Source: Candidatus Latescibacterota bacterium
Lineage (GTDB): Bacteria; Latescibacterota; UBA2968; UBA8231
NCBI GenBank assembly: GCA_965248355.1
Contig: OZ252098.1
Location: 4,928,001-4,992,000, forward strand
DNA length: 64,000 nt
Direction: 5' to 3'
Made by a program: the position numbers and the translations under genes. The notes under the pieces are model-generated. The model searched no databases, was not told the origin of the DNA, and saw only the letters and a list, made by a program, of their open reading frames with translations. How positions within the stretch are numbered: the stretch's first letter is position 1; every line of letters begins with the position of its first letter. Of this stretch, positions 1-64,000 are shown one piece after another.

Positions 1-413
1 TTGTCGACGCGGGACTCGTCCACGGCCAGCCACATGGTGATCACCTCCATGGGCTGCAGCCGGTCCCCCCAGTAGACGCCGTCCTGATGCCAGGGCACGG
101 CCAGGCCGTCGTCGGCGCGCTTGCTGATGAAGTGGCTGGACCAGAGGACGATGTCGGGCCCGACGAAGCGCTCGATCACGTCCAGCACCCGCGGGTGGGC
201 GAGGTAGCGGAACAGGCAGGGGTGCTCGAAGTGGGGCACGTCGAGGGACTCGGGGCGCCGCTCCGGCGGCAGGGCGGCGATCAGGCCGTCCACGTAGCCG
301 CGCAGGTCCTCCAGCTCCGCCTCGGCAAAGAGGCGGCCGAAGGTCAGGTAGCCGTGCTCGCGGTAGAAGCGGACCTGCTCGTCGGTGACGGTCCTCTCGG
401 TCTTCCAGTTCAT
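1..413 (-). CDS. Phytanoyl-CoA dioxygenase (PhyH) family Fe(II)/2OG dioxygenase, 3' end outside the window
   Basis: Not in the ORF track. Manual translation from ATG at 413: MNWKTERTVTDEQVRFYREHGYL...SHFISK...VPWHQDGVYW...MWLAVD; contains the HxD iron motif. Confidence 0.85.
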   Translation of the reverse strand, partial: MNWKTERTVTDEQVRFYREHGYLTFGRLFAEAELEDLRGYVDGLIAALPPERRPESLDVPHFEHPCLFRYLAHPRVLDVIERFVGPDIVLWSSHFISKRADDGLAVPWHQDGVYWGDRLQPMEVITMWLAVDESRVD

Positions 414-502
414 GGGGCGGCGGCCTCGTGGATCGCAGAACTCGTGGACGGCATCGAACGTCTCAAGGGGCAGGGAATATGGGAAAAACAAGGAGGCGTG
501 AC

Positions 503-1053
503 ATGAGCACGCACATGCGGTATCTGGCGATCCTGGCGGTCTCGCCGCCGGCTGCTCCTCGGTGCGGACGGAGCACCCGGTCAGCGCCCATCCCGAGGCC
601 CTCGACAAGTCCCGGCTGGAAGGAGCCTGGCTGGTGGAGGAGGAGATCGTCCATCTGAAGTTCGGCGACGACAACGTGGGGAGGCTGGCCGCCCTGGAAT
701 GGAACGGCGGCGAGTTCCGCACCCGACGCTACGAGTTCGTCGTCGCCCACGCCGGCGAGGGCCGTTTCGTGAGCCTCCGGGAGGCGGGGGAGGAGCAATA
801 CGACTTGTTCGCCTACGAATTCGCGGACAACGGCGACCTCGTCGTCCGCAGTGAGTCCACCGATGCCTTTGCGCGCGCCGTCGAGGCGGGGCGGCTGCGG
901 GGGGAGGTCCGCAGGGACGGGGATGATACGGAGGTGGTGCTGGCCAGCCCCTCCGACAGCCTGCTCTCCTTCCTGTCGTCGGCGGCCCCCGGCGATCTGT
1001 TCGAAGGCACGGCCTTCGTCCTGAAGAGGCTACCCGCCGGCGACCCGGAGTGA
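503..1053 (+). CDS. Putative lipoprotein, frameshifted near 540
   Basis: AGGAGG at 491-496 and ATG at 503 give MSTHMRYLAILAV. Restoring one base near 540 joins this to LAAGC (lipobox)-SSVRTEHPV, the frame of ORF 562..1053. Confidence 0.6.
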
Positions 1054-2085
1054 CGGGGGCCGGACCGGCGCCAGGGACCGCTTCACCAGGTCCCCGAACG
1101 GGGTCAACCGGGTGCGGCTGCGGGAGGTGAACATGCTCGGCGTCCAGGCGTGGTCCCAGATCCAGGCGGTCCAGCCCAGGCCCAGCCCCTCGCAGTAGCC
1201 CACCAGGGCCTCGCCGTAGTTGCGCTCGCTGGCCGGGTGCTCGTCGCCGAACCCCCACTCCCCGAGAAAGACGGGGTACGTCATGGACAGCTCGGTGACG
1301 ACCCGCTTCCAGGCCACCCCCACCCAGGGATAGGGGTGGATCTCGTAGACGATGCCCTCCCGGCGCACCGGGTCGGCGAGGGCGCCGTCCAGCTCGCTGG
1401 CGAAGTTGACGCCGGAGACCAGGACCAGGGCGCCGGGGTGCTCGTCCCGCACCGCGTCGACCAGCTCCTCGGCCACCGGCCGCCACCGGCTCCAGGAGAT
1501 GAAGGCGGGCTCGTTGAAGACGCTGTAGATCACCCAGGGCCTGTCCCGGTAGCGGGCGGCGATCTCGGCCAGGGAGGCGAGAGCCAGCCCGAGGTCGGGA
1601 TCGTAGGGGTTGCCGCTCCAGGGGGGATCCCAGCCCCAGGGGGTGTCCTCCACCTCGCCGGTGAGTGGGTTGCCGTGGGCGTGATAGCCCAGCAGCAGGT
1701 ACAGCTCCCGCTCGCCGGCCCAGTCGACCAGGGGGTCGACGAAGTCCCGCAGGTAGGCCGGGTGGTTGGCCATCAGGCCGGGATGCATGGGCACGCGCAC
1801 GATGCCGGCCCCCCACTCGCGGACCAGGGTCTCCAGGTCCTGCTGGCTGGGCCTGGGCTGGTAGCGGAAGCCCCGGCCCACCAGCGGATCGACGACGGCC
1901 ACCCCCCGCAGGATGACGTCGGCGCCGCCGGCGTCGACGATGCGGTTCTCCTCCACGCGCAGGGCGGTGAACGACGTTGGGGGCGCCGGGTCCGTCACCA
2001 GCACCTGGGTGGGCAGCTCGCCGCAGGCGGCCGCCCACAGGGCCATGGCCGCGGCGGAGAAGGTCCGGGCGGCGGAGCCGAGCAT
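1030..2085 (-). CDS. Glycoside hydrolase family 5 (cellulase-like), probable lipoprotein
   Basis: C-terminal part of ORF 1030..3027. Signal-like N-terminus ending WAAAC; motifs ILRGV, VRVP, FNEP (acid/base), YEIHPY, FLGEWG (nucleophile) and WTAWIW. Confidence 0.85.
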   Translation of the reverse strand: MLGSAARTFSAAAMALWAAACGELPTQVLVTDPAPPTSFTALRVEENRIVDAGGADVILRGVAVVDPLVGRGFRYQPRPSQQDLETLVREWGAGIVRVPMHPGLMANHPAYLRDFVDPLVDWAGERELYLLLGYHAHGNPLTGEVEDTPWGWDPPWSGNPYDPDLGLALASLAEIAARYRDRPWVIYSVFNEPAFISWSRWRPVAEELVDAVRDEHPGALVLVSGVNFASELDGALADPVRREGIVYEIHPYPWVGVAWKRVVTELSMTYPVFLGEWGFGDEHPASERNYGEALVGYCEGLGLGWTAWIWDHAWTPSMFTSRSRTRLTPFGDLVKRSLAPVRPPSLRVAGG

Positions 2086-2123
2086 GCCGCCAGGCCTCCG
2101 CGGACCGGGCGCCGGCCGCGCCA

Positions 2124-2930
2124 CTATTCGTCCAGCCTGTGCCCGCAGTTGGGGCAGTTCCGCTCGCCGCCGTCGCGCGCCTGCAGCTCGTCGACGAAGC
2201 CGGCCCCCAGCAGGCCCGCGGGCAGGGCGAACATGCCGATGCCCAGCACGGCGATGCAGGCGGCGATGAACTTGCCCGCCCCGGTGACCGGGTAGTAGTC
2301 GCCGTAGCCGACGGTGGTCAGGGTGATCACCCCCCACCACATGGTCTGGGGAATGCTGGAGAACTTGTCGGGCTGGTCGTCGTGCTCGACGAAGTACATG
2401 AGCGAGGACGCGATCACCAGGAGGGTGACGAGCACGATGCAGATGCTGGCCAGCTCCTCCCGCTTGCCCAGCACCACCCGTCCGAGCAGCCTCAGCGCCC
2501 TCGAGTAGCGGAACAGCTTCGCCAGCCGGAAGAAACGCAACAGGCGGACGATGCGGATGAAGCGCATGTCCAGGCCGAAGAGGGGCAGGAAGAGGGGCAG
2601 GATGGCCAGCAGGTCGATCAGGGCCAGGGGCGTGACGGAGAACCGGAGCCGGCCCAGCACGGGACGCGGGTACCTCGGGTCCGCCGTGCACGACCACAGG
2701 CGCAACCCGTACTCGACGCTGAAGACGATCAGGGAGAACCGCTCGAACCAGCGAAAGGCGTCCGGGTGCAGGGCATGGACCGGCTCCACCGTCTCCAGGG
2801 TCAGGGCCACGATGTTGAGGAAGATCAGCCCCAGGATGCCGAGGTCCACGGCCCGGCTGCGGGGGTCGCCGTCGGACGAGACGGCCAGGAGATGGTGCAC
2901 TTGCTGCTTCAGCGGCATGAGGTGCCTCAT
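2124..2930 (-). CDS. Voltage-gated potassium channel (ion transporter family)
   Basis: TTVGYGD selectivity filter; S4 segment RIVRLLRFFRLAKLFR; ATG overlaps the upstream stop (ATGA at 2927-2930). Confidence 0.92.
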   Translation of the reverse strand: MRHLMPLKQQVHHLLAVSSDGDPRSRAVDLGILGLIFLNIVALTLETVEPVHALHPDAFRWFERFSLIVFSVEYGLRLWSCTADPRYPRPVLGRLRFSVTPLALIDLLAILPLFLPLFGLDMRFIRIVRLLRFFRLAKLFRYSRALRLLGRVVLGKREELASICIVLVTLLVIASSLMYFVEHDDQPDKFSSIPQTMWWGVITLTTVGYGDYYPVTGAGKFIAACIAVLGIGMFALPAGLLGAGFVDELQARDGGERNCPNCGHRLDE

Positions 2931-4564
2931 GGAGCGGGTGGGTGGAAGCGCAGCACAGTGGTCGGAACGGGCCGGTGGTGCCACAGCACCTGGAAGCGGT
3001 CCTTGTACTCGTCGATGGCCCGAACAAGGTAGTCGGTGGTCTGGCTGTACCCCAGGCTCTCCAGCACGACGTAGTCCACCCCCTCGTGCTCCATGCGGGA
3101 GAGTACCGCCGCCGGCTCTTCGAAGGGGAATCCGACAGTTCGCCGGCCGGAGACGATGTACATCCAGAAGCCTTTCCGGCAGAGAACGATGGCTTCTTCC
3201 GGGGTGTTGGCCTCGAGCCACTTACCGGCCTGGTAGTAGCGCGCCCAGTTCGGCGGGTAGTCGTCGTCAGCGTAGTCGGACAGGCGCTTGACGCCGCCGG
3301 CGTGGGCGATGAGCCACGCCGTCAGACATCCCCATACCGCGAGTCGGCTGGCATGGCTTGCCGCCCTGCCCGTTGCCGCCAGTCTGTCGCGGATCTGCAG
3401 AACCGTCCAGACCCCCAGCAGGACGACCACCGGAACGACGGGCACGAGGAAGCGGTCCCCTGACCAGAACCACAACAGCACCATGCCCATGAAGAAGGCC
3501 GCGTAGAGAAGGAGCAGGTGTTCGCCTCGCCGGATGCAGAGGACCGTCGCGGCGGTGGCCAGCACGATCAGCAACAGGGGCGCGGGGTGGAGAATGGTAT
3601 CCGTACCGCCGAAGGAAGGCACCAGGAGTTCGGGCCATCCCCTCAGATAGCGATCCACTTGTCCGATGAAGCGATCGAGGAAACCGGGCAGGTCGAGCCA
3701 GCCCTGCTCCGGATAGTACGGGTTGACCATGAAGAGCTGCTTGAGATAGACGCCGCCGCCGCCCACGGCTTGGTTGCGCAAGGTCCACGGCAGCCAGCAG
3801 ACGAATGTCGCGCCCACAAAGAGGAGACCGCGGCGGAAATCACGCCGGAGGAATAGCCAGGCCGCCACGGCCGCCACCAGCGCGATCCCGGCCGTGCGGA
3901 TGTAGCAGGCCCAGATGGTGCAGGCCATGCCGCCGAGGAGCCACCAGTTCCCCCGGATCCCCTCGCGCCTGGCTCCCCGGTCGACGAGCCAGAGGGCCAG
4001 GAGAGAGAAGGTCAGATAGGGAACCTCGGACATGACTTGGTGCGCGTAGTGGAGCAACAGTGGGCCATACGTCTCGCCGTCCGTCCCGTGGGTCAGATAG
4101 CTCTTGCCGGCCATCAGGCTCAGGGCCACCACCGCGAGCCCGGGCCAGACGCCCACCCGCTCCCTGGCCAACTGGTAGAGCACGCCCATCCCCAGTGAGA
4201 ACAAGGCCAGGACGAGAGCCTTCATGGGTACCCAATCATCCGGGAAGGCCCATGCCAGGGGAGCCAGCAGGAGGGGAAACCCGAAGGGGGTCTTGGTCGA
4301 AGGTTGTGGGTCGGGGGCGTTGATGTGGGACAGGCCCTCGCCCTGGGCCAGGCTGCGGGCCAGGGTGATGAACGCGGCGTTGTCGCCGCTGAGGGAAAGC
4401 TTGGAATCGAAGGTCCAAAGCCCCAGGACGAGGGTAGCCGCCATCACCAGGAGAGGAAGGCCGTAGCGCGCCTTTGCCGTCTCCGGCCAAGGGGTCCCTC
4501 GGGGGGTATCCGCGGTGGGCTCCCGGTGCGATCTCTCGCCCGATTCCTTCCTCCGGGACTTCAT
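2927..4564 (-). CDS. Polytopic membrane glycosyltransferase (GT-C, ArnT/PMT-like)
   Basis: Many TM segments; GDNAAFITLARSLAQG, PFGFPLLLAP and MSEVPY motifs; C-terminal WLEANTPEEA periplasmic domain; AGGAG upstream of ATG 4564. Confidence 0.7.
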   Translation of the reverse strand: MKSRRKESGERSHREPTADTPRGTPWPETAKARYGLPLLVMAATLVLGLWTFDSKLSLSGDNAAFITLARSLAQGEGLSHINAPDPQPSTKTPFGFPLLLAPLAWAFPDDWVPMKALVLALFSLGMGVLYQLARERVGVWPGLAVVALSLMAGKSYLTHGTDGETYGPLLLHYAHQVMSEVPYLTFSLLALWLVDRGARREGIRGNWWLLGGMACTIWACYIRTAGIALVAAVAAWLFLRRDFRRGLLFVGATFVCWLPWTLRNQAVGGGGVYLKQLFMVNPYYPEQGWLDLPGFLDRFIGQVDRYLRGWPELLVPSFGGTDTILHPAPLLLIVLATAATVLCIRRGEHLLLLYAAFFMGMVLLWFWSGDRFLVPVVPVVVLLGVWTVLQIRDRLAATGRAASHASRLAVWGCLTAWLIAHAGGVKRLSDYADDDYPPNWARYYQAGKWLEANTPEEAIVLCRKGFWMYIVSGRRTVGFPFEEPAAVLSRMEHEGVDYVVLESLGYSQTTDYLVRAIDEYKDRFQVLWHHRPVPTTVLRFHPPAP

Positions 4565-4618
4565 CCTGACTCCTCCTGGGCCCACAGACTGGGGGGCTGC
4601 AGGGTTGCTCCGGGAATT

Positions 4619-6436
4619 CTACGGGCCATACCACCCCGCCTGCAGGGACCACATGCGCGCGTACTCCCCGCCCCGGGAGACCAGCTCGTCGTGGGTTCCG
4701 TTCTCCACGAGCCGGCCCTCCTTCAACACCAGGATCCGGTCGCACAGCCGCGCCGAACCCAGGCGGTGGGAGACGACGATGGTGGTCCGTCCTCCGGACA
4801 TGGACAGGAAGCGGCGGAAGACGTCGGCCTCGGCCTGCGGATCCAGGGAAGCGGTCGGCTCGTCGAGGACGACGAGGCCGGCGCGGCGCATGAAGCCGCG
4901 GGAGATGGCGACGCGCTGCCACTCGCCGCCGGACAGCTCCGTGCCTCCTTCGAACTCGCGCGTGAGCAGGGTGTCGTAGCTCTTGGGGAGGTGGCCCGCA
5001 ACAGTGTCGGCCCCGCCCTGGCGCGCGGCGCGCTCGATCTCGCTTCGCTCCCCCATCCTCTCGCTGCGTCCGAAGCCGATGTTCTCGCCGAGGGTGAAGG
5101 CGAAGCGGGTGTAGTCCTGGAAGACCGCGGCCGACTGGTCCCGCAGTTGGTCGCGGTCCACCTCTTCCGCGTGGAGGCCGCCGTAGCGCAGCTCGCCGCT
5201 TGTGGGCCGGAACAGCCCCAGCAGGATCTTGACGAGGGTGGTCTTGCCGGCGCCGTTGGCGCCCACCAGGGCGACGCGCTCGCCGGGTCGGATGGTGAAG
5301 GTGATCTCCTCGAGGGCGGGGCGTTCCGCCCGAGGATACCGGAAGGAGAGGCGGCGAGCCTCGATCGGAGTCCTGTCGAGGGCGCCGATGTTTCTCCCTC
5401 CCTTTGGCTCTTCGGGACCGAGGTCGAGGTAGATGAACAGATCCGCGATGTTGAGCAGCCGCACGGCCAGGAAACCCATGCGGTTGACGAGTCGGGCGAC
5501 GCCGAGCCGCACCTGGCGCAGGGCGACGATCATGGCGGCGAACTGCCCGGCCGACAGTCCGCCTGCGAGGACAGCCCACGCCGCCCAGCCGACGCCGGCG
5601 CCCAGGGCCAGAAGGCTGAAGGCGGACAGGGCACCGCCGACGGCGTAGTGCCGGCGCCGCTGCCGGTAGAGGAGGTCGGCAACCTTCCAGTAGAGGTGCT
5701 CCCACCATCCGGTCAGGACCGGTCCAAGTCCGAAGACGCGCACCTCCTTGGCGGCGTCGCGTCCGGTGAGCGCCCCCTCCAGGTACCCCCGCAGGCGCTG
5801 CGCCTGGGTTTGCTCGCGATGGAGATGGAAGTGCTGCAGGTTGTGGACCATCCCGGCCAGCGGCTCCGGCAGCGAGACGAGGACGACGGCCACGAGGAGC
5901 AGCGGGTCCCAGAGCCCGACCACGACGGCCACCGAGACGGCGGTCACCGTTCCCGTGATGATGGCGTAGGTGGCGCCGAGAACGTTGAGGAAGAAGCCGG
6001 GGGTCGCCGTCTCCTGGGCGCGGCGCAGGAGATCGTGGAAGTCGGCGCGCTCGAAGACCTCCAGACGGAGGGTCCGGCATTTCGCCTGGAGCTGCTCGAG
6101 GAGACGGTCCTCCATCTCCTGCTTCAGCCGCTCGAGCAGGATCGTCCAGGACCACTCCCGGATGCCGGTCTGGGCCAGGCTCACGGCCGCCCACAGGGCC
6201 AGCCACGGGAGCATGGCATCGGCGGGCAGCACGTCCTCGTACACGTCCAGGCCGCGGTCGAAGAGTTCCCGGACGACCCAGACCGTCGCGGCGGGCAGCA
6301 GGCCGGCAGTGAACTGTAGTCCCAGCGAGGCGGTGGCCCGCCGGGGGTCGGTGCGGATCATCCATATGAGGAAACGGAGAAAAGTCCGCGGCGCCGGGGG
6401 GCGCTGGAGGGTCGGGTCGGGCTCTACCGGTACCAC
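4619..6436 (-). CDS. ABC exporter, fused permease/ATP-binding subunit
   Basis: C-terminal part of ORF 4619..8038. GANGAGKT, LSGGEWQR, VLDEP and SHRL motifs; GTG start with GGAGG, overlapping the upstream gene. Confidence 0.88.
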   Translation of the reverse strand: MVPVEPDPTLQRPPAPRTFLRFLIWMIRTDPRRATASLGLQFTAGLLPAATVWVVRELFDRGLDVYEDVLPADAMLPWLALWAAVSLAQTGIREWSWTILLERLKQEMEDRLLEQLQAKCRTLRLEVFERADFHDLLRRAQETATPGFFLNVLGATYAIITGTVTAVSVAVVVGLWDPLLLVAVVLVSLPEPLAGMVHNLQHFHLHREQTQAQRLRGYLEGALTGRDAAKEVRVFGLGPVLTGWWEHLYWKVADLLYRQRRRHYAVGGALSAFSLLALGAGVGWAAWAVLAGGLSAGQFAAMIVALRQVRLGVARLVNRMGFLAVRLLNIADLFIYLDLGPEEPKGGRNIGALDRTPIEARRLSFRYPRAERPALEEITFTIRPGERVALVGANGAGKTTLVKILLGLFRPTSGELRYGGLHAEEVDRDQLRDQSAAVFQDYTRFAFTLGENIGFGRSERMGERSEIERAARQGGADTVAGHLPKSYDTLLTREFEGGTELSGGEWQRVAISRGFMRRAGLVVLDEPTASLDPQAEADVFRRFLSMSGGRTTIVVSHRLGSARLCDRILVLKEGRLVENGTHDELVSRGGEYARMWSLQAGWYGP

Positions 6437-8328
6437 GACGCCTGTTCCTCCCACATGGCGGCGTAGACCCCCCGCGCCGCCACCAGCTCGTCGTGACCGC
6501 CCTGCTCGACGATGCGGCCCTTCTGCAGCACGAGGATGCGGTCGGCCATGCGCGCCGAGCCGAGGCGGTGGCTGATGAGCAAGGCGGTGCGCCCCTCGAG
6601 AAGCCCGGCGAACTGCCGATACAGCTCGGCTTCGGCCACGGCGTCGAGGGAGGCCGCCGGCTCGTCGAGGATGAGCAGCTCCGGATTGCGGGTGAAGGCG
6701 CGGGCGAGGGCGAGGCGCTGCCACTCGCCGACGGAGAGGCCCTGGCCGCCGTCGAGGACGTGGCCGACAGGCGTGTCGTACCCGCCGGGAAGCCGTTGAG
6801 CGAGCTCTTCGGCCCCGGACCGCCGTGCGGCATCGGCGACCACCGCCGGGTCGGGTTGCAGCCACCGGGGCCACAGGTCGTGATGAGGCTTCGCCGACGG
6901 CGCTGCCGGCGCGGCGATGCCGATGGACTGCCCGAGGGTGAATTCGAAGCGGAAGTAGTCCTGGAAGGCGGCGCTCACGGCGCCGGCCAGGCTGTCGGGG
7001 TCGATCTCGCCGTAGTCGCGGCCGTCGGCCAGGACACGGCCGGCCGTGGGCGGATAGAGGCCGAGGAGGATCTTGGCCAGGGTCGACTTGCCGGATCCGT
7101 TCTCGCCGACGAGGGCCACCCTCTCTCCCGGGGCCAGGTGAAAGCCGACCCCCTGCAGCACGGGAGGGGCCGCCTTGTCGGAGGCGGAGGCCGGATAGGC
7201 GAAGTGGACGGCCTCGACCTCGATCCCCTGGCGCAGTGGCCGTGGGAACGGCGCTCTCCCGGACCGCCCGGCCGAGGCAGCCTCGGCTGCGCCGTCGTGA
7301 AACTGCGGGTCGAGGAACTCCCGCACGTAACCGACCTCGGCGGACTCGGCCTGCAGCTCCCTGGAGTTGTTGCCGAGACTGCCGCCGGCGCCCAGCATGT
7401 CGTCGACTCCCTGGAAGAGGGCGACGAAGCTTCCGGGCGTGAGGACCCGGTCGCCGAGCAGGTACGCCAGGACTCCGGCCACGCCGGCCCCCACGGCCAC
7501 GCCCAGCCCGCTGACCGGGAGCACTCCCATGAACTGGCGGCGGCGCTGCTCGAAGAGTCGCTCGCGCAGCACCTGGCGCATCCCGCGCCAGCGCCCGGTG
7601 AGGTGGCCGTGCAGGGCGAAGAGGCGCATCTCCTGCTGCTCCCCCCGCCCGGTGAGGATGCGGTCCACGTACCCGGCGCGGCGCTCCTCCGGGGTCTCGC
7701 CGTAGGTGAAGGCCATGAACTTGCGGCTCCGCTCGATCTCCAGCCGCACCTGGGGAACCAGCACCGCCAGCAGGGCCAGCGAGATCCACGGGCTGACCGG
7801 GGCGAACATGGCGGCCACCGAGACCGCCGTGATCACCGCCTGGAAGAACTGCAGGACGGTGAACAACAGCCGGCTGACCCTGCGCCCCGGATTCCGGGCC
7901 CGCTCGAGGCGGTCGTAGGTCTCGCTGGCCTCGAAGAACAGCAGGGGCAGACGCGACGACGTCGTCAGCAGGCGGCGGCCCAGGACGTGGGCGAGGACCT
8001 GCTCGAGCCGCAGATGGAGGATGTCGCGCACGTTCCACAGCACTTCCCTGGTAAGCAGCAGAAGCAGGCCGAAGGCGATCAGCCAGGGGAGAGCGTCGCC
8101 GAAGCCCGCCGGGCCGCCGCCGGCGGCGTCGACCACGGTGTCGACGAGGTTCCGGGTGACGTGGATGAGCAGGGCCGGCTGAAGGCCCAGCAGGAGCTGG
8201 ATGACGATCAGGCCGAGGGCCGCGGCGCTCGCATGGGCCCAGGCGTGGCTCCAGGCCCAGCGCACGTTGACGGCGATGTTCGCGGCGCTGGAGCGCCGGT
8301 TCCAGTACTCGAGGTCGATTCTACCCAC
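6424..8328 (-). CDS. ABC exporter, fused permease/ATP-binding subunit
   Basis: N-terminal TM domain; GENGSGKS, LSVGEWQR, ILDEP and SHRL motifs. Confidence 0.9.
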   Translation of the reverse strand: MGRIDLEYWNRRSSAANIAVNVRWAWSHAWAHASAAALGLIVIQLLLGLQPALLIHVTRNLVDTVVDAAGGGPAGFGDALPWLIAFGLLLLLTREVLWNVRDILHLRLEQVLAHVLGRRLLTTSSRLPLLFFEASETYDRLERARNPGRRVSRLLFTVLQFFQAVITAVSVAAMFAPVSPWISLALLAVLVPQVRLEIERSRKFMAFTYGETPEERRAGYVDRILTGRGEQQEMRLFALHGHLTGRWRGMRQVLRERLFEQRRRQFMGVLPVSGLGVAVGAGVAGVLAYLLGDRVLTPGSFVALFQGVDDMLGAGGSLGNNSRELQAESAEVGYVREFLDPQFHDGAAEAASAGRSGRAPFPRPLRQGIEVEAVHFAYPASASDKAAPPVLQGVGFHLAPGERVALVGENGSGKSTLAKILLGLYPPTAGRVLADGRDYGEIDPDSLAGAVSAAFQDYFRFEFTLGQSIGIAAPAAPSAKPHHDLWPRWLQPDPAVVADAARRSGAEELAQRLPGGYDTPVGHVLDGGQGLSVGEWQRLALARAFTRNPELLILDEPAASLDAVAEAELYRQFAGLLEGRTALLISHRLGSARMADRILVLQKGRIVEQGGHDELVAARGVYAAMWEEQASWYR

Positions 8329-8455
8329 GGGGCGCGGCTCTCAGGCGGGGCCGGAACTCAGGAACCGGCGCACCCCCATTTGACGCGTTGATGCTCCGGC
8401 CCTTCTTAGAGGCAGCACACAAGGGCTGCGGCCAGGCCGCTACCAAGGAGATGAC

Positions 8456-9262
8456 ATGACGACCACGGCGGAAGCAAGGACTCTCAGGGCGCTGACGGAG
8501 GACCAGGTCACGAGCTTCGCGGTGAACGGCTTCCTCGTGGTGGAGGACCTGCTGTCGCCCGCGGAGGTCGAGGCCCTGTCGGCGCGCACCGACCAGATCG
8601 CGGCGGGGGAGGCGGAGCACGTCTCGGCGGACCGGGTGCAGCTCGAGCGCATCTACCGGGACGGGGAGGCGGAGGTCCGGGACCGCGTGCTGGCGGTGCG
8701 CAAGCTCTACCGCATCGCCGTGCAGGACGACGTCATGTGGGGGCACGCGAGCAACCCGAAGATCGTCGACATCATCGCCGACCTGCTCGGCAGCGAAGAC
8801 ATCAAGATGTACGGCGACCAGCTCTTCATGAAGCCGCCCGGGATCGGCGCCGAGCAGCCCTGGCATCAGGACTCGGCCTCGTGGCGCGACATCTTTCCCA
8901 TGGACCTGGTCTCGGCGTGGACGGCGATCGACGAGGCCGACCGCGGCAACGGCTGCCTGGAGTTCGTGCCCGGCACCCAGCGCTGGGGGATGATGCAGAG
9001 GCCGCGGCTGCGGACCTTCCACGAGGATCTCGGCCGGGAGCCGTGGCCGGCCGTGGCCGTGCCGCTGAGGCCGGGCAGCGTCAGCTTCCACCACAGCCTC
9101 ACCGTCCACCGCAGCGGCGCCAACACCTCCGGCCGCCGGCGCCGGGGCTACGCCGTGCACTACATGCGGGCCACGTCGTGGCAGGACGAGTCCGTCACCG
9201 ACGCGCCGGAGCAGCCGCCCTTCCGCCAAGTGCGGGGCCGCTCCTACCCGGGCCGGGTGTAG
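8456..9262 (+). CDS. PhyH family Fe(II)/2OG dioxygenase
   Basis: FMKPP...PWHQD, NGCL.FVPG and HRSGANTS..RRRG motifs; AAGGAG ribosome-binding site. Confidence 0.9.
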   Translation: MTTTAEARTLRALTEDQVTSFAVNGFLVVEDLLSPAEVEALSARTDQIAAGEAEHVSADRVQLERIYRDGEAEVRDRVLAVRKLYRIAVQDDVMWGHASNPKIVDIIADLLGSEDIKMYGDQLFMKPPGIGAEQPWHQDSASWRDIFPMDLVSAWTAIDEADRGNGCLEFVPGTQRWGMMQRPRLRTFHEDLGREPWPAVAVPLRPGSVSFHHSLTVHRSGANTSGRRRRGYAVHYMRATSWQDESVTDAPEQPPFRQVRGRSYPGRV

Positions 9263-9320
9263 GCGCGGGGGACGGCCCAGGCGACGGGGGCAGCAGCCTT
9301 CGACGCGGGCAGCGACCCCC

Positions 9321-9926
9321 TCACTTCAGACATCCCCGCACGGCTTCCCGGTAGCTCTCCAGACCGGGCGTTTTCAGGCCCTTCGCCTTGGCCAGGTCGT
9401 CCCACTTCCTCAGCTGCACGGCGGTTTCCCAGTGGGCATTGCGCTCGAAGGCGGCTTTCTCGGCGTCGGACATGAACCCGCCCTGCAGCTCGAAGCTCCG
9501 TTGGGAGGCCCTCGACAGGGTCTGGTAATAGTCCCGGTCCACGGTGCAGATGTAGCGCTTGGCCGGCACGTGCAGCCCCACCGGCTCGGTCACGGCGTCG
9601 ATGAAGAAGGGCTCCAGGTACTCGGCTCCCACCTCTTCGTGGCACAGATCCTCGGTGAGGAAGTCGACCTCCTCGTTGTGCTCGTCCACCAGGAAATGGC
9701 CGAGGTCGTGCAGCAGGGCGCCCGTCATCTGCACCCCGTCGCCTCCGGATAGCCGCGCCTGGTTGGCGCACTGCAGGGCATGGTCGAGCTGGGTCACGGT
9801 CTCGTCGTAGAAGGACTGCCCCTGCCGCTCCATGTAGGCGAACAGGAGATCGACCTTGCGGTCAGGCCCGGCCTGTTCCAGCTCCCTGGCCAGGGAGGGA
9901 TCCACGAGCTCGCTCATGTGTGCCAT
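9321..9926 (-). CDS. HD-domain diiron oxygenase, PhnZ/TmpB-like
   Basis: TQLDHALQCA, ALLHDLGH, HEEVGAEYL, HVPAKRY, LS.AS..S...QGG and WDDLAK motifs typical of the PhnZ family. Confidence 0.8.
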   Translation of the reverse strand: MAHMSELVDPSLARELEQAGPDRKVDLLFAYMERQGQSFYDETVTQLDHALQCANQARLSGGDGVQMTGALLHDLGHFLVDEHNEEVDFLTEDLCHEEVGAEYLEPFFIDAVTEPVGLHVPAKRYICTVDRDYYQTLSRASQRSFELQGGFMSDAEKAAFERNAHWETAVQLRKWDDLAKAKGLKTPGLESYREAVRGCLK

Positions 9927-9985
9927 GTCAGCAGCCTCTCTATTCTATCGTCAAAGATCGCTCAATAAACCGAGGAAGGATGGTC

Positions 9986-10357
9986 ATGCCAAACCCCGTG
10001 GTGCACTTCGAGATCACCGGCAAGGACGCCGAGGCCCTGCAGCAGTACTACCGCGACCTCTTCGGCTGGAGTCTCACCCCCATGGCCCCGGACGTGCCCT
10101 ACGGCCTCGTCGGCCCGGAGGAGACCGGCGGCGGCATCGGCGGAGGCGTCGGCGCGAGCATGGACGGCACTCCCATGCTCACCTTCTACGTGCAGGTCGA
10201 CGACATCCAGGCCGCCCTGGACCGGGCCGCCGAGCTCGGCGGTGAGATCGTGGTGCCTCCCACTGTCATCCCGGGGGCCGTCACCTACGCCCTCTTCAAG
10301 GACATGGAGGGAAACATCGTGGGACTCGCCGCCTCGGAGACGCCGCCGGCCGAGTGA
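9986..10357 (+). CDS. VOC/glyoxalase family protein
   Basis: MPNPVVHFEI, LFGW, YVQVDDI and FKDMEGN.VGL motifs. Confidence 0.88.
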   Translation: MPNPVVHFEITGKDAEALQQYYRDLFGWSLTPMAPDVPYGLVGPEETGGGIGGGVGASMDGTPMLTFYVQVDDIQAALDRAAELGGEIVVPPTVIPGAVTYALFKDMEGNIVGLAASETPPAE

Positions 10358-10404
10358 GGCGACAGCTCCGGCTGACGGCGCCCGGCGCGCCGGGGAGGCC
10401 GCCT

Positions 10405-10932
10405 TCAGTGCTGGAGCTTGCGGTATTCCCGGCAAGACTCTTCAAGAGATGGCGGCGCGGGATCCCTGAGTTGTTGGGCCTCATGGCACATCCGGTACAG
10501 TTTGTCCGCCAAAGGACGGGGATTCGTGGACTTCCAGGCCCTGTACTCCAGTGTCTCGTCAATCGATTCGCCGTCTATGTAGGCAAACCAGGTCTCGATA
10601 TTGCGCCGCGGGACGAGGATGATCACGGGGTCCTTTGAGGTTCTTGCGGGTACCCCTTGGCGGCCGCACTCCTCATCGAGCTGAGATCTCCGTTGCTCCG
10701 TCGTGTGCTGATCCGCGTCGGTGACGACGATCAGGAAGGCGTCTTGTCGGCTGCGAATGGCCTTCAGTTGATTGGGGTACCTCTCCCGAACCCATTGCTC
10801 GCCGGACTGGGACCCGTGAGGTACCGGCAGCGTTGTGATGTCGTGAGCTCTGAATGGTCGACGCCGCAGGAATCGGCGTACGAAGGAGTCTGTTGGAGTG
10901 TCCTCGCAGACCAGTACGATGCGGGCGCTCAT
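10405..10932 (-). CDS. Hypothetical protein, TOPRIM-like (DUF4276/RloB-like) partner of the ATPase
   Basis: IVLVCED, IVVTDAD and PRRNIETW acidic motifs; ATG overlaps the ATPase stop (ATGA at 10929-10932). Confidence 0.6.
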   Translation of the reverse strand: MSARIVLVCEDTPTDSFVRRFLRRRPFRAHDITTLPVPHGSQSGEQWVRERYPNQLKAIRSRQDAFLIVVTDADQHTTEQRRSQLDEECGRQGVPARTSKDPVIILVPRRNIETWFAYIDGESIDETLEYRAWKSTNPRPLADKLYRMCHEAQQLRDPAPPSLEESCREYRKLQH

Positions 10933-12029
10933 TCCCACCGTCTCGCCATGGTCTCGGACAGCGACAGACCGTCGACGACACTCTTCGGTTCCTTGCTCAC
11001 CCGCACCGGGCCGTCCCCGTCGCGGAAGAACCACCTGCCGCCGGCTCCCGCCATGTAGTCGATCGTCACCGGGTGATGCGAGGCGACGACTACCTGTCCC
11101 AAGGATTCCCCGACCCGCTCGACCGCCTCGGCGAGCCAAGGCTGTACCTCCCCAAGGGCGAGGTAGTTGTCGGGTTCGTCGATGAACAGGGATACACGGC
11201 GGTCCGAAGAGAGATGGGTCAGGCTGTACATGGCGATCAGGGCTCGCTGGCCATCGGAGAGTTGATCGAAACCGTAGCGGACCGGCTCGGATGAGGGGCC
11301 TCGGAAGATCGCCTTGAGAGCCCGGGAGTTCTCACCGGACTCCGTGAGATTGATGGAGTCGAAGCCCGGAAGCGCTTCACGGAGGACTGCGAAGAGCGAG
11401 ACGATGGAGCTCATGTTTTCCTGCGCGGCGCGTCGGTACCAGCCGACGAAGTTTTCCATCAAGGGCTCGAGGAACTCGTCCTCGGTTCTCGTCTCCGGTG
11501 CCATGATCGGCGGGCAGCAGCCGACGATGATGTAGTTGGCGAGGTCCTTCTTGAACCGGGTCAGCTTCTTGTTGTCGGGTCTTTCGTTCAGGAAGCCAAT
11601 CCCCGACTGGGACCAGTCAAAGGGATACGAAGGGCCTCTCATGTAGTCGTCGTGGTACAGCTGCGCCTCTCCGCCCTTGAATTCGAATATGGGGTAGCCC
11701 TCGTGTTCGAGTGTTTCTTCCCAGACTCGCATCTTGCCAAGAGAGAGGTCATGCTGCACAGTGAGCGAGTAGCGGTAGGCTTCGTCGTCGAGGCGGGTCT
11801 CGATTTCCAACCGCTGTTCGTTGCGCTGGCCCTTGAGAGAAAGGTCCCGGGCGGGGAACACTTCCTCCACCCTCGCTCCGCGGACGACCAGGTTCTGGAT
11901 TTTGCTGAGCACGTTCAGGACGGAGGTCTTGCCCGTACCATTCCTGCCCAGAAGGACATTCGCCTCTTCCAGCTCGAGTTCAAAGTTCTCCAGGCACCGG
12001 AAGTTGTCGACGTAAAGTCTTGTCAGCAC
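10929..12029 (-). CDS. AAA_21/AbiEii-like ABC-family ATPase
   Basis: VDNFRCL, GRNGTGKT (Walker A), LSDGQR (signature), FIDEPDNYL (Walker B) and ASHHP; no TM domain. Confidence 0.88.
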   Translation of the reverse strand: MLTRLYVDNFRCLENFELELEEANVLLGRNGTGKTSVLNVLSKIQNLVVRGARVEEVFPARDLSLKGQRNEQRLEIETRLDDEAYRYSLTVQHDLSLGKMRVWEETLEHEGYPIFEFKGGEAQLYHDDYMRGPSYPFDWSQSGIGFLNERPDNKKLTRFKKDLANYIIVGCCPPIMAPETRTEDEFLEPLMENFVGWYRRAAQENMSSIVSLFAVLREALPGFDSINLTESGENSRALKAIFRGPSSEPVRYGFDQLSDGQRALIAMYSLTHLSSDRRVSLFIDEPDNYLALGEVQPWLAEAVERVGESLGQVVVASHHPVTIDYMAGAGGRWFFRDGDGPVRVSKEPKSVVDGLSLSETMARRWE

Positions 12030-12086
12030 GAGGGTTACCTCTTGCGGGAGAGAACATCCCGGCCACTACCCCGGCCACTTCCTGCC

Positions 12087-12115
12087 AAGGTCGCCGAGAG
12101 GACATTCTCTGTCAA
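12087..12115 (-). promoter_or_regulatory. Candidate sigma70 promoter for the ATPase operon
   Basis: TTGACA-17 nt-GACCTT on the minus strand; the -10 element is weak. Confidence 0.35.
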
Positions 12116-12138
12116 GTTGCGCCTCTTCTGGTGCCGCC

Positions 12139-14238
12139 TCAGATGCGGGTCTCGCCAATCGGCCAGGCCAGCGTCAGCATTCCCAGGTAGGCCTCGTACA
12201 TGTGTTGAACGTTGCCCACGTAGTGCACGGGCTGGCCGCCGCGGCAGAAACCGTAGCGCGCCCGCTTGTAGTAGGCCGGCTTGGCGAGCAGCTTCATGGC
12301 CCGTTCCACGTGGCCGAACCACTGGTTGGAGTCCCAGCCCTTCTCGCGGGCCAGCCGGCGGGCGTCGAGCACGTGTCCGTACCCGACGTTGTAGGAGGCC
12401 AGCGCGAGCCGTACCCGTTCCTCCATGGGGAGGGCGGCATCGAAGCGTTTGACGAGCTGGTGCATGTACTTGACGCCGGCGTGGATGTTGTCCTCCGGGT
12501 CGTGGAGATCGTCGAACCCAAGCTCGCGGCCGGTGTCGGGCATGATCTGCATCAGCCCGAGAGCGCCCACCCAGCTGGAGGCCTGGGGATCGAACCTGGA
12601 TTCCTGGTACATCTGCGCGGTGATCAGGCGCCAGTCCTGGCCGTACTGGCGGGCGTACTTCTTCACCAGGTCGTCGTAGGGGGAGAGGCGCCCGCCCAGA
12701 TCGACGCGTAGCGAGTCCTTCGCCTTGGCGATGGTACGCTGGTGCTTGAAATACCGGTTTTTCATCATGTTGAAGAACAGGCCGCCCTTCTCCCCTTCCA
12801 CATACTGGTCGAGCGCCGCCAGCAGGGCCGGGTTGTCCTTGCGCACCGCCCACCCCAGGACGGTGGGCTTTATGCTGAAGGCCGCCTTGAGCCGGAGGCC
12901 GTAGGCGAGCTCCACGTCGAGCAGGTTGGAATCGCACAGGGTGATGTCGTAGGCGCCCTCGTCGACGCCGGCGAGGATCTCCTCGGTCTCGAGGGTGTCG
13001 GAGACCAGGGCGATCTCGAAGCCGATGGAATCCCGGAGGGCCTTCAAGGTGGTATGGAAGGAGGAGCTTGGGCGTACGTGGACGGTACGGCCGGCCAGGT
13101 CCCCGAGACTGGTGATCGAATCCTCGCCGACGCGCACCACCACCAGCTCGTCCACCTCGTTGTAGGGAAGGGAATAGGCCGCCTGCGCCTGCCGCTCCGG
13201 CGTGATGGTCATGGCCGCGGCGACCACGTCCCCCCTGCCTTCGTTGAGATAGGTCAGCAGGTCGGCGTGGCTGTCGGGGATGACGATATCGAGGCGCAGG
13301 CCGTGCTGCTCGGCGAATCTCTTCATCAGCTCGTATTCGAACCCCACCTGGCGGCCCCGGTGTATGAAGTAGGTCATCGGGTTGTTGCGCGTGATCATGC
13401 GCAGCCGGCCGTGCTCCTTCAATCCGGGCAGATCGTCGGTGAAGGCTTTCGGGGACTGGCGGCTGAACCGCCGCGCCAGCAGGTAATCGTCGATTCGGGT
13501 CTTGAGTTGTGTGTCGCCGGGCCGCATCATCAGGGCGATGGGGCGGTTCTCTGCGAGCACCAGCGGCGTGGCCATGTTGGGGTAGTGGCTCGACACGCCC
13601 CGCCAGATGTGCTCGTCGGATACGGTCGCCTCATAGTCGCCGCGAAGGATCCCTTCCACGAGGAGATCGAGACCGAGCTTCTCCGGCGCCTCGTGAATGC
13701 GCAGGGACGGCACCTGCTGCTGAAGGTCCACCAGGGTCTGGTAGTGGGAGCTGGAACGCCGGACCCCGATCTCCATGTCCGCCAGATCCTCGATCGTCTC
13801 CGGCAGGCTGTCGCCGGCCTTCGTGATCAGGTACTCGTCCACGTGGAGATAGGGCAGGGAAAAGGCCGCCCGCTCCTGCCGCTCGGGCGTAATCGTCAGG
13901 CTGGCCGCGACGATGTCCCCTTCGCCCTCCAGCAGCTTCGTCATCATCTCGGCGAAGCTTCCGACCTTGACCAGCTCCAGCCTCAGCTTGAGGCCCTCGG
14001 ACAGGCCGTGGGCGACATCGTAGTCGAGGGTTACCGGTTCGCCGAGCCTGGGTATGTGGGCGATCGGCTCCGGGGGAACGATGACGCGCAGGACGCCGCG
14101 CTCCTGCAACACCGGAAGGTCGCCGGTGTACCTGGGCGGTGGCGGCGGTGACTCCGGCGGCGGCGGCGCCGGCTGGCTGCACTGGACGAGGGCGGAAAGG
14201 GCGAGCACCGCGGGAAGGAGTGTCCGGGCAAGATGCAT
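12139..14238 (-). CDS. mltF: MltF-like lytic murein transglycosylase with two solute-binding (SBP_bac_3) domains
   Basis: Signal/lipobox-like LVQC; two ...G.LR... PBP domains; SLT motifs YQESRFDP, GALGLMQIMP and LASYNVG. Confidence 0.8.
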   Translation of the reverse strand: MHLARTLLPAVLALSALVQCSQPAPPPPESPPPPPRYTGDLPVLQERGVLRVIVPPEPIAHIPRLGEPVTLDYDVAHGLSEGLKLRLELVKVGSFAEMMTKLLEGEGDIVAASLTITPERQERAAFSLPYLHVDEYLITKAGDSLPETIEDLADMEIGVRRSSSHYQTLVDLQQQVPSLRIHEAPEKLGLDLLVEGILRGDYEATVSDEHIWRGVSSHYPNMATPLVLAENRPIALMMRPGDTQLKTRIDDYLLARRFSRQSPKAFTDDLPGLKEHGRLRMITRNNPMTYFIHRGRQVGFEYELMKRFAEQHGLRLDIVIPDSHADLLTYLNEGRGDVVAAAMTITPERQAQAAYSLPYNEVDELVVVRVGEDSITSLGDLAGRTVHVRPSSSFHTTLKALRDSIGFEIALVSDTLETEEILAGVDEGAYDITLCDSNLLDVELAYGLRLKAAFSIKPTVLGWAVRKDNPALLAALDQYVEGEKGGLFFNMMKNRYFKHQRTIAKAKDSLRVDLGGRLSPYDDLVKKYARQYGQDWRLITAQMYQESRFDPQASSWVGALGLMQIMPDTGRELGFDDLHDPEDNIHAGVKYMHQLVKRFDAALPMEERVRLALASYNVGYGHVLDARRLAREKGWDSNQWFGHVERAMKLLAKPAYYKRARYGFCRGGQPVHYVGNVQHMYEAYLGMLTLAWPIGETRI

Positions 14239-14265
14239 GGAGTCGCCTCCTCGATGACGGGTCGC

Positions 14266-15465
14266 TCAGGGCCCGGGGAACAGGTTCAGGGCCAGTGAGC
14301 GGAAGTCCGGCAGTCGGTGGAAGGTGATCAGATCGTTGTCGTGCTGATCGCGTCCGTTGCGCGAAGTGCGCGAGACGATGAGGAGATCCTGACCGTCGAT
14401 GAGCGGGGTGGTGTAGTTGAAGGCCTGGGCGGGGCTCGGCCACTGGGCGACGCAGCCGGCGGGAAACCAGTTGAGGGCGTCGACGCCGTAGGAGAGCATG
14501 AGGAACCGGCGCTCGTTGCCCGGCGTGCCCCGGAAGCCGGGCTGTTTCGCCACTCCGCAGCCACCCGAATCCTGGGTCCGCGTCGGCAGGTTGCTCACCA
14601 TCCAGTACAGTCGGGTCGGCTCGTCGTGGATGATGTGGAAGTGGTTCTGCCCTCCCGGCGTGGGATGGAACTGCGCGAACGTCAGGTCCAGGCGTTTTCC
14701 GTCGTCGGCCAGATCGCAGACTGCCGCCATTCCCGGGGTGGTGTAACCGTCGAGCCGCAGGCGCGCGATGGCGCGCAGCCCGTCCCCTGTGTCGACGACG
14801 TTGGGCTCGAGCCAGTGATCCCTGTCCCGCGTCCTCCCGGGCCGCACGAGTTCCGCGGGCGTGCCGGGATAGACCAGGTCGCCGGAGCGGCGCCAAGCCG
14901 CCGGAGAGGTCAGGTCCGCGGACAAGTCGCCGGCCACCGCCAGGAGTCGAGACCCCTTGCGGTTGAACTGGCCCGCGGTATTGGCGGCGCCGAAGGCCCA
15001 GTAGAGCCATCCGTCCTTCTCCGCCATTCCGGATGCGGCGGCGTAGAACAAACCCTCGAACAACCGCGCGGGCTCGGTCCAGTCTTCTCCACCGTCGTCC
15101 GACCGGCTGATCCAGATGCCACTGCGCTCCGGCCCGACGCCCAGGTAGTAGACGGATCCATCCCGCAGGAACAGTCGTCCCGCGAGAAAAGGCAGCCGGC
15201 ACAGCTCCCCCCAGGAGGATCCTTCGTCTGGGCTCGAGTACACGCTCAGCGTGTCGGGCCCCAGCCGTTGGCGGGTAACCCTCGGGGAATCGGCACCGCT
15301 AACGAGACGGGGACAGGCGCACAACAAACGCCCGTCCGGAAGCCGCACGAGGGACGGCGCGTCGGTGATCACATCCGGCTCGGGGACCGTGTCGATGACC
15401 GCGAATTCGTCGGTGAGGGGGCGGCGCCAGCGGCAGTAACGGGGGCTCGTCACCATGTTCGCCAT
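14266..15465 (-). CDS. Sialidase-like BNR/Asp-box beta-propeller protein
   Basis: Asp-boxes SSPDEGSSW, SRSDDGGEDW and SYGVDALNW. Start position uncertain. Confidence 0.65.
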   Translation of the reverse strand: MANMVTSPRYCRWRRPLTDEFAVIDTVPEPDVITDAPSLVRLPDGRLLCACPRLVSGADSPRVTRQRLGPDTLSVYSSPDEGSSWGELCRLPFLAGRLFLRDGSVYYLGVGPERSGIWISRSDDGGEDWTEPARLFEGLFYAAASGMAEKDGWLYWAFGAANTAGQFNRKGSRLLAVAGDLSADLTSPAAWRRSGDLVYPGTPAELVRPGRTRDRDHWLEPNVVDTGDGLRAIARLRLDGYTTPGMAAVCDLADDGKRLDLTFAQFHPTPGGQNHFHIIHDEPTRLYWMVSNLPTRTQDSGGCGVAKQPGFRGTPGNERRFLMLSYGVDALNWFPAGCVAQWPSPAQAFNYTTPLIDGQDLLIVSRTSRNGRDQHDNDLITFHRLPDFRSLALNLFPGP

Positions 15466-15571
15466 GGGCCAAATCTAGCGGGGACCCTGGCTCAGGACAA
15501 GCTGCCGGGTTAGAATCAATCTCTCTTGGGAAGTCAAGGTACCTGATCTGAATAATCTGAATCTGAGCGAA

Positions 15572-16531
15572 ATGACGCGCGATCTCTCATCCCGTGGAGA
15601 CGTCCTGGTGACCGGGGGGGCGGGATTCATCGGCAGTCACCTTGTCGATCTGCTGGTGGAAACCGGCCACCGGGTCTACGTCGTCGATACACTGGAAACG
15701 GGAGACGCCGGCAACCTCCACCCGTCGGCGGAGTTGATCGAAGCCGATGTCCGCGACGACTCCCTTGGCAGGATCGTCGCCGGCATCGCGCCAAGGGCGG
15801 TGTTCCACCTGGCCGCCCAGGCCAGCGTCGCCGTGTCGGCCAGAGATCCCACGCTCGACGCCCAGGTCAACCTGATGGGCTCCCTGAACCTGCTGCAGGC
15901 CGTGCTCCCTCTGGCGGACAAGCCGAGGTTCATCTTCTTCTCGACCGGCGGCGCCATCTACGGCGACCTCAAGGAAGGGGAGCTGCCGGCGCGGGAGTCG
16001 ATGGAAGCGAAACCGCTGTCGCCGTACGGAGCGTCGAAACTGGCCGTGGAGTCATACCTGCGCGTCTACGGGCACCTCCATGGCATCGACTACGCGATCG
16101 TGCGGCCCTCCAATGTCTACGGTCCGCGCCAGGACCCGAAAGGCGAGGCCGGGGTCATCGCCATCTTCGCGCAGGCCATGCTCCAAGGCCGGCCGGTGAC
16201 CATCTTCGGCGACGGAGAGGATGTGCGGGACTACATCTACGTGTCCGACCTGGTGGAAGGAGTCATGGCGGTGTACCGCTCCGGACGGCCGGGGCCGTAC
16301 AACCTCGGCACGGGAACCGCGGTTTCCGTAAACGAGCTGTATGCCTCGCTAGGCGAACTGATACCGGATCATCCGGGGGCGACTCACGGGCCGCCGCGGC
16401 CCGGGGACATCCCCAGGATCTGGCTGGATGTGGCCGCTGCCGGGAGGGATCTGGGTTGGCGGGCCGGGACTTCCCTTCAGGAGGGGCTGCGCCGGACGGT
16501 GGACTGGTTCAAACAGGGAGCGGCCCGTTAG
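15572..16531 (+). CDS. NAD-dependent nucleotide-sugar epimerase (UDP-glucose 4-epimerase-like)
   Basis: VTGGAGFIGS, HLAAQ, STGGAIYG, YGASK and NVYGPRQ motifs. Confidence 0.9.
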   Translation: MTRDLSSRGDVLVTGGAGFIGSHLVDLLVETGHRVYVVDTLETGDAGNLHPSAELIEADVRDDSLGRIVAGIAPRAVFHLAAQASVAVSARDPTLDAQVNLMGSLNLLQAVLPLADKPRFIFFSTGGAIYGDLKEGELPARESMEAKPLSPYGASKLAVESYLRVYGHLHGIDYAIVRPSNVYGPRQDPKGEAGVIAIFAQAMLQGRPVTIFGDGEDVRDYIYVSDLVEGVMAVYRSGRPGPYNLGTGTAVSVNELYASLGELIPDHPGATHGPPRPGDIPRIWLDVAAAGRDLGWRAGTSLQEGLRRTVDWFKQGAAR

Positions 16532-16540
16532 GTGGTCACC

Positions 16541-17302
16541 ATGGATGTGCGCACCATCCTGAGATGGATACTGCCGAAACCAGTCCGGGAAGCCTTGCGC
16601 TCGGTCCGCGGCCGTGTGCGCATGCGGCGCATTGGAGTCCGCAAGTTGGAAAGGATGCCGGGTGTCGTCTACGTGGGATCCGCCTATGGCGGCTACGCCA
16701 TACCTGCGGAGTTGGTCCGGGGGGGCACCGGACTGAGCTTCGGGGCCGGAGAGGATATCAGTTTTGAAGTCGGCCTCGCCACGGAACTGGGGGCGACTGT
16801 GCATATCTATGACCCCACGCCAAGGGCGATCGACTATTGCAGACGGGTCATCTCCGGACAGGATGCCAAGGAAGAGGGACAACTATTCATCCATCCCTAT
16901 GGGGTGTGGTCGGAGTGCAAGACGGAGAGATTCTACGCCCCTTCGGATCCGGAACATGTGAGCCACTCCATTGTCAACCTGCAGGACACCAGCGACTACT
17001 TCGAGGCGGAGTGTCTGTCCCCTGAAGAGATCCTGCGTCGGCTCGAACTGGAGAGGGTGTCCTTCGTGAAGCTCAATATTGAAGGGGCCGAGTACGAGGT
17101 GGTGGAGGCGATGTTCGACAGGAACATCAAGCCAGATGTGGTATGCATCACCTTGGACGAGCTGCACTCGCCGATGGATGGGGATGCCACGGGCAGGCTG
17201 CAAAGCCTGGTGAGGCGGTTCATCGCGGAATCGTACGCGCCGGTGAGTGCAGGTGAGTGTAAGGCCACTCTTGTTCGGCGGCAGGGAATCAGGAAGTCTT
17301 GA
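16541..17302 (+). CDS. FkbM family methyltransferase
   Basis: SFGAGEDISFE, YDPTP and KLNIEGAEY motifs; alternative GTG start at 16532. Confidence 0.8.
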   Translation: MDVRTILRWILPKPVREALRSVRGRVRMRRIGVRKLERMPGVVYVGSAYGGYAIPAELVRGGTGLSFGAGEDISFEVGLATELGATVHIYDPTPRAIDYCRRVISGQDAKEEGQLFIHPYGVWSECKTERFYAPSDPEHVSHSIVNLQDTSDYFEAECLSPEEILRRLELERVSFVKLNIEGAEYEVVEAMFDRNIKPDVVCITLDELHSPMDGDATGRLQSLVRRFIAESYAPVSAGECKATLVRRQGIRKS

Positions 17303-18507
17303 GCGTGGATCCCGGGCGGGGCCTAAACCGAATGGAATCGCCGAGCAAGATGCGCGATTCAAAGAGTGCGACTAGGGGGAAGTCGGTGATGATTATTCAA
17401 AGGATCATACCCCACTACAGGGTTTCCCTGTTTCGAGCCTTGTCGCAACTTCCAGATCTTGACCTTGTTGTCGTTCATGGAACCAAGTCTCTGGATTCTG
17501 GACACACAGTCCATGAAGGCGGGCTGCCCTTCAAGACGGCCATCGCCCAGTGGTACAGGGTCTCCATGTTTGGCTTTACCGCCACCCTGCAGCCCGGCAG
17601 TTTGTCCGCCGTCAGGTCCTTCCCTTCTCAGGTAGTCATTGCGGAGGGGACCTTCAACATCCTGACCAATTTCCTGGTGGCCCTCTACTGCCGGCTAACT
17701 GGCCGGAAATTCATCTGGTGGGTGGGAGCTTGGGAGCGACCTGAACGGAGAGCTTGGGCTCGCCGGCTTATTCGCGGGTTTACATGGCTGGCCCTGAAGC
17801 CAGCCAGTGCATTCATTGCTTACGGAACAGTGGCTAGAGACTACTTGATCGGACTGGGCGCGTCACCGCGAAAAATCCATATCGCACACAATACCATCGA
17901 CACGGACGAGATTTCCTCCAACTTGGCCCGCCACCTGCGGGATGGCCACAGCTTAAGGCGGGGGTTGGGAATTGAGGACAAGAAAGTCATCTTGAGCGTA
18001 GGTGCCCTGCTTCCCCAGAAGCGGGTCGATACCCTGATACGCGCCTATTCGAATGTCCGCAGGGGATGCCCCGACATCGCTCTCGTCATCGTGGGGGACG
18101 GCTCCTCACGGAATGCCTTGGAAGAGCTGGTCCAATGCCTTGGCGTGGAGGATGTGTTCTTTGCCGGTAGGATCGAGGAATCAAATCCCTATTTTGCCAT
18201 GGCAGACCTCTTCGTACTTCCCGGATTGGGAGGTTTGGCATTGAATCAAGCCATGGCCTTTGGGAAGCCTGTGATCTGCTCGGAGGCGGATGGAACTGAA
18301 CGCGACTTGGTGATCGAAGGGGTGAATGGGCACATTGTGAAACCGGGTGATGAGGAGGAGCTTGCTGCAGTGTTGGCAGACCTCCTTTCGGACGAAGAGC
18401 GGCTGAGAGAGATGGGGGAGGGATCTCTAAGAATCGTAAGAGAGAGAATCAATTTCGAGAATATGGTAGGGGAGTTCTCCAAGGCAATCCACTCTGTTTG
18501 CAGGTAG
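17299..18507 (+). CDS. Glycosyltransferase family 4
   Basis: IPHYR, SVGALLPQKRV, IVGDG and GGLALNQAMAFGKPVI motifs. Start uncertain. Confidence 0.88.
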   Translation: MSVDPGRGLNRMESPSKMRDSKSATRGKSVMIIQRIIPHYRVSLFRALSQLPDLDLVVVHGTKSLDSGHTVHEGGLPFKTAIAQWYRVSMFGFTATLQPGSLSAVRSFPSQVVIAEGTFNILTNFLVALYCRLTGRKFIWWVGAWERPERRAWARRLIRGFTWLALKPASAFIAYGTVARDYLIGLGASPRKIHIAHNTIDTDEISSNLARHLRDGHSLRRGLGIEDKKVILSVGALLPQKRVDTLIRAYSNVRRGCPDIALVIVGDGSSRNALEELVQCLGVEDVFFAGRIEESNPYFAMADLFVLPGLGGLALNQAMAFGKPVICSEADGTERDLVIEGVNGHIVKPGDEEELAAVLADLLSDEERLREMGEGSLRIVRERINFENMVGEFSKAIHSVCR

Positions 18508-18593
18508 AGACTGGCCATGGCAAAGCAGTAAGGCGCAAGGTCTTGCGCTGCTCGCGAGGGGCTGTGCCTACAAGAGGAGGCAGGAGGCACAGA

Positions 18594-21500
18594 TTACTCA
18601 AGGACAATGGCGGTGGGAACGTCCAGTCCGGTGACAAGGTTCTGAACTCTTGAACCGTCGAGGTGGCGCTTCGAATTCGGCCGGTGGCATTGTCGGTCCA
18701 GTACATCCGGCCTCCATCCAGATCCAATGCCAGCCCCCTGGGTTCTCCGAGGTTGGTGATGAGGTCCTCCACGTTGGATCCGTCGAGGTCGGATCTCTGA
18801 ATCTCACCAGCGCCGGCGTGGGTCCAGTATATCTTGTTGTCTTCCAAATCCAAAGCCAATCGATCGGGATTCCTCAGGCCAGCGACGAGGTCTTGGATAT
18901 TGGATCCATCAAGGTCAGCCCGATGGATCTTGTCCGTGCCTTGATCGGCCCAGTACATCTTGCCCTTGGCTACATCCAGGGCAAGTCCTCTGGGGGTAGA
19001 CAATCCGGTGGTGACAAGGTCCTCCACATTTGATCCATCGAGGTTGGCGCGCCGGATCCTGTCCCTTTCCATGTCCGTCCAGTACATCTTTCCGCCCATC
19101 AAATCCAGGGCAAGCCCTACGGGATAGCTCAAGCCGGCGGTGACAATGTCTTCGACCTTGGATCCGTCGAGGTTGGCCCGCTGGATCTTGTCCCGGGTGC
19201 CGGCGTGCGTCCAATACATCCTCGCTTTCTCTGGTATTCTGAGGGTATAGGCCCGCAAGACGGCTTGGTCCGAGGCCCTGCGTATTTCCACCTTGGCCTC
19301 ACCCGTCTCACAGGCGGCCAAGTAGAGGTCTTGTCCCCCGTAGCGAGTGACGGTGTCCTCTGGTTGTGCCGGGCACTCGCTGGCCGCTCCGCGGGATTGG
19401 GCGATCAGGATCCGAGCCGGAGTGCCGCTGGGGTTGGCCACAACGATGATTGGTTCCGTTGCACGGACCTCAAAGCGGCGCCAAGTCCCGTCTCGAGGCA
19501 GGGCCACCGAGACGAGGTTTGGCGACAGGGAGGCCACGGGATTGGCCAGGGCCAGGCCGGTCGGGCTGTCCGATGGGCGGTTGACGAGAGTTTCGACATT
19601 GGAGCCGTCCAGGTCTGCCCGCTGGATCTTGTCGGTTCCCGAATCAGTCCAGTAGATCTTGCCGCCGGCCACATCCAGGGCCAGGCCCTTGGCGATCCTC
19701 AGTCCAGTGGTGACGACGTCTTCCACGTTGGAGCCGTCGAGGTCGGCGCGCTGGATCTTGTCGGTGCCGTAGTCGGTCCAGTAGATCCTGCCCGCCCCCA
19801 GATCCAAGGCCAGCTCTCCAGGAATCTTCAATCCGGTGGTGACGAGGTCTTCCACGTGGGATCCGTCGAGGTTGGCCCGCTGGATCTTGTTGGTGCCGTA
19901 GTCGGACCAGTAGACCTTGCCGGCGTCCACATCCAGGGCCAGGCCTTCGGGGCTGTGCAGGCCAATGGAGACCAGGGTTTCCACCCGGGACCCGTCGAGG
20001 TTGGCGCGCTGGATCTTGTTGGACCCGGCGTCGGTCCAGTAGATCTGGCCCCGGGTCAGGTCCAGGGCGATGGCGACGGGACGGATCAAGCGGGAGGTGA
20101 CGACGGCCTTGGTCTCGGATCCGTCGAGGTTGGCCCGCCAGATCCAGCGGGTGTCCTGGTCGGACCAATAGATCTTGCCCTCCAGCACGTCCAGGGCCAG
20201 GCTTCGGGGCGAGCCGAAGGTGACGAGGTCTTCGACGTTGGAGCCATCGGAGTCGGCGCGCTGGATCTTGTCGCCGTTGGTCCAGTAGATCTTCGCGATG
20301 GTGGGACCCGTGGTCGCTGTTGGCAACTCATCAATGGTGAAGGTATAGGTCCGGAGGAGGGTCTTGTCCGAGGCCCGTCGCAACTCCACCTTGGCCGGGC
20401 CGGCCGAACATCCGGCCAGGTAGATGGTCTGGCCGTCCTCGCCGGTCAGGCTGTCCTGGGACTCGGCGGGGCATCGGTTGGCCTCCCCGCTGGTGGCGGT
20501 GGCCTGGACCGTCGGGGTGGAGCCGGTGGGGTTGGCGACGACGACCACGGCCTCGCTGGCCTGGACGGTGAATGGGTGCCAGGCACCGTCGTTGATGAAG
20601 TCCACGACCGACGGGTCTGGCGACAGCGTGGCCGTCGCGGGGGCGGGCTGGCCGATCGTGGCAATGTGCAGGGCTAGCCCCGTGGGCCCGCTCAGTGCGG
20701 TTGTGACGAGATCCTCGACATTGGATCCGTCGAGGTCGGCCCGTTGAATTCTCCCTCTTCCATGGTCGGTCCAGTACATCTTGCCGGCTGCCAGGTCCAA
20801 CGCCAGCCCATGAAGGATATCTCCTCTTGTGGCGACGAGATCTTGCATGTTGGACCCATCCAGGTTCGCGCGTTGTATCTTGTCCGTGCCCCAGTCGGTC
20901 CAGTAGATCTTTCCGGCCACCGTATCCAAGGTCAGGGCCGTAGGAGCGCGGAGTCCCGAGGTGACGAGGTCTTGTATGTTGGATCCATCCAGGTTGGCCC
21001 GCTGGATCTTCTTCGTCCTCTGGTCGGTCCAGTACATCCTGCCGGCGGCCACGTCCAACGCCAGTCCCTGGGGGTCGCTCAGCCCGGTGACGAGGTCCTC
21101 CACGGTGGATCCGTCCAGGTTGGCGCGTTGGATTTTGCCGGTCCTCTGATCGGTCCAGTACATCTTGCCTGCGGCCACATCCAACTCCAGCGCCGCAGGT
21201 CCGATCAAGCCGACAGTGACGAGATCCTCCACCTGGGACCCGTCGAGGTTGGCGCGCTGGATCTTGTCGGTGCCGTTGTCGGTCCAGTACATCTTGCCGG
21301 CCGCCACATCCAGGGCAAGCTCTTTGGGTCCACTCAGTCCGGCGGTGACGAGATCTACGACGTTGGACCCGTCGAGGTTGGCGCGTTGAATCCTGTGCGT
21401 GCCCCGGTCCAGCCAGTACATCCGGGACGTCCCGCTACCGATGCCGCCCTGCCCGCCGATCTGCTGGAGCACGAAATGCGTGGCGATGAGCCAGACGTCG

Positions 21501-22396
21501 ATATAGTCGATCCGGCCGTCGCTGTTCATGTCGCCTTGGGAGATGTCACCGTTGTTGGGCATGGTGATGGAGTTGTCGGCGATGTACGTAGCCACCAACA
21601 GGGCGTCCACAATGTCGACCCGGCCGTTGTTGTCCACGTCGCCCAACAGCCCGCTGGCCGCGGCCTTTTCTCGAGGGATGGTGCCCGGCTCCTCGACCAC
21701 CAGGTACAGGGCACCCTGGCTGGCGTCCACTCGGAAGGCCGGGTCCACATAGGTGACCAGGCCCGGACCGGAGACGGTCAGGCCAAAGACGGAAGAGCCT
21801 GTCGCCATGGAGGCAGAGCCAACGGGTTGGGGACCATTCGAAACCGCTGCTCCCGCCGAGACGCCCGCCTGACCGTCCACCAGCACCATTCGCTGAGTGG
21901 CCACCATCGAGCCGCTCTGCAGCCGGTAGAGATAGACCCCGGCCGCCGCGGCGCGCCCCGTGGCATCGGTGCCGTCCCACTGCGCACTGTGAAATCCGGC
22001 AGGCTGCTCCCCATCCACCAGCGTCGCGATTCGCTGGCCGAGGAGGTTGAACACTTCCAGGCGCATGTACGAGGAGGCTGGCAGTTGATAGGGGATGATG
22101 GTGGAGGGGTTGAAGGGGTTGGGGTAGTTCTGCCCCAGGGAGAATCGCTCCGGCAGGGCCGACGGGGCCAACTCCTCCAGGGACAGAGAGAACCAGCCGG
22201 CCTCATCCGTTGTCGCAGAGGCCGGCCGACGCAGATCGGTCAGGTCGAAGAGCATTACCTGAGCCTGGGGGGCCGGGTCCCCGGACGGCAGGCTCACGCG
22301 GCCCTCAAGGAGGGATTCGGCTCCGGCCGGCAGGCTGGATAGCGACCCGAGGACGGCCACCGAAGGGACGGCGAGTCTCAGGATTGCAGTCTTCAT
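18594..22396 (-). CDS. Large secreted protein: carboxypeptidase-regulatory-like + FlgD-Ig/T9SS-like domain + dockerin-like + three YWTD (LDL-receptor class B) propellers; frameshift near 18664
   Basis: Signal peptide; QNYPNPFNPST...GVYLYRL; GDVDNNGRVDIVD and GDMNSDGRIDYID; 17 (K/R)(M/I)YW(T/S)D-type repeats. Restoring one base near 18664 gives ...SANLDGSRVQNLVTGLDVPTAIVLE-stop at 18594. Confidence 0.85.
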
Positions 22397-23577
22397 ATCG
22401 GTCCCCCCAATTGGTTAGCTGATGGAGGCTCACCCAAGACAAGAGGAATCAGCCTGTCGAGGTGTCGCTCCCTGGTAAACGCCTGCCGGTACCGGTCGAT
22501 GGAGGCTCGACTCATGGCGTTGAATCGGGCCGGCTCTCGAGTGTAAGACTCGATCACCCGTGCGATTCCCTCGGGCCGGTCAAAGGGGACCAAGTGCGCT
22601 TCCCTGCCTTCTTCGACCATTTCGGGTATTGTGCGAAAAGGTGTCGAAATCACTATCAGCCCGAAGGCCAGGGCCTCAATGATCGAGATCGGCTGGGCTT
22701 CGTACCTGTAGCAGGTGGGAAGCAGAAAGAAATGACTCTCTCTGAGGAACTGCAGTTTCTCTTCACCGTCTACAGGACCATGCCAGAAAGCATGGTTGTC
22801 GAGACTCGCACCTTCGATCCGGGCACGAAAATCGGCCTCCGCCGCTTCGGGGCTTGAGTACGGACAGATGTCGGAGGCGAGGACGAAGCTGCCGCAGAAG
22901 TGACATTCGGCATCGACCCCCTTGTCCTGCACCAGGATCCGAAGGGCTTCGAGGACCTGAAGGTAGCCCTTGCTCACGATCAGGTTGGACAGGAAGAGAA
23001 GCCTTGGGCGGCCCTGTAATGCCGCTGGAAGGCGCTTGGGCTCCCCAGGGGTTTCCTCGCGGTCGTAGGGTAGTCCATTGAAGAGGACCACGGTCCTCTT
23101 CCGCAGGGAAGGTTCAAAATCGAACATCCCGGAGAGCGCTCGTCCGAGGACCAGTATCCTGTGGACCCGCCTGAGAACAGCACGGACGACGTACCTCCGC
23201 AATGGCCCCAGCGAGTAGTAGAAGCCGTCGTAGTTCCCCCCATGAACGTGAATTACGATACGCTGCCGGCCCCCGACGGCCAGGAGTATGAATAGGCTGT
23301 CCCTGAGGAAGCCCATCCAGTTCTGGGCGGAGCTGAGGTAGAGGGTTTTCCGGCCCCAGATCAAATGGAGCGCTTTGCAGAAAGGCCTGAGGAGCTGCCA
23401 CATTCGTACCAGGGAAAAGGCACCCTCCGGCCTCGTGTGCCCTCCTCCGCTGAGGTCGATCACTCGGAATGGCAACTGCCGCTCCCGAAAACCGTCGCAG
23501 GCCATCTGGAATGCAATGGTCTGTCCGGTAAGGGGAGGAGGGAGGGAGCCGATCAGGACTGTCTGGGGGATAGACAA
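22393..23577 (-). CDS. Glycosyltransferase family 4
   Basis: LPPPLTGQ, IHVHGG, LSNLIVSKG and EAQPISIIEAL motifs. Confidence 0.88.
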   Translation of the reverse strand: MSIPQTVLIGSLPPPLTGQTIAFQMACDGFRERQLPFRVIDLSGGGHTRPEGAFSLVRMWQLLRPFCKALHLIWGRKTLYLSSAQNWMGFLRDSLFILLAVGGRQRIVIHVHGGNYDGFYYSLGPLRRYVVRAVLRRVHRILVLGRALSGMFDFEPSLRKRTVVLFNGLPYDREETPGEPKRLPAALQGRPRLLFLSNLIVSKGYLQVLEALRILVQDKGVDAECHFCGSFVLASDICPYSSPEAAEADFRARIEGASLDNHAFWHGPVDGEEKLQFLRESHFFLLPTCYRYEAQPISIIEALAFGLIVISTPFRTIPEMVEEGREAHLVPFDRPEGIARVIESYTREPARFNAMSRASIDRYRQAFTRERHLDRLIPLVLGEPPSANQLGGPI

Positions 23578-23611
23578 GGTGTGAGGCGCCCATCAAGGCG
23601 GGATGGCTTGC

Positions 23612-24198
23612 TCACTTGAGCTTGGCATAGCAAATCCATGTGTACCACAAGGCCTCTTCAAAGAAGAGCTGGTGAGATGACTTTTCGGGGCGCTTCAACA
23701 GCGGGGGCGGAGTCGGGTAGGACCGTTCATCCCAGTCATCTCCCCAGCGGGTCTTGTCGGGTTTGAAAATCGGTGGGAATTCGAAATAGATATCGAGGTT
23801 CTTGTGCAAGACACGGGCGGCAATCTCGTTGGGGCAGATGCGCGACACCTCGTACTGTGGGCTTAGAAAAAGCAGAGCAAGTCCCGATCGTCGTAGACTG
23901 CTTTCTGGGAAACATACTCGCGGTTCCTCAAGTCCAGGTCGATGGAAAGCAACTTGGCCTGGGGGCATGCCGTTTCCAGCAGCCAGGTGCTTTGTCCTTT
24001 CCATACCCCACTCTCTACGATCAAGTCGGGCGAGAGCTTTCTCGCCATGAACCAAAGGGCAAACATATGGGGTGACTTCATGCCCCCACGATTGTCCTTG
24101 ATGGGCCTGGTGGCATAGATCTCCGCGAACGTATCCAGCCCATTCAGAATCTCTTCACGGCTCCAAGGTGGTTGGCCGATTGTCACTGGGGGATTCAC
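23612..24198 (-). pseudogene. Disrupted methyltransferase-like gene
   Basis: The 5' half (IVESGVWKGQSTW, SAM-motif-like) stops at 23863. A protein-like C-terminus (YFEFPPIF...WICYAKLK) continues in another frame to 23612. Confidence 0.6.
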
Positions 24199-24229
24199 AA
24201 TCGGGACTTCTCCGGGCGGTAGTTGTGGT

Positions 24230-25729
24230 TTACTCGTGAGGCTTGTGAAGAGGGGTCCCGGTCTTCAAGACTTGGCGCAGCGTCCGCAACTCGTTCAGCA
24301 GGCCCCGGCCCTCCAAGGCCAGCAGGGCGACCCCGTAGAAACATACGAAGATGCCCGCGCCCAGTACAAAGGCCACCGCAGTGGGGAAACCCTCGATGAG
24401 CGGCCCGGCCGCCAGGCGGGCGCCGGCGGCCGCCCCCGCCGCAAGCAGGGGCGGAGCGATGCTGCGCAGCCAGGGCACCTCCACGTGGCGGGCGCTCCGG
24501 TGCAGGGCCACCAAGGTCCCCAGCAAGGCCGCCAGGTTCATGGCCATGGCCGTTCCCTCGATGGCGAAGTCGCGCGTGAGCAGGGGCGCGGCCGCGAGAA
24601 GGACGGCGGCCTGCACCGCGACGAAGGCGGCCGATCCGCGGGGATCGCCGATGCTGCGCAGCAGCGCGTGGACGGCTTCCAGCAGGGGGCGGCAGAGGGA
24701 GAAGAGGAGGAGCCAGCGCAGAATGGAGGCCATGGGCATCCAGCTCTCGTCGAGGAACAGGAGGGTGAGGGCGGGAATCTCGATGGCCACGAGAAGGGAG
24801 AGGGGCACCGCCGAGCGCATGATCAGTCTCAGGGCCCGGCGAAAGGCGCCGGCGAGCTGCTCGCGGTCCTGTTGGTAGCGCGCGAAGACGGCGACCATGA
24901 CGCCGGTGAGGGCGTGGGTGATAACGCCGGTGGGCAGCTGGGCGAAGACATGGGCGCGTTCGTAGAACCCCAGGCTCTTCAGGTCGAGCAGGAACCCCAC
25001 CACGAGGCGGTCGAAGTTGAGCACGAAGGCCTGCAGCATCGTCGCCAGCCAGATCCAGGCCCCGTAGTCGAACATGCGCCGGGCTTCATCCGGGCGGAAG
25101 TCGGAGAGGCGGAAGGGCAGGGGGGAGCGGCTGCGCCAGAGCATCGCCCAGTAGACGGCGACATAGCCGATCCCGTAGACGGAATGACTGAGGATGAGAG
25201 CCCAGATCCCGCCTCCCAGCAAGGCCACGGCGATGCCCGAGGCCGCGGCGGCGATCAGGGCGAGGGCATGGGCGGCTGCGAGTGAGCCGAACTCGAGGTC
25301 GCGCCGGAGCTGGGTCTCGGCGGTCAGGGCCGTGGCCCGGAGAAGGTCGAAGGCGGCGAAGACGGCCAGGGCCATGGCCACCCCGCGGGCGTCCACGAAG
25401 AAGACGGCCAGGGCGATGGCCCCGACGGCGCCGAGGACGGCGAGGGCCGTGTTCAGAAAGAAGTGGGTAGGGGCGAGCTCGTCGACGCGCTTGTAGCGAT
25501 GCAGCAGGGCATTGTGGAGACCGAAGCTGCGCAGGGCCGACACCAGGGCGAGCCAGGAGGCGGCGAGGGCGACCTGGCCGAAGGCCTCCGGGGGGAGCTC
25601 GCGGGTGAGGACGACGATGGCGATCCAGCTGACGAGCCGGCCCGCGTAGGCGCTGCTGAGGGTTTGGACCGCGCCCCGGGCGATCCGTCCGACCGCCGCC
25701 CCTTCCGTGCCGTCCTTCGTCTGGTGCAC
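24230..25729 (-). CDS. Oligosaccharide flippase (Wzx/PST family)
   Basis: More than 10 hydrophobic segments; LTRELPPEAFG, LRRDLEF and D.LVVG....LGFYERA motifs. Confidence 0.85.
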   Translation of the reverse strand: MHQTKDGTEGAAVGRIARGAVQTLSSAYAGRLVSWIAIVVLTRELPPEAFGQVALAASWLALVSALRSFGLHNALLHRYKRVDELAPTHFFLNTALAVLGAVGAIALAVFFVDARGVAMALAVFAAFDLLRATALTAETQLRRDLEFGSLAAAHALALIAAAASGIAVALLGGGIWALILSHSVYGIGYVAVYWAMLWRSRSPLPFRLSDFRPDEARRMFDYGAWIWLATMLQAFVLNFDRLVVGFLLDLKSLGFYERAHVFAQLPTGVITHALTGVMVAVFARYQQDREQLAGAFRRALRLIMRSAVPLSLLVAIEIPALTLLFLDESWMPMASILRWLLLFSLCRPLLEAVHALLRSIGDPRGSAAFVAVQAAVLLAAAPLLTRDFAIEGTAMAMNLAALLGTLVALHRSARHVEVPWLRSIAPPLLAAGAAAGARLAAGPLIEGFPTAVAFVLGAGIFVCFYGVALLALEGRGLLNELRTLRQVLKTGTPLHKPHE

Positions 25730-25837
25730 GGTTCCTTCCCGGCCCTCCTCGGGCCTTTCAGGTACGGGCCCGGCCCTCGGACTGACGCCGATCGAAGACC
25801 GGGTTCGGCCGCCTTGCGGGAACTGGCCGGACCGGCC

Positions 25838-26308
25838 CTACTCGAAGTACTCGTCCTCCCGGAACCGGGTCCACGATTCGAAGACGGGAAAAGGCGAAGG
25901 CAGGCTGTTGCGGGGATCGTTGAGCTTGAAGGAGATCCTGTCGCCGTCGAAGACGCTCCGGACGGAGATGGAGAGGTCCTTCGTCGGGATGCAGTCGTCG
26001 CACTTGTCGGGGAACTCCTGCCTGGACTCCGGATCCTCGAAATGAATCACGAATTCGGCGTCCTGGAACTTGGCGCCGCCGGCCTTCTCGAGGCGGTAAT
26101 CGGCGGCGGAGATCTCCCACTGGCGGAACGACCGGTCCTGCAGCGCCGACTTGACCTGGACCGGTTGCACCGGGTCGTCCTCTCCGCAGGACGAGGCGAG
26201 GAGCAGAGCGGCCGTGAGCGTGATCGCGGTCACGACGTGGGTGTGCCAGCGGGTATCGGGAAGGGCCTGGGACTTCACGCGGGATCGGGCGGCGGCTGTC
26301 AGGGTCAT
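25838..26308 (-). CDS. Hypothetical lipoprotein with CxxC
   Basis: C-terminal part of ORF 25838..27262. GGAGG before the ATG, hydrophobic stretch ending LASSC, and CDDC. Confidence 0.55.
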   Translation of the reverse strand: MTLTAAARSRVKSQALPDTRWHTHVVTAITLTAALLLASSCGEDDPVQPVQVKSALQDRSFRQWEISAADYRLEKAGGAKFQDAEFVIHFEDPESRQEFPDKCDDCIPTKDLSISVRSVFDGDRISFKLNDPRNSLPSPFPVFESWTRFREDEYFE

Positions 26309-26379
26309 CCTCCATCGACAGGTTGCGCGCATCCCCATACGACGATCCGCGGACCGGCAAGGTTCCGTCCCCGGCGGCC

Positions 26380-27192
26380 TCAGCCGCCGACGCCCCCTCC
26401 CCGCACGTGATAGAGCAGGGGGTTCTGCTCGTCGTTGTCGAGCGCGTCGCCCTCCGACAGGGTGGCCAGGTATTCGGGAGGGAGCACGTTCTTCTGGCCG
26501 TTGAAGGTGCTGCCGTCGGGCATGAAGCCGCAGGTCATGGCGCGCCTTCGGCCGGGGGTCATGTTGGCCCCGGCGCCGTGGGCGAGCAGGCCGTTGTGGA
26601 AGGAGCAGGATCCGGCCTTCATGGGGGCGGCGTCCGCCTCGAGCACCGCCCACTCGGGGTACTGCTCGAAGAGGGCGCCGATGTCCTGCCCAATGGGGCC
26701 GTTGGCCCAGGTGGCGGTCCTGTGCGTCCCGGGGAGGAAGTAGAGGCAGCCGTTGTCGCGGGTGACGTCGTCGAGGGCGACCCAGAGGCTGATGGCGTGG
26801 CGCGACGAGAACGACCAGTAGGGGTTGTCCAGGTGCCAGCCGGTGGGGTTGGCCCAGGGCTCCTTGACGAGGGCCTGGTCGTGCCAGATGCGGATGCCGT
26901 CCACGCCGGCCAGCTCGGCGGCCATCTTGCCGATCCGCGCGTCGAGCATCAGGCCGCGGACGCCGTCGTGGTCCATCCACAGGTTGATGCGCTGGGTGAA
27001 GACCTTGTCGTAGTAGGAGTCGCCGGCCCGCCAGTCGCTGTTGGCGAGTTTGCGGTCCTCGCGGGCGGCCACCGCCGCGTCGATCCGGCGCCGCCAGAGG
27101 GCCAGCTCCTCCGCCGACAGGAAACCGTGGATGACGACGTATCCGCGTTCCTCGTAGCGGGCGATCTGATCGGGGGTGACCTCGGTTCTCAC
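26380..27192 (-). CDS. PhyH family Fe(II)/2OG dioxygenase
   Basis: From GTG at 27192: VRTEVTPDQIARYEERGY...WHDQALVK...WHLD...NGCLYFLPG...HGAGAN. Confidence 0.88.
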   Translation of the reverse strand: MRTEVTPDQIARYEERGYVVIHGFLSAEELALWRRRIDAAVAAREDRKLANSDWRAGDSYYDKVFTQRINLWMDHDGVRGLMLDARIGKMAAELAGVDGIRIWHDQALVKEPWANPTGWHLDNPYWSFSSRHAISLWVALDDVTRDNGCLYFLPGTHRTATWANGPIGQDIGALFEQYPEWAVLEADAAPMKAGSCSFHNGLLAHGAGANMTPGRRRAMTCGFMPDGSTFNGQKNVLPPEYLATLSEGDALDNDEQNPLLYHVRGGGVGG

Positions 27193-27429
27193 GGGCAGGC
27201 TCCGGGAAGGGTTGGCAACCGCTGCCTGGCCAAGGATACGCAGCCCCGCGGGACCCATACAACGCCTCGGGGGTGGTGGGCGACTTCGGGGCCTCGCGGG
27301 ACCGACATCACGACTCGGGGCGGAGGGCGAAGGCCAGGGAGCCCGTGGGGGAGAGCCTTGACCGCTGTATCCCGGGTGGTGAGGTTGGCCCGAAATCGAA
27401 GGACCGAGCCGCCACCAGGAGGATCCGCC

Positions 27430-28404
27430 GTGAAGCGATTGGCCAAGCCGGAAGGGAAGTACCAACTCGTCGTCGAGGAGGCGCCGGTGCCGGAGCCGGG
27501 GCCGGGGGAGGTCCGCGTCAAGGCGGTGCGCTCCCTCATCAGCCGGGGCTCGGAGATGGGGGCCCGCTACACCCGGGAGCACGCCGTGAGCCCCGACATC
27601 ATGGGTTACTCCATGGCCGGCACCGTCGACGCCGTCGGCGCGGGGGTGTCGCACCTGGCCCCCGGCGACCACGTCGTCTCCCTGGCCCCCCACGCCGAGT
27701 ACACCGTCCAGCCCGCCACCGCCGACGGACCCGCGGGCCAAGCCAGGGTGGTGGCCCTGCCGGAGGACGTCGACTTCGACCGCGCCCCCTACTACCCGCT
27801 GGCCGTGGGGGCGGTGACCTGGGTCGAGATCGGCCAGAGCGGACCCACGGACACGGTGGTGATCCTGGGCCAGGGCCTGGTGGGCAGCCTCATGCTGCAG
27901 GTGATGAAGGCCAGTGGCCGCGGCTACGTGATCGCCGTGGACGCCCTCGACCGCCGCTGCGAGCTGGCCGCGGATCTGGGCGCCGACCGGGTCGTGAACG
28001 CCGGCGAGGAGGACCCGGTGGCGGCGGTGCGCAAGCTGACCAACGGCGCCGGGGCGCACCTGGTGGTCTATGCCGTGGGCGGTCCGGCGGGGCCGAAGGC
28101 CTTCGAGCAGGGACTCGACATGCTCGGCGTCGACGGCACCCTGCACCTGATCGGCCTCTACGAGGACCAGCCCCTCTCCCTGCCCTCGGGCAAGATCCAG
28201 CGGCGCCGCCTGCTGGGGGGCTACTACGGGCAGCGGTCCGGCCTGTCCGCCTACCGGCGGGCCATGTCGCTGCTGGCCACCGGGGCCATCGACACCGGCC
28301 GCATGACCACCCACCGGTTCCCCTTTCTCGAGGGGGCCGCCGCCTTCGACCTGCTCTGGAACCGGCCGGGCGAGGCCCTCGGGGTGCTGCTGGAGTGGGA
28401 CTGA
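27430..28404 (+). CDS. Medium-chain dehydrogenase/reductase (zinc-binding dehydrogenase superfamily)
   Basis: C-terminal part of ORF 26323..28404. AGGAGG then GTG; SLISRGSE, MGYSMAG.V..VG, GQGLVG and TTHRFP motifs. Confidence 0.85.
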   Translation: MKRLAKPEGKYQLVVEEAPVPEPGPGEVRVKAVRSLISRGSEMGARYTREHAVSPDIMGYSMAGTVDAVGAGVSHLAPGDHVVSLAPHAEYTVQPATADGPAGQARVVALPEDVDFDRAPYYPLAVGAVTWVEIGQSGPTDTVVILGQGLVGSLMLQVMKASGRGYVIAVDALDRRCELAADLGADRVVNAGEEDPVAAVRKLTNGAGAHLVVYAVGGPAGPKAFEQGLDMLGVDGTLHLIGLYEDQPLSLPSGKIQRRRLLGGYYGQRSGLSAYRRAMSLLATGAIDTGRMTTHRFPFLEGAAAFDLLWNRPGEALGVLLEWD

Positions 28405-28412
28405 GAGCGCGC

Positions 28413-28439
28413 GTCCCCTGTCCGGCAGCGGACAGGGAC
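28413..28439 (+). terminator. GC-rich hairpin after the dehydrogenase gene
   Basis: GTCCC(C)TGTCCG-GCAG-CGGACAGGGAC inverted repeat; no U-tract. Confidence 0.35.
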
Positions 28440-28511
28440 TGTAGCGCATGCGGACAGTCCCGGACCTTCCCCTTTCTCCATAAGTCACGGCGGATCAACG
28501 AATAACGTCCG

Positions 28512-28526
28512 TGGCACGCAAGTTGC
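28512..28526 (+). promoter_or_regulatory. Sigma54 (-24/-12) promoter
   Basis: TGGCACGCAAGTTGC matches the TGGCACG-N4-TTGC consensus, 57 nt upstream of ATG 28584. Confidence 0.7.
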
Positions 28527-28583
28527 GAATCCCCGTTCGAGCCGTTCCTGCGCCGGCAGGACAACTCGCACCGGGGAGGAGCC

Positions 28584-28799
28584 ATGACCCAGGGGGAACG
28601 CCGTATCGATCGGGAGCGCATCGAGCGCGCCGCCCGCATGTACTCGACCAACGAGGCCGCCAGCCGGGCCCTCGGTATCGAGCCGCGCAGCTTCAGCCGG
28701 CTGTGCCGCCGCTACGGCGTCGAGACGCCCTATGCCCGCCGCCTGCGGGAGCGCCGGGAGGCCCTGCAGGGGTGCTCCGGGTCCGAGGGGGCCCTCTAG
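28584..28799 (+). CDS. Small stand-alone Fis-like helix-turn-helix protein
   Basis: GGAGGAG ribosome-binding site; N..AASRALGI....F.RLCRRYG resembles Fis/HTH_8. Confidence 0.65.
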   Translation: MTQGERRIDRERIERAARMYSTNEAASRALGIEPRSFSRLCRRYGVETPYARRLRERREALQGCSGSEGAL

Positions 28800-29896
28800 T
28801 AGTCGGCCACGGACCCGTCCTCCAGGCGGTTGTCCGGCCAGTGGAACTGCTGGTCCGGCCGCTCGCCCACCTCCCGAGCCAGGGCCTCGTCGATCTCCAC
28901 CCCGAGGCCCGGTCCCTCCGGCAGGGAGACGAATCCCTCGCCGTCCATCTCCCAGGTCTTGCGGGCCACGCCCTCGGGCAGCCGGCCGGTGTAGCCCTCG
29001 TGGATCAGGAAAAAGGGGACCGACGCCGCCACGTGGAGGCTCGCCGTGAGCCCGAGGTAGGACATGGTGCAGTGGGGGGCGATGGGCACGTGATGGGCCT
29101 CCGCCAGGGCGGCGACCTTCTTCATCTGGGTGATGCCGCCGCCGTGGCCGCAGTCCGGCTGCAGCACGTCGACGACCTGGCCCTCGAGGATCTCGCGGAC
29201 CTCCCAGATCGTGCGGTCCCGCTCGCCCGTGGCCAGGGGCACGGGAATCGCCTCGCGCACCCGGCGCATGACCTCGATGTTACCCGGCACCCAGCCCTCC
29301 TCCCAGAACAGGAGGTCGTCGGACTTCAGGTGGCCCCCCACCTGGCGGGTCAGGGGCGGGGGCATCTGGCTGTGGGCGTCGAACATGACGACGCCGTCGG
29401 AGCCGACCCGGGCGCGGGCCTCGCGGATGCGGTCGAGGATCTCCTGCACCTTGTCGGGTGAGCCGCCGTGGGCACAGGCCCCTCCCGGCCCGACCTTGAT
29501 CGCCTTGGGGCTGGGGTACATCCAGACCTTGTGACGGCACGGCCCGCCCAGGAGCCGGTACACGGGCACGCCGTGGAGCTTGCCGGCGATGTCCCAGAGG
29601 GCCATGTCGATGGCCGCGATGGTGTGCACCATGAGGCCGCCGCCGCGCAGGTTTCTGTGGGCGCGGAACAGGCGCTGCCACAGGTGCTCGACGGCCGTGG
29701 GGTTCTCGCCGACCACCAGCTCGCCGAGGGACTCGGCCAGGGCGCAGGCGACGCGGGTCTCCATGTTGTTGATCTCGCCCCATCCGGTGATGCCGTGGCT
29801 GGTCTCGATCTTCACGTAGCCCTTGGGGCCCACGGGGATCGCCTGCAGGGCGGTGACCCGGATGCTGGAGGCGCGGTCTTCGACGGGATCGGACAT
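28796..29896 (-). CDS. Mandelate racemase/enolase superfamily (acid-sugar dehydratase-like)
   Basis: IETSHGITGWGE, AIDMALWDIAGK, MFDAH, WEEG, ATGER, QPD and APHC motifs. Confidence 0.88.
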   Translation of the reverse strand: MSDPVEDRASSIRVTALQAIPVGPKGYVKIETSHGITGWGEINNMETRVACALAESLGELVVGENPTAVEHLWQRLFRAHRNLRGGGLMVHTIAAIDMALWDIAGKLHGVPVYRLLGGPCRHKVWMYPSPKAIKVGPGGACAHGGSPDKVQEILDRIREARARVGSDGVVMFDAHSQMPPPLTRQVGGHLKSDDLLFWEEGWVPGNIEVMRRVREAIPVPLATGERDRTIWEVREILEGQVVDVLQPDCGHGGGITQMKKVAALAEAHHVPIAPHCTMSYLGLTASLHVAASVPFFLIHEGYTGRLPEGVARKTWEMDGEGFVSLPEGPGLGVEIDEALAREVGERPDQQFHWPDNRLEDGSVADY

Positions 29897-30173
29897 GGGC
29901 GGGGTCTCCTCAGGTCGGGGTTCGGAGTGGAGTTGCGAGGTGAAATCTATCTCGCCTCAGCGGGGCGGGCCCAGGGCTTGCCGGTCAGCCGGACCCGGGC
30001 GTCTGGAGCCGGCCGCGCACGGCCACGGCGGGGCCGCTTCATCCGTCTATGTTTGGGGGAGGCGCGAGCCTTGCGGCCTGCCGCGGGCATCCGCTGCGGT
30101 GAGGCAGGACCAACGAGCATGATTACGCCATGGGCGCCGGGCCCGGAGCCCTGAGCGCCACAGGAGCCACCAG

Positions 30174-31115
30174 ATGCAGTACACCACCCTCGGCCGCACG
30201 GGCCTGCGGGTCTCCCGCGTCGGTCTGGGCGCCGGCGGGCCCTCCCGCCTGGGACGGTCGCGGAACGCCACGCTCCACGACATGGACCGCCTCATCGGCC
30301 GGGCCCTGGACCTGGGCGTCAACTTCATCGACACGGCCCGCACCTACGGCACCGAGGACGCCATCGGCCGGGCGCTGGAAGGTCGCGCCGCCGCCGACGT
30401 GATCGTGGCCACCAAGGTCTGGCTGTTCGACGCGGACGATGGCGAGAACCCCCTGCGCAAGCCCCACACGGACCCCCGCCTCGTCACCGATTCGGTGGAG
30501 GCGAGCCTGCGCGACCTGCGCCGGGACCGCATCGACTTGTTCCAGTATCACGGCGTGCCCCTGGCCTCTCTCGACACCTTCGTCGAGCGCCTGCTGCCGG
30601 TGGCCGAGCGTCTGCGCGAGCAGGGCAAGGTGCGGTTCCTCGGGGTCACGGAGCAGCCCATGTTCGACTACTCCCAGGGGATGGCCACCCGGGCCTGCGC
30701 CTCGGGCCTGTGGGACTCGGTCATGGTCCAGTACGGGATCTTCGACCAGGCCGGTCACACCTGCGCCTTCCCCCCGGCCCGGGCCAACGGCGCCGGGGTT
30801 ATCTGCATGAGCGCCGCCCGCGGCGCCCTGGTGAGCGAGGAAGCCCTGGGGCGGACCCTGGCCAAGTTGGACGCGGGCGCCCCCGACGACCTGCGCTTCC
30901 TCCTCGGGGAGCCGCCGGGCACCTGGGCGGAGCTGGCCTTCCGCTTCGCCGCGGCCTGCGAGGAGATCGACGTGGTGCTGGTGGGTACCGGCGACCCCGA
31001 ACACCTCGAGGCTGGCGCCCGGGCCATCACCGGGCCGTCGCTGCCGCTGGAGCACCTGCAGTGGTTGCGGGACCGCTTCGGGGGCTGCCGCGGCGAGGCC
31101 CTGTGGCCGGAGTGA
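30174..31115 (+). CDS. Aldo/keto reductase
   Basis: LGRTGLRVS, FIDTARTYG, ATK, SLRDL..DRIDL...H and GKVRFLGV motifs. Confidence 0.9.
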   Translation: MQYTTLGRTGLRVSRVGLGAGGPSRLGRSRNATLHDMDRLIGRALDLGVNFIDTARTYGTEDAIGRALEGRAAADVIVATKVWLFDADDGENPLRKPHTDPRLVTDSVEASLRDLRRDRIDLFQYHGVPLASLDTFVERLLPVAERLREQGKVRFLGVTEQPMFDYSQGMATRACASGLWDSVMVQYGIFDQAGHTCAFPPARANGAGVICMSAARGALVSEEALGRTLAKLDAGAPDDLRFLLGEPPGTWAELAFRFAAACEEIDVVLVGTGDPEHLEAGARAITGPSLPLEHLQWLRDRFGGCRGEALWPE

Positions 31116-31125
31116 AGCGCCTCGC

Positions 31126-31806
31126 TCAGGCGAAGCGCAGGGGCTGGAAGAAGGCGGGCTCGTGGAAGGAGGGCTCGGCCAGCTCGATGGGCGCCCAGGT
31201 GCCCCAGTGGGGATGGGAGGTGTGCCCCCCGCACTTGTAGAAGTTGCCCTTCCACTCGGTGCCGGCCCCGGGCCGCGGCCGATCGACGAAGTAGCGGCCG
31301 AAGAGCTCGAAGGGGACGTGGTACTCCACCGTCCACGTGGTGGGCCCGGCGATCTCCGGCTCGACCCGCTCCGGCAGGAAGTGGGCGATGCGCACGAGGG
31401 AGGCGTGCTCGGCGGCGATGAGAGGATTGGCCCGCCCCCAGCCGCGCTCGGTGGTCGACGAGCAGCGGCGCAGCAGCAGCACCCCGCCGCAGTTGACCTC
31501 GAAGTTGAAGTAGGCGTCGGTCTCGCCCATGGGGAACGGCGACAGGAAGAACTCCACGCAGCTGTCCTCGCTCACCGGGTCGCCGAAGCGCTCGGCCACG
31601 GCGCGCACGTAGCGGTCCTCGACGCGGAAGATGACGGCGAGGAACTCGTCGTCGTAGAGGATCCGCGCCGAGGTCGGCGGGTGGTGGCCGGAGTCCTCCC
31701 AGGGCCAGCAGCCCAGTTCCAGGACCTCGGCGGCCGGCCAGGGGGGCCGGTCCCAGTCGGCGGTGGGCGGCCCGAGGGGTGAGGCGCGGCGGATGGTGTA
31801 CTCCAT
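31126..31806 (-). CDS. Carbohydrate-binding family 9-like (DOMON-like) protein
   Basis: DSCVEFF, YFNFEVNCGG, WTVE..VP, GNFYKCG and FH.P.FF motifs; no signal peptide. Confidence 0.78.
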   Translation of the reverse strand: MEYTIRRASPLGPPTADWDRPPWPAAEVLELGCWPWEDSGHHPPTSARILYDDEFLAVIFRVEDRYVRAVAERFGDPVSEDSCVEFFLSPFPMGETDAYFNFEVNCGGVLLLRRCSSTTERGWGRANPLIAAEHASLVRIAHFLPERVEPEIAGPTTWTVEYHVPFELFGRYFVDRPRPGAGTEWKGNFYKCGGHTSHPHWGTWAPIELAEPSFHEPAFFQPLRFA

Positions 31807-31819
31807 GGGGACCGCTTTC

Positions 31820-32527
31820 TCAGGCGAAGTGGACGGGGCGGAAGAAGTCGGGGCGGTGGAAGTTCGGCTGCGGCGCCCCCACGGGGGCCCACGACCCCCA
31901 GTGGGGATGCGAGGTCTGGTCGCCGCACTTGTAGAAGTTGGCGCGCCAGGCGCTGCCCGCCCTCGGCGTCACCGGGCCGAAGTGCTTCTCGAAGAGGCTC
32001 CAGGGCACGTGGTACTCCACCGCCCAGGTCGTCGGTCCGGTGATCTCCGGATCGACGATCCTCGGCTGGGTGTGGGCCATGGCGATGGTGGCGCCGTCCT
32101 CTTCCGAGACCTCCACCGTGGCGCCGCCGGCCTTCTCGGCGGTGGAGGCGCAGCGGTGCAGGAGCATGGTGCCGCCGCAGTTGACCTCGAAGTTGAAGTA
32201 GGCGTCGGCGGCCGGGTCGGCGGCGGGGGCGACGAAGAACTCGACGCAGCTGTCGTGGCAGACGGAGTCGTTGAACCCCTGCGCCACGGCGCGGACGTAG
32301 TGGTCGTCGACGACGAAGAGCACCGCGAGCCAGCCGTCGTCCCAGAGGAGGCGGGCCCTCGTGCGGGGGCGGTGGCCGGAGTCCTCCCAGGCGTAGTGGA
32401 CGACCTCCAGCTCGTCGGCCGCCGACCACAGGGCCCGGCCGGCCTCGGCCGAGGGATCGCCCAGGGCCGCGGGGGCCCGCCGGATCGCATAGGGTCCGGG
32501 ACCTCCCTCGCTGCCGGCGCCGGTCAC
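31820..32527 (-). CDS. Carbohydrate-binding family 9-like protein (tandem paralog)
   Basis: Same motif set as 31126..31806; GTG start overlaps the upstream stop (GTGA at 32524-32527). Confidence 0.78.
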   Translation of the reverse strand: MTGAGSEGGPGPYAIRRAPAALGDPSAEAGRALWSAADELEVVHYAWEDSGHRPRTRARLLWDDGWLAVLFVVDDHYVRAVAQGFNDSVCHDSCVEFFVAPAADPAADAYFNFEVNCGGTMLLHRCASTAEKAGGATVEVSEEDGATIAMAHTQPRIVDPEITGPTTWAVEYHVPWSLFEKHFGPVTPRAGSAWRANFYKCGDQTSHPHWGSWAPVGAPQPNFHRPDFFRPVHFA

Positions 32528-33276
32528 AGCTTGCCCTCCGCTTTCCACCGGGCGTACAGCTCCTGCCGGTAGCGCGCCGCCCGCTCGTCGTCGACGCTGG
32601 CCGACTCGGCGTAGTAGACGAAGCCGAGGGCCGAGCGCCCGCGGTCGGAGGTGTTGGCGTCGGCGCGGTGGATCACCATGCAGTGGTGGGCGAAGAGATC
32701 CCCCGGCCGGGCGTGGATCGCCGCCTCGAGGGCGCGGTCCTCGTCGCCGTAGTCGGGCAGCCCCAGGGAGAACCCCACGACGTCCGAGGGCTGGTGGGGG
32801 CGCATGCCGGCGCGGTGGGAGCCGCGCACGTAGCGCATGCACCCGTTCTCCTCGTCCATGTGATCGAGGGCGAGCCACAGGGTGATGGCGTGGTTGGGCT
32901 CCAGCATGAAGTAGAAGCCGTCCTGGTGGGGCGGCGTCACGGCGCCGGCCCGGGCCGGCTTGTTGAACCACTGCAGGTTGCGGACCACGGCGCCCTCGCC
33001 CAGCAGCTCGGCGGCGAGCCCCTGGAACCGGTCGGAGCGGCACAGCTCGTCGAACCAGGGGTCGAGGGCGGCCATGTTCTGCAGCCGCTTGATCGTCGAC
33101 GGGTCGGCCGGGTCCTCGTAGAAGGCCGTGCTCTCCGGCGCCACGGGGAGCACCTCGTCGACGAAGCGCTTGATGTTGGCGTCCACCTCGGCCGCCTCCT
33201 CCGGGGACAGGTAGCCGTGGAGCAGGACGAAGCCGTCGCGGTCGAAGTCGGCCTTGGCGCCGGCGGTGTCGGTCAT
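32524..33276 (-). CDS. PhyH family Fe(II)/2OG dioxygenase
   Basis: C-terminal part of ORF 32524..34872. FDRDGF, FNKP...TPPHQD, ENGCMRYVRGSH and HRADAN motifs; GGAGG ribosome-binding site. Confidence 0.88.
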   Translation of the reverse strand: MTDTAGAKADFDRDGFVLLHGYLSPEEAAEVDANIKRFVDEVLPVAPESTAFYEDPADPSTIKRLQNMAALDPWFDELCRSDRFQGLAAELLGEGAVVRNLQWFNKPARAGAVTPPHQDGFYFMLEPNHAITLWLALDHMDEENGCMRYVRGSHRAGMRPHQPSDVVGFSLGLPDYGDEDRALEAAIHARPGDLFAHHCMVIHRADANTSDRGRSALGFVYYAESASVDDERAARYRQELYARWKAEGKL

Positions 33277-33278
33277 CT

Positions 33279-34046
33279 TCACCTCCCTTTGAGTCCAAGC
33301 AGGTTCGCCGCGTTGCGGAAGGCGACGCGGTCGCGCACCCTCTTCCCCCGGTCGAGGAGCTCCAGCTTCAGCAGGGCCGGATCCGGGACCTTGAAGACCA
33401 TGCCGGTGCCGAAGGCGAGCTTGTCGTGGCCGCCGCGGTCGAGGAAGGCCTGCATGGTCCGCTGCAGCACCGCCGCCATGCGCGAGATGTCGGCCACGTA
33501 CCGAGCCTCCGGGAAGCTCTCCACCGGCAGGCCCAGGGCGTTCAGGAACATCCACTTCACCTTCGGCCGCGCCTCCAGAGCGAGGCGGAACTCGTCGCCG
33601 GAGAGGTCCCGCGCCCGGTCCCAGGGGTGCCGGGTGCGCCGGTCCTCGACCCGCTGCGGCACCTGCACGACGAAGCCGCGCTCGCTGGCCGCGTCGATCA
33701 GCTCGAGGGCCGCCGGGTCGGTGAGCCGGTACTCGTGGTACTGGGGATAGAGCCGCAGGCCCACCATGCCCAGCTCCTCGGCGCAGCGGCGCAGGTCCTC
33801 GCGCCAGCCCGGGTATCCCGGGTTGAGGGTGGCCACCGGCAGCAGGCGGTCCCGGTGGCGGCGCACCTGCGCGGCGAGGTCCTCGTTGGCGGCGTGGCTG
33901 TTGCGGTAGAGGGCGGCGCTCACGTCGGCCACCACGGCCGTGTCGATGCCCTTGCGGTCCATCCGCCGCAGCAGCCCTCCGGCGGTGGCCCTGGAGAGCC
34001 GGCGGAAGGGCCAGTGGCCGATCCAGGTGTTGATGTCGATGAGCAC
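33279..34046 (-). CDS. Amidohydrolase_2 family protein (degenerate metal motif)
   Basis: IDINTWIG, ANE, GLRLYP, LAFGTG and NA..LL TIM-barrel pattern. Confidence 0.72.
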   Translation of the reverse strand: MLIDINTWIGHWPFRRLSRATAGGLLRRMDRKGIDTAVVADVSAALYRNSHAANEDLAAQVRRHRDRLLPVATLNPGYPGWREDLRRCAEELGMVGLRLYPQYHEYRLTDPAALELIDAASERGFVVQVPQRVEDRRTRHPWDRARDLSGDEFRLALEARPKVKWMFLNALGLPVESFPEARYVADISRMAAVLQRTMQAFLDRGGHDKLAFGTGMVFKVPDPALLKLELLDRGKRVRDRVAFRNAANLLGLKGR

Positions 34047-34049
34047 GCC

Positions 34050-34820
34050 TCAGCCTCTCCGGCGCCGGTCGAGCATCCCCTGGAAGTTCCTCCAGAAGAG
34101 CCTCTCCTTCTGGGCCTGGGTAAGCTCGGCGCCGAGGACCTTGCCCACGCCCCCTTCCATGGTCATGTCGGTGGCGAACAGGATGCGCCCGGCCCCAAGC
34201 TCGCGGACGCAGGCCTCGACCATGCCCTCGTCGATGATCGATCCCGAGGTGTCGAGGTAGACGGAGGGGGCGTCGCGCAGCTGCTTGAGCGCCCACTCCC
34301 AGTCGCCGCCGCCGCCGATGTGGGCCTCGATGAGCATGCACTCCGGGTAGGCGTGCGCGGCCTCGACGAAGTGGCCGGCGTCGGAGATGTTGGGCTGCTG
34401 GTCGAGGAAGTCGCGCGTGGTGGGACGTCCGGCGTGCTCGAGGACGGGCACGCCCTCCTCGATGGCCTTCTCCAGGACGGGGAAGACCACGGGATCGCAG
34501 ATCCGGTACTGGTTGTAGAGCTTGACCCCGGACATCCCCGCGTCGAGACAGCGGTCGATCTCGTCGAGGGACTCCCGGTGGCCGGGAACGACGAAGCAGT
34601 ACCCGAAGAGGCGGCCCTCGTAGCGCCCCATGGCCTCGAGGACGGCGTCGTTGCACTCCCGCACGCGGGCGAAGTCCGGCATGCCCCGGGTGACGGGGAT
34701 GCTGACGTAGAGTTCGTCGATGCCGAGGGCGTCGGCGGCCTCGATGATGCGGTCGTCGTGGTCCCAGCCCCAGCCGACGCCGGCGCCGTTCACGTGCATG
34801 TGGCAGTCGATCTTGCGCAT
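34050..34820 (-). CDS. Amidohydrolase_2 family protein
   Basis: IDCHMH, GVKL, LEHAG, AHIGG, YLDTSG and ILFATD motifs. Confidence 0.85.
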   Translation of the reverse strand: MRKIDCHMHVNGAGVGWGWDHDDRIIEAADALGIDELYVSIPVTRGMPDFARVRECNDAVLEAMGRYEGRLFGYCFVVPGHRESLDEIDRCLDAGMSGVKLYNQYRICDPVVFPVLEKAIEEGVPVLEHAGRPTTRDFLDQQPNISDAGHFVEAAHAYPECMLIEAHIGGGGDWEWALKQLRDAPSVYLDTSGSIIDEGMVEACVRELGAGRILFATDMTMEGGVGKVLGAELTQAQKERLFWRNFQGMLDRRRRG

Positions 34821-35019
34821 CTGTGGAGGGCGTCTGTCGGGGTGGGATGCCGCGGACGTTCGGGCTAATCAAGCGCCCGCCGCGCGCCGGGGAAAGGGCG
34901 CGGAATCCCTCCCGAACTCGCCCCGCGGGAGCCGGGGCCGCTACTTTCTCCGCCCCTCACCTGCCCGGCCGGGACCGCCCTGCGCCCCGGCCGCTCACCG
35001 GCACAAGGAGACCACCGCC

Positions 35020-35784
35020 ATGGACGATGTCTTTCTCGACGCCAGCGGACAACCGCGGAGGGTCCGCGGCGTCACCGTGAACAGCGGCTCGCCGGTGCTC
35101 GTGCGCCTGGCGGCGCAGATCGGCTGGGAGGCAATCTGGATCGAGATGGAGCACGGCCCCTCGGGGTTCGAGCGGGTCGAGGCCCTGTGCACGGCCGCGG
35201 AGGCCGGGGGCACCCTGCCGCTGGTGCGCCTGCCGGACGGCGAGCGGCACCACGTGCTGCGGGCCCTGGAGTCGGGGGCGCGCATCGTGGTGGTCCCCAT
35301 GGTCGACGACGCCGCCCACGCCCGCCGGGTCGTGGAGTACGGCAAGTACTCCCCCGTGGGGGCCCGCGGCTTCAACACCCGCACGCCGGGCATGGGCTTC
35401 GGCCTCACCGACCCGGTGCAGGCCATGGCGAAGGCCAACGAGGCCTCGCACCTGTTCACCCAGATCGAGACGGTCCGGGCGGTGGAGAACGTGGACGAGA
35501 TCCTGGCCGTGGAGGGCCTCTCCGGGATCTTCCTGGGGCCGGGGGACCTGTCCGTGAACCTCGGCGTCACCGGACAGATGACGGACCCCCGCCTGCGCGG
35601 GATGGTCCTGTCCTGCATCGAGAAGGCGAAGGCGGCGGGCCGCCACTGCGGCATCTTCACGCTCCCGGGACCGCTGCTCGAGGCGGCCATGGAGGCCGGC
35701 TGCGACCTGGTCGTCTGCGGCGGCGACGTGATGGACCTGGCCCGGGCGTGGACCCGGCTGCTGGAGGGGATCCCCGGCCGCTAG
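35020..35784 (+). CDS. HpcH/HpaI family class II aldolase
   Basis: EMEHG, LVR, VVPMV, P.G.RG, QIET and FLGPGDLS motifs; AAGGAG before ATG 35020. Confidence 0.88.
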   Translation: MDDVFLDASGQPRRVRGVTVNSGSPVLVRLAAQIGWEAIWIEMEHGPSGFERVEALCTAAEAGGTLPLVRLPDGERHHVLRALESGARIVVVPMVDDAAHARRVVEYGKYSPVGARGFNTRTPGMGFGLTDPVQAMAKANEASHLFTQIETVRAVENVDEILAVEGLSGIFLGPGDLSVNLGVTGQMTDPRLRGMVLSCIEKAKAAGRHCGIFTLPGPLLEAAMEAGCDLVVCGGDVMDLARAWTRLLEGIPGR

Positions 35785-35816
35785 GGCTCGCTCGAGCCGC
35801 GGGCATCGCCCGCCAG

Positions 35817-37007
35817 TCAGCCAGGAGCCTCCGCCCGCGTACGGAACGTCACCCGCACGAACTTCCCGCCTTCGTCCTGCGCCAGCTCCGGCTCGGTGCC
35901 GTTGAATTCCCGCATCCCTTTCCGCATGACCGGCCATCCCCGTCCCCGCTGCTCCGTCAGCCGGGCGACGAGGACGGCGTTCGCCATCAACTCGTTTCGC
36001 GACCTGGGGTTTCCGCCGGAGCGGACATTCTCGACCCTCATATGGTTGGGGAGGGTGCCGGGGCTGGTCACGTCGATGCGGTTCGCGAATACCTCGAGCA
36101 GGACCCTTGCCCCGGTAATCGCGTAGTCGCGGTGGACGACGGCGTTGACGATGGCCTCGCGCAACGCCTTCTCGGGGACCAGCGGCCTGTCCTCTCGTTC
36201 GAGGCCGTGGTAACGCTCGGTCCATCCCAGCCCCCGGACCCATCCCGCGGCCCGGCGGACCTGCTCGTCGAGTCGTCCTTTCCCTTCTCCGGCGAGAATG
36301 ACCTCCGAGGCCCGGTCCTCACCGGAATAGGCGATGCACTGGACGAAGAAACTCGTGGTCTGGGGGTGCGCCTGGGGCTCCTTGCCGAAGGCCATCAATC
36401 CGTAGAGCGTGGGGCGCAAGGCCCCGTCGAACTCGGCGAGAATGCGTCTGTTTCGCAGATCGTCGGCGAAGGCCGGCTGTGGTTCCTCCTCCGTATCGAG
36501 GCCCTGCGCGCGCAGGAAGGACCGGAAGGCTCCGGCGTCGATGTCCTCCATGCTCGCAGCGGGGATGACCTGCTCTTCCGTCAGAACGAAGCCGAATGTG
36601 TTGTACAGCTCCTGAAGCTCGGTCGGCGACGGCTCGACGCTGCTGCGTTGGCGCCGGATCCAGACGCGCCCTCGATGGTGAAGCGGCTCGAACCCCCGCT
36701 GGCGGGGAACCTCGATCCAGTGCACCCATCCGTTGGCGTGGTTGTGCCGCCCGCAGCGTGCGGGAACCGGGACGCTGCATCCCGAATGCAGGAAGCCGGT
36801 CAGCCGTTCCAGTGCTGAATCCGGATCCTCTCTCACCCCGACGATGGCACCGCCGTCGTCGACCCCGAGGATGATCAGCCCGCCTTCGGCGTTGGCGAAG
36901 GCGCAGATCGCCCGGCCGATTCCGGAAAGCTCGGCGAGGTCGCGCTTGAATTCGGTCTTCCCGTCCTCACCTGCCTCGATGCGCCTCGCGATGTCGCGCC
37001 ATTCCAT
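35817..37007 (-). CDS. Schlafen/AlbA_2 domain + HATPase_c_4 (RecG-C-like) protein
   Basis: GE....EFK, ICAFANAEGG..ILGVDD, ALREAIVNAVVHRDY, SPG.LP and SRN motifs. Confidence 0.85.
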   Translation of the reverse strand: MEWRDIARRIEAGEDGKTEFKRDLAELSGIGRAICAFANAEGGLIILGVDDGGAIVGVREDPDSALERLTGFLHSGCSVPVPARCGRHNHANGWVHWIEVPRQRGFEPLHHRGRVWIRRQRSSVEPSPTELQELYNTFGFVLTEEQVIPAASMEDIDAGAFRSFLRAQGLDTEEEPQPAFADDLRNRRILAEFDGALRPTLYGLMAFGKEPQAHPQTTSFFVQCIAYSGEDRASEVILAGEGKGRLDEQVRRAAGWVRGLGWTERYHGLEREDRPLVPEKALREAIVNAVVHRDYAITGARVLLEVFANRIDVTSPGTLPNHMRVENVRSGGNPRSRNELMANAVLVARLTEQRGRGWPVMRKGMREFNGTEPELAQDEGGKFVRVTFRTRAEAPG

Positions 37008-37039
37008 GGGAACTCTCTGCTTCCCGGGGCAGGCTCCTC

Positions 37040-37798
37040 CTACAGCCGCACCGGCAGCCCCTCCAGCATGCCGCTCTTGTGCATGTCGACCCACTCGTCC
37101 ATGAAGGTCTTGTTCCACTGGTCGGTGAGGGGGTGCTCCATCATGTCGCGGTAGACCGTCCACATGGTGACCAGCTCGTCGCAGCCGTCGCGGAAGGCGG
37201 CGTACGCGGTATCGACGGAGCGGATCAGCGCCGCCTGGATGAAGGGGCGCTGCTCCCAGCCGCCGAACATCTTCACGCACTCGCGGATCAGCTTGGTGGG
37301 GTCCCCTCCGACCGCTTTCACCGGATCGCAGAACGGCAGGATGTGGTTGGCGCCCGCCTGGGCCACGGCCGCGGCCTGGGTCAGGGAGAAGCAGGTGGTG
37401 CAGTAGGTCTCCACCCCCTCCTCGCGGAAGGCGGCGAAGGCCTTGAGGCCGATCACGGTGCAGGGGATCTTGAGGATCACCTGGTCCGACATCTCCGTGA
37501 AGACGCGGCCCACGTCGAGCAGCTCCTCGACGCTGTGGCCGTCGATCTCGACGACCACCGGCTTGTCGGTGATGTCGAGGTAGGCGCGGACGACGTCGGT
37601 CACGGGGCCGTAGATTTTCACCATCTGGTTGAGCACCACCGTGTTGGTGACGATGCCGGCGATGCCGAGGGGCATCCACTCGGCCAGGTCCTTCGGGTCG
37701 CCGGCCAGCCAGATCAGCGGGCCCCGGCCCGTGCGCCGGGCCCGTGTCACCGGCCCCTCTGCCTCGGGGGTCTGCTGCGTCTCTCTGTCCTTTGCCAT
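37040..37798 (-). CDS. Transaldolase/fructose-6-phosphate aldolase family protein (divergent)
   Basis: GIVTN, Schiff-base LKIP.T..GL.A, FS..QA...AQAGA and HPLTD motifs. Confidence 0.82.
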   Translation of the reverse strand: MAKDRETQQTPEAEGPVTRARRTGRGPLIWLAGDPKDLAEWMPLGIAGIVTNTVVLNQMVKIYGPVTDVVRAYLDITDKPVVVEIDGHSVEELLDVGRVFTEMSDQVILKIPCTVIGLKAFAAFREEGVETYCTTCFSLTQAAAVAQAGANHILPFCDPVKAVGGDPTKLIRECVKMFGGWEQRPFIQAALIRSVDTAYAAFRDGCDELVTMWTVYRDMMEHPLTDQWNKTFMDEWVDMHKSGMLEGLPVRL

Positions 37799-37965
37799 GA
37801 TCGTCTCTCTCCCATCCGCCGGGCAGGCGGGCTATCCTCCGTCCGGGCGTAGCCTAGAGGCGCCGACGGGCAGCCCATCCAAGCATACATCATCCACGGT
37901 CACCCTCGGACGCCAGCGGGGCAGCGCCTCCTGGGACTACCGGACCCCCGGGGAATGGAGGACCC

Positions 37966-38217
37966 CTACTTCTTTCGGTTGGGCCGCTGCGTCAGTGCGG
38001 AGCCCGAGGAAGTCTTCGCGGTCTTGCTCGAGCCACTACTTCGAAGGGTCTTTGAGGCTGCCGACGCGGCTCGGTTCGAGGTTACCTTGGTCGTCTTCCG
38101 CTGTGACAGGGCGGAGCCGGCCGCAGACTTCTCCGACTTGCTGGACTTGCTGTCTCTCAGAACCCGTGAAGCTGCGGATGCCGCGCTCTTGCTCGTCTTC
38201 TCAGTTCTCTTGGCCAT
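37966..38217 (-). CDS. Small basic S/K/A-rich protein made of two tandem repeats
   Basis: GGAGG ribosome-binding site; two copies of TS..AASAAS..LR...SSK..K...GSAL.QR. Confidence 0.7.
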   Translation of the reverse strand: MAKRTEKTSKSAASAASRVLRDSKSSKSEKSAAGSALSQRKTTKVTSNRAASAASKTLRSSGSSKTAKTSSGSALTQRPNRKK

Positions 38218-38718
38218 CTTCTACTGCCTCCATCTCATGTCGGAACTGCTTGGCGATCTCGACAGGGGAAGTGTCACTCAGCACAAAGAACGTAACCAGC
38301 ACCAGCAAAGCGGCAAAAAGCAGGGCGCTTGCGAATCCTCCTGCCAGATTCACACCAAACTGAGGCCAGAAGCGCTTTAGCTCTTTGATCTCTCTTTGAT
38401 CTCATCGACGACTATGCCTTGCTCGATCTCCCGTCGCTGTTCCTCGATGAGCAGCTCGTTTACCTCCTCGGAGTACGCCTGCAGGGTGGCCTCGGCCGTT
38501 CCCTTGGCGCGAAGCAAAACGCTCGGGGGCTGCTGTTCATACCAATCTCTAACCTTGTCCGGGCCGGGTAGCTCTCCATGGGTCTGCTCGAAATGGCGCA
38601 TCCACTCGATTCTCTGTTCCTCGATGATGGCGAAGGCAGTCAAGCCATACAGCCAGCTTTCCTCTGACTCTTCGACCAGTTCCCTGTAGATCTCTTCCGA
38701 GCCGGAATATGGGGGCAA
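38201..38718 (-). pseudogene. Single-pass membrane protein disrupted by an 11-bp tandem duplication
   Basis: TTG at 38718 after GGAGAGGAGG; premature stop at 38377. Removing one TCTTTGATCTC copy restores ...EIKELKRFWPQFGVNLAGGFASALLFAALLVLVTFFVL...GQEN-stop at 38201. Confidence 0.75.
38382..38403. repeat. Perfect 11-bp tandem duplication (TCTTTGATCTC x2)
   Basis: Read directly at 38382-38392 and 38393-38403. Confidence 0.9.
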
Positions 38719-38850
38719 TGGATAGTCCTCCTCTCCCTGAATGGTCGCTTGCGCGACCTGCAAATGGGAAGGGAACCAACTCCTGGAACCGGGTCAAGAC
38801 AGAATGTGTGAGGGGTGGAGACCAGAAGGGCTCTTTGAATCCCCTCCCCC

Positions 38851-41397
38851 TCACGGCACCTCCAGCTCGTCGGGGCCGCGGACGATCTCCGCCCCTGGAT
38901 GCTTCTCGGCCAGGCGGGCCCCGAGCTCCTCCTGGGCCGCGGGCTCCCCGTGCACCAGGGCGATGTGCCGGGGCCGCAGCCGCCCCGCGTAGCTCACGAG
39001 TCCGGGCTGATCGGCGTGCGAGGAGAGGCCCACCTCCCGGGCCGGCAGGGCCGCCCGGATCTCGACGGTCTCGCCCGCCCCGTCGGAGAGCCGCACCTTG
39101 CGGGCGAGCCCGGAGGAGGACAGCTCGCGCAGGGCCCGGCTCGGGGCGCCCTCGTCCTGGTAGCCCGTCAGGACGATGCGGTGCCGGGGGTCGGGGAGCA
39201 GCCGCCGGGCGTACTCGATGACCGGCCCGCCTGTGAGCATCCCCGAGGTGGTCACGATGACGGAGGGAACCGTCCGCGCCGTCTCCGCGACCTCCTGCCG
39301 GTCGAAGGGGCCGGAGACCTCGCGGAAGGTCTCGGCGAGGCGGAAATCCGCGTGCTCTTCATAGATCGGGTTGATCTCCCGGATCATGCCGTCGAAGTGG
39401 ACGGGCAGGGAAGCCGGGAGCTCACCCTGGCTCTGGGCCGTGGAGATGAGCTTCAGCAGCTCCTGGGCGCGGCCGAGGGCGAAGGAGGCCAGGATCACCG
39501 AGCCGTTGCGCGTCCGGGTCGTCTCCTGGAGGAAGGCGACCAGTTCGCCGCGGACCTCCTCCATGGGCCGGTGCCGCCGGTTCCCGTAGGTGGACTCCAT
39601 GACCAGCAGGTCGACCTCGCCGAGGTCCTCGGGCCAGGAGGCGGCGGGCGTCGTGAGCTGGGGGAAGGAGGAGAAGTCGCCGGAGAAGAAGACCCTGCGT
39701 CCCCGGCCGTCCTCGATGAGGATGCTCGCGGCGCCGAGGATGTGGCCCGCGGGGAAGAACCGGATGGAGATGTCGTCGAAGGGCAGCCTTACCTCCTCGT
39801 CGAACCCGGAGGCGCATGCCAGGTGGGGGATCAGGTCCACGTCCTCCTGATCGTAGGCGTCCCGGGGCCCCTCGGCCTCGGCTCCGTACTGCGCGTTGTC
39901 GCGGCGCTGCCGCATCTTGTGGAGGTAGTGCTGCCGGCAATCCTGCAGCTGCACGGGAAGCAGCGCCGCCGTGCCGCTGGAGCAGTAGATGCCGAGGCCG
40001 TCGCCGAACCTGCGGACCAGCGCCGGGACCCAGCCGATGTGATCGGTGTGCGCGTGGGTCAGCAGGAGGGCGTCGATGCGGTCGAGGTCCCCGAAGCCGG
40101 GATGCAGGTCGCGCGAGGTGCTCGGCTTGATGCCGCAGTCGACGAGGATGCGGCGGCCCCCGAGCTCCAGGAGGTAGCAGCTCCGGCCGATCTCCGACGA
40201 GCCGCCGAGGGCGACGAGCCGCAGGGGCGGCTTCGGCCGCCGGAGCGCCACCGGACGCCGCCTGCGGTACCGGGGATAGGCCTCGAGGAAGGCCTCCTCG
40301 AGACGGAGGTGGGTGGTCCACTCCCCTTCCGCCCGCTGGCGCTCCGCCCCGGCGCGGTCCCCCCGGATGCGTTCCTTCTCCCGGCGCAGGAACCGCCACA
40401 CGGCATCGGCGCCCCTCGGACGGCTTGCGGCCTCTTGCTCCAGGCGCTTGACCCGGGTGTTCTCGTTGGCCAGACGGGAGGCGAGCCGGCTCCGCTCCTG
40501 GTCCTTCCGGTGGACCTCCTCCTGAAGCCGCCGCCGGTCCTGGAGCAGGTCGGTGTTCACTCTCTCGGTCTGAGCCGCCTTGAGCTCGTGATCCTCCATG
40601 TCGGAGTGGATCTCGCAAAGGCGGTTCTGGAGGCGATCGACGTCGGCCGCGGCGGCCTCGGCCTGCTCGCGGGACGTCCGCTGCTCCCCCCGGGTCTTCT
40701 CCAGCGCCAGCTCTGTCCGGCGCAAGGAGGCCCTGAGCCTGCCGGCCTCTTCCCCGGCTTCCTTCAGCTGTCTCTGCAGCTTGCGGCACTCGGCACTCAG
40801 CTCCTTCAGCGATTTCCGTTGCGCGCCGGTGCCCGGGGCCGCGGACGGGTCCGGGTCGGGGGAAGCGCCGTTGGCGGCGAGAGGCACGAGACAACGGAAC
40901 AACTCCTCCGCGTGGGGGGCCTGGAACCGCGACGCCCAGAGGACGGCCGTCAGGTTGTAGACCCCTTCCCGGTCCTTGAGAAGCTCGCTCAGCCGCTGGC
41001 CCCGCAGCAGGCTTCCATCCGAGAGCAGCCCGGACAACTCCTCGTACTCGCCGAGGATCGCCTCGCGGACGGTGACGACCAGATCGTGGTCCGGATGGGA
41101 CCAGAGGACCTCGTGCACCTCGCCGCTGACGCTCTGGAGGACCTGCCGCCGCATCCGACGGTAGCGCCTCAGGGGGGGCGGCAGGTGATGGCAATGCACG
41201 TTGGAGCACACCTTCCCGTGGTAGTCGAACAGCTCGATCGCGGCCTTGACCGGCAGGGCGAGGACGCTCTCGGGGACGGTGGCGGGACCCAGGGGGCCGT
41301 CGGGGACATCCCCTCCGTGAAGGGCCCGGAGGAGGGCCAGGGCGGGGGCCAGGTCCGGCGCCTGGCTGGACCCGGGGTTCGTGGAGTCGTCTGACAT
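38851..41397 (-). CDS. MBL-fold beta-CASP ribonuclease (CPSF73/Ysh1-like) with a long N-terminal coiled-coil extension
   Basis: EIGRSC, LVDCG, HAHTDHIG, AGHILG, FSGD, ESTYG, GRAQE, SGML.GG, GYQ, SSHAD and VHGE motifs. Confidence 0.88.
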   Translation of the reverse strand: MSDDSTNPGSSQAPDLAPALALLRALHGGDVPDGPLGPATVPESVLALPVKAAIELFDYHGKVCSNVHCHHLPPPLRRYRRMRRQVLQSVSGEVHEVLWSHPDHDLVVTVREAILGEYEELSGLLSDGSLLRGQRLSELLKDREGVYNLTAVLWASRFQAPHAEELFRCLVPLAANGASPDPDPSAAPGTGAQRKSLKELSAECRKLQRQLKEAGEEAGRLRASLRRTELALEKTRGEQRTSREQAEAAAADVDRLQNRLCEIHSDMEDHELKAAQTERVNTDLLQDRRRLQEEVHRKDQERSRLASRLANENTRVKRLEQEAASRPRGADAVWRFLRREKERIRGDRAGAERQRAEGEWTTHLRLEEAFLEAYPRYRRRRPVALRRPKPPLRLVALGGSSEIGRSCYLLELGGRRILVDCGIKPSTSRDLHPGFGDLDRIDALLLTHAHTDHIGWVPALVRRFGDGLGIYCSSGTAALLPVQLQDCRQHYLHKMRQRRDNAQYGAEAEGPRDAYDQEDVDLIPHLACASGFDEEVRLPFDDISIRFFPAGHILGAASILIEDGRGRRVFFSGDFSSFPQLTTPAASWPEDLGEVDLLVMESTYGNRRHRPMEEVRGELVAFLQETTRTRNGSVILASFALGRAQELLKLISTAQSQGELPASLPVHFDGMIREINPIYEEHADFRLAETFREVSGPFDRQEVAETARTVPSVIVTTSGMLTGGPVIEYARRLLPDPRHRIVLTGYQDEGAPSRALRELSSSGLARKVRLSDGAGETVEIRAALPAREVGLSSHADQPGLVSYAGRLRPRHIALVHGEPAAQEELGARLAEKHPGAEIVRGPDELEVP

Positions 41398-41420
41398 GAA
41401 GGCGCTGTAGGTTGGCGTAA

Positions 41421-41465
41421 ACTGTTGAGAAACAGTATCTTAGTATATACATCGGGCGAGCGCAA
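41421..41465 (-). promoter_or_regulatory. Sigma70-like promoter with an operator-like palindrome, upstream of the beta-CASP gene
   Basis: TTGCGC-17 nt-TAAGAT on the minus strand, immediately followed by the inverted repeat ACTGTT-N4-AACAGT (41421-41436). Confidence 0.55.
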
Positions 41466-41572
41466 GCTCGCCGCCGCTCCGCAGCCTGGGGCGGCGGCCC
41501 GACCTTCGACCCTCGATGGGAGACCGGATCAGCCTTCCGCCCCATGAACCGTGCCTTTCCCAGGAAGCCGCT

Positions 41573-42682
41573 TTGAGCGGGGGCCTGCCCCTGACGAAGG
41601 TGGTCCGCGGCCTGCCGCCGCTGGTTCCCTTCATCGGCCCGGAGGCGCTCGAGCGCCGGCACGGCCGGCCCCTCCGGGTCCGGGTGGGCGCCAACGAGAG
41701 CCCCTTCGGCGTATCCCCCGCGGCCCGCGAGGCCATGCAACAGGCCCTGGAAGAGGTCTGGATGTACAACGATCCGGAGGCCCACGACCTGATCGAGGCC
41801 CTGGCCGGGCACCACGGCGTGGCGGCGGGCCGGATCCACGTGGGCGCCGGGATCGACGAGATCCTCGGCCTGCTGGTGCGCATCTTCGCCGAGCCCGGCG
41901 ACCCGGTGGTCACCTCCCTGGGCTCGTACCCGACCTTCAACTATCACGTGCACGGGTACGGCGCCCGCCTCGTCGAGGTGCCGTACGTGCGGGACCGGGT
42001 CGATTTCGAGGGGCTCGGGGCCGCCGTCCGGAAGTCGGGCGCGCACCTCGCGTACGCCGCCAATCCGGACAATCCCATGGGCACCTGGGGGACGGCGGAT
42101 CAGGCCCTGGGGCTGCTGTCGGCGCTGCCGGCCGATGCGATGCTGGTCCTGGACGAGGCCTACAGCGAGTTCGCGCCGCCGGAGGCCGTGCCGGCCATGG
42201 ACGTCTCCGATCGCCGGCTGGTGCGCACGCGCACCTTCTCCAAGGCCCACGGGATGGCCGGCGCCCGCATCGGCTACGCCATCGCCCACGAAGAGGTCGT
42301 GGCGGTGCTGGACCGGGTGCGCAACCAGTTCGGCGTCAACCGCGTGGCCCAGGCGGGCGCCCTGGCGTCCCTCGGCGAGCCCGGGCACGTCAGCGGCGTG
42401 GTCCGGCAGGTGAAGGCCGGCCGCCAGGAGCTGGTGCGGCTGGGGCAGGAGCTTGGGCTCGGCCACGTGGAGTCGGCGACGAACTTCGTCAACCTCGACC
42501 TGGGCCGCGGCGAACGGGCGCGGGCGGTGCAGGCGGCGCTGCTCGACCACGGCGTCTTCGTGCGCATGCCCTACAGGCCGCCGGGCGACCGCTGCGTGCG
42601 CGTCACCGTGGGCACCCCGGAGCAGCGCGCCGCCTTCGCCCGCGGGCTCCGGGCGGCCCTGATCGAGGTGGACGGGCGATGA
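41573..42682 (+). CDS. Histidinol-phosphate aminotransferase-like (class I/II PLP enzyme)
   Basis: GANESPFG, ANPDNPMG, LDEAY and RTFSKAHGMAGARIGY motifs. Start uncertain (41516 or 41573). Confidence 0.85.
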   Translation: MSGGLPLTKVVRGLPPLVPFIGPEALERRHGRPLRVRVGANESPFGVSPAAREAMQQALEEVWMYNDPEAHDLIEALAGHHGVAAGRIHVGAGIDEILGLLVRIFAEPGDPVVTSLGSYPTFNYHVHGYGARLVEVPYVRDRVDFEGLGAAVRKSGAHLAYAANPDNPMGTWGTADQALGLLSALPADAMLVLDEAYSEFAPPEAVPAMDVSDRRLVRTRTFSKAHGMAGARIGYAIAHEEVVAVLDRVRNQFGVNRVAQAGALASLGEPGHVSGVVRQVKAGRQELVRLGQELGLGHVESATNFVNLDLGRGERARAVQAALLDHGVFVRMPYRPPGDRCVRVTVGTPEQRAAFARGLRAALIEVDGR

Positions 42683-43581
42683 GGATCCTGGTCTCGGGCC
42701 CCGGCGGACTGGTGGGCTCGGCGCTGATCGAGTCCCTGGACCTCAAGGGAAACGAGGTCCTTGGGCTGAGCCGCTCGGCGCCGGCGACGGGGGGGCAGGC
42801 GGTGCGCTGGGACCCCGCGGCCGGGGAGATCGACGGGGCGGCGCTGGAGGGACTCGACGCGGTGGTGCACCTGGCGGGGGAGAACGTGGCTCACGGGCGC
42901 TGGACGGCGGCGCGCAAGGAGCGCATCCGCGCCAGCCGGGTGGAGGGCACCCGGCTCCTGTGCGAAGCACTGGCCGCCTGCGCGCGCAAGCCCGAGGCGC
43001 TGGTGTGCGCCTCGGCCATCGGCTACTACGGCAGCCGCGGCGCCGAGATCTGCGTCGAGGAGACCGCTCCGGCGGACGACTTCCTCGCCCGGGTCGCCAT
43101 GGACTGGGAGCGGTCCACGGCGGCGGCGGCGGCGGCGGGGATCCGGGTCGTCAATCTGCGCATCGGCGTGGTCCTGAGTCCGCGAGGCGGCATGCTGGCG
43201 AGGGTGACGACGCCCTTCCGGCTGGGCCTGGGAGGCCGCCTGGGCACGGGCCGGCAGTATCTGAGCTGGATCACGTTGGAGGACCTGGTGGGGGTGATCG
43301 AGGAGGCCCTGGGCAACCGGCGGCTCTCGGGGCCGGTGAACGCCGTCGCGCCCGGACCGGTGACCAACCGCGAGTTCACCCGGGCCTTGAGCCGCGTGCT
43401 GCGGCGGCCGGCGCTCCTGCCTCTGCCCTCGTGGCTGGTGAAGCGGGTCTGGGCGGAGATGGGCGAGACCCTGATGTTGTCGAGCACCCGGGTGGAGCCG
43501 GCACGGCTGGCCGCGGCCGGGTTCGCCTTCAGGCATCCCGAGATCGACACGGCCCTGCGGGACCTGCTGCGGGGGGGCTGA
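42679..43581 (+). CDS. TIGR01777-type NAD-dependent epimerase family oxidoreductase
   Basis: C-terminal part of ORF 41551..43581. MRILVSG..GLVG, VHLAGENV...RWT, ASAIGYYG and G.QY.SWI motifs; ATGA overlap with the upstream gene. Confidence 0.88.
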   Translation: MRILVSGPGGLVGSALIESLDLKGNEVLGLSRSAPATGGQAVRWDPAAGEIDGAALEGLDAVVHLAGENVAHGRWTAARKERIRASRVEGTRLLCEALAACARKPEALVCASAIGYYGSRGAEICVEETAPADDFLARVAMDWERSTAAAAAAGIRVVNLRIGVVLSPRGGMLARVTTPFRLGLGGRLGTGRQYLSWITLEDLVGVIEEALGNRRLSGPVNAVAPGPVTNREFTRALSRVLRRPALLPLPSWLVKRVWAEMGETLMLSSTRVEPARLAAAGFAFRHPEIDTALRDLLRGG

Positions 43582-43589
43582 CCGGACTA

Positions 43590-44495
43590 GTGCGCGTCAG
43601 CTACAGCGACGGCTACTTCGTGCCCCTGCCCGAAGGACATCCCTTTCCCATGGCCAAGTTCCCGGCCCTTCACCGGATCCTGCTGCGCGAAGGACTGATC
43701 CGCAACGGCCACCGGGCCGAGCCCTCCCCGGCCGGCCGGGAGGTGCTGGGCCTGGTGCACACCGACCGCTACCTGGACGAGCTGGAGACGGGTCTGGAAC
43801 GCGCCGCCGAGCGCCGCCTCGGACTGCCCTGGAGCGAGGCCCTGGCGCGGCGTTCGCGCCTGGCCGTGGGCGGCACCGCCCTGGCGGCGCGCATGGCCAT
43901 GGAGGACGGGATCGCCGCCAACCTGGCCGGGGGCACGCACCACGCCTACCCCGATCACGGCGAGGGCTTCTGCGTGCTCAACGACGTGGCCGTGGCGATC
44001 CGGCTGCTGCGCGGCGAGGGGCTCCTCGACCGGGCCCTTGTGATCGACCTGGACGTGCACCAGGGCAACGGCACGGCGGCGGTCTTCGCCGGCGACCCCC
44101 GGACCTTCACCCTCTCCTTCCACGGGCAGCGGAACTACCCCTTCCGGAAGGAGGCCTCCTCCCTCGACGTCGGTCTCCCCGACGGCACCGGAGACGACGA
44201 CTACCTGGACCACCTGACGGCGGCCCTGCCGGAGGTCCTGGTCGCGAGCCGGCCCGATCTGATCGTGTACCTGGCCGGGGTCGACCCCCTCGCCGGCGAC
44301 CGCTACGGCCGGCTGGCGCTGACCCGCGAAGGGCTGCACCGCAGGGACCGCGCCGTGCTGGCCGCGGCCCGGGGGTCCGGCGCGGCGCTGCTTCTTGTGA
44401 TGTCCGGCGGATACGCCTCCTCGCCCGAAGAGACGGCGGACCTGCACGCCGTCGCCCACCGCGAGGCCCGCCAGGTCTACGGGGGGCCGGCTTGA
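43590..44495 (+). CDS. Histone deacetylase family protein
   Basis: HPFPMAKF, GGTHHA, GFC..ND, DLDVHQGNG, GVD.L.GD and GGY motifs. Confidence 0.9.
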   Translation: MRVSYSDGYFVPLPEGHPFPMAKFPALHRILLREGLIRNGHRAEPSPAGREVLGLVHTDRYLDELETGLERAAERRLGLPWSEALARRSRLAVGGTALAARMAMEDGIAANLAGGTHHAYPDHGEGFCVLNDVAVAIRLLRGEGLLDRALVIDLDVHQGNGTAAVFAGDPRTFTLSFHGQRNYPFRKEASSLDVGLPDGTGDDDYLDHLTAALPEVLVASRPDLIVYLAGVDPLAGDRYGRLALTREGLHRRDRAVLAAARGSGAALLLVMSGGYASSPEETADLHAVAHREARQVYGGPA

Positions 44496-44950
44496 TCCTG
44501 CTCCTGCTGCACGTGGCGGCGACCCTCTACATGACCGCCCTCGCCTGGTTCGTGCAGGTCGTCCACTATCCGCTGATGCACCGCGTGGGGGAGACGAGGT
44601 TCCGGCAGTACCAGGCGGGGCACGCGCGGCGCTCGAGCCTGGTGTCGGCGCCGGTGATGCTCTTCGAGCTGGTCACCGGCGTCTGGCTGGCCCTGGAGCC
44701 GCCGGACGTCGTCGGCGACCCGCCCATGCTGTTGAACGCGGCCCTCCTCGCGGTCCTGTGGATCTCGACGTTCCTGCTCCAGAGGCCCCTGCACCAGGAG
44801 CTGGCCGAGGGCTACGACCAGGCGAAGGTGGACCGGCTGGTGGCCACCAGCTGGATCCGCACCCTTGCCTGGACCCTGCGGGCCCTGCTGCTGGTGGTGC
44901 TGCTGGTGCTGTTCGCCGAAGGCAGGCAGAGCCTGGGCCTGGGCGGTTGA
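44492..44950 (+). CDS. Hypothetical membrane protein (about 4 TM)
   Basis: W.VQVVHYPL and WIRT..W pattern; TTG start overlaps the upstream stop. Confidence 0.7.
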   Translation: MILLLLHVAATLYMTALAWFVQVVHYPLMHRVGETRFRQYQAGHARRSSLVSAPVMLFELVTGVWLALEPPDVVGDPPMLLNAALLAVLWISTFLLQRPLHQELAEGYDQAKVDRLVATSWIRTLAWTLRALLLVVLLVLFAEGRQSLGLGG

Positions 44951-44954
44951 GCCC

Positions 44955-45338
44955 TCATCCGGCCGGGATCTTCCAGGGAAGCCACACGGAGACGGCCACC
45001 AGGAAGGCGGTCAGGGCCAGGGCGTAGAGCCCGGAGTAGAGGGGCAGCCTCCAGGCGCGCCGCACGATAGCCAGCCGCCGCTCGTCGTCCTCGATGGGCT
45101 CCGTGCCGGACTCGGTGGAGCAGACGCCGCGGGCGGCGTTGAGGACGCAGACGCGGGTCCGGGACTCGGCCAGGGAGAAGGTGCCGACCCAGAGCGGCAC
45201 GAAGACCACGAGGCGCAGCGCCAGGGGCGCGCCGGTCACGGTGAGCAGGGCCATCAGGCCGAGGGCGAACACCAGGAAGAGGACGCCGAGGAAGAGGCGG
45301 AAGCGCGCTCCGTCGACGCCGATGTTCCCCGCGGTCAT
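44955..45338 (-). CDS. Hypothetical membrane protein
   Basis: C-terminal part of ORF 44955..46436: MTAGNIG...; three hydrophobic segments; ATGA overlap with the hydrolase stop. Confidence 0.65.
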   Translation of the reverse strand: MTAGNIGVDGARFRLFLGVLFLVFALGLMALLTVTGAPLALRLVVFVPLWVGTFSLAESRTRVCVLNAARGVCSTESGTEPIEDDERRLAIVRRAWRLPLYSGLYALALTAFLVAVSVWLPWKIPAG

Positions 45339-46366
45339 CGCCGCGCCGCACCCGCGGGGGAGGCGGGGCTCTTCTCCCCCTCGACACGGCGCCGGATCCA
45401 GTCCCGGATGAGGGCCGCGGTCTCGGTGGGGTATTCGAGGTGCGGCGCGTGGCCGCAGGCCTCGAAGATGTGCAGCGTGGCGCCGGGGATCTCGGCCTCG
45501 AAGAGCAGCCCGAACAAGGGCGGCACGATGCGGTCCTCGGCACCCCACAGCACGAGGGTGGGCACGTCGATCTCCCGGTAGCGGTCGGTGAAGCGGGCGA
45601 TGTCGCCCGGGACCAGATTGCGCGCCGAGGCCTGGTAGGCCCTCACCGTGTTCGCCTCGCGCAGGAGGTGGACGGCCTTGTCCACCAGCTCTTCGGGGAT
45701 CTTGCCGGGATCGTGGAAGACGCGCCGGAAGGTGGAGCGCACGATGGCGCGCGCCAGGCCGGTGCCGAGCCCGAAGGCCAGGACCAGCCGGTTCAGCAGC
45801 AGCCGGCCGGGCCAGTCGGCCAGCAGGCGGATGTGCAGGGGAAGGGCCTGGGGGTAACCGGTGGCATCCTCCAGCACCAGTCCCCGGACCCGGGGTCCGC
45901 CGGGCCAGGGCGTGCACAGGCTGCGCAGGAAGACCCCGCCTCCGAAGGAGTTGCCCACCAGGACCACCTCGTCGAGACCGAGCCGCTCGACGAAGGCGCG
46001 GACGAAGCCGACCTGGGCCTCGGCCCCGTATCGCCGGGAGGCGGGCAGGGAGCTGAACTCTGGTTTGCTGCTGCGGCCGAAGCCGACCAGATCGGGGGCG
46101 ATCACGTGGTACCCGGCCTCGACCAGGTGGGGCGTCAGGGAGGACCAGGTGCCCTTGTGGTCGAACAGACCGTGGAGCAGCAGCACGTGGAGGGATGCGC
46201 CGGGATCTCCGTGCTCGGCGTAGGCCATGCGGATGTCGCGGCCTCCGTCTTCGCCGATGACCACGGAGGGCGAGCCGCCCGGCGCCGGCGCGCTGTGTCG
46301 ACCCTGATCCTTCAGGATGGGCGCGGGCAAGCCGGGGGCGGCAGGGGGGTCGGGATGGGAGTCCAT
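45335..46366 (-). CDS. Alpha/beta fold hydrolase
   Basis: LLHG, PDLVGFGRS, GNSFGG nucleophile elbow, WGAED and CGHAPH motifs. Confidence 0.9.
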   Translation of the reverse strand: MDSHPDPPAAPGLPAPILKDQGRHSAPAPGGSPSVVIGEDGGRDIRMAYAEHGDPGASLHVLLLHGLFDHKGTWSSLTPHLVEAGYHVIAPDLVGFGRSSKPEFSSLPASRRYGAEAQVGFVRAFVERLGLDEVVLVGNSFGGGVFLRSLCTPWPGGPRVRGLVLEDATGYPQALPLHIRLLADWPGRLLLNRLVLAFGLGTGLARAIVRSTFRRVFHDPGKIPEELVDKAVHLLREANTVRAYQASARNLVPGDIARFTDRYREIDVPTLVLWGAEDRIVPPLFGLLFEAEIPGATLHIFEACGHAPHLEYPTETAALIRDWIRRRVEGEKSPASPAGAARR

Positions 46367-46400
46367 GGGCAGCCGGACCTCTTTCCGGGGTCCGGGCGGC

Positions 46401-46429
46401 AGTATAGCGGGGCCTGTCAGGGGCGGCAA
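46401..46429 (-). promoter_or_regulatory. Sigma70 promoter for the alpha/beta hydrolase
   Basis: TTGCCG-17 nt-TATACT on the minus strand, overlapping the end of senB. Confidence 0.55.
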
Positions 46430-47403
46430 GGCGCACTCCCGCCTTGTTTCGCCGCGCTCAGCTCCGCCAGCAGGTCGCGCCAGGCCCGCCGTTCGCGCGC
46501 CGGCTCGACCAGGACGGCCCGCTCGCGGCAGGCCCGCCCCAGCCGGTCGTAGAAGGCGGTGTCCGTCTCCGCCCGGGACAGCAGGTCGGCCAGGGCCTGG
46601 GTGTCGCCCACGGGGAAATACCCCGGATACCCGGGTCCGAGGAGACCGATGGAACCGGAGATCTCCGAGGAGACCACGGGCACCCCGAAGGCCAGGGCTT
46701 CGCAGACGACGTTGGCCCCGCCCTCCATCCGCGAGGTGAGGACCAGGAGGTGGCTGCGCCACAGCAGGCGCAGGGCCCGCCAGCGGGGCAGCTCGCCGAT
46801 CCAGCGGTAGCGCGGGTTGCGGACCTCCTCCCGCCGGGCGCGGACGGCCAGGTCCCGCTCCAGGGCACCGCCGGCCTGGACGACGCGAAGCCTCGAGGCC
46901 GCCGGCAGCCTCCGCGCCGCGGCCGCGGTTCTCAGCGGATCCTTCACCCCCCGCAGGTGACCCAGGACGCAGACCTGGAAGGCGCCGCTCACGGGCCGGG
47001 AGGGACGCCTCGGGGGGCGCAGGGACTGGACGATGACCCGCGCCCGGGGGCGCAGCCGCTCCGGCAGCTCCTCCACCCCGGCCTCCTGGAGGACGATCAG
47101 CCGGTCGGCCAGCTCCAGGCTGGCCCGGGCCCCGGCGTCGGTGCGGATGTCGCCGTAGAGGTCCGTGCCGGTCAGGGCCAGGACCAGGGGCCGGTCCGGG
47201 CGCCGCCCCTGGAAGCGCACCATGGAGTCCCGGCTGCGGCGCGCGTGGAGGGCCACCATCAGGTCGCAGCGCTGGTCCTCGAAGGCGACGGCGAGTCGCG
47301 CCTCGTGCCCGAGCTCGCGCAGGACCCGGGCCCAGCGCAGGGCCGTCACCCGGTTGCCCGAGCGGGACCTGGGAGGCGCCGGGGTGACGATGAGGACCCT
47401 CAT
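46417..47403 (-). CDS. senB: Selenosugar synthase SenB (selenoneine biosynthesis glycosyltransferase)
   Basis: IVTPAP....GNRVTA.RW, ALHARRS, LTGTDLY, GHLR.VKDP and S.MEGGANV.CEA motifs; adjacent to egtB-like and selD genes. Confidence 0.9.
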   Translation of the reverse strand: MRVLIVTPAPPRSRSGNRVTALRWARVLRELGHEARLAVAFEDQRCDLMVALHARRSRDSMVRFQGRRPDRPLVLALTGTDLYGDIRTDAGARASLELADRLIVLQEAGVEELPERLRPRARVIVQSLRPPRRPSRPVSGAFQVCVLGHLRGVKDPLRTAAAARRLPAASRLRVVQAGGALERDLAVRARREEVRNPRYRWIGELPRWRALRLLWRSHLLVLTSRMEGGANVVCEALAFGVPVVSSEISGSIGLLGPGYPGYFPVGDTQALADLLSRAETDTAFYDRLGRACRERAVLVEPARERRAWRDLLAELSAAKQGGSAPCRP

Positions 47404-47419
47404 GGCACCCGGGGATTCC

Positions 47420-48736
47420 TCACAAGGCGCAGGTGCGGAACCCGGTGAGCACGTCGCGGCGGTCGGGGGTCTGGAAGTTCCGGTACCCCGTGCGGGCCAG
47501 ACGCGCCCGGGTGGTCCAGCAGCCGCCGCGCATGACCTTGCGGGAGTGGAAGCAGGGCTCCGAGTACTCCTTGTAGGGATCCGGCTCGAATCCGGGGAAG
47601 GGCTCGAAGGTGGTGCTCGTCCACTCCCAGACGTTGCCGATCATCTGGCGGCAGCCCCAGGGGCTGTCACCGTCCGGCAGGCCGCCCACGTCCACGGTGC
47701 CCATGGCCCGCCAGTCGAGGTTGGCCCGTTCCGGGCCGGGAGCCCCGTCGCCCCACGGCCAGGGGCGGCGGCTCTCCGACAACCCGCCCCCGGCGGTGGG
47801 CTCGGCCACGGCGGCGGCCTCCCACTCCGCTTCGGTGGGGAGCCGGCGGCCGGCCCAGCGGCACCAGGCGTCGGCCTCGAACCAGTTCACGTGGATCACG
47901 GGGCGGTGCGGCTCGAGGTCGTGCCAGGCGTCGAAGTGGCGGCGCTGCCAGCCGCCGCCGCCCCGGCGCCAGTAGCAGGGGTGCTCGGCCCCTGCCTCGA
48001 CGCGCCAGGTCCAGCCCTCCTCGCTCCAGAGGCGTTCGTCGGCGTAGCCGCCGTCGTCGACGAACTCGGCGAAGCGCTCCTGGGAGACGGGGGCGCGGGC
48101 GATGCGGAAGGCCGGCAGCTCCACGGGGTGGGCCCACTTCTCGTTGTCGAAGACGAAGGGCGCGCCCCGCTCGGAGCCGAGGCGGTAGAGGCCGCCGGGG
48201 ACCTCGGCGTCCCCCGTCAGCCCGCCGCCGCCGATCTCCTCCTCGGAGCGGGGCACGCCCAGCCGGGGCGCCGGCCAGCCGTGGGTCTGGCGGGTGTACG
48301 TGAGGGCCTCGGTGTGCATGTCCTCGTGGAGCACCGAGTAGAGGGCGTGGTAGAGGACGTCGTCGCCGGGCGGATCGGCCAGCAGCAGCTCCTCGGTGCG
48401 GTCGAGGACCTCGCGAACGTAGCCGAGGGTTTCCTCCCGCGACGGCAGCGGCAGGTCCCAGCGCCGCTCGTGGGCGATGGCGATCGAGTCGTAGAGGTCG
48501 TCCTCGTCGGCGCGGACCGGGGCCTGGCCGCCGGCGTGGCGCACCACCCACCGGGACTGGAACCAGGCGTGGTGGCCGATCTCCCACAGGCCGGGGTTGA
48601 CGATGGCCAGCTGCGGGCCGAGCAGTTGCTCGTCGGTGAGGTCCGAGACCAGCTCCAGGGTGCGCTGCCGGGCGTCGCGGACCCAGCGAGCCAGCTCTTC
48701 CCGGGCGATCATGTCGAGGATGCGGTGCTCGGGCAT
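47420..48736 (-). CDS. senA: Selenoneine synthase SenA (EgtB-like, DinB + FGE-sulfatase domains)
   Basis: R.RTL.L, NPGLWEIGHHAWFQ, iron motif HEDMHTE, FDNEK.AH, RRLPTEAEWE, GNVWEWT and GFRTC; lies between senB and selD. AAGGGGG precedes ATG 48736. Confidence 0.88.
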   Translation of the reverse strand: MPEHRILDMIAREELARWVRDARQRTLELVSDLTDEQLLGPQLAIVNPGLWEIGHHAWFQSRWVVRHAGGQAPVRADEDDLYDSIAIAHERRWDLPLPSREETLGYVREVLDRTEELLLADPPGDDVLYHALYSVLHEDMHTEALTYTRQTHGWPAPRLGVPRSEEEIGGGGLTGDAEVPGGLYRLGSERGAPFVFDNEKWAHPVELPAFRIARAPVSQERFAEFVDDGGYADERLWSEEGWTWRVEAGAEHPCYWRRGGGGWQRRHFDAWHDLEPHRPVIHVNWFEADAWCRWAGRRLPTEAEWEAAAVAEPTAGGGLSESRRPWPWGDGAPGPERANLDWRAMGTVDVGGLPDGDSPWGCRQMIGNVWEWTSTTFEPFPGFEPDPYKEYSEPCFHSRKVMRGGCWTTRARLARTGYRNFQTPDRRDVLTGFRTCAL

Positions 48737-48851
48737 CTTTCCCCCTTCTGGTATGCACGTAAAGATACGTCCCCGTGGCGGGGCAACCGCTTTGCCTCCC
48801 CCGCGAGGGATGACTAGGTTCCGCCCCCCCCAACAAGGATCCGGAGACCGA

Positions 48852-49907
48852 ATGACTCTGCCGAACAAGGACATAACCCTCACGAGCCTGGCCAGGACCT
48901 GCGGCTGAGCGGCGAAAGTGAGTCCGGTCGGACTCGCCACGCTGCTGGAAGGGCTTCCGGGCCAGGTCGACCCGAACCTGCTCGTCGGGTTCGAGACGAG
49001 TGACGACGCGGCCGTCTACCGGCTCGACGACGAGCGCGCGCTGGTGCTCACGGCGGACATCATCACGCCGCCGGTGGACGATCCGGTGCTCTTCGGCCGG
49101 ATCGCCGCGGCCAACTCGTTGAGCGACGTGTACGCCATGGGCGGCCGGCCCCTGGCGGCGCTGAACCTGCTGGGCTTTCCCGGCGACCAGCTCGGACCCG
49201 AGGTGCTGGCCGGCATCGTCGCCGGGGCCCGCGAGAAGGTCGTGGAGGCCGGCGCCGTGCTCGCCGGAGGCCATACCACGGACGACGAGGAGCCCAAGTT
49301 CGGCCTCTCCGTCACCGGTCTCGTGCACCCGGAGCGCTACTGGCGCAACGTGGGAGCGCGTCCGGGCGACGCCCTCGTGCTGACCAAGCCCATCGGCAGC
49401 GGCGTGCTGTTCAACGGGAACCTGCGGGGCTGGGTCTCGGCCGAGGCGCTGGCCGCCTGCGTGGAGTCCCTGACGACGTTGAACCGGGCGGCTGCCGAAG
49501 GCCTGGCCCGCTTCGAGGTGCACTCCGCCACCGACGTGACCGGCTTCGGCCTGGCCGGTCACGCCTTCGAGATGGCCAGCGGCTCGGGGGTGACCCTGCA
49601 CATCGACGCCGGCGCCGTGCCCGTGTACGACGAGGCTCTCGACATGTACCGGAGGGGCGTTTCCACCGGCGTGAACCGGGCCAACCGCGAGCTCGTCGAG
49701 GCCTCCACCCGGTTCGCACCCGGCCTGCCGGAGGAGTGGCGCGAGCTGGCCGTCGATCCGCAGACCAGCGGCGGGCTGCTGGCCGCCCTCCCGGCGGACC
49801 AGGCCCGCGAAGCCGTGGGCGCCCTGGTCGATGGGGGTGTGCCGGCTGCGGCCGTCGTCGGCCACGTCCGACCCCAGGAGGGAGAGGTGCACCTGGTCTT
49901 CAGCTGA
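48852..49907 (+). CDS. selD: Selenide, water dikinase SelD/SenC, selenocysteine-containing (UGA at 48906-48908)
   Basis: GGAG then ATG 48852: MTLPNKDITLTSLARTCG-U-AAKVSP, in frame with ORF 48918..49907 (DDAAVY, AANSLSDVYAMGG, GGHT, LTKPIGSG, TDVTGFGL.GH, DPQTSGGLL). Confidence 0.95.
48909..48937 (+). promoter_or_regulatory. Bacterial SECIS-like hairpin downstream of the selD UGA
   Basis: Stem GAGTCC (48920-48925)/GGACTC (48930-48935) with a GGTC loop starting 17 nt after the UGA. Confidence 0.75.
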
Positions 49908-49977
49908 GGGCTCGCCCGTCTCCGTTCCGCCGCCCACGGCGGCGCCATCCACACCAATCACAGAGGGCCGTACAAGA

Positions 49978-50874
49978 ATGATGCGATGGATCCTGCTGCT
50001 TGCCGTGCTCCCTTGGCTCGAGACCCCCGCGAGCGCCGCGGAGGAGGTCTTTCGCTTCACCGCGATCCCCGACCAGGACACGGCGAGACTGAAGGAGCGG
50101 TTCGACAAGGTCGCCGCGTACCTGGGCTCGAAGCTCGGCGTCCCCGTGGAGTACGTGCCGGTCAAGTCGTACGCCGCCTCGGTGTCCGCCTTCAAGAACG
50201 GAGAGGTGCAGCTGGCCTGGTTCGGGGGCCTGTCCGGCGTCCAGGCCCGCCGCGGCGTGCCCGGCTCGCAGGCCATCGCCCAGGGTCAGGAGGACGTGGA
50301 GTTCGTCACCTACTTCATCGCCCACACCAGCACCGGCCTTCGAGAGGCGGCCACCTGCCCCTGCAGCGGGGCGGACAGGGAAGCGGGCTTCCCGGCCGGG
50401 ATCGCCGGCAAGACCTTCACCTTCGGCTCCAAGGGATCGACCTCGGGGCGGCTCATGCCGGAGTACTTCATCCGCCGCCACTTCGGCAAGCCCCCGGGGG
50501 AGGTCTTCGAGCGCGTCGGCTTCAGCGGCGACCACTCCAAGACCCTGGCCCTCGTGCAGTCCGGCGCCTACCAGGCCGGGGCCCTGAACTACAAGGTGTG
50601 GGAGAACGAGATGGCGGCGGGCCGCGTGGACACGTCCAAGGTGCGCGTCGTCTGGCGCACGCCGACCTACCCGGACTACAACTGGTCGATCCGCGGCGAC
50701 GTGGACCGCCGCTACGGAGAGGGTTTCACCGACCGCGTCCGCCAGGCCCTGCTGGGCATGGAGGACCGGGGACTGCTCGACTCCTTCCCGCGGGCGGCGT
50801 TCATCGCCGCCGACAACACCATGTACGCGCCGATCGTCGAGACCGGCAGGGCCATCGGCATCCTCGAGGAGTGA
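49978..50874 (+). CDS. PhnD-like ABC substrate-binding protein (putative selenate/Se-species binding family)
   Basis: Signal peptide; FTAIPDQD, LAWFGGLSGVQAR, FTFGSKGSTSGRLMP, FSGDHSKT and TP.Y.DYNW motifs. Confidence 0.85.
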   Translation: MMRWILLLAVLPWLETPASAAEEVFRFTAIPDQDTARLKERFDKVAAYLGSKLGVPVEYVPVKSYAASVSAFKNGEVQLAWFGGLSGVQARRGVPGSQAIAQGQEDVEFVTYFIAHTSTGLREAATCPCSGADREAGFPAGIAGKTFTFGSKGSTSGRLMPEYFIRRHFGKPPGEVFERVGFSGDHSKTLALVQSGAYQAGALNYKVWENEMAAGRVDTSKVRVVWRTPTYPDYNWSIRGDVDRRYGEGFTDRVRQALLGMEDRGLLDSFPRAAFIAADNTMYAPIVETGRAIGILEE

Positions 50875-51581
50875 TGGGTTCCATGCCCGCCCCGGCGGCC
50901 GGCCCGCTTTTCGATCTGCGGGACGAGCACGTTCGCCAGGGCGCCACCGAGGCCCTGCGCGGCGTCGATCTGCGGGTCGAGCGCGGCGAGAAGGTGGTCG
51001 TCATCGGCCCCAGCGGCGCCGGCAAGTCCACCCTGCTGCGGGTCCTCCAGGCCCGCCGACCGGCCGACTCCGCCTGCGTGCACCAGGACTACGCCCTGGT
51101 GCCGCAACTGTCGGCGTTCCACAACGTCTACGCCGGCCGCCTCGACCGGAACTCGACTCTCGCCAGTCTCGTGGACCTGGTGAAGCCCCGCCGCCGGGTG
51201 GTTGAGGAGGTGCGTCCCCTCTTTCGCGACCTCGGCCTGGAGGACAAGCTCTTCGAGGCGGTGAGCCAGCTCTCCGGCGGCCAGCAGCAGCGGGTCGCCG
51301 TGGGGCGGGCCCTCTACCAGGGGGGCAGCGTGGTCCTCGCGGACGAACCGGTGTCGGCCGTCGATCCCCATCAGGCCGGCGATGTCCTGGAACTGCTCAA
51401 GGCCCGCTGCGAGACCGCGGTGGTGGCCATGCACGACGTCGACCTCGCACTGCAGCACTTCGACAGGGCCGTGGGACTGCGCGAGGGACGGATCGCCTTC
51501 GATCTGCGCTCCGCCGAGGTCGGCGCCCGGCGGCTGCAAGCGCTGTACCGCGGCGAAGCGAGTCCCGAACCATCGACCTGA
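50874..51581 (+). CDS. ABC transporter ATP-binding protein (PhnC-like)
   Basis: GPSGAGKST, LSGGQQQRVA, LADEP and MHD motifs; ATG overlaps the stop of the binding-protein gene. Confidence 0.9.
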   Translation: MGSMPAPAAGPLFDLRDEHVRQGATEALRGVDLRVERGEKVVVIGPSGAGKSTLLRVLQARRPADSACVHQDYALVPQLSAFHNVYAGRLDRNSTLASLVDLVKPRRRVVEEVRPLFRDLGLEDKLFEAVSQLSGGQQQRVAVGRALYQGGSVVLADEPVSAVDPHQAGDVLELLKARCETAVVAMHDVDLALQHFDRAVGLREGRIAFDLRSAEVGARRLQALYRGEASPEPST

Positions 51582-51591
51582 GACATCCGCC

Positions 51592-53088
51592 GTGCTGAAG
51601 GCGAGCCTGTGGTTCCTGGCGGTGGGCCTCGTCTGCCTGGCCCTGGCCGACGTCGAGGTCGTCACCCTCGACCCGTGGGGCGAGCTGGGGCGCCTGCTCT
51701 CGGGGTTCGCGCGTCCCGACCTGCGGGTGCTGCCGGCCCTCGGGGAGGCCCTGCTCAACACCATCACCTTCGCCTTCTGCGGCCTCTCCCTGGCCGTGAT
51801 CCTCGGCTCGGGGCTCGCCTTTTTCTTCGAGCACCGCGTCGTGCGTCTCGGCTGCGCCGCCGTGCGCGCCGTCCACGAGATCTTCTGGGCCTTCCTGTTC
51901 CTGCCCATGATAGGGCTCAACCCGGTCTGCGGCGTGCTGGCCATCGCCATCCCCTACGCCGGCGTCTTCGCCAAGGTCTACGCCGAGATCCTGCAGGAGG
52001 CCGACCGCCGGCCCATGCAGGCCCTGCCTCCGGGCTCGACGGAGGTCAGCCGGTTCTGCTACGGGGTGCTGCCCACCATCTGGCCCAACCTGAAGGCCTA
52101 CACCGCCTACCGCCTGGAGTGCGCCCTGCGCTCCAGCGCGGTCCTCGGCTTCATCGGCCTCCCAACCCTCGGCTTCCACCTGGAGACCGCCTTCCGGGAG
52201 GGCCTGTACGGCGAGGCGGCGGCCCTGCTCTACGTCTTCTACTTGCTCATCGCGTCGTTGAGGTACTGGGTCCGCCCCCGGCTGGTGGCGCTCTACGCGG
52301 GGCTGTCGGCGTGGGCCGTGTCGCCGGAGGTCCACCTCTCCTGGGTCAACGTGAAGCGCTTCCTGACCTGGGAGATCCTGCCCTGGCCGATGCGGCGGGA
52401 GGGCTTCCTCGACGGCAGTCTCGACATCGCCTTTCCAGGGGATCAGGTCTGGGCGTGGTGCGGCGAGCTGGTGCGCGGTCAGGCCCTGCCGGGCCTGTGG
52501 AGCACGGTCCTGCTCACCCAGGTGGCGCTGGCGGCCACCGCCCTCTTCGCCGTCGCCTTCCTGGGCGCTGCCTGCCGCCACGTGAGCCCGGGGCCGGTGC
52601 GCAAACTCGTGCACTTCGGCCTCATCGTCGGGCGCACGACGCCCGAATACATCCTCGCCTACATCTTCCTGCAGTTGTGGGGGCCGTCGATGCTTCCCGC
52701 CCTGGTCGCCATCCTGCTGCACAACGGCGCCATCCTGTCCTACCTCGGCGCCGGCTCGGCGAACGTGATGCGGCTGCGGCCCGACGCCCCGCGCGGCGCT
52801 CTCGACCGCTACGCCTGGGAGGTTCTGCCCCGGGTCTACGGACAGTTCCTCGCCTTCCTGTTCTACCGCTGGGAGGTGATGATGCGAGAGTCCGCGATCC
52901 TCGGGATCCTGGGGGTCACAACCCTCGGGTTCTTCATCGACAGCGCCATCGCCGAAGACAAGCTCGACCAGGCCGTGGTGCTCATCGGGTTCACGGCCCT
53001 GCTCAACATGGGGATCGACTCGATCTCGCAGGTGGTGCGGCGCCGGCTGCGGCTGGCCTCGGGAGCCTCCCTGGCCGTCGCCGACTGA
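51592..53088 (+). CDS. ABC transporter permease with two fused PhnE-like domains
   Basis: Two repeats: RAVHEIFWA...YRLECALRSSAVLG and RTTPEYI.A...YRWEVMMRESAILG. Start uncertain. Confidence 0.85.
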   Translation: MLKASLWFLAVGLVCLALADVEVVTLDPWGELGRLLSGFARPDLRVLPALGEALLNTITFAFCGLSLAVILGSGLAFFFEHRVVRLGCAAVRAVHEIFWAFLFLPMIGLNPVCGVLAIAIPYAGVFAKVYAEILQEADRRPMQALPPGSTEVSRFCYGVLPTIWPNLKAYTAYRLECALRSSAVLGFIGLPTLGFHLETAFREGLYGEAAALLYVFYLLIASLRYWVRPRLVALYAGLSAWAVSPEVHLSWVNVKRFLTWEILPWPMRREGFLDGSLDIAFPGDQVWAWCGELVRGQALPGLWSTVLLTQVALAATALFAVAFLGAACRHVSPGPVRKLVHFGLIVGRTTPEYILAYIFLQLWGPSMLPALVAILLHNGAILSYLGAGSANVMRLRPDAPRGALDRYAWEVLPRVYGQFLAFLFYRWEVMMRESAILGILGVTTLGFFIDSAIAEDKLDQAVVLIGFTALLNMGIDSISQVVRRRLRLASGASLAVAD

Positions 53089-54105
53089 TCATCGGGAGGT
53101 CGCGGGGGTCATCAGACTCAGGCTGAACCGCCTCCCTCCGTCGAGCCACTGACGCTCGATGGCGAAGCCGGCGGCCGCCGACAGCTCCGCGATCCCCTCG
53201 AGGGAGTACTTGCATGAATTCTCGGTGTGGATCGTCTCTCCCTCGTCGAAGGAGAGGTGCAGACCGAGGGCCTCGATCCAGACGGTCTGGTCCCTCAGCG
53301 ACCGCAGGTGCATCTCCATCCGTCCCCCGGCCTCGTTCCAGCGGGCCTCGTGGGCGAATGCGTCCGTTTCGAAGCGGCCGTCCAGCTCGCGGTTGATGCG
53401 CTCCAGAAGGTTCAGGTTGAATTGCGCCGTCACCCCGGCGTCGTCGTCGTAGGCGGCCACCAGGGTCGCCGGGTCCTTGCGCAGGTCGATGCCGATGAGC
53501 AGAGCGTCCCCGGGGCGCATGGCCCGGCCCAGGCGCCGCAGGAAGCGCACGGCCTCCTGCGGGGTGAAGTTGCCCACGTTCGAGCCCAGCCACAGCACCA
53601 GCCTCGGCGGCCCTCCCTCGGCCTCGAGGTAAGCCAGGCCCTCGTGATACTCGCCGGCCACGGCCAGCACCTCCAGATCGGGGTAGGTCTGCACGAGGGT
53701 CAGCGAGCTCTCCCGCAGCATGGAGCTCGAGATGTCGACGGGGATGAAGCGCAGCCGCCCCTGGCGGCGGAGCAGGGCCTCGATGACGAGCCGGGTCTTG
53801 CCGGAGTTGCCGGAGCCGAGGTCGACGAGGTCCACGGGTTGTCCGAGACCGGCGGCCAGCTCGTCGGCATGGGCCTCGAGGATGGACCGCTCCGCCCGCG
53901 TCAGGTAGTACTCCGGCAGCTCGCAGATGCGCTCGAACAGCCGCGATCCCCGTTCGTCGTAGAAATAGAGACAGGGAAGCCGCTTCGGCCGGGCCGTCAG
54001 CCCGGCGCGCACGTGGCCGGCCAAGTCTGCGCTCGGGCGGCCTTCCGGGGCGGCGACCAGCGTCAGGCTGTCCGAGTCGGTGGGAACTTCCCTGAAGCCG
54101 TGAAT
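53089..54105 (-). CDS. egtD: L-histidine N(alpha)-methyltransferase EgtD (hercynine synthase)
   Basis: GL...PK.LP..YFYDERGS.LFE.IC.LPEYYLTRAE, DLGSG...KT, WLGSNVGNF, AYDD.AGVTA.FN.N and IHTENS.KY motifs. Start either TTG 54024 or ATT 54105. Confidence 0.92.
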   Translation of the reverse strand: MHGFREVPTDSDSLTLVAAPEGRPSADLAGHVRAGLTARPKRLPCLYFYDERGSRLFERICELPEYYLTRAERSILEAHADELAAGLGQPVDLVDLGSGNSGKTRLVIEALLRRQGRLRFIPVDISSSMLRESSLTLVQTYPDLEVLAVAGEYHEGLAYLEAEGGPPRLVLWLGSNVGNFTPQEAVRFLRRLGRAMRPGDALLIGIDLRKDPATLVAAYDDDAGVTAQFNLNLLERINRELDGRFETDAFAHEARWNEAGGRMEMHLRSLRDQTVWIEALGLHLSFDEGETIHTENSCKYSLEGIAELSAAAGFAIERQWLDGGRRFSLSLMTPATSR

Positions 54106-54329
54106 GGAGGTCTCCTGCGGATGACGATTCTTCGGAAGGGGGCCGGTCCCGGGCCTCCCCGGGAATCGAGAAGGCGGATTATAGGGAACATGCGGGGCAG
54201 GGGCGACGGGGAGGGCGGACGGCGCCGCGGTTGCCCGGCTGTGAGCGGCATGGCTTTCGCAAGCCCCGTGTGGCTCCGGCCGGCCGCTGCCGCGGCCTCG
54301 CTCCGGGCGTCACCTCCAGGATCGCGAAC

Positions 54330-55109
54330 GTGTCCCCCGGCACCCGGATCCCCGGCCTCCCGGCCGCCCTCCTCGACTTCGTCTATCCCCCCCACTGTCC
54401 GGCCTGCGAGTCCTGGCAGGAGCCGGGGGACCGCGAGGCCCTCTGCAACCGCTGCATCGCCGAGATTCAGGCCCCCCTCGGGCGCCGGTGCCGCCGCTGC
54501 GGAGCCCCGGAGGCGTCTCCTCCGCAAGCGCGCGGCCCCTCCGGGCCGGTCTGCCCGAACTGCGCCGGCTGGCCCGACCGGGCCTTCTCGCGGGCCGTGG
54601 TCCTGACCGATCTCGACGGTGCGGCCCAGCCCGCCGTCCACGCCCTCAAGTTCGGTGGCATCCAGAGGATCGGATCCCTCCTGGGCCGCCTTCTGGCGAC
54701 CGCTCCGGACACCTCCGGACCGCTGTCCGACCTGGATCTGCTGGTGCCCGTGCCCCTGCACCCGGCCCGGCAGCGGGAGCGCGGCTTCAACCAGGCCGAT
54801 CTGATCGCCCGCGGAGCGGGTGAGGTTCTCGGCGTGCCGGTCCGCGGAGACCTGGTGCGCCGGGCCCGCCCGACCCGCCAGCAGGCGCGCCTGGAGGCCG
54901 TTGACCGGGCCCGCAACCTGGCCGGGGCCTTCGCCCCCAGGGGGCCCACGGCCTGGGACATCTCTCCGCGCGCCATCGGTCTGGTGGATGACGTGCTCAC
55001 CACGGGCACGACCTTGTCCGCCTGCGCCGCCGTCCTGGGAGGCATCGCCCCGGGCGCCGAGATCCTCGCCGTCGCCGTGGCCGGTCCCTTCCGCCGGCCC
55101 CGACGTTGA
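54330..55109 (+). CDS. comF: ComF family protein (double zinc ribbon + phosphoribosyltransferase)
   Basis: Four CxxC motifs, VPVPLH..R..ERGFNQA and LVDDVLTTGTT. Start uncertain. Confidence 0.88.
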   Translation: MSPGTRIPGLPAALLDFVYPPHCPACESWQEPGDREALCNRCIAEIQAPLGRRCRRCGAPEASPPQARGPSGPVCPNCAGWPDRAFSRAVVLTDLDGAAQPAVHALKFGGIQRIGSLLGRLLATAPDTSGPLSDLDLLVPVPLHPARQRERGFNQADLIARGAGEVLGVPVRGDLVRRARPTRQQARLEAVDRARNLAGAFAPRGPTAWDISPRAIGLVDDVLTTGTTLSACAAVLGGIAPGAEILAVAVAGPFRRPRR

Positions 55110-55237
55110 CCTGACCTCTGGGGGACCTAGCTTAAGGCTGGTTCCCGCGGCAGTCCGACGCGGCCCCCAAGCGGGGCCGCGCTTGCCCGACCTCATGCCG
55201 CGGTCCGCCGGTCGACCACCTCCACAGGCCAAGGCAG

Positions 55238-56275
55238 ATGACCATCAAGACAGTCGGCATCCTCACCGGTGGCGGCGATTGCCCCGGACTCAACGCCGTT
55301 ATCCGGGCGGTGGTCCGCAAGGGGATCTCCCACTACGGTTACCGCTTCCGCGGGGTCCAGAAGGGTTGGAAGGGCTTGATGGAGTGCCTCTGGGAACCCC
55401 TGGGCCACGAGGAGGTGTCCGGCATCCTGCCCAAGGGCGGCACCATCCTCGGAACCTCGCGCACCAACCCCTACAAGATCCCCGATGGCGGCGACATCGT
55501 CATGGAGAACATGAAGCGCATGAAGCTCGACGCCCTGATCGCCATCGGGGGCGACGACACGCTCACCGTGGCCCACAAGCTGGCCTCGGCCGGCGCCGCC
55601 GTGGTGGGCGTGCCCAAGACGATCGACAACGACATCTCCAACACCGACTACACCTTCGGCTTCGACACCGCCGTCAACATCGTCACCGAGGCTCTCGACC
55701 GCATCCACACGACGGCCGAGTCCCACAACCGCGTGATGGTCGTCGAGGTGATGGGGCGGCACTCGGGCTGGATCGCCACCTACGCCGGCATCGCCGGCGG
55801 CGCCGACCTGATCCTGATCCCCGAGCAGAGCATCTCCATTCAGGAGACCATCGACATCATCAAGATGCGCCACGACAGGGGCAAGGACTTCAGCATCGTC
55901 GTCGTCGCCGAAGGGGTGAAGTTCGACGGCGACGAATACGTGGTGCAGGAGGGCGGTACCGACGAGTTCGGACATGTCAAGCTCGGCGGCGTGGGCCAAC
56001 TGGTGGGGGATGCCATCGAGAGGGAGACCGGTTTCGAGACCCGCGTCATCGTGCTGGGGCACCTGCAGCGCGGCGGGACCCCCACGGCTTTCGACCGGGT
56101 TCTCGGGACGCGCTACGGCATCGCGGCCATCGATCTGGTCAAGACCGGGGATTGGGGCAAGATGGTCGCCCTCCAGGGCGACGAGATCGTGGCCCTGCCT
56201 CTGGAGAGGGGAATCGGTGAGCTGAAGAGGGTGGGGGTGGAGCTGTACGATATCTCGCGCGTGTTCTTCGGCTGA
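55238..56275 (+). CDS. pfkA: 6-phosphofructokinase, probably PPi-dependent
   Basis: LTGGGDCPGLNA, GGTILGTSR, GGDDT, PKTIDND, EVMGR and LGHLQRGG motifs. Confidence 0.93.
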   Translation: MTIKTVGILTGGGDCPGLNAVIRAVVRKGISHYGYRFRGVQKGWKGLMECLWEPLGHEEVSGILPKGGTILGTSRTNPYKIPDGGDIVMENMKRMKLDALIAIGGDDTLTVAHKLASAGAAVVGVPKTIDNDISNTDYTFGFDTAVNIVTEALDRIHTTAESHNRVMVVEVMGRHSGWIATYAGIAGGADLILIPEQSISIQETIDIIKMRHDRGKDFSIVVVAEGVKFDGDEYVVQEGGTDEFGHVKLGGVGQLVGDAIERETGFETRVIVLGHLQRGGTPTAFDRVLGTRYGIAAIDLVKTGDWGKMVALQGDEIVALPLERGIGELKRVGVELYDISRVFFG

Positions 56276-56294
56276 CCGGAAGGAGCCCTGTGGC

Positions 56295-57488
56295 ATGGCC
56301 AAGCAGACGATTGACGACATCGATGTGGCGGGGAAACGGATCCTGGTGCGGGAGGACTTCAACGTGCCCCTCGACGGGGACCAGCGGATCATCGACGACA
56401 GGCGCGTCCGCGCCGCCCTCCCCACATTGTGGCAATTGCTCGAAAAGGGCTCCTCTCTGGTGCTCATGTCCCATCTCGGGCGGCCCAGGGGCCAGGTGCG
56501 ATCCGGGCTCTCCCTGGAACCGATCGTCCAGGAGCTGCACGCCCATCTCGGCACCAGCGTGCACCTGGCGCCCGACTGCATCGGGGAAGAGACGGCGCGA
56601 CTGGCCGCGGAGCTGAAGCCGGGCAGCGTGCTGCTCCTCGAGAACCTGCGCTTCCACGCCGGGGAGGAGGCCAACGACAGCGACTTCGCGCGCCAACTGG
56701 CCGAGCTGGGCGACGGCATCTTCGTGAACGACGCCTTCGGAGCCGCCCATCGGGCCCACGCCTCGACGGAGGGCATCACCAGGCATGTGGAGCACAGCGT
56801 CGCCGGCTACCTGATGAAGAAGGAGCTGCAGTACCTGCAGGAGGCCCTCTCCGATCCCGCGCGGCCCTTCGTCGCCATTCTCGGCGGCGCCAAGGTGGCG
56901 GACAAGATCGAGGTGATCGAGAACCTGCTCGACAAGGTCGACGCCCTGCTCATCGGCGGCGGCATGGCCTATACCTTCCTCAAGGCGCGGGGTCTCGAGA
57001 TCGGCAACTCCCTGTGCGACGAGGAGTCGGTGTCGGTGGCCGCGGATCTGCAGTCGAAGGCCGGCGACAGGCTGGTCCTGCCGGTGGACTGCATCGTCGC
57101 CCGGAGGGTGGCCGCCGGCGCCGAGCACGAAACCGTGGCCGTCGACGCCATCCCCTCCGACCGCGGGGGCGTCGACATCGGGCCGCTGACCCGGGAGCGC
57201 TTCGTCGAACACCTGAGCCAGGCCGGGACGGTGCTGTGGAACGGACCCCTCGGCGTCTTCGAGATCGACGACTTCGCCGCCGGCACGACGGCCGTGGCCC
57301 GCGCCCTGGAGCAGGCCACCTGGGAGTCGGGAGCGGTGAGCATCATCGGCGGCGGGGACACCGCCGCCGCCGTGGCCAAGGCCGGCGCCGGCAAGCGCAT
57401 GTCCCACATCTCCACGGGCGGGGGGGCCTCCCTCGAAGCCCTGGGAGGCAGGGTCCTGCCGGGGGTCGCCGCCCTCGACGACGGGTGA
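56295..57488 (+). CDS. pgk: Phosphoglycerate kinase
   Basis: [37 protein letters not shown] and STGGGASLE motifs. Confidence 0.97.
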
Positions 57489-58255
57489 TGACGCGGTCCA
57501 TGCGAAGACCCCTCGTGGCCGCCAACTGGAAGATGAACCTGTCGCCGCAGGAGGGCGCCGCCCTGGCTCGCAAGCTCCTGCCCCGGATCCGGGGAGAGAC
57601 CGGTTCCGTCGACGTCGTCCTCTGTCCACCCTACCTCGGCCTGGCGGCGGTCGGGGCCGAGCTGGCGGGCAGCGCGGTCGGTCTGGGAGCCCAGAACGCG
57701 CACTGGGAAGAGAGCGGCGCCTTTACCGGCGAGGTGTCCCCCGGGATGCTGTTGACCCTTGCCTGCCAATGGGTTATACTGGGACATTCTGAGCGGCGGC
57801 AGCTGTTCGGAGAGACCGACGAGGGCGTGAGCCGGCGCACCCGGGCGGCTCTCGGAGCGGGTCTGAAACCGATCCTCTGCATCGGCGAGACCCTCGGTCA
57901 GCGTGAGGCCGGTCAGGCCGAGAGCATCGTTCTGGGACAGTTGGACCGGGGCCTCGAGGGGCTCTCGGCCGAGCAGGTTCTCTCGGTCGCCGTGGCCTAC
58001 GAGCCGGTCTGGGCGATCGGCACCGGCCGCACCGCCACCCCCGAGGAGGCTCAGGTCGTTCACGCTCTGATTCGTGCCCGCCTGCGCGAGAGCTTCGGCG
58101 AGGCGGCCGAAACCGTGCGCATCCAGTACGGCGGCAGCGTCAAGTCGGACAATGCCGCCGAGTTGTTCGGCCAGGCCGACATCGACGGGGGCTTGATCGG
58201 CGGCGCCTCCCTCCGGGCCGAAGAATTCGCCGCCATCGTCCGCGCCGCCAACTGA
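57488..58255 (+). CDS. tpiA: Triosephosphate isomerase
   Basis: AANWKM, GHSERR, AYEPVWAIGTG, YGGSV and GGASL motifs. Confidence 0.97.
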   Translation: MTRSMRRPLVAANWKMNLSPQEGAALARKLLPRIRGETGSVDVVLCPPYLGLAAVGAELAGSAVGLGAQNAHWEESGAFTGEVSPGMLLTLACQWVILGHSERRQLFGETDEGVSRRTRAALGAGLKPILCIGETLGQREAGQAESIVLGQLDRGLEGLSAEQVLSVAVAYEPVWAIGTGRTATPEEAQVVHALIRARLRESFGEAAETVRIQYGGSVKSDNAAELFGQADIDGGLIGGASLRAEEFAAIVRAAN

Positions 58256-58270
58256 GACACAGGCCCCGCC

Positions 58271-58633
58271 ATGACCATCCTGCTGACCGTCGTCCACATC
58301 CTCGTCTGCATTCTGCTGGTCGTCGCCGTGCTGCTGCAGTCCGGCAAGGGCGGCGGACTGGCCGCGTCCGTGGGCGGCGGTCTGAGCTCTACCTCCGTCC
58401 TCGGCGGCCGGGCGGCCACCTCCTTCCTCACCAAGACGACGACCTACCTGGCCGCCGCCTTCCTGCTGCTGTGTCTCGTCCTGGCCGTGGCCTACGACGA
58501 GGACGAGGGGCTGCCGACGACGGCGAGCGAGCGTCTGCTGCAGGCGCAGGAGGGGGCGGCACCGGTTGCTCCCACGCCCTATCAGCCGCAGGCGGGCGAG
58601 CCGGAGGAGTCGGATGCGGTCCTGCCGCAGTGA
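58271..58633 (+). CDS. secG: Preprotein translocase subunit SecG
   Basis: VLLQSGKGGGL and FLTKTT with two TM helices; canonical tpiA-secG-tRNA-Leu order. Confidence 0.93.
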   Translation: MTILLTVVHILVCILLVVAVLLQSGKGGGLAASVGGGLSSTSVLGGRAATSFLTKTTTYLAAAFLLLCLVLAVAYDEDEGLPTTASERLLQAQEGAAPVAPTPYQPQAGEPEESDAVLPQ

Positions 58634-58636
58634 CTT

Positions 58637-58721
58637 GCGGAAGTGGTGAAATTGGTAGACACGCTGTCTTGAGGGGGCAGTGCCTTCGGGCGTCGGGGTT
58701 CGAGTCCCCGCTTCCGCACCA
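58637..58721 (+). tRNA. tRNA-Leu (GAG)
   Basis: GCGGAAG/CTTCCGC acceptor stem; anticodon arm CTGTC-TTGAGGG-GGCAG; long variable arm; GGTTCGAGTCC; encoded CCA. Confidence 0.95.
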
Positions 58722-58727
58722 TCCATG

Positions 58728-58764
58728 AAAGAGGCGCCTGCAGATCAACCTGCAGGCGCCTTTC
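58728..58764 (+). terminator. Intrinsic terminator (possibly bidirectional)
   Basis: 12-bp perfect stem AGGCGCCTGCAG/CTGCAGGCGCCT with a 6-nt loop and short A/T flanks, between convergent genes. Confidence 0.75.
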
Positions 58765-58820
58765 GTCAATCGGCAGTGGAGGCGCGGACCGACGTCCCGT
58801 GGCCCGCGTCCGTCTTCGGC

Positions 58821-59102
58821 TCAGGCGGGAGGGTCCTTCGGGCCCCGCTCGAAACCCTCGAGCGAGATCGCCTCGTCGATCAGCATGATGGGGATCTCGT
58901 CCTCGATCGGATAGAGGTACTTCCGGTCCTCCCGCACCAGGCCTCCGTCGATCTTCCGTTCCACCCTGGCGCCGCTCCGGTTGGTCAGGTCGCCGCGCTC
59001 GATGCGGGCGTTGACCTCGTCCACCAGGGCCTGGCCGGCCAGGTGGATGGGCTCCTTCGTCTCCGGACAGGCGAGGATCTCCAGCAGTTCCTTGTCGATC
59101 AT
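58821..59102 (-). CDS. Trm112/YcaR family protein
   Basis: MIDKELLEILACP...YPIED.IPIML.DEA pattern. Confidence 0.85.
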   Translation of the reverse strand: MIDKELLEILACPETKEPIHLAGQALVDEVNARIERGDLTNRSGARVERKIDGGLVREDRKYLYPIEDEIPIMLIDEAISLEGFERGPKDPPA

Positions 59103-59379
59103 CCTTGTCGCTCCCGGGCCTTGCTCCGTGGCCAAAGATAGCGCGCTCCCGCGCCAGCGGACAGCGGGCCCCTCGGGGGAAGATCCTTCCCCTCGAGGTC
59201 GGAATATTCCCCTCCAGGGCCGCCTGCAAGGTCCTCCTCCATCCCTCGGTAATTGCTTCTAAGGATCAGAAAAAACATGCAGTTGGGTATCCGGCTCCCG
59301 GCCCCTTCCGCGGTTCCGGTCCGAGCCTTGCAATGGCGGCGGCGGTCCCTCCGGGAGAACCGCCTTCGAAAGGACGACC

Positions 59380-59715
59380 GTGGAACCCATGGACTCGCCG
59401 CGGACGGCCGGCCGCGAGGAGAGGCTCGCAGTCATCGTCGACCGCTGTCTCCGGAGCGAGGCGGCTTACAAGCTGTTCGAAATGCTCGACACTATCGCCC
59501 GTCTCCCCGTGGACGAGCGCCTCGCCTACGTCGCGCGGGTGAGGGACTCGGGGTGGTACAACGAGGAGGAGATCCACGCCATCGAGCGGCTCGTCGTGAG
59601 CGGTACGGCGAGTGCCTTCAAAGAGGTGATCGATCAGGTCCGTCAGGAACGGGTGCAGCACGAAATCGAAAGGCTGACCGGCAGCCGGCGACGGCCCGCC
59701 CGAGAGTCTTCCTAG
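59380..59715 (+). CDS. Hypothetical helical protein
   Basis: AAGGA upstream, protein-like composition, fills the gap between two minus-strand genes. Confidence 0.6.
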   Translation: MEPMDSPRTAGREERLAVIVDRCLRSEAAYKLFEMLDTIARLPVDERLAYVARVRDSGWYNEEEIHAIERLVVSGTASAFKEVIDQVRQERVQHEIERLTGSRRRPARESS

Positions 59716-60956
59716 GCGGTCAGCCGGCGGGCGTGTCGCTGGATCTTTGAGACCGCCTCGGCGATGCCGGCCATGTCCTCCTCGGTGCCGAGGAGCAGGT
59801 TCTGGGTGAGCCAGACCGCTTCGTCGGCACAGATGCGCTCCGTAACCGGGCAGTCGACGGTCGTGTAGTCGGGTCGTCCGCCGAAGGCGGGAGATTCGAG
59901 AGGATAGTCGCGGAACCGGGCCTGGAAGGCCGGCTCGCGGTACAGGGGCCGGTACCCGGAAGCGCAGGTAATGCCCTCGGCAGCCAGGGCTTCGAGGAAC
60001 CGTGCCCGGGGCACTCCAGAGAAGCCGGCCGGGTCGTATTGGAAGACGAACAAGTGGTAGGCGTGGCGGCTGACGCGCTCGTCCACGGCCAGCGGACGGA
60101 TCCCCTCGATCTCCGACAACAGCCCGGCCAGCAGGGCCCCGTTCTGCGAGCGCCGCCGGGTCTGCGACTCGAGGTTGCGCATCTGGCTGAGGAGCAGGGC
60201 CGCCTGAAGCTCCGTCATGCGGTAGTTGCCGCCCACCAGGGAATGCTCGTACCAGGCGCCGGTGCGGGTGCGCCCGCAGTTGTGGATCGACCAGGCGGCC
60301 TCCGACAGCTCCTCGTCGTCGCTGAGGATGAAGCCGCCCTCACCGGCGTTGAGGTTCTTGCTGGCCTGGAAGCTGAAGGTGCCGAGATCGCCGATGGCGC
60401 CGACGCGGCGGTGCCTCCATTCGGAGCAGTGGGCCTGGGCGGCATCTTCGATCAAGCGGAGTCCGCGGGAACGGCAAAGCCGGCCGAGGGCGTCCAGATC
60501 GGCCGGCTGGCCGGCGAAGTGGACGGCGATGACGGCGCGGGTGCGCTCGGTCAGGGCCGCTTCCACGGCGGCCGGATCGATGCAGTAGGTCCGGGGGTCG
60601 ACGTCGACGAAGACCGGCACGGCCCCGACGAGCGCCACCGAGGCGGCGGTGGCGACGAAGGTGTAGGAGGGGACGATCACCTCGTCTCCGAGACGGACCC
60701 CGGCGGCCTCGAGGGCCACCTGCAGGGCGGCCGTGCCGCTGCTGACGGCGACCCCGTGCCGGGCCTGGTGGAAGTGGGGAAACCGGCGCTCGATTTCGGC
60801 GACGCGGTCGCCGAGGAACCAGCGGCCGGAGCGCAGGACCTCGAGGATGGCCGCCTCGTCCTCGGCGCCGAACACGGGCCAGGACGGAAAGGGCTCGGAC
60901 CGCAGGGGAGCGCCGCCGAGCAGGGCGAGTCCGGTCGACGCGGACGCGGTGGTCAC
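59712..60956 (-). CDS. DegT/DnrJ/EryC1/StrS family aminotransferase
   Basis: SSGTAAL, VPSYTF.AT, EDAAQAH, FSFQASKNL.AGEGG and NYRMTE motifs. Confidence 0.92.
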   Translation of the reverse strand: MTTASASTGLALLGGAPLRSEPFPSWPVFGAEDEAAILEVLRSGRWFLGDRVAEIERRFPHFHQARHGVAVSSGTAALQVALEAAGVRLGDEVIVPSYTFVATAASVALVGAVPVFVDVDPRTYCIDPAAVEAALTERTRAVIAVHFAGQPADLDALGRLCRSRGLRLIEDAAQAHCSEWRHRRVGAIGDLGTFSFQASKNLNAGEGGFILSDDEELSEAAWSIHNCGRTRTGAWYEHSLVGGNYRMTELQAALLLSQMRNLESQTRRRSQNGALLAGLLSEIEGIRPLAVDERVSRHAYHLFVFQYDPAGFSGVPRARFLEALAAEGITCASGYRPLYREPAFQARFRDYPLESPAFGGRPDYTTVDCPVTERICADEAVWLTQNLLLGTEEDMAGIAEAVSKIQRHARRLTA

Positions 60957-60970
60957 TCCCGATCCCTCGC

Positions 60971-61198
60971 TCAGACCTTGACGCCTTGCTCCCGGAGGTA
61001 CTTGAGGACGCCCTTCTTGTTCATCGTGCGCAGCGCACGCGCGGACAGCCTGAGGGTGACCGTGCGGCCCTCCTCGGGGATGAAGATGCGCTTCTTGATG
61101 AGATTCGGGCGCTGCACGCGCTTGGTCTTGCGCTGCGAGTGGCTGACGTTGTTGCCCACCATGCGGCGCTTGCCGGTAACCTGGCAAACTCTGGCCAT
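60971..61198 (-). CDS. rpmB: 50S ribosomal protein L28
   Basis: [11 protein letters not shown]...GNNVSHS..KTKR...PNL pattern. Confidence 0.97.
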
Positions 61199-61234
61199 CT
61201 TTCCACCTCCCATCAGCTGAATGGAAAACGTGAA

Positions 61235-61263
61235 ATGATAGAAATCACAAGGAGATAGGTCAA
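61235..61263 (-). promoter_or_regulatory. Sigma70 promoter of rpmB
   Basis: TTGACC-17 nt-TATCAT on the minus strand. Confidence 0.7.
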
Positions 61264-61382
61264 GAATCGAGGCTTGACAGTCCAAGGCGCCGGAGGGAAC
61301 TTTCCAGGCTTCACCCGCTTCGCACTCAAATGCACGGAGAAGCCGGGATCCGTCGGCGAAACCCGAGAGCGCCCCCCTGCAG

Positions 61383-64000
61383 TTGAATCGAAACCATCCC
61401 CGTCACCGGCCGGCTCGGCTCGGGATCGCGGCCCTTCTGGCGGCCGTGTCCTCCGTCGCCGCCGACGTGCGGCTCGTGGCCACCGGCCCGGACTTTGTCC
61501 GCGTCCTTTACGAGAGGCCGGGGCTCGCCGGCGCGCAGGAGGTGCCGCCGCAGGCCCTGCACCGGTTCGTGGAGACCGCCCTCCTGGGTGTGCCGCTCGA
61601 GGGAGATCTGCAGCTGGAGGTGCTGCAGGCACGGGCGGCCGCCACCGTCTCGGACGTCCCGGAAGACCTGCCCCTGGACGGCCCCGCCCGGCTCGAACCG
61701 ACGGCGATGCTGCGCCACCAGCGCGTGGCCACCCTCGCCTTCTGTCCCCGCCGGAACGAGGACGGATCGGCCGTCATCTACGACCGCGTGCTGGTGGAGG
61801 TGCGCTTTGCGCCCGACCCCGGCCGGTCGCCGCGGCCGGATGGGTTCGAGTCTTCCTACAGGGCGACCCTGTTCAACTACGATCAGGCCCGCCGCTGGCG
61901 GGCGCTGAGATCCGTGGCATCGAAGCCGGCTGCCCCGAAGGTGACGCCCGAAACGGGAATGTTCCGGGTCGTGGTGCGCGGCGAGGGCATCTACCGGGTG
62001 ACCGCCGATGACCTGGAGCGGTCCGGCGCCGATCTGGAGGGCGTCGCGCCGGGGGGCATCCGCCTCCTGTACGGCGGCGGTCTGTCTATCCGGAGATCGA
62101 GTGGTGTGCCGTCCGGGGTCCTGCTGCGGCCGGTGGCGTCGATCGTGGAGGACGGCGGTGACGGCCGCTTCGACGGCGACGACCACATCCTGTTCCATGG
62201 CGTGGGGCCCGAGCGTTGGGAGTGGACGTCGGCCGGCTACGTCTGGCGGAAGAACCCCTATACCAAGGACAATGCGTACTGGATCGACCTCGACGGGGCC
62301 GAGGAGGCCCCCCGCGCCCCTGAAGGCCAAGTGGCCCCGAACCGCAACGCCGCCGGCGTCGTCGACCGTTACCGCGTGCGCCTCCACGAGGAGGACGAGC
62401 GCCTGATCGTGCGTCAACTGAACGGGGTCAGCTCGGGCTACGAGTGGTTCTGGGAGGAGTTCTTCGGCAACGCCCGCAACTTCACCTTCGTCGTCGAGGA
62501 CGCCCTGCCGGAGGTTCCCGTTGTCGCCAGGGTGCGCTTCCTGAGGTCGAAGAAAGCCGCCCAGGCCTTCGATCTGCGCTGGAACGGTGAGGAGCTGGAG
62601 CGCTCCGTGTTCCATGGCCCCGAGCCGTACACGATAGAGAGAGAGATGGAGGGAGCCCAGGAAGGGCTCAACCAACTCGGGCTGTTTCACCGGGAATCGA
62701 CGCCCATTCGACTGGACTGGTACGAAGTCGAATTCGTTCGCCGTCTGAAGGCGCGCAAGGGCGAGCTCCTCTTCGGCTGGCCCGTAGCGGAGGATGGGAT
62801 CGGGATCGACACCGGGGCCGGTTCGTTTCTGGAGTTCCGCCTGGAGGGGTTCGCCGAGGCCGACGGGCCCCCTCGGATCTTCGAGGTCTCCCGGGGACTG
62901 CGGGAGCTCACGGGCTTCGAGTACGACGCCGACGCCGGCCTCGTTGTCTTTCATGACCGGTTCACCGGCGGGTGGCCGCCGAGGTATATCGCCCTGCAGC
63001 CGGGGCGATGGAAGAGTCCGGCGGCGGTGGTCAGGGACACCCAGACCCCGCGGGACCCGGAGGGCGCCGAGTACGTGATCATCACCCACTCCGAGTTCGC
63101 ATCGGCAGCGCGGCGGCTGGCGGAATGGCGCGCCGAGGACGACCGCTTCGGTCGGCCTCTGACGACCATGGTCGTGGACGTGCAGGACCTCTACGACGAG
63201 TTCTCCGGGGGGCTGCTGGACCCGATGGCGATTCGGATCTTCCTCGCTCAGGCGGTCCTCGACTGGCGGGTACCGCCCGTCTATCTGACCCTGTTGGGGG
63301 ACGGGACGTACGATTACAAGAACAATTCCGGCCTGAGCCATACGAACTGGATCCCGGCGTACCAGGACGGTCCGAGCACGTACGACGATTGGTACGCGAG
63401 GATCGCGGGCATGGACAGACTCCCCGATCTGGCCGTGGCCCGGATTCCCGTGCAGTCGTCGGCGGAGGCCGACGGGGTCGTGGACAAGATCCTCCGCTAC
63501 GACCAGGCGCCCGAGCCGGGGCCCTGGCAGGCCCGGATCCTGCTCGTGGCCGACGACATCTCGAACCCCGAGTATCCAGCACGCATCGAGAGCTTCTTCG
63601 TCCTCGACGCGGAGAGGATCGCCTGGGGGACGATGCCGCCGGACCTCGACATGACCAAATTCTACATCGGCACCTACCCGCTCGAGGGCCGTACGAAACC
63701 CGGGGCCCGGGACAGGTTCCTGAGTCTGTTCAACGAGGGCGCGCTGATCCTGACCTACATCGGCCACGGCCACCCCGAGCTCCTGGCCCACGAGCAGATC
63801 TTCCTGCTCAACCGCGATGTGGGCCGCATCGACAACGGCGGCCGGCTGCCTTTCGTCTACACCGCGGCGAGCGCCGTGGGCGTGTTCGACGACCCGACGC
63901 AGGACTCCATGCCCGAGGTCCTGCTCAAGATGCCGGACCGCGGGGTGATCGCCTTCATTTCCGCCACCCGGATCGGCTACCACACCAGCAACATGGCCCT
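61383..64000 (+). CDS. Peptidase C25 (gingipain)/PorU-like sortase, 3' end outside the window
   Basis: Not in the ORF track. From TTG 61383: signal peptide, [48 protein letters not shown] and YIGHG. The frame was spot-checked at several positions, not read codon by codon. Confidence 0.8.

Follow-up and report, generated by a model that had tools for sequence, protein, structure and literature searches.

Seven adjacent genes in a 64,000-nucleotide stretch of bacterial DNA (the window) very probably serve the synthesis of selenoneine and the import of selenium for it (Table 1). The locus is likely a selenoneine cluster that supplies its hercynine itself and is linked to an oxyanion importer, for which selenite is the best candidate cargo. 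Open reading frames and an NCBIfam profile search upheld all seven gene calls and their coordinates, confirming the gene identities of the initial annotation. SenB, SenA, SelD, the binding protein (TIGR04553), and EgtD score above their NCBIfam cut-offs. An egtB homologue, a TIGR04348 gene, and selD lie within 5 kb of each other, the arrangement that defines a sen cluster. The stop of the binding-protein gene and the start of the ATPase gene overlap. The permease, which has eight hydrophobic segments, probably starts at GTG 51592, and homologues match from about there.

Table 1. Features of the locus, with profile scores given against the family cut-off.
Feature	Coordinates	Strand	Profile score or remark
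senB, selenosugar synthase (GT-B glycosyltransferase)	46417-47403	-	TIGR04348, 409 bits vs 300
senA, non-haem iron selenoxide synthase, N-F-Q variant	47420-48736	-	NF041186, 505.5 vs 420
Divergent intergenic region, 115 bp	48737-48851		Presumed promoters, both directions
selD/senC, selenophosphate synthetase	48852-49907	+	TIGR00476, 338.7 vs 125 (portion past the UGA)
SECIS-like hairpin	48908-48946	+	Immediately after the UGA; apical loop GGUC
Periplasmic binding protein, PhnD1 type	49975-50874	+	TIGR04553, 368.1 vs 250
PhnC-like ABC ATPase	50874-51581	+	164.6 vs 266.1, below the phosphonate cut-off
Fused double PhnE-like permease	~51592-53088	+	TIGR01097, 206.1 vs 216.7, below the phosphonate cut-off
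egtD, histidine trimethylase	53089-54105	-	TIGR03438, 371.2 vs 290.9

The locus is predicted with high confidence to make selenoneine, as the initial annotation proposed, and family cut-offs, active-site residues, and a tree all support this assignment well. SenA surpasses its own family model, and its motif reads NEH-HRHMH-YY-NFQ-R. The three-His iron site, the catalytic Tyr, N/E, the His-Arg donor residues, Y/N/F, and the final Arg account for matches at 13 of the 14 tested positions of the composite SenA motif (PMC11030361). These 14 are the positions other than two gaps and the first, unconstrained one; applied to other sequences, the same mapping returns the EgtB-I and OvsA strings as published. 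Y391, N420, and F421 are the three residues that convert OvsA into SenA, and they replace the histidine-binding M401, Q430, and A431 of OvsA. Likewise, the Arg87/Asp416 thiol pair and the SDH..RRHQHYYNWDR string of EgtB-I are absent, with His89 found where EgtB has Arg87 and Gln422 found at the Asp416 position. The comparison of SenA with EgtB suggested in the initial annotation gave a clear separation: in a quick IQ-TREE analysis (LG+G4, 72 rows, references classed by motif and characterised enzymes left out), SenA groups with SenA-motif proteins in a SenA and OvsA clade, apart from EgtB-I (SH-aLRT 100).

It is thus highly improbable that the locus encodes an EgtB (ergothioneine sulfoxide synthase) or an OvsA (ovoselenol synthase). 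The adjoining egtD, an EgtB model score of 327.8 bits, and the best PDB scores, which go to OvsA (325 and 315 bits, versus 257 for SenA), would fit such an enzyme. However, the EgtB score is below the cut-off of 360, the EgtB-I (SDH..RR..NWDR) and OvsA (M/Q/A) motifs are missing, and the tree sets the enzyme apart from EgtB-I. The seven genes also include no egtA, egtC, egtE, or ovsM, and egtD is mostly missing from OvsA hosts. Gln422 raises a further alternative, in which SenA uses another donor (a different selenosugar, a thiosugar, or a small selenol) and its product is not selenoneine, or ergothioneine is formed alongside selenoneine. The published motif demands Phe or Tyr at this position, so SenA is classed as "Other" under the strict rule (PMC11030361). 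Gln422 replaces Phe397 of Variovorax paradoxus SenA (Asp416 of EgtB), one of two donor-pocket differences named for that enzyme (PMC11237966). The N-F-Q variant is also lineage-wide, occurring in 15 of 101 rows, with N-F-M in two more, all from kin or Latescibacterota records; none of 95 full-length distant representatives has N-F-Q. The genome holds a single NHISS, leaving no other enzyme of this type. Yet Ala, His, and Cys are also tolerated at this position in other SenA-like proteins, the remaining motif positions are all of the SenA type, senB with intact catalytic residues adjoins, and the cluster has no tailoring enzyme. Another donor is therefore improbable, and selenoneine remains the preferred product.

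The partners of SenA fit selenoneine synthesis. Solved SenB chains match SenB at an E-value of about 1e-56, and the V. paradoxus SenB residues N20, T23, H58, R61, T83, T85, R155, V157, K158, and E231, which include the catalytic N20, T23, H58, K158, and E231, are all retained. H235 is Asn here, changing EGGAHV to EGGANV. For EgtD, mycobacterial EgtD structures match at an E-value of 2e-76, and the protein stays below the cut-off of the EasF model (193.8 vs 205.55). This is the only egtD in the genome, and no egtB is present; therefore, EgtD would serve the selenoneine pathway alone. The gene probably starts at a non-AUG codon, AUU (ATT at 54105), which fits the end of the locus originally placed there, and ATT or ATC occupies the egtD start position in nine related loci.

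SelD is predicted to be a selenoprotein with selenocysteine at codon 19. This codon is an in-frame TGA (48906-48908) in the context TCG-U-AAK, and it aligns with the catalytic site of Escherichia coli SelD, Cys17. The TGA is present in all 14 selD loci from kin, and identical letters occur in contigs of another study. The SECIS-like hairpin has a z-score of -4.2, with none of 200 shuffles equally stable. Across 15 distinct sequences, 91% of the aligned cells are paired, two pairs are changed on both sides, and the covariation score is reached by none of 500 shuffles. The genome also encodes selA, selB, and tRNA-Sec(UCA) over cut-off, in a selA-selB-selC group 2.1 Mb from the locus. With an in-frame UGA at its catalytic site and a SECIS-like hairpin, selD would therefore need these distant genes. 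A whole-genome search found no selU, and a genome scan for further selenoprotein genes was discarded as obvious noise (404 candidates). The selenocysteine-type SelD of Aquifex aeolicus (PDB 2YYE, a Cys variant) aligns at the catalytic position and the next Lys, whereas the SelD described here sits in a selenometabolite cluster. Since Sec-type SelD is common in this class, it is not special to the cluster.

These results revise several features of the initial annotation. The 115-bp divergent gap is correct only on the assumption that ATG 48852 is the selD start and that the TGA, which had gone unmentioned, is read through. The locus can no longer be called self-contained, given a predicted selenoprotein SelD that would rely on distant selA, selB, and selC; in addition, the reduction of an oxyanion to selenide is not encoded in it, and no selenite-reducing enzyme was found among its genes. 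The term island is likewise unsupported. The GC content (0.69-0.75) is like that of the flanks, no mobility genes were found among 15 proteins scanned at 38.8-55.1 kb, and patchiness in close kin is not observed. The same gene order occurs in kin at 81-92% protein identity, and four congeners plus one other genome among the kin share it. Host association, also proposed earlier, is plausible, as a near-identical selD piece occurs in a run labelled sponge metagenome.

Noncoding signals are sparse. The divergent gap is poorly conserved beyond the genus, apart from TTGC and a spaced TAGGTT-like word, and it contains no element conserved across the family. No match to the sigma-70 consensus was found in 48737-48851, the sigma-70 and terminator scan returned nothing above chance, and the window has no Rfam match at gathering scores. 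Each of the seven genes is partly covered by RNA-library contigs from close strains, and the junctions that these contigs span are senA-senB, selD-binding protein, binding protein-ATPase, and ATPase-permease. Because flanking DNA is covered too, these contigs are no proof of expression or of a single transcript.

Biselenite is a three-oxygen pyramidal mono-anion. The binding protein's pocket likely holds a small pyramidal oxyanion, judging from its solved relatives. The best of these by sequence and fold are 7S6G and 5LQ5/5LQ8, of the TIGR04553 "putative selenate ABC transporter" family and picocyanobacterial PhnD1CE (39-44% identity, TM-score 0.83-0.84; PMC10284923, PMC5700983). All ten pocket and cap residues of phosphite-binding PhnD1 are identical in the binding protein, with Phe110 corresponding to PhnD1 Phe90. 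For the PhnD1 pocket, binding was measured at 51 nM for mono-anionic phosphite versus 182 uM for phosphate, and a Tyr cap hinders a fourth substituent (PMC5700983). Here the importer lies behind selD and has a fused permease, whereas PhnD1 adjoins tesA and has been assayed with phosphorus ligands. The genomic company of the importer points to selenium. The binding protein is found in 21 of 26 senA-positive kin versus 1 of 35 others (selD itself is in 56 of 61), although such tests overstate the association because kin are not independent; five senA-positive kin are without this importer. The importer stays beside senA at three loci where selD has moved off (L049, L053, and L058). In the class of genome G061 (Amphritea locus L131), sampled as an even draw of genomes with the centre left out, 10 genomes carry the binding protein, of which 9 have selD (versus 46 of 289) and 6 have senB (versus 8 of 289). 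Among 11 gammaproteobacterial loci, five have the binding protein next to selAB, sen genes, a selD fusion, or mnmH; the other six show no selenium gene in the stretch covered, some being ended by contig ends. A pocket identical to that of PhnD1, combined with the tracking of selenium genes, points to selenite rather than selenate. From this co-occurrence and pocket likeness, a selenium oxyanion is probably a physiological cargo.

Selenium uptake by the locus, as originally claimed, is a deduction. The sole characterised close relatives bind phosphorus oxyanions, and every ligand measured for the nearest solved binding proteins is of this class. In the literature, where subscription papers are thinly covered, no measured selenium ligand or selenium-binding test was found for the TIGR04553/PhnD1 family. 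PhnD1 is present in 97 of 97 picocyanobacterial genomes; in the sources partly covered, an orphan selD is named in three Prochlorococcus genomes only, and a general presence of selD in picocyanobacteria finds no support. The sen genes could make selenoneine while the ABC system imports mainly phosphate or phosphite, or both phosphate and selenite, and is perhaps the main phosphate route here. The shared pocket favors this, given that PhnD1 binds phosphate at 7-182 uM and is a proposed constitutive phosphate transporter. Moreover, no pstS (two models), no pstC, no Pit over cut-off, and no Na/Pi cotransporter was detected in the genome. Congeners G006 and G007 have a 9.4-kb stretch containing pstS-pstC-pstB and the beginning of phoB; here this stretch is absent and its flanks meet at C1:4449972/3. 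Only G000 and G035 of 61 genomes are without both Pst and Na/Pi, both carrying the binding protein. However, Pst absence in the family is not tied to the importer (11/21 vs 6/16, p 0.51), which leaves a family-wide replacement of Pst unsupported, and congeners with the same seven genes (G002, G004, G006, and G007) retain Pst. Genes are interrupted mid-frame by the pst loss, which seems a recent event but could also be a mis-join. None of 26 scanned neighbouring ORFs is Pst or C-P lyase over cut-off, and phosphate uptake leaves the linkage to three different selenium traits unexplained. This alternative is accordingly unlikely, and selenite import remains the preferred reading. No phnJ (C-P lyase) was found in the genome. 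As a separate observation, the Pst loss is particular to this genome.

In the proposed pathway, the ABC system would bring in biselenite, which cell thiols or reductases encoded outside the locus would turn into selenide. As known for homologues, SelD would make selenophosphate, SenB would convert a UDP-sugar to a 1-seleno-sugar, and EgtD would trimethylate histidine. SenA would then, again as in homologues, attach selenium to C2 of hercynine, and the selenoxide would eliminate the sugar, so that no lyase is needed. As the sole SelD of the genome, this enzyme would supply selenocysteine and selenoneine synthesis alike, which would amount to a positive feedback. Since the genome contains a single NHISS and a single egtD, its sole histidine-derived thiol or selenol would be selenoneine.

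Clusters of this kind have been published before, and the locus is a minor variant of them. Compared with the senA-senB-senC cluster of V. paradoxus and Amycolatopsis palatopharyngis (Kayrouz et al., bioRxiv 10.1101/2022.04.13.486033), SelD here is predicted to be UGA-decoded and has no second copy in this genome, which uses Sec; SenA carries Gln in place of Phe397; and the genome has no egtB and a probably AUU-started egtD. The ovs cluster of Halomonas utahensis (OvsA, OvsM, SenB, and SenC; PMC11030361) has the same selenosugar cassette, and OvsA is the top-scoring solved relative; the locus described here differs in its Y/N/F hercynine residues, the presence of egtD, and the lack of OvsM. 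The N-F-Q SenA and the AUU/AUC egtD start are small departures from known clusters.

The locus adds one more lineage, probably Candidatus Latescibacterota, some of which live in sponges, to the known selenoneine producers. This bears on the source of selenoneine in marine animals; the literature, with subscription papers thinly covered, held nothing relevant on selenoneine in sponge symbionts. The main stake is whether the importer is the still-missing specific bacterial selenium importer or a phosphate importer. If it binds selenite, it could be the first bacterial transporter known to be specific for selenium, and the role of PhnD1 in Prochlorococcus and Synechococcus could be reinterpreted. 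More tentatively, and with somewhat less than even confidence, phosphite binding in the PhnD1 family may reflect selenite mimicry, and the importer may double as a phosphate route in the Pst-less strain. If true, such mimicry would settle the paradox described in the literature for picocyanobacterial PhnD1, and a dual-use importer would couple selenoneine output to the Se:P ratio.

The window carries a genuine selenoneine cluster of an already published kind, with a selenocysteine (Sec)-type SelD, an N-F-Q SenA (residues 420-422), and a probable AUU start of egtD as its minor variants. All seven genes described in the initial annotation (senB, senA, selD, a binding-protein gene, an ABC ATPase, an ABC permease, and egtD) are present, and five of their products (SenB, SenA, SelD, EgtD, and the binding protein) score above NCBIfam cut-offs. 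The ATPase is PhnC-like and the double-length permease PhnE-like, both scoring below the phosphonate cut-offs. The label "island" is not borne out, because GC across the region (0.69-0.75) equals that of the flanks and a scan of 15 proteins across 38.8-55.1 kb revealed no mobility protein. Elsewhere in the window, GC dips from a background of ~0.70 (Table). An alpha/beta hydrolase gene follows senB on the same strand after a gap of ~50 bp, together with a gene for a small membrane protein, for which no family match was found. An 848-aa protein combines an N-terminal coiled-coil half with a nuclease domain of beta-CASP type; it scores below cut-off for both aCPSF1 (236/580) and type VII Cas14 (199/800).

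Coordinates of features in the window and in the compared genomes
Feature	Location	Strand	Remarks
Seven-gene cluster	window 46417..54105
selD frame	window, from ATG 48852
Segment reproduced in a second study	window 48131-49149
egtD non-AUG start region	window 54103-54120	-	ATT/ATC behind Shine-Dalgarno-like word; also L039, L041-L045, L050, L149
Alpha/beta hydrolase	window 45335-46366	-
Small membrane protein	window 44955-45338	-
848-aa beta-CASP protein	window 38851-41397	-
pfkA-, pgk-, tpiA-, secG-like genes	window 55238-58721		names assigned by eye from translations
tRNA-Leu(GAG)	window 58637-58721
GC dips to 0.56-0.61	window 17001-19000, 22001-24000, 38001-39000
selA-selB-selC	G000:C1:2828863-2832304	-	single run; L001, L003, L005
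pst gap	G000:C1:4449972/4449973		outside window; compare L155:2688-12086, L157:1823-11222
Second NHISS gene	L152:9316-10662
EgtB-II-like gene, mostly adjoining egtD	L146:8107-11452; L148-L151		kin without senA

SenA is the only member of NHISS (the family of SenA, EgtB, and OvsA) in the window's genome, where egtD is also single. Its best PDB matches are OvsA (325 and 315 bits), ahead of SenA (257) and EgtB (252), so the published residue code was applied (PMC11030361). The protein carries Y391/N420/F421, the trio that turns OvsA into a SenA when exchanged (PMC11030361), and His at the position of EgtB Arg87. Of 14 tested motif positions, 13 match. Only Gln422 departs, at a position for which the motif requires Phe/Tyr (PMC11030361) and the discovery preprint reports Phe or Tyr in all SenA proteins (Kayrouz et al., bioRxiv 10.1101/2022.04.13.486033); Phe397 has been named as a donor-pocket difference from EgtB (PMC11237966). 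Among 101 rows, 15 have N-F-Q and two have N-F-M, all of them from the window, its kin, or Latescibacterota records; neither occurs in 95 representatives of 380-500 aa taken from the 150 matches listed. The N-F-Q motif may already stand in Supplementary Table 4 of PMC11030361. A grouping with EgtB-I, which would have spoken against selenoneine synthesis, was not recovered: a quick tree of 72 rows chosen from 192 aligned, with four loci rows dropped for redundancy or truncation and no characterised enzyme included, places the window protein within a SenA+OvsA clade separate from EgtB-I (SH-aLRT 100). SenB retains all ten residues named in PMC10891094. A second NHISS protein, which scores ~275-280 bits against the SenA model, occurs in congeners G002, G006, and G007 and in kin genome G011 but not in the window's genome; at L152 its motif, SNHHQHQHIYNFWF, matches none of six published classes. 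An EgtB-II-like gene is present in kin that lack senA, and in one of the compared genomes (G036) this gene and egtD adjoin a Sec-type selD at the place that senA occupies in others.

The window selD, the only one in its genome, is a predicted selenoprotein gene. Codon 19 is TGA (context TCG-U-AAK) and aligns with Cys17, the catalytic residue of E. coli SelD. A hairpin lies 3' of this codon (z -4.2). In an alignment of 16 kin sequences, 15 of them distinct, 91% of cells are paired and 2 of 14 pairs show changes on both sides; none of 500 shuffles reached the covariation score, a figure inflated by the relatedness of the sequences. The segment around the start of selD recurs without difference in contigs from a second study. 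TGA is present in all 14 selD genes found within 20 kin senA loci, and at least one internal TGA in 51 of 56 selD matches from 61 kin genomes (the window's own counted), which marks a Sec-type selD as a trait of the class. Contrary to the initial proposal, the cluster is thus not self-contained: decoding of SelD needs selA, selB, and tRNA-Sec, which cluster at 2.83 Mb on the single contig of this genome (95.7% complete). Some gammaproteobacterial clusters have an oxidoreductase fused to SelD, whereas the window locus lacks it.

Upstream of the egtD core, no conserved ATG, GTG, or TTG was found. ATT or ATC stands 31-33 codons ahead of a conserved Val in 9 of the 24 egtD loci examined, behind a Shine-Dalgarno-like word in eight of these, and three loci (L042, L045, L050) have no standard start between this codon and the upstream stop. 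The window egtD therefore probably begins at AUU, and a non-AUG start may lower the output of SAM-costly EgtD.

The discovery preprint describes 827 clusters, many of which have a putative selenate transporter close by and a small minority of which include egtD (10.1101/2022.04.13.486033), and the window's gene set may already figure in its Supplementary Fig. 1. Within NHISS neighbourhoods, this transporter is reported in 3.1% and SenB in 8.1% (PMC13674229). The exact seven-gene order holds in 5 of 20 kin senA loci (congeners G002, G004, G006, and G007 and further kin G028); in one more, egtD lies 8 kb away, and several loci end at contig borders. Among the best 80 named loci, eight have the binding protein, and in three (Methylococcaceae, Amphritea, and Dehalococcoidia) the seven functions are all represented but arranged differently. 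Among named records, those with the closest SenA are assigned to Ca. Latescibacterota (71% and 69%), and one of them nests among kin in the tree, in support of the lineage call. A run labelled sponge metagenome contains a 916-nt contig that shows 16 differences from the window selD.

The importer, whose binding protein falls in TIGR04553 (PhnD1 type), tracks selenium genes. Across the 61 kin genomes, the binding protein occurs in 22 (one split) and selD in 56; the importer is found in 21 of 26 senA-positive genomes (21 above cut-off, five recognised by split or contig-edge fragments next to selD) vs. 1 of 35 others. From the class of G061, the genome of an Amphritea locus, 300 genomes were drawn, with this central genome and one unscored genome excluded. 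Here selD accompanies the binding protein in 9 of 10 carriers vs. 46 of 289 non-carriers, and senB in 6 of 10 vs. 8 of 289 (Fisher p ~1e-6; kin are not independent). Of 11 loci fetched, five place the binding-protein gene next to selAB, sen genes, a selD fusion, or mnmH. These patterns agree with a putative selenium-oxyanion importer. TIGR04553 splits into two subgroups with a common pocket (L135, L138, L139, L143), which differ in identity to the window protein (55-76% vs. 35-41%) and in the permease (fused vs. apparently split). Members also lie directly behind selA-selB (L135) and mnmH (L138).

The closest solved relatives of the binding protein are picocyanobacterial PhnD1 proteins. Biselenite (pKa2 near 8.3) has the three-oxygen pyramidal shape of phosphite, and selenate has four oxygens, as in phosphate. 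By this likeness, selenite would be a better guess for the cargo than the selenate of the database label. All ten pocket and cap residues of Prochlorococcus PhnD1 (D13, Y46, F90, S126, T127, S128, H158, N176, D205, and Y206) are identical in the window protein, and the affinities of that PhnD1 are 51 nM for phosphite and 182 uM for phosphate (PMC5700983). PhnD1 binding behaviour has been called paradoxical in PMC10284923, where "selen" appears in neither the main text nor one short supplement.

The importer may also serve phosphate in this genome, since its pocket is indistinguishable by sequence from those of phosphate binders and no Pst, Pit, or Na/Pi importer was detected there. PhnD1 is universal in picocyanobacteria (PMC10284923), for three genomes of which selD is named (PMC5029168), and this speaks against the selenium reading. 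However, Pst loss across the family shows no link to the importer (p 0.51). Congeners G006 and G007 have 9.4 kb with pstS, pstC, pstB, and the start of phoB that the window's genome lacks. At this gap the flanks meet at a short shared word and both flanking genes are broken mid-frame, indicating either a recent deletion or a mis-join. According to a 2026 review, prokaryotes have no known selenium transporter that is both specific and of high affinity (PMC13188914). The ligand of the importer is the sole question of wider weight in the window cluster.
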